In this document: positions 1 through 51,454 of the stretch, in pieces
How the letters are laid out: each line of letters starts with the position of its first letter
How positions within the stretch are numbered: the first letter of the stretch is position 1
Assembly (NCBI RefSeq): GCF_000002865.3
Contig: NW_001865083.1
Location: forward strand, 39,585-91,038
Length of the DNA: 51,454 nucleotides
Direction: 5' to 3'
Source of the DNA: Monosiga brevicollis MX1
Lineage: Eukaryota
Notes under the pieces: model-generated
What the model was told of the DNA's origin: nothing
Databases searched by the model: none
The model's input: only the letters and a program-made list of their open reading frames with translations
Program-made: the position numbers and the translations under genes

Positions 1-2945
1 GCCCTCCGGTCCCCACCCGACCCGCCAGTCGCAGATCGGTGCGGAAGGCTACCTTAGCATTTGCCCGGCAGATGAGGTCACCGATGAAGACTGGCTCGTC
101 TTGCCTGACGTCGTTGGCCCTGATGATGCCCGACAAGAGCGCCTCCAACTCCACTGGCACGACAACACCGCCCTGCGCAAGGATCAGCGCGATCAAGATC
201 GGCTCCCCGAAGGGTGGGATCAAGCCTACGACCCCACGACAGGCGCCTACTACTACATTGACCACCGAACAAAGTCTACCACGGCATGACACCCCTCGCG
301 GATTTTTTTTCCTTAATTTGTTTTTTCTTTCTTCTTTGTTCTTTATCCTACAGCAACATGTCGCACTCAAAATCTCATCACTTTGCGCCCTTTGCCACTG
401 TGCTCATAGTGGGAGCACCCGCGAAGCAAATTTCCACAGTCACAAGCCAATGTAGGTCGCAGCCCCAAGGCCTGCCCCTGCGCAGCCTTCTCTTTGCTCC
501 CATCTCATTCTTACCCACTTTGCCTCTTAGCCCTGCCTGACATTGACGGTGGGCATGGACTGCCCCGTGCGAGTTACCGTCCGTGAGCTCAGTCCCGGCC
601 TTCAAGCTTCCGGTGTGTTTCTTGTCACAATCCCATCAAGCACGTATCACCCCCAATACCTGGAGCGGCTTACCCCAGAACCGTGACTGAGGGACCTTGC
701 CTGCTGGTAGGCGATGGAGCCGAAGCACAGAGTAGTACAGAAACATCCGATGCCGGCATCGCCACCATTCACCTCATTGGCTACATGGAACTCTCCGACG
801 GCCGCGTGGTACAAGACAAAGAGCCCATTGGCCGGCTTGAGTTTGCCTTTATGCGCGGCCTCCAGCTCTTCTTGCAAACACTTGCCAGCTGCCCCCATGT
901 TTTTTTCGACATTACAGGTCCTCTGCAAGACGTCATTCCCCCTCGTTCAAGACGTGACTCCTCGGAAATACAGTCGGAAGCCGCCGACAAATACAGCCAG
1001 GCTCTGCAACTCAAGCGCCTGCGTCAACAAACTCGCTTCCCAAATTTTTGTGAGTCGCCTTTTTTGTGCCCAGTTTCGCCCCCCATCGACCACTGTTGTT
1101 CCGCCTTTTTCGATGGCTGACTAGCTGGCTCTGCTGTAGATCAAGTGCTGTCGACGCCCTTCGACTGGTCGGCGCAGGCTTCCCGCCCTCGGGAGAGTGA
1201 GTGTTATGGCAACACGTAGAGATTCTTCATCTCGACCCCTCCTGAACCATGGTTTCTCACATGTTGATTTCTTAATCTCGCCCCATCTTGCAGCGGCATT
1301 GGACGAGGAAACTTTTCGTGCATTCAAGTCTGACGAGGGTCGACTTGAAGACTTGGAAGCCCTTCGCAAAGTTGTCTTTTTCAAGGGCATCCGCCCTGCC
1401 TTCCGCCGCGAGGTTTGCTGTGCCTCCACGCAACTTACTTTCTGTTTCTGATTGGACCTGACCCCGTGGTTTGGTTGTCGTCGGTTTTCTGGCGGTGTTC
1501 CAGGTTTGGTTGATTTTGTTAGGTGTCGTCAATGTTGGCATCGAAGATGGCCAGCGAAGCGAGGCCCTGCGCCAACTCCACCGGGAATACTACGAGCTCA
1601 AACAAAGCTGGGTTCGCCTTCCCAGCTCGGACACACGCCTCAATCGTATCTTGCAGACCATCATCAAGGTATGGGGTTTTGGTTTTCCTGGCTGATGCAT
1701 CCTTTCAAGTGAAAACAACCTGTTGTTGGTTTTGGGCCGTCACCTTCTATGACTCTTGCGTGCGACCAACCACGACTGACAACCGACATCTGGCTTTGTC
1801 GACCCGCTTCTTGTCGCGAGACAGGATGCCCAACGCACGGATCGTCACTTTCCAATGTTTGCGCGGCGAGACAGCGAGTGGCTTAATGCTCTTCTGGACA
1901 TTCTGGCCACGTTTGTGAACCACCACAATGTCGACTATGTACAGGGCATGTCGGACATTCTTGCGCCTCTCGTGGCTGTGTTTCAGGACGAGGCCGTGGC
2001 CTACTTTGCATTCGACCGTCTAATCAAACGCTTCAGCGCCACCTTTGAGGATCAAGGCGTGGGCATTCATCTGCGTCTGGACGCGCTACGCTCTCTCACC
2101 GAGCTGCTCCTGCCAGATGTCTTCAATTTTCTGTGTCAGCGCGATCAAATGCAAATGTTCTTTGCCTACCGGTGGTTGCTTCTTGACTTCAAGCGCGAGT
2201 TTTCTTTGGAAGAGGTACGGGGCGTTCCATGGCTTGTCATTGGAAATGGTACACTGAGAGCTCACCCTCTGCTCTACTGTGGCGCAGACGTGCGAGCTAT
2301 GGGAGACGATCTGGTGTGACTATCGCAGTGATTGCTTCAATCTCTTTATCGCAACGGCCATCATGGCTGAAAACGAAGCTTTCATCCTTGACGAGTCTCG
2401 GCCCGAGCATGAATTGCTTGAAATGCTCACCAGCCTCCCGACGCGCGTTGACGTTCAAGCCGTCCTCCGCCGTGCTCGACAGGTTGGTTGACTTTGATGA
2501 CCGAGCGAGGGGATGTTGTTGGTCGTTGTTGTCGTTGTTGTCCATATGGGAAGCCTCTCTTTACCACTCTTTCTGGCTTCGCCTCGCCTTTGCAACGCTT
2601 ACGTTGAGATGTGCCTCTTTGATGACGTTGCCTTCTCAGCTTCTGTATCGCTCCTTGGAACTTCCTTTGCCAAAAGACTTGGCTGAGCTCATCAAGGTAC
2701 GTGAGTGAAGCACGTTCATGGCATCAAATTTGCGCAAAAGGCTCACTTGAAACTGATGACCGTAGCCTTTTCCTGTCGAGGTTGCCCTTGCCGACGGCGC
2801 AGTCGTGGTCAACGAACGGTCTGCAGAGACGCCAACCGAGCTGCCCGACCGCGAGTCAGCAACTGTGACTCCCTCACCAGACTCTCCTACAGCCCCGCAG
2901 TCTTCTTCAGATGCAATTATCGCGGTGGACGGCACAGACCAGTAA
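1..2945 (+). CDS. TBC-domain Rab GTPase-activating protein (TBC1D16-like) with a WW domain; 5' end outside window; multi-exon
   Basis: WW motif LPEGWDQAYDPTTGAYYYIDHRTKSTT|WEHP (exons ending 283 and starting 410). TBC motifs across spliced exons: FFKGIRPAFRRE|VWLILLG, IIK|DAQRTDR (Arg finger), YVQGMSDILAP (Gln finger), FAYRWLLLDFKREF, LWETIW, VLRRARQ|LLYR. Stop TAA at 2943-2945. Confidence 0.9.
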
Positions 2946-3267
2946 TATGGGATGGTCGGGTGCTGCCTTGCTGCCCCGCACTTTGCAAAGCAAGCCTGGG
3001 CCCAGGCTTGGCGCACTTTAGCCCGTTTTTCGGTTTAGGACTCGTGCAACTGATTTGTTCGAATTGAAGCCAAGATTATTCATCTGATGCCCCACGACTC
3101 GATTTGGAGCCCATTTAGGGGTGTGCTGAAATGCCTCGCGAGCTAGAATACAAGTGGCACGAAACTTTGAGCATACACAAGTCAATTAGAAAAAAAAAAA
3201 AACAGAAACAGCTCTCCCAAACGGCGAGCTGGCCTTGCAGAATGAGAAAAATTAAACTGAAAAAAAT

Positions 3268-4569
3268 CTACATCCACTGTTCAAAAATGTCCGTCAAGAA
3301 GATGGTGACGGTCACCGGGATGGCAACGGCAATCATGTTCTTAGCCACGCCTCGCCAGACAAAGCGTGGGCCTAGGCACAGATAGACACCACGTGAGCAC
3401 TTGATGTGCAACGAACGTGGTGCGGAAGGAAGGCGCACGACAAAAGTATCGAAACGCACCTTCGGTTTGATAGAGAGAACGAATAGCAGGGACCATGCCA
3501 AGATCGGTGCGAAACATGTGATTGCGAATAACGTCAAAGGGGTTGGTCAAAATGGCGCCAGCGGTGCCTGCCACCACGGCCTTTTTGGCCGAGCGTACTA
3601 GCCAGCCTAGACGATCCTGCTCCTTGTTGACGGGGGCCAAGGAGCGGTCCATGGCCTGTTTGACCAAGACGGCCGTCACGTATTTGGGCACAGTCTTGGC
3701 AATCCCTGCACTCAAGCCGTGCCACAATCCCGCGTAGCCTACGTTGCCCGCGCACCCCAACCGTCAAGGCTGATGAGAACTCGTCGGACCGGTCCCAAGT
3801 CAGTGTGGTGTGCTTTTCACCGAGGAAAAAAAAACAGAGGGTGCAAAGGAGCCGCACCTCGACGGTGGACAATGTCACGACCAATGGCTAGGACGGAGGA
3901 GTGGGGTGAGGCCGGGTCTTGCAGCATGATGCTGCAACGGACGAGGGGCATATTGACAATTTGGACGCCGATTGAGAGTGCAAGCGGAGGCAGCACCACG
4001 GCGACGGCCTTGGGAGCACCGGCTTCCGTGAGATGTTTCCTGGAGTGAACAGAATGCAACATGAGAGATAGCCAAGGGGGAACTGAGGGCCAGCAAAGGG
4101 ACGAAAAGTCAAACCGGCCAAAGTCAGAGCCGTAAAAGATGGCTGCTCGCGCCCAGGTCATGCCGGCTACGACGTGAATGGCGGCCCGATAGGGAGGCTA
4201 CGCGCGCGTTGAAGACGGCATTGTGAGGACTTGGAGCAAAGAGCTGGAGCAAACCAATGAGCACCAGACGCACCTGCATGGCCTCGATAAACTGGCCAAC
4301 AAAGGTTGTGCTCTGCAGCTTAAACCCTGAAGGGGGGCGGGAGCGCGACAGGAAGAAACGCGACAGTGAGGCACGAAACCCAACCTGTATCGGTCTGTAC
4401 GCAATTCAATCACAAATGAGGAAGGGCACGTACCAGCTTGGCCAATGGCAGAGGCCTTCCACAAGGGATAATTGAGGAGGGCAGCACAGCCCGAGGCCGC
4501 AAAGGCCGCGACGGGCGACTTGCCCTCGCCGTTGGTCATGATGATACCAGTCCCCGGCACGCCACTCAT
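3268..4569 (-). CDS. Mitochondrial carrier family (SLC25) protein, multi-exon; start codon uncertain (4569 or 4539)
   Basis: Three carrier repeats with (degenerate) Px[D/E]xx[K/R] signatures: NYPLWKAS, NMPLVRCS, TNPFDVIRN. Also GYAGLWHGLSAGIAKTVP and FVWRGVAKNMIAVAIP segments; ends FEQWM*. Confidence 0.85.
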
Positions 4570-4713
4570 TCCATCCTCACCCACGGTGGACCAATTCCCC
4601 TCAACCCAAACGAACCACTTCTTCAATCACCACCACCGCCACCACCACCACTGCCGCTGCCGCCTCCGCGACCGCCGCTACCGCTGCCGTTCACCTAGAA
4701 AAAAAAAACCTGG

Positions 4714-5017
4714 NNNNNNNNNNNNNNNNNNNNNNNNNNNNNNNNNNNNNNNNNNNNNNNNNNNNNNNNNNNNNNNNNNNNNNNNNNNNNNNNNNNNNNN
4801 NNNNNNNNNNNNNNNNNNNNNNNNNNNNNNNNNNNNNNNNNNNNNNNNNNNNNNNNNNNNNNNNNNNNNNNNNNNNNNNNNNNNNNNNNNNNNNNNNNNN
4901 NNNNNNNNNNNNNNNNNNNNNNNNNNNNNNNNNNNNNNNNNNNNNNNNNNNNNNNNNNNNNNNNNNNNNNNNNNNNNNNNNNNNNNNNNNNNNNNNNNNN
5001 NNNNNNNNNNNNNNNNN
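4714..5017. other. Assembly gap (N run)
   Basis: Run of N. Confidence 1.
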
Positions 5018-5043
5018 GTGTGAGCTTGATGTAAAGTAACTTC

Positions 5044-5077
<34 letters not shown>

Positions 5078-5141
5078 ATTTTTGGTTCCGCTGCCACTGA
5101 ACTTGACGGTCCACGATCCAGTGACGCGCCACAACGCCGCC

Positions 5142-7356
5142 ATGGTGTCGCCTTGGGTCGTGTGCAGTCTACTTGTGGTGATGGGGCCAGCAGTGGTTGG
5201 CGCCAGTGACGAATCAATAATCACGACTGATGCGCAGGGTAACCTCGTCATCAACGCCTCGTCAACAGGTGGCGATGCACGGGTTTGGATTAACGGAGTC
5301 GACGTGCTTCAAGAGCTGGCTGAGCTCCGCGAGATCTTGTTGGATCGCAAAACAACACCGACAGCATTGCCTCCCAGCACCACGGCCGCTCCCACAAACG
5401 CGCCTGTGACGTATACAGGCGATATCGGCTGTGGACTGGAGAACGTGCCCTTAGATGTCACGCATATCTTGGGCAACGTCAGCCTGATTTCGTGCCCCCT
5501 TCTCACAGCAAATGATCTCCTGCAAGCTTTTGGCAAGCTTGTTCAAGTGAGCGGGGACTTGACAGTAAGAGTGAGTTTCGATGGAGGATCATTGCCTGTT
5601 GTCTGTACATTGATGGGCGCGAACTGTATACCACGTCCCATCCTATTGAGGATTTCGCGGTGTAGCGATGCGAGCTCATCATCATTGGCTCTGAATGCAA
5701 TGCGATCATCCCAACTTTCGATGTGCCCATGGACGTGTGTGAGAGGGGCCAATCGGGAAAGATGAGCAATTTTGAGCGACTCAGTTTGTGCTCTGTTGAT
5801 GGTTGCAGGACAATGGCGCCCTGATTCATTTGGATGGGCTTGCAACTCTCACCAGCGTGGGCGGCGATTTGAATATTCGTGTACGTTGTCGCATGAGAGC
5901 GCATGGGCTTGATGTGACATGTGTTGACGAGGAGGGCAGCAAACTGGGACGATTGAGTGTGGGTCTGATGTGATGTGGTTATTCTCTGGCTGTCGCAGAA
6001 CAATTACAACCTGACCAACGTGAACGGCCTTGGCAATGTCACCAGCGTTGGCGACTATTTGAGCATCTACGTACGTTGTCGCACGAGAGGGGATGAAATT
6101 GATGTGACGTGTGTGAACGAGGAGGTCCGTGGACTGGGAGAATTGGGTGTGTTATTGACCGTTTGATGTGATGTGTTATTTCTCTGGCTGTCGCAGAGAA
6201 ATGCCGCCCTGACCAACGTGGACGGCCTTGGCAGTATCACCAGCATTGGCGACTATTTGAGCATTGGTGTACGTTGTCGCATGAGAGGGCATGAAGTTGA
6301 TGTGACGTGTGTGGACGAGGAGGTCCGTGGACTGGGACATTTGGGTGTGCTATTGACCGTTTGCTGTGGTGTGTTGTTTCTCTGGCGGTCGCAGGACAAT
6401 GACGTCTTGACCAACGTGGACGGTCTTGGCAGTGTCACCAGCGTTGGTGACTACTTATACATCTACGTACGTTGTCGCATGAGAGGGCATGAAGTTGATG
6501 TGACGTGTGTGGACGAGGGGATCAGCGGGCTGGGAGAATTTGGTTATGTTTGTGAGGGTCTGATGTGATGTGTTATTTCTCTGGCTGTCGCAGAGCAATG
6601 ACGCCTTGACCAACGTGGACGGCCTTGGCAATGTCACCAGCGTGGGCGACTTCTTGCGCATCTACGTACGTTGTCGCATGAGAGGGCATGAAGTTGATGT
6701 GACGTGTGTGGACGAGGGGATCAGCGGGCTGGGAGAATTTGGTATGTTTGTGAGGGTCTGATGTGATGTGTTGTTTCTCTGGCTCTCGCAGGACAATGGC
6801 GCCTTGACCAACGTGGACGGCCTTGGCAGTGTCACCAGCGTAGGCGACTATTTGAGCATTGACGTATGTTGTCGCATGAGAGGGGACGAAATTGATGTGA
6901 TGTGTGTGGACGAGGGGATCAGCGGGCTGGGAGAATTTGGTGTGTTTGTGAGGGTCTGATGTGATGTGTTGTTTCTCTGGCGGTCGCAGTACAATGATGT
7001 CTTGGCCAACGTGGACGGCCTTGGCAATATCACCAGCGTTGGCGACTACTTATACATTCGTGTACGTCGTCACATGAGAGGGCATGAAGTTGATGTGACG
7101 TGTGTCGGACGAGGAGGTCAGCAGACTGGGAGAATTCGGTATGTTTGTGAGGGTCTGATGTGATGTGCTGTTTCTCTGGCTGTCGCAGTACAATGCCGCC
7201 TTGACCAACGTGGACGGCCTTGGCAGTGTCACCAGCGTTGGTGGCAATTTGGTAATTTGTTCAAACTCTCAACTTGACACATCAATGGTACCTGCCTCTG
7301 TTCGATCGCTGGGCACATGCCAACGGATCACGAGCGGAGGTTGCGGCTTTTGTTGA
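5142..7356 (+). CDS. Secreted receptor-L-domain/LRR-like solenoid protein, locus A (9 exons)
   Basis: Exon 1 5142-5570: signal peptide, shared INGVDV module, Thr/Pro linker, YTGDI..first L turn. Seven 72-nt phase-0 exons: 5809-5880, 5999-6070, 6197-6268, 6395-6466, 6594-6665, 6792-6863, 6990-7061, consensus xNxxLTNVDGLGxxTSVGxxLxIx, each flanked by CAG and GTA(C/T)GT. Terminal exon 7189-7356 has a Cys cap ending GCGFC*. Confidence 0.88.
5809..7260 (+). repeat. Tandem ~198-bp exon+intron repeat array (8 repeat-coding exons)
   Basis: Recurrent TCTCTGGCTGTCGCAG...ACCAACGTGGACGGCCTTGGCA...GTACGTTGTCGCATGAGAGGG with ~190-199-bp period. Confidence 0.95.
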
Positions 7357-7854
7357 ACTGCTGCAAGTTATCGCTTTTCTTTCTGAGGTTTCTGGTTCTA
7401 AGCTACTAGCCGAGTGGTTGATTTGACTACAAGCATCGACCGCCTCGAGAAGAAATTAGCCAGTAATCGCTGCGGACGCTGCATCGTGTCACAACTCGCC
7501 TTATTAGCAGTTGTCCTGATCGTTTCGAGAACGTGTCGCGCTCTCCCACTTTTGAACTTTTTTTTCATGCTCAATTGGACGTCTCTGAAGCAACATGGTG
7601 TCACTAAATCAAGCTATACCTACTCGATCTCCCCCTCTCTCTGCCCCGCCCCTCCTCCCAAAACCAACACCAGTCGGGGGGCTTTGACGAACATCCGCTC
7701 CTTATGACATCCGATGTAATAAGAAAAATTCAAGAAAAAAAAAAAGAAAAAAAAAAGTTGATTTTGAAGGGACAATTTCAAACCAAAATCATTTTTCTGA
7801 CAAATCAGACACACTCACACACACACACACACACACACACGACGCGCCGCGATC

Positions 7855-9159
7855 ATGACGCGCGCGATGCGGATGCGGGCGCGACGACTCGTGCCACTGG
7901 TGTGCAGCGTCGTCTGCCTGGTCTGGGCTGTTGTGGCTGCCAGTGATGGTGGTGATAATGAGCCGACGATTACCGTGGGTGAGGATGGTACGCTGTTTGT
8001 GAATTCGAGCAAGCGTGTGGTGATCAATGGGGTGGATGTGTTGGCCGTGATGGCGTCGATCGCCGTGGATTTGAACCCGCGGGGCGTGATGCAGCCGCTG
8101 GAGAGTCACAACATCTCCACGGACGCGCAGGGTACACAGTCGGTGTATGTGGCAGATCTGGACAACAATGGCTTTATCGATGTCCTCAGCGCCAGCAATC
8201 ACGACGACAAGATTGCATGGTATCGCAATAACGGCAACGGCTCCTTTTCCGAAGAAATCATCATCACAACAGAGGCTCACGTTGCCACCTCGGTGTACGC
8301 AGCAGATCTCAACAATGACGGCGACCTTGACGTTCTCAGCGCCAGTTCTGAAGACAACACGATTGCTTGGTATCGCAACAACGGCGACGCCACCTTTTCT
8401 ACGGAGATGGTGATCACCACAGAAGCCCACAAGGCCGCCTCGGTGTATGCGGCGGACCTGGACAAGGACGACGACCTCGACGTCCTGAGCGCCAGCTCCG
8501 AGGACAACACGATTGCATGGTATCGCAACAATGGGGATGAGACTTTTTCCCCAAAGATCAACATTACCACGGACGCCAACGGTGCCTTCTCGGTGTATGC
8601 GGCCGATTTGGATAACGATGGCCATGTTGATGTTCTGAGCGCCAGCGTGGACGACAACAAGATTGCTTGGTATCGCAACCATGGGAACGGCACCTTCTCT
8701 GCACAACGCGTCATCACTACAGATGCCAACTATGCACGCTCTGTGTCTGCGGCGGATCTGGACAACGATGGCAATCTCGACGTTCTCAGCGCCAGCTGGA
8801 ACGACGACAAAATTGCCTGGTACCGCAACAACGGCAATGGCACCTTTTCCACCCAGATTGTCATCACCACCGACGCCGACAACGCAATCTCGGTGCATGC
8901 GGCGGATCTGGACAAGGATGGCTACGCCGACGTTCTCAGCGCCAGTGTCCACGACGACAAGATTGCGTGGTATCGCAACAACCGTGACGGCACTTTCTCC
9001 TCGCAGATCGTCATCACCAGAGACGTCGATGGTGCCCACTCGGTGATTGCAGCGGATCTGGACAACGATGGTCACATTGACGTTCTCAGCGCCAGCAAAC
9101 TCGACAACAAGATTGCTTGGTACCGCAATCAAGCAGGGCAAATCCTGTTGAATATGTAG
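7855..9159 (+). CDS. Secreted 7-bladed FG-GAP/VCBS-like beta-propeller protein 1, intronless
   Basis: Single ORF with hydrophobic signal (LVPLVCSVVCLVWAVVAA), INGVDV module, and seven ~49-aa repeats SVYAADLDNDGxxDVLSAS..DNKIAWYRN containing DxDxDG Ca-binding loops. Confidence 0.92.
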   Translation: MTRAMRMRARRLVPLVCSVVCLVWAVVAASDGGDNEPTITVGEDGTLFVNSSKRVVINGVDVLAVMASIAVDLNPRGVMQPLESHNISTDAQGTQSVYVADLDNNGFIDVLSASNHDDKIAWYRNNGNGSFSEEIIITTEAHVATSVYAADLNNDGDLDVLSASSEDNTIAWYRNNGDATFSTEMVITTEAHKAASVYAADLDKDDDLDVLSASSEDNTIAWYRNNGDETFSPKINITTDANGAFSVYAADLDNDGHVDVLSASVDDNKIAWYRNHGNGTFSAQRVITTDANYARSVSAADLDNDGNLDVLSASWNDDKIAWYRNNGNGTFSTQIVITTDADNAISVHAADLDKDGYADVLSASVHDDKIAWYRNNRDGTFSSQIVITRDVDGAHSVIAADLDNDGHIDVLSASKLDNKIAWYRNQAGQILLNM

Positions 9160-9700
9160 ACAAGTAGACTCGATGCCGTGCTCCCTCAAGCAAATTGATG
9201 AATTTTTTTGGACCCCCCATTTTTTTCTGCCTGACGCAGACGCAGGCTGCCTCGCGTGTTCTCCTGGTGAGAACAATGACCAAGCCAAGGCAATGAGCTC
9301 CAGCCTGAGGCATGTCGTCAGGGATGCAGAGGCCGTGCGGAACAACCGAGTCAAACTTATCTGGATTCTCAGCCACTGAGCAAATCTGACACACGTTCAA
9401 CGGCGATCTGAACCCAAAGATCCCCCCCAACCGCTCCCACTACGCCGCGGTAGCACCCGCTGGCCGGGTCTTGACCTTCCAGGGGAAAATAAAAAATTTA
9501 ATCTGATCAAAATTCAATTTTACACTCTTGAAACTTTAAGTCAACTACATGTACAAGTAGCGTCGATGTAAAAGTTTACAAGTCCAACAACAAGTAACGT
9601 CGATGTAAAAGTTTACACGTTGAAGTTTATCTGACAAATATAAACTTTACATCGGATGTCATTTTTTTTTTCTTTTGAGGACGAGGAGGACCATTGCGCG

Positions 9701-10975
9701 ATGCGGGCCCGGGGCCGGGCGCGAGTACTCGTGTGTAGCGTCTTCCTGGTCTGGGCTGTTGTGGCTGCCAGGGATGAGGAGCCGGTGTTTGCTGTGGATG
9801 ATGAGGGCACGCTGTTTATAAATTCGAGCAATCGCGTGGTGGTCAATGGGGTGGATGTGCTGGCCGTGTTGAGGACGATTGCCGTCGATTTGGATCCGCA
9901 GCGCGTGATGGAGCCGCTGGAGAGTCACAACATCTCCCTCAGTGCTGTCAATGTCTACACGGTGTATGCGGCAGATCTGGACAACGATGGCTATATCGAC
10001 GTTGTCAGCGCCAGCAACAACAACAAGATTGCATGGTACCGCAACGATGGCGATGGTGCGTTTTCTTCGCCGCGCGTCATCGCAACAAACGTCAGTGATG
10101 CCACCTCGGTGTTTGCGAGCGACTTGGACAATGACGGCCACCTGGACATTCTCAGCGCCAGTTGGCACGAGAATGCAATTGCGTGGTACCACAACAACGG
10201 CAACAGCACCTTTTCAACCCAGAAGGTCATCACCACGGAGGCGGCAGGTGCCCATTCGGTGTATGCGACGGACCTGGACAACGACGGCGACATGGACGTG
10301 CTCAGCGCCAGTTCTCGTGACGACAAGATTGCGTGGTACCGCAACAACGGCGATGGCTCCTTTTCCACCCAGATGGTCATCTTTGACGATCTCGACTTTG
10401 CGTACTCTGTGTATGCGGCAGATTTGGACAATGACGGTGACCTCGACGTCTTGGCTGCCGGAGCGGAGGACAACGCGATTGCGTGGTATCGCAATCATGG
10501 CAATGGCACGTTTTCTTCTCAAAAAGTCATTACCACAGACGCCGAGTATGCAACCTCGGTTTATGCCGCGGACCTGGACAACGACGGCGATATCGACGTC
10601 CTCAGTGCCAGCTGGAACGACGATAAAATTGCCTGGTACCGCAACCACGGCAATGGCACCTTCTCTCCCCAGATTGTTATTACGACAGAGGCCAATAGGG
10701 CCATCTCAGTGTATGCGAGGGACCTGGACAACGACGGCTATATCGACGTCCTGAGCGCCAGTGCTTTCGACGACAAGATTGCGTGGTATCACAACAACCG
10801 TGACGGCACCTTTTCCTCCCAAATCGTCATCACCACAGACGCCGACTATGCACGTGCGGTGCATGCGGCAGATCTGGACAACGACGGCTACCTTGACGTC
10901 CTAAGCGCCAGTGCGACCGACAACAAGATTGCCTGGTATCGCAATCAGGTGGGACAAGTGCTATTTAATTTTTAG
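9701..10975 (+). CDS. Secreted 7-bladed FG-GAP beta-propeller protein 2, intronless
   Basis: Paralog of 7855-9159. Likely start MRARGRARVLVCSVFLVWAVVAA; seven DLDNDG repeats. Confidence 0.92.
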   Translation: MRARGRARVLVCSVFLVWAVVAARDEEPVFAVDDEGTLFINSSNRVVVNGVDVLAVLRTIAVDLDPQRVMEPLESHNISLSAVNVYTVYAADLDNDGYIDVVSASNNNKIAWYRNDGDGAFSSPRVIATNVSDATSVFASDLDNDGHLDILSASWHENAIAWYHNNGNSTFSTQKVITTEAAGAHSVYATDLDNDGDMDVLSASSRDDKIAWYRNNGDGSFSTQMVIFDDLDFAYSVYAADLDNDGDLDVLAAGAEDNAIAWYRNHGNGTFSSQKVITTDAEYATSVYAADLDNDGDIDVLSASWNDDKIAWYRNHGNGTFSPQIVITTEANRAISVYARDLDNDGYIDVLSASAFDDKIAWYHNNRDGTFSSQIVITTDADYARAVHAADLDNDGYLDVLSASATDNKIAWYRNQVGQVLFNF

Positions 10976-11204
10976 TCAAATGCCAGCTGCTCGCCAAATT
11001 CTTCCAGCCAATTGACATTTGAAGCTGTTTCTCTTTTCGCCGACCTGGTTCATGCTGACGGCATATCCCACCAAGCCGTGCTGCAAGCTCAGTGAACACT
11101 GCATCATCTTCCCTCTCTTTCCTCAGCGTTGTTCAGGGGTTGCTTGCACATTCAGACCCGACTGCGTGCTGGTCAAGAGTAAAATATTATTTGGAGAAGA
11201 GGTC

Positions 11205-11245
<41 letters not shown>

Positions 11246-11680
11246 CTTGTTTTGAACAACGACCAGCGGTCACCAGGCCTAAATACCAATGTGCTGGTGG
11301 CGATCCGAACCACACCCGCATCAACGTGATTGCTTTATGCATCAACAAAAGTGTCTACCTTTATCGAATCTCCCTTGGGTGCGATAGTGGCAAAAGGCGC
11401 AATGGCTCGAGGATTTGTTCCAGCAAACCATTTCAACGAGGCCAACATGCGTTTCCTCAAAGCGATCCTCAGCCGATGCCTCAATGTCGAGTTCAGCAAG
11501 CCTCACCGACCGAACAGGAAGCACGTCCAAATTCACATCCGAACCACTGTGTGGCGCTCTCACCTCAATTTAAATCCGGTATAAAAATTCAAATTTAAAA
11601 CTCAATGAAGGATGAGATTTCATCTGACATTTCAGATCGTTTGTATTTTACTTTTCAGCTGTCGCACTCAAAATCTCACG

Positions 11681-12946
11681 ATGCGAGTTCGGGCACAACG
11701 GCGACTGATCTGCAGCGTCCTTCTGGTTTGCGCCGTGGGTGCCAGTGGTCAGGATCCATCCATTGCCGTGGATGAGGATGGGGCGCTGTTGATCAACGCG
11801 AGCAACCGTGTGGTGTTTAATGGTGTGGATGTGCTGGCCGTGCTCACGGCGATGGCTGTTGATTTGAACCCGCGGCGCGTGATGGCACCACTGGAGAGTC
11901 ACACGATTACCACCAACGCCATGTCGGCGCGTTCAGTGTATGCGGCAGATCTGGACAATGACGGCCATATCGACGTGCTCAGTGCTAGCTCGGCCGATGA
12001 CAAAATTGCCTGGTATCACAACCATGGTAACGGCACCTTCTCTACACAGAACATCATCGCCACAAACGAAACTGACACCTACTCGGTGTTTGCGGCAGAT
12101 CTGGACAACGATGGTCATACTGACGTCCTCAGCACCAGCTTCCTGGAGCACAGGGTTGCGTGGTATCGCAACCGTGGTGACGGCACGTTTTCCTCGCGGC
12201 GCATTGTCACCACTGACGCCGATGGTGCAATCGCAGTGTATGCGGCCGACCTGGACAACGACCGTGATCTCGACATTCTCAGCGCCAGTCGCGACGATCA
12301 CAAGATTGCCTGGTACCGCAACAATGGTGACGGCACTTTTTCCTCCCAAAAGGTCATCACCACCAATGTCGATGGTGCCGACTCGGTGTTTGCGGCAGAC
12401 CTGAACAACGACGGCGCCCTCGACATTCTCAGTGCCAGCCGCGACGACAACCAGATTGCCTGGTACCGCAACGATGGCGATGGCAACTTTTCCACACAGA
12501 TGGTCATTACCACAGATGCCGATGGCGCCATGTCGGTGTTTGCGGCTGACCTGGACAACGACGGTGCCGTGGATGTCCTCAGCGCTAGCCATCATGACAA
12601 CAAGATTGCGTGGTACCGCAACAATGGTGACGGCAACTTTTCCGCACAGATGGTCATCACCACAGAGGCCGAAGGCGCGAGCTCAGTCTATGCGGTGGAC
12701 TTGGACAACGACGGCCACCTCGACGTCCTGAGCGCCAGCTCCAGCGACGGCAAAATTGCGTGGTACCGTAACAACGGTGACGGCACGTTTTCTTCGCAAA
12801 TTGCCATTGTGACGGAGGGGGGTGGGGCCCACTCGGTATTTGCGGCAGATTTGGACAATGACGGCCACCTCGACGTCCTCGGTGCCATTACCTACGAGAA
12901 CAAGATTGCGTGGTACCGCAATCAAATTGGTCAAATGCTTTTATAA
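11681..12946 (+). CDS. Secreted 7-bladed FG-GAP beta-propeller protein 3, intronless
   Basis: Likely start MRVRAQRRLICSVLLVCAVGA; module PSIAVDEDGALLINASNRVVFNGVDVL; seven repeats. Confidence 0.92.
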   Translation: MRVRAQRRLICSVLLVCAVGASGQDPSIAVDEDGALLINASNRVVFNGVDVLAVLTAMAVDLNPRRVMAPLESHTITTNAMSARSVYAADLDNDGHIDVLSASSADDKIAWYHNHGNGTFSTQNIIATNETDTYSVFAADLDNDGHTDVLSTSFLEHRVAWYRNRGDGTFSSRRIVTTDADGAIAVYAADLDNDRDLDILSASRDDHKIAWYRNNGDGTFSSQKVITTNVDGADSVFAADLNNDGALDILSASRDDNQIAWYRNDGDGNFSTQMVITTDADGAMSVFAADLDNDGAVDVLSASHHDNKIAWYRNNGDGNFSAQMVITTEAEGASSVYAVDLDNDGHLDVLSASSSDGKIAWYRNNGDGTFSSQIAIVTEGGGAHSVFAADLDNDGHLDVLGAITYENKIAWYRNQIGQMLL

Positions 12947-13341
12947 ACTTGCTTGGCGGCTGCGCGCGTCTGACCAGCCAAACTGCTCTGCACCGAGAGT
13001 GCCGCAACATCGCGCCCAACAGCGCCGCGCGACCATTGATCAGGCCAGGAGCATTTCTGCCAATGCGTCACCCCTGCAGTGCACAGCGTCTCCGCTCGGG
13101 TACCTTGGTCTCTAAAGGAATACGAATGCACACTTCTGACTGTACCTGAATTCAAGAGAAAAGAATGCAATTCATAAACACTGTCTCTTATCATCAAGAA
13201 CAACTTCTTTACCACACGTAACAGCAAAAAGAGCTTTGAATTTTTATAACATTCGGATGTAAACTTTCATAATAAATTAAAAATGTCAGAATATTATGAC
13301 ATCTGAGCACTTTCTTTTTTCTTTTGGTGTTCAAGAGCTCG

Positions 13342-14619
13342 ATGATGATGCGGGCACTGGTGGCGTCCAGCGTCCTCGTGCTTCTGGGCTGGGCTGTGAC
13401 GGCCAGTGAGGATGATGATGTGCCGGTTATTGCCGTGGGTGAGGATGGGGCGTTGTTGATCAATGCGAGCAATCGTGTGGTGGTCAATGGTGTGGATGTG
13501 CTGGCCGTGCTCACGGCGATGGCGATTGATTTGAACCCGCGGCGTGTGATGGCCCCTGTGGAGAGTCACGCGATTACCGCCAACGCCGGGTCGGCGCGTT
13601 CGGTGTATGCGGCAGATCTGGACAACGACGGACATATCGACGTCCTCAGTGCCAGCGTGTCGGACAGCAAGATTGCCTGGTATCGCAACAATGGCAACGG
13701 CACCTTCTCTACTCAGAACATCATCACCCGAAGCGCCGTTTCTGCCTTTTCGGTGTTTGCGGCCGACCTCGACCGTGACGGTGATACTGACGTTCTCAGC
13801 GCCAGCTTCACCGATGACAAGATTGCGTGGTATCGCAACCGTGGTGATGGCACGTTTTCCGCACAGATCACCATCAGTGCAGAGGCCGATGGTGCGTCCT
13901 CGGTGTACGCGGCGGACCTGGACGAAGATGGCGACTTTGACATTCTCAGCGCCAGCCACAAGGACGACAAGATTGCGTGGTACCGCAACAACGGCGATGG
14001 CAACTTTTCCGCACCGATTAACATCACCACAAACGCCGATGGTGCCTACTCGGTTTATGCGGCAGACCTGGACAACGACGGTGACATGGATGTTCTCAGC
14101 GCCAGCTACAACGACGACAAGATTGCGTGGTATCGCAACAATGGCGACGGCAACTTTTCCGCACCGATTAACATCACCACGGACGACAAGGGTGCGTCTT
14201 CAGTGTATGCGGCGGACCTGGACAACGACGGCGACATGGACGTGCTCAGCGCCAGTGTTCATGACGACAAGATTGCGTGGTACCGCAATCATGGTAATGG
14301 CACCTTTTCCGCGCCAAACGTTGTCACCACAGACGCCCTCTACGCGCGCTCAGTGTATGCCGCAGACCTGGACAAGGATGGCAACCTGGACATTCTCAGT
14401 GCCAGTATTGATGACGACAAGATTGCCTGGTACCGCAATCATGGTAACGGCACCTTTTCCTCGCAGATGAGCATCACCACGGACGTCGGCGGTGCGTACT
14501 CGGTGTTTGCGGCGGACCTAGACAACGACGGCAACCTCGACGTTCTCAGTGCCGGCTCGCATGATGGCAAGATTACGTGGTATCGCAACCAGATGAGGCA
14601 AGTACTATTAAACTTGTAG
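13342..14619 (+). CDS. Secreted 7-bladed FG-GAP beta-propeller protein 4, intronless
   Basis: Start MMMRALVASSVLVLLGWAVTA; same module; seven repeats. Confidence 0.92.
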   Translation: MMMRALVASSVLVLLGWAVTASEDDDVPVIAVGEDGALLINASNRVVVNGVDVLAVLTAMAIDLNPRRVMAPVESHAITANAGSARSVYAADLDNDGHIDVLSASVSDSKIAWYRNNGNGTFSTQNIITRSAVSAFSVFAADLDRDGDTDVLSASFTDDKIAWYRNRGDGTFSAQITISAEADGASSVYAADLDEDGDFDILSASHKDDKIAWYRNNGDGNFSAPINITTNADGAYSVYAADLDNDGDMDVLSASYNDDKIAWYRNNGDGNFSAPINITTDDKGASSVYAADLDNDGDMDVLSASVHDDKIAWYRNHGNGTFSAPNVVTTDALYARSVYAADLDKDGNLDILSASIDDDKIAWYRNHGNGTFSSQMSITTDVGGAYSVFAADLDNDGNLDVLSAGSHDGKITWYRNQMRQVLLNL

Positions 14620-15079
14620 CCGACTCCACGGACCTTGATCAGGGCCTTGGGCGGTGCGTGAATCCTTTTTTTTTTTTTTTTTTTTTTTTCTGTGTCTGGC
14701 AAGCCAGGTTACCCGAACATCGTGAGGGACTCAGATAGCTCGAAGCGCTACAACGCATTGAGAGTCATACTTTTCTGTTTTCGCGCACCATTATCCGCCT
14801 CTGTGAACCATCAACAGGTGGCACAGCTTGAATCGAAATACTTTTCCCAACGAACAACGCACGCCTCACTCTCACTCGACGCTCACACAGAGCATAAGCG
14901 AGAGCAAGAGCGAGAACGAGATTCCACGTACAGCTGCTCACATCTTCCCCCGTCCCCATCAGCCGTCTCCTCGACCCATCGCCCATCGCCCATCCGCCCA
15001 TCGCACAACGACCCGCCGTGACGCAGACCCCCATATAACACACATCACTGATTGTCAGAAAATTATTGTCAGAAGGTTC

Positions 15080-15202
15080 TCAGAGAGACGAGAGAAGACA
15101 GAGAGATGAGAGAAGACAGGAGACAGAGAGACAGAGAGACAGGGAGAGAGACTGAGAGACAGAGAGACAGAGAGACAGAGAGACAGAGAGACAGAGAGAC
15201 TG
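15080..15202. repeat. GA/GACA-rich simple repeat abutting the gap
   Basis: (AGAGAC/AGAGAGAC)n. Confidence 0.9.
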
Positions 15203-16111
15203 NNNNNNNNNNNNNNNNNNNNNNNNNNNNNNNNNNNNNNNNNNNNNNNNNNNNNNNNNNNNNNNNNNNNNNNNNNNNNNNNNNNNNNNNNNNNNNNNNN
15301 NNNNNNNNNNNNNNNNNNNNNNNNNNNNNNNNNNNNNNNNNNNNNNNNNNNNNNNNNNNNNNNNNNNNNNNNNNNNNNNNNNNNNNNNNNNNNNNNNNNN
15401 NNNNNNNNNNNNNNNNNNNNNNNNNNNNNNNNNNNNNNNNNNNNNNNNNNNNNNNNNNNNNNNNNNNNNNNNNNNNNNNNNNNNNNNNNNNNNNNNNNNN
15501 NNNNNNNNNNNNNNNNNNNNNNNNNNNNNNNNNNNNNNNNNNNNNNNNNNNNNNNNNNNNNNNNNNNNNNNNNNNNNNNNNNNNNNNNNNNNNNNNNNNN
15601 NNNNNNNNNNNNNNNNNNNNNNNNNNNNNNNNNNNNNNNNNNNNNNNNNNNNNNNNNNNNNNNNNNNNNNNNNNNNNNNNNNNNNNNNNNNNNNNNNNNN
15701 NNNNNNNNNNNNNNNNNNNNNNNNNNNNNNNNNNNNNNNNNNNNNNNNNNNNNNNNNNNNNNNNNNNNNNNNNNNNNNNNNNNNNNNNNNNNNNNNNNNN
15801 NNNNNNNNNNNNNNNNNNNNNNNNNNNNNNNNNNNNNNNNNNNNNNNNNNNNNNNNNNNNNNNNNNNNNNNNNNNNNNNNNNNNNNNNNNNNNNNNNNNN
15901 NNNNNNNNNNNNNNNNNNNNNNNNNNNNNNNNNNNNNNNNNNNNNNNNNNNNNNNNNNNNNNNNNNNNNNNNNNNNNNNNNNNNNNNNNNNNNNNNNNNN
16001 NNNNNNNNNNNNNNNNNNNNNNNNNNNNNNNNNNNNNNNNNNNNNNNNNNNNNNNNNNNNNNNNNNNNNNNNNNNNNNNNNNNNNNNNNNNNNNNNNNNN
16101 NNNNNNNNNNN
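15203..16111. other. Assembly gap (N run)
   Basis: Run of N. Confidence 1.
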
Positions 16112-16249
16112 CCACACACACACACGCGCGCGCACTTTCCCTCTTTATCTGCACAGAGTCAAAAAAAAAAGCACATTATCAGCATTGTGACATTAAATTT
16201 TTTTTCATACATCCGATAAAATCTCTCTCTCAAACCGACCAAACCAATT

Positions 16250-16507
16250 CATCTCTCTTCTCTCTCCCTCTGTCTCTGTCTCTGTCTTGGTCTCTGTCTC
16301 TGTCTCTGTCTCTCTCTCTGTCTCTCTCTCTGTCTCTCTCTCTGTCTCTCTCTCTGTCTCTCTCTCTGTCTCTCTCTCTGTCTCTCTCTCTGTCTCTCTC
16401 GCTCTCTCTCTTTCTCTCTCTCTGTCTCTCACCAAATCAATTCATCTCTCTCTCTCTCTCTCTCCCTCTCTGTCTCTCTCTCTGTCTCTCTCTCTGTCTC
16501 TCTCTCG

Positions 16508-16538
<31 letters not shown>

Positions 16539-16625
16539 TCTGTCTCTCACCAAATCAATTCATCTCTCTCTCTCTCTTCTCTCTCTCTTCTCTCTCCCTC
16601 TCTCTCTTCTCTTTCTCTCTCTCTG

Positions 16626-16667
<42 letters not shown>

Positions 16668-16791
16668 TTTCAATCTCTCTCTCTCTGAATGAGCATCCCA
16701 TACGATACACACACTTTATCCAGGGTACGTATTGAGAGCCCCATGATGTGCGTACAGCGAGAGGACGTCCCGCTTTCTGCCCCGTGTCCTC

Positions 16792-16835
<44 letters not shown>
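16250..16835. repeat. Long CT-rich microsatellite followed by (TG)n
   Basis: (TC)n and (TCTCTCTCTG)n at 16250-16686; (TG)n at ~16793-16835. Confidence 0.95.
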
Positions 16836-16837
<2 letters not shown>

Positions 16838-17583
16838 TGGCGGACGGGCGGGCGTTCCTGGGGCTTGGCTCGCTTGTGTCTGCGCTCGCTTGTTGGCCCC
16901 TTCTTCTGTTTCTGCGTGCGTGTCCTCTTGTCTCTCTGCGCTCTGTCGCACCGCTGAGGACTGACGCTGACCTTGCACCGTGTCTGTGCGATCTTCGCGC
17001 GTCCTCTGTGATCTTGCTCTTTGCGATCGATCACCGCCTGCGCTCGTTCGCCCCCTGTGCCCGACCTCTGTGCTCGTGCTTTGTGATCATACTGCGTGTT
17101 GGTTCTTCCTCTTTGCCCGTCGTCCTTTTTTGTGGCTCGTGCGGTCTCGGATCTGATCCTCAGATCTAAACGTTGGTGTTGAGATCTGATCATTGGTCCG
17201 TGCGTGGCCCATTCTCCCCGGGTGCTGCTGCCACCGCCGACTCTTTCTCCCCCGACCGCGTCGACAAAGCCTTTATCGACGCCATCGTCGTCTTTGTCTT
17301 TTTCGTTTTTTTTTTTTTTTTCGGCAATCTCGCTTGTCTCTCATCCTCTGCTCCTCCGACCCTTTACCGTCCACCTGTTGCTGGCAAAGGCGTCCTCGCC
17401 TTGTTCACATCAGTCCATAGACGCCATACTAGCTGGTTCACCAGACCAGCACCCTTGCTTTGTTCGTCCCGCTCCTTGTCCGGCCCCGGGGGGCTCGACC
17501 CTTTTCCTTTTCCGGAGCTCGACCCTTTTCCGGAGCTCGATCGACGGCGAGAGGACATCAGCCAAAGTGCCTCAGACGACAGG

Positions 17584-20430
17584 ATGCGGCTCAAACACCA
17601 AGCCAATGCCCATGCATGGATGTTGCTGGCAATCATGGCGATTGCGAGTCGGGGTAAGCTGAAAAAAAAATCTTGGCACACGCCGCGAACTCATGAAAAA
17701 AAAAAAAAGAGAGAGAGAGACAGAACCATCACGACTGATCCACCTCCGATGCCGATGGCACCTCATAGATGTGGCAGCCGATGTTCTTACAGTGTCCGTA
17801 GGATCTGGCAGCTTTGATGACCTTGGTGAGCTTTTCTTGATGGGATGCTAGTGCCGCAATCGCCTACCCTGCTTACGACATTTGACCGTACGTTGTAGAT
17901 CCCGTTGCTTGGGAAAGCGACATTTATCTGCAATTTGTCTTTGGCAACCGCGTCCACACTACAAGCACAATTGAAGACGACAACTGTGCGCCCCTTTGCC
18001 TTCACCCGCCTTTGCCCTCACCACACCATACGGACCGTGTTACTTCAGCTGATCCCACGCAACCTCGTCCCTTTCCTCCATTATTGCTCCCCTTTCGTTG
18101 CTCCCTTGCTCGGCCTTTAGACCCCGACTGGAATGGACAGACGATTACCATTTCTTTGGTTTCTAGAACCGTCAGTGGCTCGCCGTGTGCTCATCCCCTT
18201 CGGCCTTGGACATTGATTTATCTTGCTCATGCCGTATTCCGGGCCATGCCCTTGCCCGCACGGGTGACGCTTTGCATTGACCTGCTAGTCATCGATAACT
18301 GTCCGCGCTTACGACGCTGACGTCGGTTCACTCGACGAATCAGTTAGTCTATCAATGCCAAACTCTTTCCTTCCCACCCCATGTTTGATTCCTGATTCGA
18401 CCTGACAAGCGCACTTGCCTTCCCCCCTTCATCAGGCAGGCTCGACAACCATGAGCAGCATCCATGTGTATCGGCAACGCCGTACACTGAGATTCTCTCG
18501 CGGTTCAGTCTCAGTCACTCTCACATACAACCCTTGTGAGTACCCATCGCCAAGCATCTTGACCGGCTTGAAGGGCTCATGACGTTTGTCCTTCACCCAT
18601 TCTACACAATCGAGCGCAGATAATGTTTGTTACGCAGGCACCGACAACTGCGGAAGCAACACGGCCTGCGTGTTCACAGGCCATAGGGCCTACGTCTGCC
18701 AATGTAACGCGGGCTACTATCACCCCTATAGCGGGAGCAGGAACGGCATCTCATGCACCCCTTGGCAACAATGCAATGGCACTGAATACGAGCACAACGA
18801 ACCAAACGCCGTGACAGATCGAGAGTGTCGAACCTGCGTGACTACCTCATATGGAGCCGATCCGACACGCGGGGATCAAGTAGTTGCCGTTGACAACTGC
18901 GGCGGCCTTCGCTTCGAAGCCACTGCAGGCGTCCACATGAACGGGGTCAACGTCCTTGACCGCTTGAACGTGCTCGAGGATCTCGTCAAACTTCATCCCG
19001 GATTTGTCGTGCCTGAACCCGAGACACTTGTGGCCAATACCGATGCACCATCCATTGCTGTGGACAACAACGGCACCCTCCACATCAACGCCTCAGGTCG
19101 CATCCTGATCAACGGCGCTGATCTCGCCGAGCGCTTTACCCTGCTTGAAGCGTTGGCTCAGCTCCACCCCGATCTGCCACCGCCTCCACCCAACGAGCAT
19201 CAGAGCAATGTCACCGAGCCCTCCATCTCCATCGGCGACAACAACTACCTGCTCATCGACGCCACCAATGGCATTCTGATTAATGGCGTCGATGCCTTGG
19301 AGCGGCTGCAAGTTGTAAAATCGCTGGTGCAGCTCCACCTCGAATCACTGGTGCCGCAGTTTGAGAGGCGTGCCATTTCCACCACCGCCGACGGAGCATC
19401 TGTGGTGCTTGCAGTCGACCTGGACAACGACGGCAACGTGGATGTCCTCGGTGCCAGCATAGAGGACAGCACCATTGCGTGGTTCCGCAACAGTGGAAAC
19501 GGCTCTTCTTTCCAGCGAAACGTCATTACGGCCTCTGCAGTCGATATCGCGTCAGTGCATGCGGCAGACCTGGACGGCGATGGCGACAGCGACGTCCTCA
19601 GCGCCAGCTTTATCGATGACAGAATTACGTGGTACCGCAATAACGGAAACGGGACATTTGATGATCATGTTACCATTACCAACGCGGCTACTGAAGCGCG
19701 CTCAGTGTACGCAGCGGATCTGGACAATGACGGCGACCTCGATGTCCTGAGCGCCGCCTATGGTATCGACACCATTGCGTGGTATCGCAATGATGGCACC
19801 TTTTCCGGCCCAATTGTCATCACCAACGCTGCCAACGGCGCGTTCTGCGTACATGCAGCTGACCTTGATAACGACGGAGATATGGATGTCCTCAGTGCTA
19901 ACTCAGTTGGCAATACGATCACCTGGTACCGCAACGACGGCACGGGCGTGTTTCCGCAGACACTGTTCGTTGCTTCCTCTGTCGATAGCCCGCGATCCGT
20001 CTATGCAGCAGATCTCAATCAGGATGGCTTCTTGGATGTCATCAGTGCCAACAGTGGCGACAATAGTATCGCATGGTACCAAAACCAGGGTGGCACTGGG
20101 TTTTCAGCGCCACATGTCATCACTACGACTGCCTCCTATGCCTTGGCAGTCTACGCAGCGGATCTGGATCAAGATGGGGACATGGACGTTCTCAGCGCTA
20201 GCGTAGTTGATAACAAAATTGCTTGGTATCGCAACAATGGCCAAGGCTCCTTTTCCAGCCCTTTTGTCATCTCGACCTCCGCCCTTTACGCGTATTCAGT
20301 CTACGCTGCAGACCTGGACCACGACGGTGATTTGGACGTACTCAGTGCCAGCAATTCCGACAACACGATTGCGTGGTACGCCTCCAATAGCCAACAGAAC
20401 GACAGACTCCGAGACAGTATCCGGACGTGA
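17584..20430 (+). CDS. Secreted multidomain protein: signal peptide - C2 domain - EGF - TNFR-like Cys repeat - 3x INGVDV module - 7-bladed FG-GAP propeller (7 exons)
   Basis: Phase-consistent exons 17584-17653, 17769-17825, 17899-17985, 18121-18170, 18289-18342, 18436-18535, 18620-20430. They give DVLTVSVGSGSFDDLDPVAWESDIYLQFVFGNRVHTTSTIEDDNYPDWN...ITVRAYDADVGSLDESAG (C2 pattern), a 6-Cys EGF, CTPWQQC..TDREC, and seven DLDNDG blades. Confidence 0.82.
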
Positions 20431-21077
20431 CCGATCATGATATTTTTAATTGACATGTGACTAGTGCAGCTTTGATCCAATGTGCAGTCGCGAGGCGGCG
20501 GAGTTTGCAGGCGAATTAGTAATAAAAAAAGGTCGGCCATTTCTGTACAAACTTTTTAAAGAAGAAGAATTGACATTTTTACCACTTTTGAACCTTGACA
20601 AGTCATGTACATTACTGACCTCGACCGCCAGATGAAGAAAGTCGTGCCACAGCTGGCACGGACGACTCGACTACCCCAGTCAAATTTGAAGTCGGCTTGA
20701 CGATGAGGAGAAGGAGACACGAGTGAGCTGTATAGCTTTGCAAGTTCGTGCCAACACAGATATCGCACAAACCGACTTGCAAATGCTCCCAAGCACCTTG
20801 GCAACCAGACACGCATCTACTGCATCCCATTGCCACAATACCCTACCCAAGCCCAACCGGTATCGATCGATCAGCTCGCGCAGTGCCACAGCCGCCACTA
20901 CCCGAGACACACGATTGTCATCAGTTGATGTCATGGTGGATAGAGACGAGGTGGCTCCCCACGCTATTTCGGTGATTGTTGGACTGTTTTGCTTGAAGCG
21001 TTTGGCAAACCCCGCCCTGCCCGTTTGACTTTATTTTCGGTTTGCATAGCATTGACAAACCACAAGCGTCACCCATT

Positions 21078-22097
21078 TCAATTCGTAGGTGTGACTTGAG
21101 CGGCCAGGCAGTCACAAAACATTTGTAGGTCTTGAAGATTGAACAATTGCGGATCCACGCGCGAGCCGATGCTATAGAGAACAGCAGCAACGCACCGGCG
21201 TCTCATCTGCTCCGCATGAATCAAGCCTTGAACTGCCGCCACATTGAAATCCGATGAGAGCAAGACAATGCGGACAATCACATGTGAATCAAATTTGCAC
21301 CTTGGGAATTCAAAGTTTGGGAGCAAGGGGTACGGCTTGCGCCCAATAGTTCTTCAATTAGCTACAAAGTGAAACAGGTTCATCGGTGAGCAAGCTTGCC
21401 TCTGCAATGAATACCACGAATAAAAAAAGAAGGCCCACCTCCCGCTCGATGGGGTCTCCGCGAATGAGCAAATCCAAGGGTCGTGCACCCGTCTGCCACA
21501 AGAGGCCATCAGGTGTCAATTGCGGGTGCAGCAGAATAGCGTAAAAAAAAAAGGCATCGTGGTTGAAGGCTTACAAGATCTCTCGCATCCGGGTCGGCAC
21601 CGTGCCGCAAGAGTTGGCGGATAACCTTTCGGTTGACAGAGATGGGAGTGCAGACTGTATGGAGCGGCGTTTGGCCGTCCTATATGATGTGCTCAATGTT
21701 TGAGATCATGAGGAACAAGTTCTTGGCGGGAGGAAGATACAGCAGGAAACAAGACGGGGTGGAGGGAGCACCGACGAGGAGAGGACGCGAAACGGTGAAA
21801 GAACAGGGATAGGGGGAAAGAAGAAAAGAAGCAAGGGGCAGAACGAACGCGGACGGGGAGCAGGGTGTAGAGGACAAAAAGACGGCACAGAGGCGACGAA
21901 CAGCGGGAACAGCAGCAGCCGCCAGAGGAAAAGGAAGGAAGAGGAAGGAAGAGGGAGATGCTGTACTGACGTCGGTCTTGGCGTCAGTATCAACACCGTG
22001 CTCCAACAGCATCTCCACCACCTCGACACGACCCTCACGGCAGGCCCAGTGCAGTGGTGTCCAGCCAAACTGTGGAATGATGCATCGGCATTAGGTA

Positions 22098-22144
<47 letters not shown>

Positions 22145-22550
22145 GCATCAGCATCATCATCATCATCATGTGGTCCAGGTGCACCATCATAGGGGGTTTA
22201 AAGGGGAAGGAGGGTACTGTACTGTACTGACGTTGGTCTTGGCTTTAGCATCAGCACCGTGCTTCAACAGCATCTCCACCACCTCGACATGATCGTTAAA
22301 GCAAGCCCAGTGCAGTGCTGTATGGCCATCCTGTAGGAAGATGCACACAATGTACACAACATCCACATGTCAGTGACACATCCACTTTGTAGCCAGTATC
22401 ACTTGACAGCATACCAAACAGCATACGTACCAAATTCTTGTATTGGGCGGCAGCTTGAATACGTTCATGGTCCCAACTGGTCAACAGCTGCACCGCCTTT
22501 TGTCGATTTGATACACACGCCCTGAACAGCTGCGCTCCATCATCACTCAT
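21078..22550 (-). CDS. Ankyrin-repeat protein, copy A (multi-exon; 3' end less certain)
   Basis: Exons 22550-22431; 22330-22232 (DGHTALHWACFNDHVEVVEMLLKHGAD, 99 nt); 22069-21971 (FGWTPLHWAC.., 99 nt); 21679-21575 (DGQTPLH..LLRHGADPDARD); then small exons to TGA at 21078. Confidence 0.8.
22097..22168. repeat. (CAT)n trinucleotide repeat inside an ankyrin-gene intron
   Basis: Direct reading. Confidence 0.9.
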
Positions 22551-23185
22551 GGTATCGGTATCTCTCTGTCTCTATTCTCCATCCGCTTCAAGGGACCTTT
22601 TGCTTCCCCTATCCACCAGGAATCTCATGAGCCCCCTCCAAGTACAACTCGTCTGACAATCCAAAGTTACGGATCTGCGTTCCCAAAACGGCAGCCGGTC
22701 AGTCACCCTTGTGCTTCCCCCCTGATGCGCCAAGCGACTGACCTCTGGCAAAAGCCCCGTTGATCAGCTTCAAAGGGGAGGGGGGGGGTGGTAGTTGAAG
22801 CAGCGCACGATCGGTGACCTTCACACCCACTGAAAAAAAAAAAAAAAAAAAGTGGCAGTGGATCTCTTTCAACCAAACCGACAAGGCCTCACCGCAAGGG
22901 AAGCTGCCGTACCACCAAAAATGCAAGCAGGATCAAGACCCCGCACGCAATAGCCCAACGCAACCAGCAGCCAGACCCCGATGCCGATCCCGCAACCCGC
23001 GACCCGATCCCGATCCCTCGATGCTAGCAGAAGCAGAAGCAGAAGCAGAAGCAGAGAAGCAGAAGAAAAGTGCAACACCCACACCAAAGGTTTTGACATA
23101 AGAAGAAAAAAAAGAAAAAAGAAGATTTTGTGAGTCAAATGTAAAATGTAAATCCGCCTTGGCTGTGTGCTCTTTTGAAACGTCA

Positions 23186-23246
23186 TGTGTGTGTGTGTGT
23201 GTGGTGTGTGTGTGTGTGCGTGTGTGTGTGTGTGTGTGCGTGTGTG

Positions 23247-23344
<98 letters not shown>

Positions 23345-23535
23345 TTGGTGGGTGGGGTGATACCGCCTTGGCTCGACACATTCGCACTCGTTGCCCCTGT
23401 AGAAAAGGGCCAAGACAACAATAACAATAACAACAACAACTACAACTACAACTACAACTACAACTACAACTACAACTACAACTACAACTACAACTACAAC
23501 TACAACTACATGTACAGCAACAACAACTACAACAA
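23186..23535. repeat. (TG)n microsatellite and (AACTAC)n hexamer repeat
   Basis: (TG)n at 23186-23342; (AAC)n/(AACTAC)n at ~23415-23535. Confidence 0.95.
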
Positions 23536-24534
23536 CACCGGCGTTATGGGCTGCAGTGGCGCATCTCACCATGGATACCTTCTGCCGCCATCGATGCATC
23601 ATAACTCAAGCAGCAAATGCGAGTTGTTGTCGCAGCAGGTTGACATCCATCACGAAATCGCGCGATCAAAAGTCAAGCGTAGAGCCCGTATTGCTCCAAG
23701 CTATGCTGCTCGACATGGGCAGTGCGTCTCGGTTGCTATCCAAACGAGCCTCTTTCAATTATGTTGCGGCTCTTTCACGACCAGCAGCCATACCGCAGCC
23801 GTATCGAGCCAAGACTTGCACAAGAACACGCTCCAAGTACACTCTAATACGGATGTCGAAAGACAAGCAGAGCTGGAAAGTGTTGGAGTAACAGCGCTGT
23901 CAGTGCCGTCACCTGATCCACTTGTGTTTGAGCTCTTGAGTGCTGTTGTTGCAGAATGGCCAGACACTCCTGTTTGGCATCCTCGTCAGCTTGACGGTCA
24001 GGTTGTAAGGCATCTAGAGCAGAAGTTTGCATGGCGTCGACAAACCAACATCAAGCGTCATCCATTTCAATTCGTAGCTGCAGCTTGAGCGGCCAGGCAG
24101 TCACAAAGCGTTTGCAGGTCATGGGTATTAACAATTGAGGATCCACGCGCCAGCCGACGCTATAGAGAACAGCAGCAGCACACCGCCAGCCTCCACCACA
24201 CCGATGTGACCGTACGCGCAGGCCCAGTACAAACACCCTGGCGACTAGACACGCATCTACAATCGCCACGATGCCCTACCCAAACTCAACCGGTAGCGAT
24301 CGCTCGCATAACAGGACCACCGCTCAACGCCCTCGTCACCAGCTCGCGCAGCGCCACAGCCATTTATCAAAACACCATTGTCATCAGTTGATGTCAATGA
24401 CGAATAGAGAGACGAGGTGGCATCCCACGCTATTTCGGCGGTCTGCTTCAGGTGTTAAGCAAAGCCCGGCCTGCCCGTTTGGCTTCAATTTTGTTTGCAC
24501 AGCGTCGACAAGCCAACATCAAGCGTCATCCATT

Positions 24535-25979
24535 TCAATTCGTAGCTGCAGCTTGAGCGGCGAGCGGTAGAGCGGCCAGGCAGTCACAAAGTGTTTGTAG
24601 GTCCTGGATATTGAACAATTGAGGATCTACGCGCCAGCCGATGCTATAGAGAACAGCAGCAGCGCACCGCCAGCGTCTCATCTGCTCCGCATGAATCAAG
24701 CCTTGAACTGCCGAAACATTGAAACCCAATGAGAACAAGACAATGCGAGCAATCACATGTCAAGCAGGTTCGCACCAGTGGGATTTGCAGTTTGATAGGA
24801 GCAAAGGGTACGGGTTGCGCCCAATAGTTCCTCAATCACCTATCAAGCAAAACAGGTCCATCGTTGAGCAAACTTTTGCCTCTGCAATCAATACCACGAG
24901 TTAAAAAAAAGGCCCACCTCCGGTTCGATGGGATCCCTGCGAAGAAGCAGATCCAAGGGTCGTGTACCCGTCTGCCACAGAAGGCCATCAGCTGTCAAGT
25001 GCGGGTGCAGCAAAACAGCGGCAAAGGTATGGACGGCATCGCGATAAAAGGCTTACAAGATCTCTCGCATCTGGGTCGGCACCGTGCCGCAAGAGCTGAC
25101 GGATAACCTTTCGGCTGGCAGAGATGTTACTGCAAATTGCATGGAGCGGCGTTTGGCCGTCCTATATGATGTGATCAATGTTTGAGACCATGAGGAACGA
25201 GCTCCTCGCGGGAGGAAGATACAGCAGGAAACAAGACGGGGTGCAGGAGCACCGATAAAGAGGAGAAGAAGGAAGAGAGGGGTACTGCACTGACGTTGTC
25301 CTTGGCTTCAGTATCAACCCTGTGCTCCAACAGCATCTCCACCACCTTAACATGACATTTTTGGCAGGCCCAGTGCAGTGGTGTCCAGCCATCCTGCGGA
25401 ATGATGCATCACAGGTGCAGCATAATGTGATACAGGTCTGTACCATCATAAGGGGGTGAGGGAGGTACTGTACTAACGTCTTCCTTGGCTTCAGTATCGG
25501 CACCGTGCTTCAACAGCACCTCCACCACCTTGACATAACCTCTATTGCAGGCCCAGTGCAGTGGTGTATAGCCATACTGTTGAAGCATTACGTGTGGGTA
25601 CAGCATCATCATTGTCATAGGTGCACCAGCATAGAGAAGTAAAGGGGGGTATTGTACTGACGTTGGCCTTGGCTTTAGCATCTGCACCGTGCTGCAACAG
25701 CATCTCCACCACCTTTACATGACCGTTTTGGCAGGCTCTGTGCAGTGGTGCGTCGCTATACTGTGGGATCATGCATGCCCCCGTGTTACACCAAAACGAC
25801 ACCACATTCGGCGACGAATTTAAAGCGTTACCAATTTCACACAGAATAAGACGTACCAACGATTTGAATTTGGCAGCATCTTGAATACGTTGGTGGTCCC
25901 AACTGCTCACCAGCTGCAGCGCCTCTTGTGGATCTGACGACCAGCAGGCATTGTACAGCTGCACTCCAGCATCACTCAT
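24535..25979 (-). CDS. Ankyrin-repeat protein, copy B (tandem paralog with one extra repeat exon)
   Basis: Exons 25979-25857, 25760-25662, 25576-25478, 25393-25295 (three 99-nt ankyrin exons), 25161-25057, then small exons. The last exon IGWRVDPQLFNIQDL..* differs from copy A at several synonymous positions, which supports this frame. Confidence 0.82.
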
Positions 25980-27609
25980 CTCTTTTGCCTCCTCTATTCA
26001 CCACGAATCTCATGAGCCCCCTCCAAGTACAACTTGTCTGACACCCAAGATGTCGGACTTCCAAAACGGCAGCAGGTCAGTCACCCTTGAGCTTCCCCCC
26101 ACCCCCGCCTAATGCGCCAAAGAGCTTAGCTCTGGCAAACAGCACCGGTGATCAGTTGCAAAGGGAGGGTGTAATTGGTTGAAGCAGCGCACGTCGTCGA
26201 CCGGGAAATGAGATCGGTGACCTTCACACAAAAAAAAAAAACTGGCAGAGGTGCTCTTGAAACCAAAAGACTTGTCAGGGAAAAAGTTGTTGTATCACCA
26301 AAAAGCGAGCGGGATCAAGACCCCGCACGTAATAGCCCAACGCCTCCAGCAGCCAGACGTTGATGCCGATCCCGCGAATCGATGTCAAACAGCAGAAGAT
26401 GCTAGCAGTTACAGAAAAAAAATGTAACCAACACCAAACCAAACAAGGCGGGCTCGACATGAGAGCAACGCGTCTCCTCCTGGCAGGCCGGGACTCATTT
26501 GACATCGGTGTGCTCTGCCATCTCGAGTGCGACGGAGCATTGGCGGTTTCGTGCTGGTGGTCTTGGGCAAGTATGAGCTTGGTACGCGGCTGCTCTTTCA
26601 CGACCAATACAATTGAAAGAGGTTCGTTTGGATAGCAGCAGTGAGCGATCTCGCACACACACACACACACACACACACAGGACATGAAGGTCTGACTTAA
26701 ATTGCTGACAATCGCCACCCACTCTTGTGTCTCCCAGTCTCCATTTTTATCGCCCCAGTCTCCGCGCAGACTCGGTACGTTGCCAGTGGAACAGGAAAAA
26801 AAAAAAAAAAAAAAAAAGAGAGAGAGAGATTTGAGGTTCAAGTCAGTGAAACGGCAGCGCCGCGGTGGCCGCCATCCCCTTGACTGTGGCCTTGAGCACC
26901 GGCCTGGTGGCCAGACAACTGCCCATCTTCATGTTTTCAAGTTTACAAAGGCTGCGCTTGACGCTCTTAACGGCCTGTTCCTTCTGTTCAATGGAGCTGC
27001 AAAGTGGCATCTCGTTGTGTGTGTGTGTGTGTGTGTGGCGTTGACGTGTATCGTGACGAATTACGGCAGCGCAAGGCCCCAGCATCCTGTATCTGTGCAT
27101 CACTTGCAGCCTTGATGCTTCTCCTTGCCTGCCGTTTTTCTCGATGCATCCATGTCAAGTGCTTTCGTGTCCTCATGTCACTGTACCACTTTGCCTTGTG
27201 CTTGGCTGGTTATGTGACGTTGGTCTTTTTCTGTTTGTTTTGCGTGTGGCTGTCTTTCAAAGGGCAGTCGAGGTTCTCAGCACCATCTCCCCTGCGCCTT
27301 CAAATGCACTGGTCTTCCATGGGAAAGCATTCAACACTGCCGCACTTTCTTTTGCTCCCACTGCCATTTTTCCACTGTCAATACGGCTCACTGCACCTTT
27401 TTTTTTTTTTTCCCCCTCATCAGCATCCAAGGCCTCCATCTGCTCGAGTCACATCAACGCTCGACTTTTCGTTTTCCCTACTCTCTGCCGCAACGGTACG
27501 TCGAGTCAGATAAGCTGCCACGTTTCACGTCTATCTGCACGGGCTTTTGTCTCTTCTGGGAGCCCCGGTTTTTTTTTTCTGCTCACGACGGGTCTGTCTG
27601 CCTTTTTAG

Positions 27610-30072
27610 ATGGCGACGGCGGAGAAGAAAAAGGCCTCGGCCAAGACGACACCAGAGGCCAAGGTGGCCGACAAGGAGGAGACCATGGATACAAGCGCCG
27701 ACACCGTGGTGGACCACGCCAAGCTCGCCTTTGCAGGTTAGTGCCAAACTGGAAGCGTTTCTGATCCGCACTTTGCTCATCAAGGCCGTATGCACATTTC
27801 AGACATTGAGCGCAATGTTACGCTGCTCCGCGAGTCGGTCAAGCAACACGAGCCCCGCTACAGTTATCGTGCGCTTCGCAAACTCAACTCGCTGCGCAAG
27901 CGCCTCACCCCCGAAGTCTTGGCCAAGGCCCTCAATTCACTCTGGCCCGCCACCGATGATGCCGGTCAGCTTTGTTTTTCTTTCTTTTTTCTTTCTTTCT
28001 CCTTTTTTTCTTTTTCCTTGGTGCTTTGTCTTTCCAAGTTGGTGTTCAAGTTTCCAGCAGGACAAAGGCCGCTCACCCTTTGCGCATGCGCCTGGTGCCA
28101 CCTTTGTGGATAGAATCTGGTGAGGACCGTGCCTTGCTGCTCAAGAAACTTGGTGTTGCGGCCGAGAGCTCCGCCATGGACACGGAGGAGGATGCTAGCC
28201 CCGCGACCAACAACACCAACGCAGACATTGGTCAAGTTGAAGTTCAGCTTTACCTCCACCTTCTCACGGTCATCCTCCTTCTCGACCAGCAGCGTCTTGA
28301 TGAGGTTTGCTCGTGGGATTATTGGGTGGAGCCCGCTCCTACGCACACCCAAAAGCCTCACGTCAACTTTACTGCCGCCATAGGCCAACGAGGTATCCAC
28401 GGCCCTGGTGACGCGCATTGATAGCCTCACACGGCGCAGTGCCCACGTTGTAAGTTGACAACGTCTTTGGCATGCGCATGACTTCCTGGGCCCGCGCTGT
28501 GTTGGAAAGTCATTCACTCCTCGTTGATGCTTCTAGCTTGGAGCACGGGCATTCTTCTTCCATGCCAGGATATGCGAGTGCCAGCCGCGGGTAGGCGCCC
28601 CATTCCCGCCCATTTTCAGCATTCTCATTATATATTGCGTCGCAAAAGCTCACGCGCGTTCGCTCGATTTTCTTGTGGTGTCAACAGCATGTTCCAGCGT
28701 GCGCTGCGCAAGGCCTCTTTGGCCAACAACGAGGACGGACAGGCGGTCATTATCAATGCACTCCTTCGCTCCTTGCTTCAGGATCGTCTGTATGATCAAG
28801 CCGACCTGTTGGTCTCGAAGACAGACTTTCCGGAGAGCGCTCAAAATGCCGAAGCCGCTCGCTACCAGTATTACCTTGGTGCGTGCGTGTCATGGCGAGC
28901 CATGATTTTGCACTTGCGGTGTTTGTTTGTTTGTTTTGCGTTGTGACAAAGTCTTTCGCGCTGCCACCTCTCACCTTACGCTTGTATGTGCGCTTTGATG
29001 GACCCAGGTCGCATCAAGGCGATCCAGCTTGATTACTCGGAGGCCTATCAGCATTTGATTGAGGCAACGCGCAAAGCACCATCGGGCGCCTCGGGCTTTT
29101 TGCAACACGTGCACAAAGTATTGGTGATTGTGCAGTTGCTCATGGGTGACATCCCCGAGCGCGAGCTGTTCCGTCGCCCGGCGCTGCGCAAGTCGCTCGA
29201 GCCTTACTACCAGTTGACGCATGGTGCGTCCTTGTGTCGTCTCGTCAAACGATTGATATCCTTGTTTGGTTGGCTGGTGAGGCGCGCGGGTGTGGGGACA
29301 ATTTTGCTCACCTTTGGCGCACTTGCCTGTGAAACGTAGCTGTGCGTCGAGGTGACCTGCGCACCTTTAATCAGGTTGTGCAAGAGTTTGGGGCCAAGTT
29401 CAAGGCCGATGAGACTTTTACTCTGATCATGCGCCTGCGACACAGTGTCATCAAGACGGGTGTTCGCAAGCTCAGCCTGAGCTACTCGCGCCTTTCGCTC
29501 GCCGATGTTGCTGCCAAGCTGCACCTTGAATCGGCTGATGAAGCCGAGTACATTGTCGCCAAGGTAAGGGCTTTGGGTCGACATCTTTTTTGCTTTCATT
29601 TGCTTCAAGTCTCTCTTTTCATTTTTTTGTTGTCCTTTTTTTTTTTTTTTTTTTCCACTGTTGCAAAAATCATGATATCGTTGTGTGTGTAGGCCATTGG
29701 AGATGGCGTGATTGACGCACAGATCAACCATGCAGAGCAGTACATGACGTCGCAGGAGGTGGTTGACCTGTATGCAACGGGAGAGCCACAGGAGGCTTTC
29801 CATCAGCGCATCAACTTTTGTCTCAAGGTGCACCGTGACAGCGTCAAGGCGTTGCGTTTTGCGCCCAACGCATACCGCAAGCACCTGAACGATGCCGAGG
29901 TACGTCAGATGGATTTCGACCCAAAAGCTGAGCAGGGCAACGGCGAGTGGGCGGCAAGAGAGGGATGTGGCTATGGAGACTTTGGAACTGGGCTCATGGG
30001 CCGTGTTTCTTGCAGGAGCTCGAGCTGGAAGAAGACATTGATGTCAGTGAAGATGTCGAGGTGGATGAATAA
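27610..30072 (+). CDS. PSMD3: 26S proteasome non-ATPase regulatory subunit 3 (RPN3), multi-exon
   Basis: Characteristic motifs [122 protein letters not shown]. Stop TAA at 30070-30072. Confidence 0.95.
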
Positions 30073-30385
30073 GCCACTATGGGCAGTGGAGGCTCGTGCC
30101 CATGGCTCGCGGCGTGGCTCCCACATTTGACTGTTTGTCCCACTGTTGACAACCTGTTGTTCTTGTTCTTGTTCTTGTTTTTGTTCTTGTTCTTTGCCCG
30201 TTCTCTGTCATGCTGTCACCCCTGTCCATCCGAGCAAAAAGCTTCTTTGGCTCGCAATTGCAACCCCCTCACCCTATCCCTCCCAAGCCGTCCGCGCGCG
30301 TTTGGTTTGTCTGACAATTCAAACGCCTTTTTTTGAAGGGGGGTTTGTGGAGGACAAGGCTGAATTTCTTCCCCTCTATTTTCAA

Positions 30386-30389
<4 letters not shown>

Positions 30390-30474
<85 letters not shown>

Positions 30475-30493
30475 TATTTCTCTCTCTCTCTCT
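30390..30493. repeat. (CT)n microsatellite
   Basis: Direct reading. Confidence 0.9.
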
Positions 30494-30651
30494 ACGACAG
30501 CTTGATTGAGGAGGCGCGATGCTGGGGTCGTGAGTACATCGGGTGGCGTTGAGCTGGATTACGGCGTTGCTCTCTTGTCGGGGGGCTGCGGCTGGAGAGG
30601 TGATACAAAGATATAAGGGCCTCCTGTTTTTTTTAACAAACCCCTGCCGCG

Positions 30652-39457
<8,806 letters not shown>

Positions 39458-40275
39458 GCCTGTGCTTGACCGTTCTCATCTCAAAAAAAAAAAAAAAAAA
39501 AAAAGGCTGGGTGTGGGGGCACGAAAAGGTGTCCTTAGGTCTCTCAAGCTGTCTGAAATGATTCATTTTACTCTCTCTCTCTCTCTCTCTCTCTTCTTTT
39601 AGGCGTTTTCTCTTGATTTTTTTGTATGACTTGTTGGTTTCTCGTATTTTCTGACCTTGGTGCCATCCCCCGACCCTAGGGTCGGGGGCTATTCGTGCCG
39701 GGCAAGTAAGCACGCCGGCTAGGCTCGTGGGCGTGCGATTCACACTATTCAATTCAAAAATGGTATCTGTACTACACCCGTGACACAGGTGGTGTTATTC
39801 TGGTAAAGCACCCTGCGCCGCTTTTCCACATCAAAAAAAGGAATGAAGACATGAGGGTTCGGAAAGTTTTTTTTAACAAGACAATTTTCCTGTTTTTCCC
39901 GATGGATGTATTTGCGGGATATTCTCGAAATTGTAGAGGAGTCCTCGTCGAGTGTTACACCAAGGAGGGAAGAGACTCGAGCCACAAGCACATGCCAGTG
40001 CAGGTAGTCGACGCTGCAATAGATGCAGTCAAAATAACGAGGCGGGGAGCTTGAATAAAAATTCTATTTTTTTCATCTATCATCATGTGAAACTGGAAGC
40101 ACGGTTCTAATGGCAAGAAGAAAACATGCCAGGTGTGTATGGCCCAGGTCTACGATCAAGGCATGGCTGATGGCACTGTCCTGCCATCGGTTTATTACTA
40201 ATGAATGTTCAATTTGGCTGTGCACACCCAAAAGCTTGGTGCATGGGACGTCGGGGGTAAAGTAAATGGGTGGGT

Positions 40276-42242
40276 TCACGGGCATGTGTCGACAGCGCCC
40301 TTGGCAACGCAACGGATGGAGTAGCCGGGGCAGGGCACGAGCTGCTGGTCCACTTGCACGCGGACCTCGACGATGGATTGTGGGCTGTTGAGGAGTAGCT
40401 GGAGGGTGGCATCGGGAAGGGTGACATTGAAGCCATGATAGGGGTTGGGGGCGACGCCGGCAGGAACAAGGTCGTCACGCTCCTGATTGGCGACTTGGGT
40501 TGCACACAGCTCGCCATCAACAAGAATGGCAACGGTGGCCGGGCCGAGGCCGTGACCAGGAAGGTCGTTGTCGACGACCCAACCGGAGAGGGTGGCCTGG
40601 GTGGATGTCAGGACAAAATGGTCGACGGCGCCATCGAGACCGTTGGTGGGGCTGGAGCGGGCGGCATAGTTGGCGCGCTCGAGGATGATGGTATTGGTGA
40701 CCGAGGGCGCGGCGTTGTCCTTGAAGGCGCGAATGTTGACAGCAAGCGTAGGACCCGGCCAGGTGGTGGGAAGGCCGGTGCTGGGGAGAACTGGGGCGTC
40801 GGCTTCAGGGCGGGAGCCGTCGATGGTGTACCGGAGAGTGGCCCCTGGGGTGGTACAAGAGGCAACAACGGTCATTGTGACGTTGTCGCTGGGGTCCGTA
40901 GGGTCGACGGGGTCGAGGTTGATGACGGGCATGGCAACAACCTCGCCCTGGTCGATTGTATTGTTGACCTTGTCCACGTTTGAGCTGCAGCCGGGAATCC
41001 GATCGTACATGGCCACGCTGCCGTTGCCACACGTCCAGAACCGGTTGTTTGCCACAACGGCGCTGGGCTTTTGGTTGTTGGGGCAGATGAAGGCGATGCC
41101 GCCGTGGTCGTCGTGGGGCTGTTCGCAACCGGCCATGATAAAGTTGTTGTCGTCGATTGATACGTTTTGGGAGGTGGTGGCGTGGCCAAAAACCATGATG
41201 CCGGCGCCATAGGACTGATAAAAGGTGCAGCCGGAAAGGCGGAAGCCCGTGGCGGCGGTTTCAAAATCAAAGGCACAGCCGTCGGGGCCACCCATGTATT
41301 CGCCGCGTTGATTAAAATCGGTGTTTTCAACCGAGTTGGCGCCTTCGATTGTGCCGATGATAACGTCGGTCGTGCCGTAGAGGAAGAGGTCGTGGGGTTG
41401 GTCACGGGCAAACACGGATTGGCGGAGGTGCAGGTCGCTGCCCGAGCCAAAGCCAACGCAATTGCCGTTGCAGTGAGCAACGGTGTTGCTGTCGAGGTAG
41501 AGGCCGGCCACGTTGCCACCGTTGTTGAAGAAGGCATCGAGACGAGAGGCGATGTTATTGCGAACGGAGAGGTTGACGACAGCAGCGCCGTCCACGGAGA
41601 CGGCCGTGCCCCACTGAGGGTTGCTGGGGGAGTACGAGTGCATGGGGTAGTAGATGTCGCTGAAAAAGTTGTCAGCTAAGGGTTTGGTCGACGCGCACAG
41701 GTGGGGGCGGGGGTGAGGTGGTCGGGTAGTGGTCAGCAAGGCGCTGCAAGGCGCTTGAGGTGAGGGTGGGACAAACTGCAAAACGCACCAATGTCAATGT
41801 TTTGAAGGGTCTTGCCGGCTGTAGCTACGAGGGAGATGGCCTTGAAGCAGCCTTGCAGGTAAAGGTTTGTGATGGAGAGGTTGGACACGCCCACGGCACG
41901 AAGGCAGGCTTGGCGGGCGGCAGCCGAGGCGGGTCGGCTATGGCTGATACGGGGTCGTGGGGCCGTGGGATCGCCATAGGCACCGACGGTAACATTGGCG
42001 GCAAAGAAGAGCTCAAGAGGCTGGTCGAACCACACATCGCCGCGCTTGAGTAGAAAGGTGGACCCGCTCAAGGGAGCAACGGCACGCGTCTTGTTCAAAC
42101 TGAGCCAGGGCTGATCGGGCGACGTGCCCGAGTTTTGATCGCTGCCCACTGTGGAAAAATAAAACGTGTCGGCTGATGCAGCGGCGATCAGCGAGATCAA
42201 AACGCCGACACACAACTGTGCGGCAGCGTAGTGGCGTGTCAT
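40276..42242 (-). CDS. Secreted right-handed beta-helix (pectin-lyase-like) protein with Fn3-associated/CHB_HEX_C-like and C-terminal beta-sandwich domains (2 exons)
   Basis: Signal peptide; TFYFSTVGSDQNSGTSPDQPWLSL and FLLKRGDVW typical of beta-helix N-termini; intron 41788-41676; DGCAFDFE; TPGATLRYTIDGSRP; C-terminal SGWVVD..ILVDG..ANQERDDL..HGF. Confidence 0.8.
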
Positions 42243-42601
42243 CTTCCTGGCGATGCGTGCTGAGATGAACGGCGATCGCTGGGGGAGCAGAGCAGAAAAA
42301 AAAAATTAGAGGAAAGAGGACAAGCATTTGAGGTGAGTTGTTGAGATCCGATAGAGGAGAGCAGCCCGCGGGAGTGCATCATCTTTATGCACATGTGTGT
42401 GTGGGATGAGCAACGCCAGCCAGCGTGCGCTGCCACGGCTCGACAGCAGCGACAGAGCAAACACCAACAGGCAAGCGTCCCGATCACGAACAAAGATCGC
42501 AGCAACAAAACAGCCAAGCCACAATGGCCGCGCTCGCAGTGTACAAAGGAGCCGCATCAGAGCAACATGGCAGCAGCGCCGCAAGTGGAAGCGCTGCCCT
42601 T

Positions 42602-42603
<2 letters not shown>

Positions 42604-42636
<33 letters not shown>

Positions 42637-42656
42637 GCGGCGGCGGCGGCGGCAGC
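42604..42656. repeat. (CAG)n(CGG)n compound repeat
   Basis: Direct reading. Confidence 0.85.
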
Positions 42657-42977
42657 GCGGCGTCAGTGATTCCGTCGTACCTTGAAACCCCGTTTGAAGA
42701 GAATGGTCATGACTTGAGTTTATTTTGAGAGATGGGCCTCAAGGTTGATTTTTTGATAGTGTTAAAACAGTAAGCTTTTCAGAGAGTAGAGTCGAGTTTG
42801 CAGGCGATTTAGAGCAAGTGGTTACGGTGTAGAAAACATCAACAATTGAAAAAAAGTACATGACAATTTGTATTAACTTTTAAAAAATGTTTTAAAGTTT
42901 TAAAACAAATTTAAACAACACCACACACCANACACACACACACTCTCTCTCTCTTCTCAAACCGACCAAACCAATTC

Positions 42978-43048
<71 letters not shown>

Positions 43049-43287
43049 TCTCTCTCTGCGGCAGCCGGGCTGGGCTGTCTGGGTGCCGATCGTCGGGTCA
43101 TTAGGCTGGCTGTTTGATTCGCTGGTGGTGGTGGTGGTGGTGGTGGTTGGTTGGTTGGTGTGATGGATGGGGTAGATTGAGCGACGATTCGAGGAGTCTT
43201 TCAGTTGGCAGTCACAGCCTTTTTTTTGTGGTTCCGCTACCACTGAACTTGACGGTCCACGATCCAGTGACGCGCCACAACGCCGCC

Positions 43288-46200
43288 ATGGTGTCGCCTT
43301 GGGTCGTGTGCAGTCTACTTGTGGTGATGGGACCAGCAGTGGTTCACGCCGGTGACGAATCAATGATCACGACTGATGCGCAGGGTAACCTCGTTATCAA
43401 CGCCTCGTCAACAGGTGGAGATAAACGAATTTGGATGAACGGAGTCGATGTACTTCGGGAGCTGGCTGAGCTCCGCGAGATCTTGCTGGACCACAAAACA
43501 ACACCGACAACATTGACCCCCAGCACCACGGCCGCTCCCACGAACGCGCCTGTGACGTATACAGGCGATATCGGCTGTGGACTGGAGAACGTGCCCTCGG
43601 ATGTGACGCATATCTTGGGCAACGTCAGCCTGATTTCGTGCCCCCTTCTGACAGCAAATGATCTCCTGCAAGCTTTTGGCAAGCTTGTTCAAGTGAGCGG
43701 GGACTTGACAGTAAGAGTGAGTTTCGATGGAGGATCATTGTCTGTTGTCTGTACATTGATGGGCGCGAACTGTATACCACGTCCCATCCTATTGAGGATT
43801 TCGCGGTGTAGCGATGTGAGCTCATCATCAATGGCTCTGAATGCAATGCGATCATCCCAACTTTCGATGAGCTCATGACATGTGTGAGAGGCACCAATCG
43901 GGAAAGATGAGCAATTTTGAGCGACTCAGTTTGTGCTCTGTTGATGGTTGCAGGACAATGGCGCCCTGATTCATTTGGATGGGCTTGCAACTCTCACCAG
44001 CGTTGGCGGCGATTTGAATATTCGTGTACGTTGTCGCATGAGAGCGCATGGGCTTGATGTGACATGTGTTGACGAGGAGGGCAGCAAACTGGGACGATTG
44101 AGTGTGGGTCTGATGTGATGTGGTTATTCTCTGGCTGTCGCAGAACAATTACAACCTGACCAACGTGGACGGCCTGGGCAATATCACCAGCGTGGGCAGC
44201 TCCTTGAGCATTGGTGTACGTTGTGGCATGAGGGGGCATGAGATTGGTGGACGAGGAGGTCCGCGGACTGAGACGATTGAGTGTGTTTGTGAGGGTCTGA
44301 TGTGATGTGTTGTTTCTCTGGCTATCGCAGAACAATGTCGCCCTGACCAACGTGGACGGCCTGGGCAATATCACCAGCGTTGGCGGCTACTTGAGCATTC
44401 TAGTACGTTGTGGCATGAGAGGGCATGAAATTGACGTGACGTGTGTGAACGAGGAGGTCAGAATTAGATGTGTTTGTGAGGGTCTGATGTGATGTGTTAT
44501 TTTTCTGGCTGGCGCAGGGCAATGGCGCCCTGACCAACGTGGACGGCCTGGGCAATATCACCAGCGTTGGCGACTATTTGAGCATTACGTACGTTGTGGC
44601 ATGAGAGGGGATGAAATTGATGTGACGTGTGTGAACGAGGAGGTCCGTGGACTGGGACAATTGGGTGTGTTATTGACCGTTTGATGTGATGTGTTATTTC
44701 TCTGGCTGTCGCAGAGAAATGCCGCCCTGACCAACGTGGATGGCCTTGGCAGTATCACCAGCATTGGCGACTACTTATACATTGGTGTACGTTGTGGCAT
44801 GAGAGGAAATGAAATTGATGTGTCGTGTGTGGAAGAGCAGGTCCGCGGACTTGGAGAGTTGGATGCGTTTGCGAGGGTCTGATGTGATGTGTCATTTCTC
44901 TGGCTGTCGCAGAACAATGGCGACCTGACCAACGTGGACGGCCTTGGCAATATCACCTGGTTGGCGGCTACTTGAGCATTGCTGTACGTTGTCGCTTGAG
45001 AGGGCCTGAAATTGAGGTGACGTGTGTGGACGAGCAGGTCCGCGGACTGGGAGAATTGGAAGTGTTTGCGAGGGTTGGATGTGATATGTCATTTTTCTGG
45101 CTGGCGCAGGGCAATGACGTCCTGACCAACGTGGACGGCCTGGGCAATATCACCAGCGTTGGTGACTACTTATACATTGGTGTACGTTGTCGCATGAGAG
45201 GAAATGAAATTGATGTGTCGTGTGTGGAAGAGCAGGTCCGCGGACTTGGAGAGTTGGATGTGTTTGCGAGGGTTGGATGTGATGTGTCATTTCTCTGGCT
45301 GTCGCAGAACAATGGCAACCTGACCAACGTGGACGGCCTTGGCAACATCACCAGCGTTGGCGGGTATTTGACCATCTACGTACGTTGACGTATGAGAGGG
45401 GATGAAATTGATGTGACGTGTGTGAACGAGGAGGTCCGTGGACTGGGAGAATTGGGTGTGTTATTGACCGTTTGATGTGATGTGATATTTCTCTGGCTAT
45501 CGCAGAACAATGACGCCTTGACCAACGTGGACGGCCTGGGCAATATCACCCGCGTTGGTGGCTACATGAGCATTGGTGTACGTTGTCGCATGAGACGGCA
45601 TGAAATTGATGTGACGTGTGTGGAAGAGCAGGTCCGCGGACTGTGAGAGTTGGATGTGCGTTTGAGGGTCTTGATGTGATGTGGTATTTTTCTGGCTGTC
45701 GCAGGGCAATGGCGCCCTGACCAACATGGACGGCCTGGGCAATATCACCAGCGTGGGCAGCTCCTTGAGCATTGGTGTACGTTGTGGCATGAGGGGGCAT
45801 GAGATTGGTGGACGAGGAGGTCCGCGGACTGAGACGATTGAGTGTGTTTGTGAGGGTCTGATGTGATGTGTTGTTTCTCTGGCTGTCGCAGGACAATGGC
45901 AACCTGACCAACGTGGACGGCCTGGGCAATATCACCAGCGTTGGCGGCCACTTGAGCATTCAAGTACGTTGACGTATGAGAGGGCATGAAATTGACGTGA
46001 CGCGTGTGGACGAGGAGGTCCGTGGACTGGGACAATTGGGTGTGTTATTGACCGTTTGATGTGATGTGTTATTTCTCTGGCTGTCGCAGAACAATGCCGC
46101 CCTGACCAACGTGGGCGGCCTTGGCAATATCACCAGCGTTGGCGGCGACTTATACATTGGTGTACGTTGTCGCATGAGAGGGGATGAAATTGACGTGACG

Positions 46201-47212
46201 CGTGTGGACGAGGAGGTCCGTGGACTGGGACAATTGGGTGTGTTATTGACCGTTTGATGTGATGTGTTATTTCTCTGGCTGTCGCAGAGAAATGCCGCCC
46301 TGACCAACGTGGACGGCCTTGGCAATATCACCAGCATTGGCGACTACTTGAGCATTGGTGTACGTTGTCGCATGAGAGGGGATGAAATTGATGTGACGTG
46401 TGTGGACGAGGACCGGGACAATTGGGTGTGTTATTGACCGTTTGATGTGATGTGTTATTTCTCTGGCTGTCGCAGAGAAATGCCGCCCTGACCAACGTGG
46501 ACGGCCTTGGCAGTATCACCAGCGTGGGCGACTATTTGAGCATTGGTGTACGTTGTCGCATGAGAGGGGATGAAATTGATGTGACGTGTGTGAACGAGGA
46601 CTGGGACAATTGGGTGTGTTATTGACCGTTTGATGTGATGTGTTATTTCTCTGGCTGTCGCAGAGAAATGCCGCCCTGACCAACGTGGACGGCCTTGGCA
46701 GTATCACCAGCGTGGGCGGCGCTTTGAGCATTTGTGTACGTTGTCGCATGAGAATCAATGAAATTGCCTATGTGACGTTGTGTGAACGATCACAGGGACA
46801 ATTGGGTGTGTTATTGACCGTTTGATGTGATGTGTTATTTCTCTGGCTGTCGCAGAGAAATGCCGCCCTGACCAACGTGGACGGCCTTGGCAGTATCACC
46901 AGCGTGGGCGACTATTTGAGCATTGGTGTCCAACTCTCGCATGAGAGGGGATGAAATTGATGTGACGTGTGTGAACGAGGACTGGGACAATTGGGTGTGT
47001 TATTGACCGTTTGATGTGATGTGTTATTTCTCTGGCTGTCGCAGAGAAATGCCGCCCTGACCAACGTGGACGGCCTTGGCAGTATCACCAGCGTGGGCGG
47101 CGCTTTGAGCATTTGTTCCAACTCTCAACTTGACACATCAATGGTACCTGCCTCTGTTCGATCGTTGGGCACATGCCAACTCATCACGAGCGGAGCTTGC
47201 AGCTCTTGCTGA
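43288..47212 (+). CDS. Secreted receptor-L-domain/LRR-like solenoid protein, locus B (18 exons; two repeat exons are 71 nt and frameshifted)
   Basis: Exon 1 43288-43716 is near-identical to locus A. Repeat exons start at 43954, 44144, 44331, 44518 (71 nt), 44715, 44913 (71 nt), 45110, 45308, 45506, 45705, 45892, 46090, 46288, 46476, 46664 and 46856. Terminal exon 47045-47212 ends ACSSC*. Confidence 0.82.
43954..47116 (+). repeat. Tandem ~187-198-bp exon+intron repeat array (17 repeat-coding exons)
   Basis: Same unit as 5809-7260. Confidence 0.95.
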
Positions 47213-48582
47213 ACTGCTGCAAGTTATTGCTAGCTTTTTTCTGAAGTTTCGGGTTTTGGCTACAAGCTAAGTCCAATTTGACTACAAGCACTGACCGGTT
47301 CAGGAAGCTATCGCTGCCGACGCTGCTTGTTATATCAAATCATCGTAAATCTGTTCACTATGGGCCCGCCGCCCGTAATTGGCAGTGTGCTCTGAATGTT
47401 TCCTTTATATGTTCATGCTCTTTATTGCTCTTCCAAACACAATCGTATCGTTTCACTGATTCCTTAAGGAAGCCAATCTATTGGAGAACAAGCATCGACC
47501 ACCTACCAGAACCTTCTGAAAGGATCCGGTCCCTTTGGCTTGGGTCCATCATGCTCTCCCTCCTCTTCAGTGAGCCGAGCTGAGTTGTCGAGCCAGTGTG
47601 CCAGTTGTCGTGCCAACCGTGAAAACGGATCAAATAAAAATAAAAAATAAAATTTCAAAATGAATCCGGTTGTCAATGCATCCCGAGCCTCCTAGCCGTT
47701 GGCGCCGAGGTCGTCGGCCTTCTCCTTCGACCGTTTTCTTGTTGTCAACCAACAAGTCAATGCGAATTGTCCAACATCAGGACTGTTGGCTGGCGTTGCC
47801 TCTCAAGGTTGAAGATTGCGCTCAGCCCTGCTTCTTGTCATTGCGGCTCGCCGGAACCCTGCGCCCTGGCTGCCCTTTCTCATCACCTGTTGGCTGAACA
47901 ACTTGTCACCCCCAGCCACGCGTCTCTCGACCCTTAAGGATTTCAGTGGTATATGAAAAAAAACAGAACGCCGTGAAAGGTGTATCTCTGAAATGTGTCG
48001 AGATGCGCTCACACTCATCACCGTGAAGGGATTCATGGTCATCACCTCATTTCCCCTCATGACGACGTGTCTGACATTTTCCGCCACGGAGGAACACACT
48101 CTCTACCCGATGCATCGATTCTGATGACATCTCTCAAAAGCCGTTGTATTTAGCTTGTGGAGTTTATGGAAGTCGCCTCGAATCTCTGAAAGTGAGGCAG
48201 GGACACGAGCATCTCTCTTCTTCTCTCTCTCACTGCGAACGCGCGCTCTCTCTCACACATTTTCGACGCCGACGGCTGCGCAGCGGATCGACCACTGGAG
48301 CTGTTTGCGAGATCAAGAGCTCTACCGTCACAGCGTCACAGGGTGCAAGGTGTGCATTTTGCATTCTCCTAGCGCGCGTACTAGCAGAGACCGCTTGCAG
48401 CGTGGGATCGAGTGATGCGTGCGGAGTCTTGTTTGGTGCTGCTGGCCTGCATTTGCTTGTTGGGGCGTGCCTCTTCCGCAGCCGCGCCTGCCGCCGACGC
48501 TTGTGTCGCCGATTCCGCCCGTGGTTGTGCCACCAGCGAGCTTCCAGCTTCATCGCCGGCCAGTGCCCACCCCTACGCCACC

Positions 48583-49878
48583 ATGGCTCTCTTGCGCAAA
48601 GTTCCCGCCGACTCGCTCTTCGTCTCCGAGCCCGACCCCAGCTGGTTTGGCAACGGGCCCAACCCCTCCAGCAACCCTCACTGGACCAACAAAAACTGGT
48701 GCGTGTGCGTCCCCCTCGGGTCCTTCCCGCTTGAAAGAACGACGCTGTGTTTTAAGCTATTGTTGAGTGTGGGTGGATTCACAAGAATGATCAAAATCTT
48801 GATTCTCAACCTTGTGGCTCTCCTGCACACACACATGGCGCGCGTAACAAATGCGCGCATGGGCTAGGCTCAAGTCGCGGTTTCACTTTTCTTTCGCCGA
48901 GTATCATGACCGTGCGCGAAGCCAATTTGGTGTCCTTCGTGTCATGAATGACGATTTGGTCCAGCCCGTCCGTGGGTTTGGCACCCACCCGCATGCCAAC
49001 ATGGTCCGCTCCACCTCCTGCGCACGCCCGGTGCCCTTGCTGCTCCCATGCTCGATCTGACCGCCCTCCTTCTTTCCCGACCCTCAACATAGGAAATCTG
49101 CACCTACATTGTGAGCGGAGATCTGACGCACCAGGACTCGATGGGCACGCGCGAAACTCTGGGTCCGCGTGGCATTCAGTTTATGACAGCCGGCACGGGC
49201 GTGCGCCACAGCGAGTTTAACACCGATGACACTCATCCACTTCGCTTCATTCAAATGTGGATGGTGTGTTGTGCCGGGGTTGCTTTGGTCATTTGTGACG
49301 CGTTCCATCCCGAGCTCCTTTGGAACTACTCTTTTTTTTTCCTTCCAAGCCTCCTACACGTTGATGGGAGCAGACAGCTGATGCGCTTTGAATTTGACTA
49401 GGTACCGCGCTCGCGCAACTTGGAGCCCAACTACGGTTCCATGGTCGGCGATCGGGAGCGTCAGCACAACAAGTGGGCTCATTTGGTGGCTGACGTCAAG
49501 AATACATCGGCAGACACGCCCGTCAAGATCAACCAAGACGCCAACATTTGGGTCACCGTAAGCGTTCACATTGCATTCCTTGCGCTAGAATTTTCATGCG
49601 CGCAGTGCGGCTCATGACTTGGCCCCGTGTGACAGGAGCTGGATGAAGGCAAGGAGAGCACCTTTGAGCTGCGTGAGGGTCGCCAAGCCTACATTCTTTG
49701 CCTCGAGGGTGCGACAACCCTCACGGCAGCTTCAGCAGCCTCTGGCACCAGCGCCCAGGAAAAGCTGGTGGCCCATGATGCCACCCAAGCCTTTGGCGCC
49801 GCTACCCTGACATTTGCAGCGACTGGCAGCGAAGGTGTGCATGTGCTCATGGTGGAGATGGCGGCGGCTCCGCTCTGA
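48583..49878 (+). CDS. Pirin family (YhhW/quercetinase-like) bicupin, multi-exon; possible upstream start at 48415
   Basis: LKSRFHFSFAEY, FGVLRVMNDD, GFGTHPHANM|EICTYIVSGDLTHQDSMG, QFMTAGTGVRHSE, INQDANI. ATG 48583 lies in gccaccATGg context; TGA at 49876-49878. Confidence 0.92.
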
Positions 49879-50084
49879 GCCGTCTTTTTGCCTGTTTTTG
49901 TATTCGAGTTGTCTTTTGATCGATGAATTGCATTTTATACGACATGCATGTACATAATATTTGTAAAGCCAAGAAGGGAATCCTAGCGGGGCGGAAGGTC
50001 ATCTTGCATATCAATTTGATTCGTCTGGACTCGACAGGCTCTCATCCACCCGCGACTCATCTCGCGGCGATTATTTTGGCTCTT

Positions 50085-51210
50085 TTACTTTGATTCTTTT
50101 TGCCACCCCTGGACAGAGCCCAGGAGATGCTCAATGTGGCTTGACTTGTACTCGTCGGGGTATTCTACAATGGCCATGCTATGGGTGCGTAGCACACGGT
50201 TTGCGGAATGGGTGCCACACCAGCAGAGAGGTCAGGCAAGAAGCACACCGAGAAGAAGACGAACGCCTCTGTGTTCACGGATCAATCGATGACGGATCGA
50301 TCGATGCGTTGGACTATGCTCTGGGGTGCCTGGGGCAGGAGACGCACCTGTGGCGGGCCTTTGGAAAGACCACTTCGGAGACGGTGGCGGAGCTACGGGC
50401 GCGAAGATCACGAGCAAAGCTGCGGACGTATTCAAGATCCAAGACTGGGTCGTTGTGACCGTGCATGAGGCAAATGTGGGCGTTGCGAGGGACGACCGAG
50501 GTCTCGCCAAACATTCGGTTGTGATTTTCCTGGAGCCATTTGTCCGTGATGCCCTGGTACTTCACAAAGGGGATGAAGAGGGGGCGGCCGACCGTCTGCC
50601 AGGGCAAGAGAGAAACGGCCGGGTGGAAATGAGGTGATAGCCGGCAGCATATGGGGTTTAGGGTCGGCCTTTGGGGTGTGGGGTTTGGGATCGGACCTTG
50701 AGCCAAGGTTGTTGGAGGGCAAAGGAGGCCCAGCCGGCAAAGGCGTCAAGATCAGCTTTGGGGGGACAGCTATCAAAGGCAATGGCTCGGAGATTGCGTT
50801 CACAAAATTCGCGGCCCATAAAGTTCATGACGTAGAGGGAGATGAAGAAGCTTCCGGAGACGCAGTGGAATAGCATTTCTTGGTCCCGTTCCTGGTGCAG
50901 GCATGAAATCGGGGTTGAGAGTGGTGTGGGATGAGGGCGGGGTGGGGTGGGGCGAGCGACGGCGATGAGGTGCAGGGCAGACCAGGAGAATTTCGGCGAG
51001 CTTGCGGCCGTGTTCGTCTCCATAAGCGGGCCTGGTCATTTCCGTTACTGCAAATGTCCCAAAGTCAAGGGAATGGTTGGTACGGGCGAGAGGGGGAGGA
51101 AGAAGCAGACTAATGGAGGAGGCTTCAGGGCGGGATCGGGTCTGTACCTTTGTGAAACAGGGGCATGGTTTCAAACCCATGTTCTTGGTAGATGGCTTCG
51201 TGCTTGGCCA
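50085..51210 (-). CDS. DUF829/TMEM53-like alpha/beta-hydrolase-fold protein; 5' part unresolved or outside window
   Basis: Exons encode AKHEAIYQEHGF, LFHCVSGS, AIAFDSCP, CLMHGHNDPVL, VVFPKARH|SMAIVEYPDEY..*. Stop at 50087-50085. Confidence 0.65.
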
Positions 51211-51454
51211 TCTGGGGTAAACGCAAGGGGCACGATCGATCGTGGCGCGGTGAGCTGCCGATGCGGGCTGTGCAAGAGGCATTGGCTCGTTTGGGGTGTC
51301 ATGCAGGTTGTCGTCTGATTCAAGAGGGGGTGTAGAGTGGTCGTCTTTCGAGAACACAGAGAGGGTTGGAGGAGATGATGGAAAGCGGGGATCGTGGAGG
51401 GACGGAGAGGGAAGCATGAAGGAGGGAGGGTAGGGATGGGGGGGGGGGGGGCAA

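What the first reader, a model, noticed from the sequence alone, without database searches (positions are those of the whole stretch)
5208..19335. A shared ~40-aa module resembling the cubilin N-terminal trimerisation domain links two unrelated repeat families
Seen: the motif P.I.V..DG.L.INAS.RV.INGVDVL..L..L occurs just after the signal peptide in both L-solenoid genes (~5208, ~43354) and all four FG-GAP genes (~7957, 9772, 11750, 13417), and three times in the C2-EGF gene (~18871, 19042, 19213): 9 copies in 7 genes. From recalled sequence, cubilin's N-terminus (PRM.TERGNLVF...GKIKLNDEDL plus a helix) forms a trimeric beta-helix/coiled coil that docks on amnionless. Inference: this is a common oligomerisation or docking tag carrying interchangeable variable heads (propeller or solenoid), i.e. 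a modular secreted capture system whose members could hetero-oligomerise or bind one membrane anchor.
Basis: partly seen in the sequence, partly recalled or inferred. Interest (0 to 1): 0.82.

Follow-up and report, generated by a model that had tools for sequence, protein, structure and literature searches.

The report
Cubilin-like joining module in choanoflagellate secretome
Seven secreted-protein genes in this choanoflagellate region, and at least ten more genes of the same species, share a short unannotated module attached to many different binding heads; it likely joins three chains together in the way the front end of the human vitamin-B12 receptor cubilin does, but neither the trimer nor a membrane anchor has been shown.

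Summary
Observation confirmed: nine copies of a ~45-residue module in seven genes. HMMs built from one gene family find the others (E 5e-11 to 1e-3 for 14 of 18 cross-family copies; best background 0.5). The window is Monosiga brevicollis. At least ten more M. brevicollis proteins, a Salpingoeca kvevrii protein and unnamed environmental proteins carry the module, on L-domain, FG-GAP, Kelch, LamG and glycine-rich heads. No Pfam, PHROG or NCBIfam family covers it. A confident monomer model (pLDDT 84) shows short strands running into an amphipathic helix. Foldseek ranks the cubilin N-terminal chain (6gje_C) first in a library of 350,542 PDB chains, but only at E 0.93. VIA-align and sequence profiles do not confirm the match. 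Four proteins carry three tandem copies; none carries more. Best reading (0.6): a mobile, cubilin-like trimerisation module that gives secreted binding heads avidity. Trimer formation, mixing of chains and amnionless docking are inferred or untested. The 'C2-EGF' gene is a spliced 742-aa protein whose three internal copies precede a fifth propeller.

The parts
5142..7356 (+). L-solenoid gene L1: signal peptide, module, Thr/Pro linker, receptor-L-type solenoid encoded one rung per 72-nt exon; 366 aa in my 9-exon model; corresponds to M. brevicollis MONBRDRAFT_34686
   Evidence: (PF01030 E 4.4e-6 on P0052)
5202..5360 (+). module copy in L1 (the copy that was modelled)
7855..9159 (+). intronless FG-GAP propeller gene F1 (434 aa): signal peptide, module, propeller
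7951..8088 (+). module copy in F1
9701..10975 (+). FG-GAP propeller gene F2 (424 aa from the ATG at 9701)
9770..9907 (+). module copy in F2
11681..12946 (+). FG-GAP propeller gene F3 (421 aa)
11744..11881 (+). module copy in F3
13342..14619 (+). FG-GAP propeller gene F4 (425 aa)
13411..13548 (+). module copy in F4
17584..20430 (+). 7-exon gene, 742 aa: signal peptide, C2-like segment (by eye), EGF and TNFR-like Cys-rich domains, three tandem modules (period 57 aa), FG-GAP propeller
   Evidence: six GT..AG joints in contigs of runs X3 and X4 (one study); spliced frame open; Pfam
18865..19011 (+). tandem module 1 (most divergent)
19036..19182 (+). tandem module 2
19207..19353 (+). tandem module 3
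43288..47212 (+). L-solenoid gene L2, recent paralogue of L1 (403 of 430 nt identical in exon 1) with 17 rung exons; two of them are 71 nt
43348..43506 (+). module copy in L2

Best explanation
The module is a mobile ~45-residue domain shared by unrelated secreted proteins, and it likely works as a cubilin-type trimerisation unit: the short strands of three chains would intertwine into a small three-sided beta-helix and the following helices would form a three-stranded coiled coil. Each trimer would present three copies of whatever head follows (propeller, L-solenoid, Kelch, LamG, glycine-rich) and so gain avidity for repetitive surfaces such as bacterial prey or matrix. Shown: the module, its spread over many heads, its place after the signal peptide in six of seven window genes, no C-terminal membrane segment, and the splicing of the triple-copy gene. 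Predicted: the strand-hairpin-helix fold. Inferred: the trimer and the avidity role. Proteins with three linker-separated copies would fold as single-chain pseudo-trimers (inferred). Whether the open end of the beta-helix is capped by an amnionless-like anchor is open.
For: Alternating large hydrophobic residues at alignment columns 7, 15, 17, 28 and 30 (97-100% of 32 rows; column 9 66%) and a helix with hydrophobic columns 35, 36, 39, 42 (84-97%) and 46 (62%), a heptad-like pattern. Monomer model from 32 rows: pLDDT 83.6, pTM 0.55, strands 6-9 and 15-18, short hairpin 29-34, helix 35-50. Foldseek against the PDB: rank 1 of 228 matches (350,542 chains) is cubilin(36-135), 6gje_C, the candidate named beforehand; ranks 4-6 are the trimeric adhesin NadA. 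Cubilin's domain is an intertwined three-chain beta-helix with an N-terminal hairpin, followed by a coiled coil (PMC6283879, passages). Four distinct proteins have three tandem copies (window gene, P0007, P0008/P0059, P0012) and none of those examined has more. Three of the four have 21-39-residue linkers rich in Pro, Thr or Gly. 0 of 27 module proteins show a hydrophobic 19-residue peak near the C-terminus, as for cubilin, which has no membrane segment of its own. The module precedes a hydrophobic-leader cut-off in 18 of 31 proteins (misses include fragments and internal or C-terminal copies).
Against: The cubilin match is not significant: E 0.93, prob 0.21, TMq 0.33, rmsd 7.6, and rank 2 is unrelated at E 1.1. 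Profile and single-sequence searches of PDB sequences never listed cubilin at E<=10. One family has two full copies, not three (P0055, P0057). In P0012 the three copies are joined by continuous helix-like sequence without Pro, which fits a beaded three-chain fibre and not fold-back, so 'three copies' is not a clean trimer signal. In the four FG-GAP genes the helix is only about 12 residues before a Pro. The copy sits at the C-terminus in P0021 and internally in two proteins, unlike cubilin. A dimer or tetramer would give a similar hydrophobic pattern.
Confidence: 0.6

Rival explanations
1. Pre-animal cubam system: the module is a true cubilin N-terminal homologue, and the trimers dock on an amnionless-like membrane protein that internalises them, so one anchor would serve a repertoire of interchangeable, possibly mixed, capture heads.
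For: Rank-1 cubilin match. No membrane anchors in the module proteins. The first-strand hydrophobic position is 97% conserved; in cubilin the N-terminal strands 42-49 with Met44 at the centre form the amnionless contact, and uncapped beta-helix ends tend to aggregate (PMC6283879). Cubn/Cubn2 heterotrimers are reported in Drosophila (PMC8710305). An unchecked AI note mentions choanoflagellate amnionless homologues (e1-5461588; a lead only).
Against: No F-x-N-P-x-[YF] motif in any six-frame segment of the window and no Amnionless Pfam hit among the window ORFs scanned. Internal and C-terminal copies (window gene 17584-20430, P0047, P0021) would have the docking face blocked or reoriented. The conserved hydrophobic residue may simply be core.
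Confidence: 0.17
2. Analogous oligomerisation neck: a beta-to-coiled-coil transition of the kind found in trimeric adhesin or phage fibre stalks, resembling cubilin only by convergence, with a chain number that need not be three.
For: NadA at ranks 4-6. A trimeric-autotransporter fragment tops the phmmer list for P0038 (E 0.78, partly through its coiled-coil portion). A 'Peptidase S74' cluster appears in the Atlas at 0.76, below the lead threshold. P0012 looks like a beaded fibre. Larsen et al. liken cubilin's helix to phage and T6SS spikes.
Against: No PHROG family is hit by more than 1 of 32 rows. No BFVD match at E<=0.001. Only one chance phage tblastn hit, E 7. All 12 named module proteins are from choanoflagellates.
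Confidence: 0.15
3. Monomeric pro-segment or secretion/folding tag: an N-glycosylated leader that helps ER folding or sorting, or is cleaved, without oligomerising the heads.
For: It usually sits right after the signal peptide (18 of 31). An N-x-S/T sequon lies at the same columns in 23 of 32 rows and 7 of 9 window copies.
Against: The modelled monomer is an extended strand-and-helix chain with many conserved hydrophobic positions that need a partner (inference). C-terminal, internal and triple copies fit a leader role poorly. Some homologues extend the helix into long heptad-like runs (P0038, P0057).
Confidence: 0.08

Closest known systems
Cubilin N-terminal domain in cubam (PDB 6GJE; Larsen et al. 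2018, PMC6283879)
   Same: Short beta-strands with an N-terminal hairpin running into a coiled-coil helix, just after the signal peptide of a protein with no membrane segment; top Foldseek match (58 columns, 22% identity).
   Different: The module is about 45 residues with three strands and a 12-16-residue helix; cubilin's region spans residues 36-131 with a three-turn helix and a long coil. Heads are propellers, L-solenoids, Kelch, LamG or Gly-rich domains, not 8 EGF plus 27 CUB. It occurs in 1-3 copies and at N-terminal, internal or C-terminal positions, in at least 17 genes of one species. No sequence-profile link was detected.
Trimeric autotransporter adhesins (NadA, PDB 6EUN/6EUP) and phage/T6SS spike beta-helices
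   Same: Beta-to-coiled-coil junction in a trimeric stalk; NadA ranks 4-6 at E about 3.
   Different: No beta-barrel anchor or chaperone domain; eukaryotic signal peptides and introns; no PHROG or BFVD support.
Collectins, ficolins and C1q-family proteins (recalled; not from a call)
   Same: Functional logic: a shared oligomerising stalk carrying interchangeable recognition heads for avidity.
   Different: Those use collagen triple helices and neck coils; this module has no Gly-X-Y repeat.
VCBS / FG-GAP_3 propellers (Pereira and Lupas 2021, PMC8023676)
   Same: The five propeller heads are highly repetitive, secreted members (PF13517, E<1e-72).
   Different: The passages I read do not mention choanoflagellates or coiled coils (0 occurrences of those terms); the N-terminal module is not part of the family.

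Membership tests
Cubilin N-terminal domain | Lies after a signal peptide in a secreted protein without its own membrane anchor | tested here: met
   6 of 7 window genes; 18 of 31 homologues by a hydropathy rule; 0 of 27 with a C-terminal hydrophobic peak. Hydropathy only, no SignalP.
Cubilin N-terminal domain | N-terminal beta-hairpin and short strands with alternating hydrophobic core, followed by a heptad helix | tested here: met
   shorter than cubilin's region (PMC6283879)
Cubilin N-terminal domain | Structure superposes on the cubilin chain of 6GJE | tested here: inconclusive
Cubilin N-terminal domain | Detectable profile-to-sequence similarity to cubilin | tested here: not met
   no cubilin chain at E<=10 in six PDB sequence searches
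Cubilin N-terminal domain | Profile-profile homology to a cubilin alignment | not testable with these tools
Cubilin N-terminal domain | Forms an intertwined homotrimer | not testable with these tools
Cubilin / cubam receptor | Followed by EGF repeats and CUB domains | tested here: not met
   no CUB hit in any module protein scanned; the single EGF in the triple-copy gene precedes the modules
Cubilin / cubam receptor | Docks on amnionless | not testable with these tools
   no whole genome held and no amnionless query available; none seen in the window
Trimeric autotransporter adhesin / phage fibre | C-terminal beta-barrel anchor or S74 chaperone; match to phage or bacterial families | tested here: not met

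The most novel reading that the evidence does not exclude
Choanoflagellates run a cubam-like capture system older than animals: dozens of secreted heads plug through one cubilin-type trimer module, possibly in mixed trimers, into a shared amnionless-like endocytic anchor, and animal cubilin is the one surviving client.
Probability: 0.17. Interest if true: 0.88.

Novelty: new variant of a known kind. Interest (0 to 1): 0.6.

Why it matters
The cubilin trimer domain was reported without close structural homologues and traced only from insects to man (PMC6283879). [quoted passage not shown] That would give a concrete, testable entry to how choanoflagellates recognise prey or build their surface coat, and to the origin of the cubam receptor. 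Even without the cubilin link it defines an unannotated domain that marks at least 17 M. brevicollis genes with unrelated heads.

Full report
Source and genes. The window is an intron-rich eukaryotic scaffold. The gene at 5142 matches the database protein P0052, named MONBRDRAFT_34686 of Monosiga brevicollis MX1. No whole genome was held. The region holds an L-solenoid gene (5142-7356), four intronless FG-GAP propeller genes in tandem (7855-14619; 63-70% identical to each other), and a seven-exon gene at 17584-20430; a second L-solenoid gene lies at 43288-47212. Contigs of two runs from one study skip six GT..AG introns in the seven-exon gene, while two other runs keep them, and the spliced frame is open for 742 aa. 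It reads signal peptide, C2-like segment (by eye; no Pfam hit on three pieces), EGF and TNFR-like domains (weak Pfam hits), three modules, FG-GAP propeller.

Observation. Nine copies are present where stated, and no tenth is found in 1203 six-frame segments. Leave-family-out HMMs recover 14 of 18 cross-family copies at iE 4e-3 or better against a background of 0.5 or worse; the four misses are one C2-gene copy with the FG-GAP HMM and, with the two-row L HMM, the weak or unlisted remainder (by that HMM 3 of 7 are recovered; by the C2-gene HMM 6 of 6; by the FG-GAP HMM 4 of 5, which gives 13 clear hits plus the whole-protein C2-gene hit at 1.3e-4). Cross-family identity is 24-47%; within the L pair it is 88% and within the FG-GAP four 66-89%, so the nine copies are fewer than nine independent events.

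Spread. A profile search of 1.84 billion representatives gave 47 hits at E<=0.001; 24 carry the whole module. Two further searches added seven proteins (12 of 7994 and 6 of 7994 candidates). Of 30 clusters looked up, 11 contain a named M. brevicollis protein (one is the window's L1 gene), one is Salpingoeca kvevrii and 18 name no organism. That makes at least 17 M. brevicollis genes. Heads with Pfam support: receptor L domain, FG-GAP, Kelch, ALK/LTK-type or Gly_rich_2 glycine-rich domain, and LamG. The module itself matches no Pfam, PHROG or NCBIfam family with more than one of 32 rows. It usually follows a hydrophobic leader (18 of 31), but it is C-terminal in P0021 and internal in the window's seven-exon gene and in P0047. 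None of 27 proteins has a C-terminal hydrophobic segment (some are fragments). Copy number is one in most, two in the P0028/P0055/P0057 family, P0047 and some fragments, three in four proteins, and never more among those examined.

Anatomy. The 32-row alignment shows strand, D-x-x-G turn, strand ending in an N-x-S/T sequon (23 of 32 rows), a variable loop, strand, an invariant Gly in an N-G turn, then a helix with hydrophobic residues at columns 35, 36, 39, 42 and 46. AlphaFold2 with this alignment gave pLDDT 83.6 with that secondary structure. The single-sequence fold of the three tandem copies failed.

Mechanism. The most economical reading is a trimerisation plug that makes each secreted head trivalent. 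The trimer and the avidity role are inferred. Three of the four triple-copy proteins have 21-39-residue flexible-looking linkers that could let one chain fold back into a pseudo-trimer; P0012 lacks such linkers and would more likely form a beaded three-chain fibre. Mixed trimers have a precedent in Drosophila Cubn/Cubn2 (PMC8710305; passages and section 12 read), but nothing here shows them.

Novelty and score. My searches found no paper describing the module; the library lacks most subscription papers, and 4 of 16 supplements of PMC6040629 were not searched. I rate it a new variant of a known kind: an unannotated, promiscuous domain, probably of the cubilin trimer type. Interest 0.6; the cubam-ancestor reading has probability about 0.17 and would deserve 0.88.

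Noticed in passing
window 5809-7356 and 43954-47212: Each solenoid rung is a 72-nt exon inside a duplicated exon-plus-intron unit (8 in L1, 17 in L2), with variation concentrated at a few rung positions; rung number differs between two recent paralogues.
   Followed up: partly
window 44518 and 44913: Two L2 rung exons are 71 nt, not 72, so L2 is frameshifted, mis-assembled, or skips these exons.
   Followed up: partly
window 5142-7356: The database model P0052 (423 aa) appears to read through intron sequence; a clean 9-exon model gives 366 aa.
   Followed up: partly
   Followed up: partly
window 42242-40276, minus strand: Secreted protein with a right-handed beta-helix and a chitobiase C-terminal-like domain, bacterial in style, divergent from gene L2.
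   Followed up: partly
window about 21600-22600 and 25100-26000, minus strand: Two copies of a short intron-rich gene whose repeats look like ankyrin repeats (by eye), within a locally duplicated block.
   Followed up: no
window about 48400-49880: Gene with a signal-like leader and a pirin-like cupin sequence (name recalled).
   Followed up: no
module alignment A2, columns 18-20: A conserved N-x-S/T sequon in 23 of 32 rows; it may be glycosylated or the Asn may be structural.
   Followed up: partly
P0020, P0056: Database gene models fuse a module protein to a methyltransferase or a PALP enzyme; in P0056 an internal signal-like segment precedes the module, so these are likely annotation fusions.
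   Followed up: no

What the first reader, a model, noticed from the sequence alone, without database searches (positions are those of the whole stretch)
43954..47212. One-repeat-per-exon cassette array: 72-nt phase-0 exons in near-identical introns encoding a variable solenoid (candidate diversifying recognition protein)
Seen: each unit is CAG|24 codons|GTACGT plus a conserved intron. The scaffold LTNVDGLG..TS.G..L.I is nearly fixed, while positions 1, 3, 4, 19, 20, 22 and 24 vary (e.g. GSSLSIG, GGYLSIL, GDYLYIG, GGYLTIY, GGHLSIQ, GGDLYIG). Established: in L-domain/LRR solenoids the x positions of LxIxxN form the ligand-binding sheet; symmetric phase-0 exons can be skipped or duplicated without frameshift; brown-algal LRR-ROCO genes use a similar 72-nt exon-per-LRR design. 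Inference: unequal crossover and/or combinatorial exon skipping produces a repertoire of secreted binders, perhaps for prey or pathogen recognition, in a unicellular holozoan.
Basis: partly seen in the sequence, partly recalled or inferred. Interest (0 to 1): 0.85.

Follow-up and report, generated by a model that had tools for sequence, protein, structure and literature searches.

The report
Choanoflagellate exon-per-repeat secreted binding solenoid
A spliced gene of the choanoflagellate Monosiga brevicollis builds a likely secreted rod-shaped protein from 72-base exons, one repeat each, whose predicted binding face varies while its frame stays fixed; the repeats were likely reshuffled in the DNA, and no combinatorial exon skipping was seen.

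Summary
The array is real. Gene B (ATG 43288) has a 143-codon first exon and 17 repeat exons. Fourteen are 72 nt and phase 0, two are 71 nt in this assembly, and the last is 168 nt. An intact 8-exon paralog (A, 5142-7356) matches the annotated Monosiga brevicollis protein MONBRDRAFT_34686.

RNA-like contigs show splicing at the predicted borders. The repeat is a receptor-L-domain/LRR solenoid whose closest relatives found are intronless bacterial proteins that vary at the same positions. The variable codons map to the outward side of the main strand in a paralog model. Omega at fixed sites is 1.8-3.6 (p 0.10 to below 1e-4 by tree), but the site-free test is not significant. A conversion tract between A and B and unlinked exon halves point to DNA-level shuffling. 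The N-terminal module is predicted to self-associate.

No exon had two different successors among the spliced joints listed. Two joints at odds with the assembly (12 to 11, and 11 to a later exon) fit a different genomic order better than skipping; the array's 3' half looks misassembled. Ligand and immune role are untested. Verdict: a new variant of the brown-algal exon-per-repeat design, secreted rather than cytoplasmic.

The parts
43288..43716 (+). Gene B exon 1 (143 codons): signal peptide (about residues 1-21), N-terminal module, Thr/Pro-rich linker, N-cap of the solenoid; phase-0 donor GTGAGT
   Evidence: ORF start; hydropathy maximum 2.05 at residue 1; joint 43716 to 43954 GT..AG in X3 (this joint is shared with gene A); B-specific contig 43302-43572 with 0 differences in X3
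43351..43503 (+). N-terminal hairpin-plus-helix module, predicted to self-associate; shared with the other family members and with the propeller genes of this window
   Evidence: Alignment; three-copy model ipSAE 0.73 against best control 0.02; no Pfam hit; no Atlas hit at 0.9 or more
43717..43953 (+). Intron 1 (237 nt), unrelated to the repeat introns
   Evidence: Skip of 237 with GT..AG ends in X3, absent in X1 and X2
43894..44167 (+). Likely gene-conversion tract shared with gene A (1 difference in 274 nt, including a whole 118-nt intron)
   Evidence: 40 differences in the 674 nt before it; Poisson P 1.5e-6
43954..44025 (+). Repeat exon 1 (72 nt, first and diverged repeat; same protein sequence as in gene A)
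44144..46927 (+). Repeat exons 2-16 with homologous 115-127-nt introns, one 24-residue L-domain repeat per exon, phase 0
   Evidence: GT..AG joints 7 to 8 in 4 of 4 runs, 8 to 9 in 2 of 4, 9 to 10 in 3 of 4
44518..44588 (+). Exon 4, 71 nt in the window (frameshift); assembly error or real lesion, unresolved
   Evidence: only a 72-nt form was laid here in X1 and X2, but it carries gene-A-type intron letters and may come from gene A (tables 3 and 4)
44913..44983 (+). Exon 6, 71 nt in the window (frameshift); assembly error or real lesion, unresolved
45892..46161 (+). Exons 11 and 12, whose order in RNA-like contigs differs from the window
   Evidence: Joints 46161 back to 45892 and 45963 to an exon beginning RNAAL in 4 of 4 runs; no 10-to-11 or 11-to-12 joint listed
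46476..47116 (+). Exons 14-17: an exact two-exon duplication with a chimeric donor at 46928; likely assembly artefact or very recent duplication
   Evidence: Exon 14 equals 16 and exon 15 equals the start of 17 (0 differences); donor GTCCAACT
47045..47212 (+). Terminal exon: last repeat plus Cys-rich C-cap and stop; no transmembrane or GPI-type hydrophobic tail
   Evidence: hydropathy maximum 0.96; contigs 47063-47250 with 0 differences in 4 of 4 runs
5142..7356 (+). Paralog gene A: exon 1 (5142-5570) and 8 repeat exons, frame intact; annotated as MONBRDRAFT_34686
   Evidence: 94.6% identity to B over 744 nt; junction letters in X3 match its consecutive exons (table 5c)

Best explanation
This is a spliced Monosiga brevicollis gene built of one-repeat exons, encoding a likely secreted, predicted oligomeric L-domain solenoid that likely binds foreign surfaces and is likely diversified by unequal crossover and gene conversion in the DNA rather than by exon skipping. 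Shown: the exon-intron layout, splicing at the borders for several exons, the paralog, the fixed scaffold and variable codons, and mosaic sharing of exon halves and introns. Predicted: the solenoid fold (model of paralog P0001) and self-association of the N-terminal module. Inferred: one phase-0 intron entered a bacterial-like 24-residue repeat just after the main strand, and the exon-plus-intron unit then multiplied. Crossovers in the conserved exon middle and in the homologous introns add, delete and recombine units without frameshift and keep the scaffold uniform. Selection likely favours new residues at codons 20, 22, 24 and 1, which flank the intron and line one face of the rod. A trimerising head on Thr/Pro stalks would give avidity. 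The ligand (bacterial prey, virus or self surface) is untested.
For: Layout and paralog. Splicing: GT..AG joints 7-8, 8-9 and 9-10 in RNA-like runs, none listed in DNA-like X1 and X2. Fold: PF01030 in paralogs at E 2e-9 and 4e-9; family profile hits ErbB3, EGFR, IGF1R and insulin receptor, best E 1.8e-10; model mean pLDDT 82, repeats 94-98, strand 177-180 equals codons 21-24; VIA Z 13-14 to LRR proteins and 11.1 to IGF1R, rmsd 2.7 over 131 residues. DNA shuffling: conversion tract P 1.5e-6; exons 2 and 10 share their last 30 nt and following intron (p 0.009) but not their starts; head and tail of the same exon unlinked (Mantel r 0.09, p 0.18) while neighbouring segments are linked (r 0.21-0.34, p 0.002-0.03, 17 units, 21 tests, uncorrected); P0117 is a mosaic of A and B; X1 and X2 hold an intron join absent from the window. 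Selection: codons 1 and 24 are more diverse than all 112 intron triplet windows, codons 3 and 22 than all but 4; fixed-site omega 1.8-3.6, p below 0.05 in 13 of 14 runs. Oligomer: ipSAE 0.73 against best control 0.02, runs agree in at least 96% of contacts, pLDDT at least 81; the mark was reached by 21 of 30 solved pairs and 0 of 23 single chains in microbes, and 17 of 29 and 0 of 30 in eukaryotes. Exon skipping is reported as rare in most unicellular holozoans (PMC6142364, passages).
Against: The site-free test M2a against M1a is not significant (p 0.16 and 0.25). The fixed-site test falls to p 0.10 and 0.035 on the tail-only tree; its sites were chosen knowing the data, branch lengths were scaled rather than fitted, and recombination inflates such tests. 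The same positions vary in bacterial-type relatives, so exposure alone explains part of the pattern. No ligand or induction data exist. The fold model is of a paralog and gave no coordinates, so the face assignment rests on strand alternation. The oligomer job had three copies, unlike its calibration, ignored my alignment, and may pass from memory of like structures. P0117 may be an assembly chimera. Gene B is out of frame as assembled. All RNA-like runs are one study and are contigs.
Confidence: 0.6

Rival explanations
1. Combinatorial exon skipping (Dscam-like or as reported for brown-algal ROCO) makes many isoforms from one gene. Because the intron splits the variable stretch, each skip would also create a new strand-turn junction.
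For: All intact exons are symmetric with near-identical splice sites. The joint from exon 11 to an RNAAL exon looks like a skip of exon 12 in 4 of 4 runs, and its 31-mer is not in the window-predicted mRNAs. Splice variants are reported for Ectocarpus ROCO (PMC11378527, section 15).
Against: The same four runs show exon 12 followed by exon 11 and list no 11-to-12 or 10-to-11 joint, which a skip from the window's order cannot give. No donor is listed with two kinds of successor. Junction letters attributable to gene A follow its genomic order for 2-3, 3-4, 4-5, 6-7 and 7-8 (table 5c, my reading). DNA-like runs hold an intron join not in the window. Skipping is reported as rare in most unicellular holozoans.
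Confidence: 0.1
2. The protein is a structural or spacer glycoprotein of the cell coat, like fungal Ecm33-type proteins (recalled as L-domain cell-wall proteins). The array turns over neutrally because homologous introns invite unequal crossover, and exposed codons merely drift.
For: Many repeats carry N-glycosylation sequons (13 of 17 in B; N or S toggle at codon 13). There is a Thr/Pro linker and no signalling domain. M2a is not significant. Bacterial-type relatives vary at the same sites. The 99-nt ankyrin exons nearby show that exon-per-repeat growth is a habit of this genome.
Against: Codons 1 and 24 exceed every intron window in diversity and fixed-site omega is about 2-3.5. Nonsynonymous distance at the seven variable codons is 0.43, against 0.21 synonymous elsewhere and 0.128 in introns. 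No GPI-type tail. The same repeats form the ectodomain of a predicted receptor tyrosine kinase, P0122, which suggests ligand binding.
Confidence: 0.25
3. Gene B is a decaying duplicate, or its 17-unit length is largely an assembly product, and only gene A and other paralogs are functional.
For: Two 71-nt exons, a chimeric donor and an exact two-exon duplication; RNA order differs from the window; DNA-like contigs laid on exon 12 differ from it (table 3).
Against: B-specific exon-1, exon 7-10 and 3' contigs with 0-1 differences and GT..AG joints occur in RNA-like runs. Fifteen of 17 exons keep the scaffold without a stop. Most units are mutually distinct, so they cannot be collapsed copies.
Confidence: 0.05

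Closest known systems
Ectocarpus and other brown-algal ROCO genes with exon-per-LRR arrays (PMC3341825, sections 15 and 24 part 1 read; PMC11378527, section 15 read)
   Same: One 72-nt, 24-residue repeat per exon; variable repeat number between recent duplicates; intra- and intergenic recombination; signs of diversifying selection; function in defence proposed but untested.
   Different: ROCO proteins carry ROC-COR GTPase domains, have phase-2 introns, non-coding and inverted spare exons in introns, and reported splice variants. Here the protein has a signal peptide and no signalling domain, the introns are phase 0, short and themselves part of the duplicated unit, and the repeat is L-domain type.
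Bacterial receptor-L-domain repeat proteins (PF01030; Bacteroidota T9SS cargo, Myxococcota, Luminiphilus L001)
   Same: Same 24-residue unit and the same variable positions; L001 repeats are 72-76% identical in DNA to window exons; Atlas TM 0.86; scaffold identity of B to unnamed P0033 is 0.88, against 0.56-0.64 to three Monosiga paralogs.
   Different: No introns; other N- and C-terminal domains; no shared N-terminal module found. Direction of any transfer was not tested.
L domains of EGFR/ErbB and insulin/IGF1 receptors
   Same: Profile match, best E 1.8e-10; fold match Z 11.1-11.5; the insulin receptor L1 face is a ligand-binding surface (PMC2577065, passages).
   Different: Genes A and B have 8-17 homogenised repeats, no furin-like, transmembrane or kinase part, and P0001 alone hits no PDB chain at E 1.
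Agnathan VLRs and arthropod Dscam (as described; otherwise recalled)
   Same: Modular repeat cassettes with a variable face; multivalent secreted form is a possible parallel (recalled for VLRB).
   Different: No somatic assembly, spare cassette pool or isoform repertoire is shown here.

Membership tests
Receptor L-domain proteins (PF01030) | Pfam match above the curated cut-off | tested here: met
   Paralogs P0001 and P0003 score 37.8 and 37.1 bits against cut-off 21.8; single window exons (5 pieces tried) give no hit, being too short. P0128, the annotation of gene A, is named Receptor L-domain by UniRef.
Receptor L-domain proteins (PF01030) | L-domain/LRR solenoid fold with a parallel sheet | tested here: met
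   AlphaFold model of paralog P0001; VIA Z 11-14 to LRR and L domains; Foldseek gave no match at E 0.001 or less, best L-domain rows about 0.01.
EGFR / insulin-receptor family | Cys-rich furin-like domain, transmembrane helix and tyrosine kinase | tested here: not met
   Genes A and B stop 31 residues after the last repeat, with no hydrophobic segment.
Brown-algal ROCO-type exon-shuffled LRR receptors | One 72-nt symmetric exon per repeat | tested here: met
   14 of 17 exons in B and 7 of 8 in A; phase 0 here, phase 2 in ROCO.
Brown-algal ROCO-type exon-shuffled LRR receptors | ROC-COR GTPase domain | tested here: not met
   Absent from both genes.
Brown-algal ROCO-type exon-shuffled LRR receptors | Spare non-coding or inverted repeat exons in introns | tested here: not met
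   All 23 repeat introns are 115-127 nt and align end to end; tblastn and blastn found no repeat unit outside the two arrays in this window.
Brown-algal ROCO-type exon-shuffled LRR receptors | Recombination within and between loci | tested here: met
   Conversion tract, mosaic units and unlinked exon halves.
Brown-algal ROCO-type exon-shuffled LRR receptors | Diversifying selection on exposed sheet residues | tested here: inconclusive
   M2a p 0.16 and 0.25; fixed-site omega 1.8-3.6, p 0.10 to below 1e-4.
Combinatorial-splicing repertoires (Dscam-like) | Many alternative isoforms from one locus | tested here: inconclusive
   No donor with two kinds of successor among 7 joint rows in 4 runs of one study; contigs drop rare variants.
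VLR-type somatic assembly | Somatic rearrangement differing between cells or clones | not testable with these tools
   Needs long reads from single clones; the order mismatch is compatible with it but also with misassembly or a third locus.
Fungal Ecm33-type wall proteins | C-terminal GPI signal | tested here: not met
   Terminal exon hydropathy maximum 0.96 over 19 residues; Ecm33 is GPI-anchored per search listing.

The most novel reading that the evidence does not exclude
The array rearranges within cultured clones, or is spliced combinatorially at low frequency, so that a single-celled relative of animals keeps a changing repertoire of secreted, multivalent solenoid binders built from a bacterial-derived repeat. 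The order mismatch between the reference and recent reads would be such a rearrangement caught in the act.
Probability: 0.12. Interest if true: 0.9.

Novelty: new variant of a known kind. Interest (0 to 1): 0.58.

Why it matters
How choanoflagellates recognise prey bacteria and viruses is open, and candidate variable receptors are few. This family (13 genes counted, one a predicted receptor tyrosine kinase) offers a testable set of secreted, likely multivalent binders with a fast-changing face. It shows the exon-per-repeat design of brown-algal candidate immune receptors arising again, on a different repeat, in the sister group of animals. Its nearest relatives found are intronless bacterial proteins, so it may record how a single intron turns a repeat protein into a frame-safe cassette array. 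It also gives L domains of the EGFR and insulin-receptor type a simple, homogenised relative in a pre-animal genome.

Tried and rejected
No whole genome was held, so intron positions in the other paralogs and a possible third close locus could not be checked. A scan of metagenome contigs for a 33-nt intron motif found 0 stretches. P0001 found no relative in prokaryote genomes by exact peptide patterns; P0012 found 7 loci, 3 covering the repeats. The N-terminal part of P0008 found only itself. No RNA holder was listed as such; X3, X5, X6 and X7 are taken as RNA from their GT..AG joints. Bins 44864-45010 and 46775-46921 had no cover in X1 and X2; a hole proves nothing and is not used. The extra base laid on exon 4 was first read as proof of an assembly error, then set aside because the contig carries gene-A-type intron letters. 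Circular RNA as the source of the 12-to-11 joint was rejected because no 11-to-12 joint is listed. M2a was not significant. The Atlas gave no named relative for the N-terminal module. Earlier scan findings by sequence were empty. Literature: searches listed no paper on this family by title or abstract start; PMC8662651 has no L-domain passage; the one supplement of PMC4046809 had none of 6 ids or terms (ids may be written otherwise). The 2008 kinome and genome papers were not held and may mention the L-domain kinase.
Full report
Observation. The array is far beyond chance: 16.1 copies of period 198, score 3684. Gene B starts at 43288, has a 429-nt first exon, a 237-nt intron and 17 repeat exons. 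Fourteen are 72 nt and phase 0, exons 4 and 6 are 71 nt, and the last is 168 nt with a Cys-rich cap. Fifteen of 16 repeat introns begin GTACGT and all end CGCAG; intron 16 begins with letters of the terminal exon. The introns are homologous, with mean p-distance 0.128 over 21. A second gene, A (5142-7356), has the same plan with 8 repeat exons and an intact frame.

Identity. P0128, named MONBRDRAFT_34686 of Monosiga brevicollis MX1, has gene A's exons letter for letter plus three stretches read from introns. Eleven further named Monosiga proteins carry related repeats, among them P0122, which by my reading has repeats, a transmembrane segment and a kinase domain (UniRef names it a protein kinase). 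Two unnamed Logan proteins, P0008 and P0120, share the N-terminal module and repeats. Most of the other 115 hits match the repeats only; many carry PF18962 or PF13860, and the two with a named organism are Flavobacterium and Myxococcales. The Atlas neighbours are bacterial clusters.

Protein. Exon 1 gives a hydrophobic N-terminus, and no later segment is hydrophobic, so the product is likely secreted and unanchored. Paralogs pass the PF01030 cut-off. A profile of 77 relatives hits ErbB3, EGFR, IGF1R and insulin receptor. The AlphaFold model of paralog P0001 is a regular solenoid whose main strand is codons 21-24 of the exon and which matches LRR and L domains at Z 11-14. With 21 and 23 as invariant or nearly invariant inward residues, 20, 22 and 24 and the next exon's codon 1 are inferred to lie on one outward face; no coordinates were available to measure this. 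The insulin-receptor L1 face is a binding surface (PMC2577065, passages). The intron therefore falls inside the variable stretch. Three copies of residues 22-72 fold together with ipSAE 0.73 against a best control of 0.02. This supports but does not show oligomerisation; only three copies were tried, and the calibration counts (21 of 30 and 0 of 23 in microbes; 17 of 29 and 0 of 30 in eukaryotes) hold only roughly.

Variation and selection. Nine of 24 codons never change amino acid over 21 exons; codons 1, 24, 3, 20, 22, 19 and 4 change most (first exons and the two 71-nt exons left out). Codons 1 and 24 are more diverse than all 112 intron triplet windows (17 units). My own codon model on 19 distinct exons gave no significant gain for a free positive class (p 0.16 and 0.25). 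Fixing the sites gave omega 1.8-3.6, with p below 0.05 in 13 of 14 runs and 0.10 in the other. The sites were known beforehand and recombination inflates such tests, so selection is suggested, not shown. The same positions are the most variable in 141 repeats from 110 other proteins, and six bacterial-type genes show the same uniform scaffold and variable face within one gene. The face pattern is thus older than the introns.

DNA-level shuffling. A and B differ at 40 of 674 positions in exon 1 and intron 1 but at 1 of the next 274 (P 1.5e-6). Exons 2 and 10 of B share their ends and following intron but not their starts; intron 2 of A is closest to introns 14 and 4 of B. Heads and tails of the same exon are unlinked, while adjacent segments are weakly linked. 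P0117, from an unnamed assembly, alternates A-type and B-type residues, though it may be an assembly chimera.

Splicing. In one search, X3 shows GT..AG joints and X1 and X2 show none, so I read X3 as RNA and X1 and X2 as DNA. At 97% likeness, four RNA-like runs of one study list seven joint rows: 7-8 (4 of 4), 8-9 (2 of 4), 9-10 (3 of 4), exon 11 to an RNAAL exon (4 of 4, over two rows), exon 12 back to exon 11 (4 of 4), and one that matches gene A's 2-3 junction. Joints 10-11 and 11-12 are not listed. Neither off-reference 31-mer occurs in the window-predicted mRNAs. A skip of exon 12 cannot explain 12 preceding 11. X1 and X2 hold an intron join (46594 to 45817) absent from the window, and loose ends show further exon types. 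The simplest reading is that the real genomic order, or another close locus, differs from this assembly, whose 3' half has two frameshifts, an exact duplication and a chimeric donor. My rough odds are misassembly 55, third locus 25, clonal rearrangement 15, splicing 5. Contigs drop rare variants, so minor skipping is not excluded. Skipping is reported as rare in most unicellular holozoans (PMC6142364, passages).

Mechanism. Most likely a bacterial-like L-domain repeat acquired one phase-0 intron, and the exon-plus-intron unit expanded and is reshuffled by unequal crossover and conversion. The result is a family of secreted, probably multivalent rods with differing faces, each gene giving mainly one isoform (confidence 0.6). 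Rivals are neutral turnover in a coat glycoprotein (0.25), combinatorial skipping (0.1) and a decaying or artefactual gene B (0.05). Transfer from bacteria is suggested by 72-76% DNA identity to Luminiphilus repeats but was not tested with a tree, and closeness to a repeat consensus could give the same result.

Comparison and novelty. It works like the Ectocarpus ROCO arrays: 72-nt exon per repeat, variable number, recombination (PMC3341825, sections 15 and 24 part 1; PMC11378527, section 15). It is not a member: no GTPase, a signal peptide, phase 0, no spare exons. Five searches listed no paper on this family, but two key 2008 papers were not held. An earlier scan note reports exon-per-ankyrin genes in this genome, and four such 99-nt exons lie in this window, so the design recurs here. 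Verdict: new variant of a known kind, interest 0.58.

Noticed in passing
window 25760-25662, 25576-25478, 25393-25295 and 22069-21971, minus strand: 99-nt phase-0 exons each encoding one ankyrin repeat, in two small ankyrin genes: the same exon-per-repeat design.
   Followed up: partly
window 7855-14619 (four ORFs) and 18937-20430: Five intronless ORFs with a 50-residue repeat that looks like an FG-GAP/VCBS propeller (label recalled, no Pfam scan run). They carry the same N-terminal module as the L-domain genes; 18937 has about three copies.
   Followed up: partly
P0122 (MONBRDRAFT_28254): Predicted receptor tyrosine kinase whose ectodomain is made of the same 24-residue repeats with aromatic-rich variable positions.
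   Followed up: no
codons 13-15 and 4-6 of the repeat exons: N-glycosylation sequons switch on and off between repeats (N 12, S 9 at codon 13).
   Followed up: partly
P0128, P0119, P0005: Public gene models of this family have insertions right after codon 24 of a repeat. In P0128 these are read-through introns, hinting that the paralogs share the intron position and are mis-annotated.
   Followed up: no
L001 1219-2282: Luminiphilus locus with intronless tandem L-domain repeats, uniform in DNA, found in two reading frames.
   Followed up: partly
window 35525-39457: 1310-residue ORF with repeated extracellular modules, a transmembrane segment, tyrosine-containing 13-residue repeats and two SH2-like domains by eye.
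   Followed up: no
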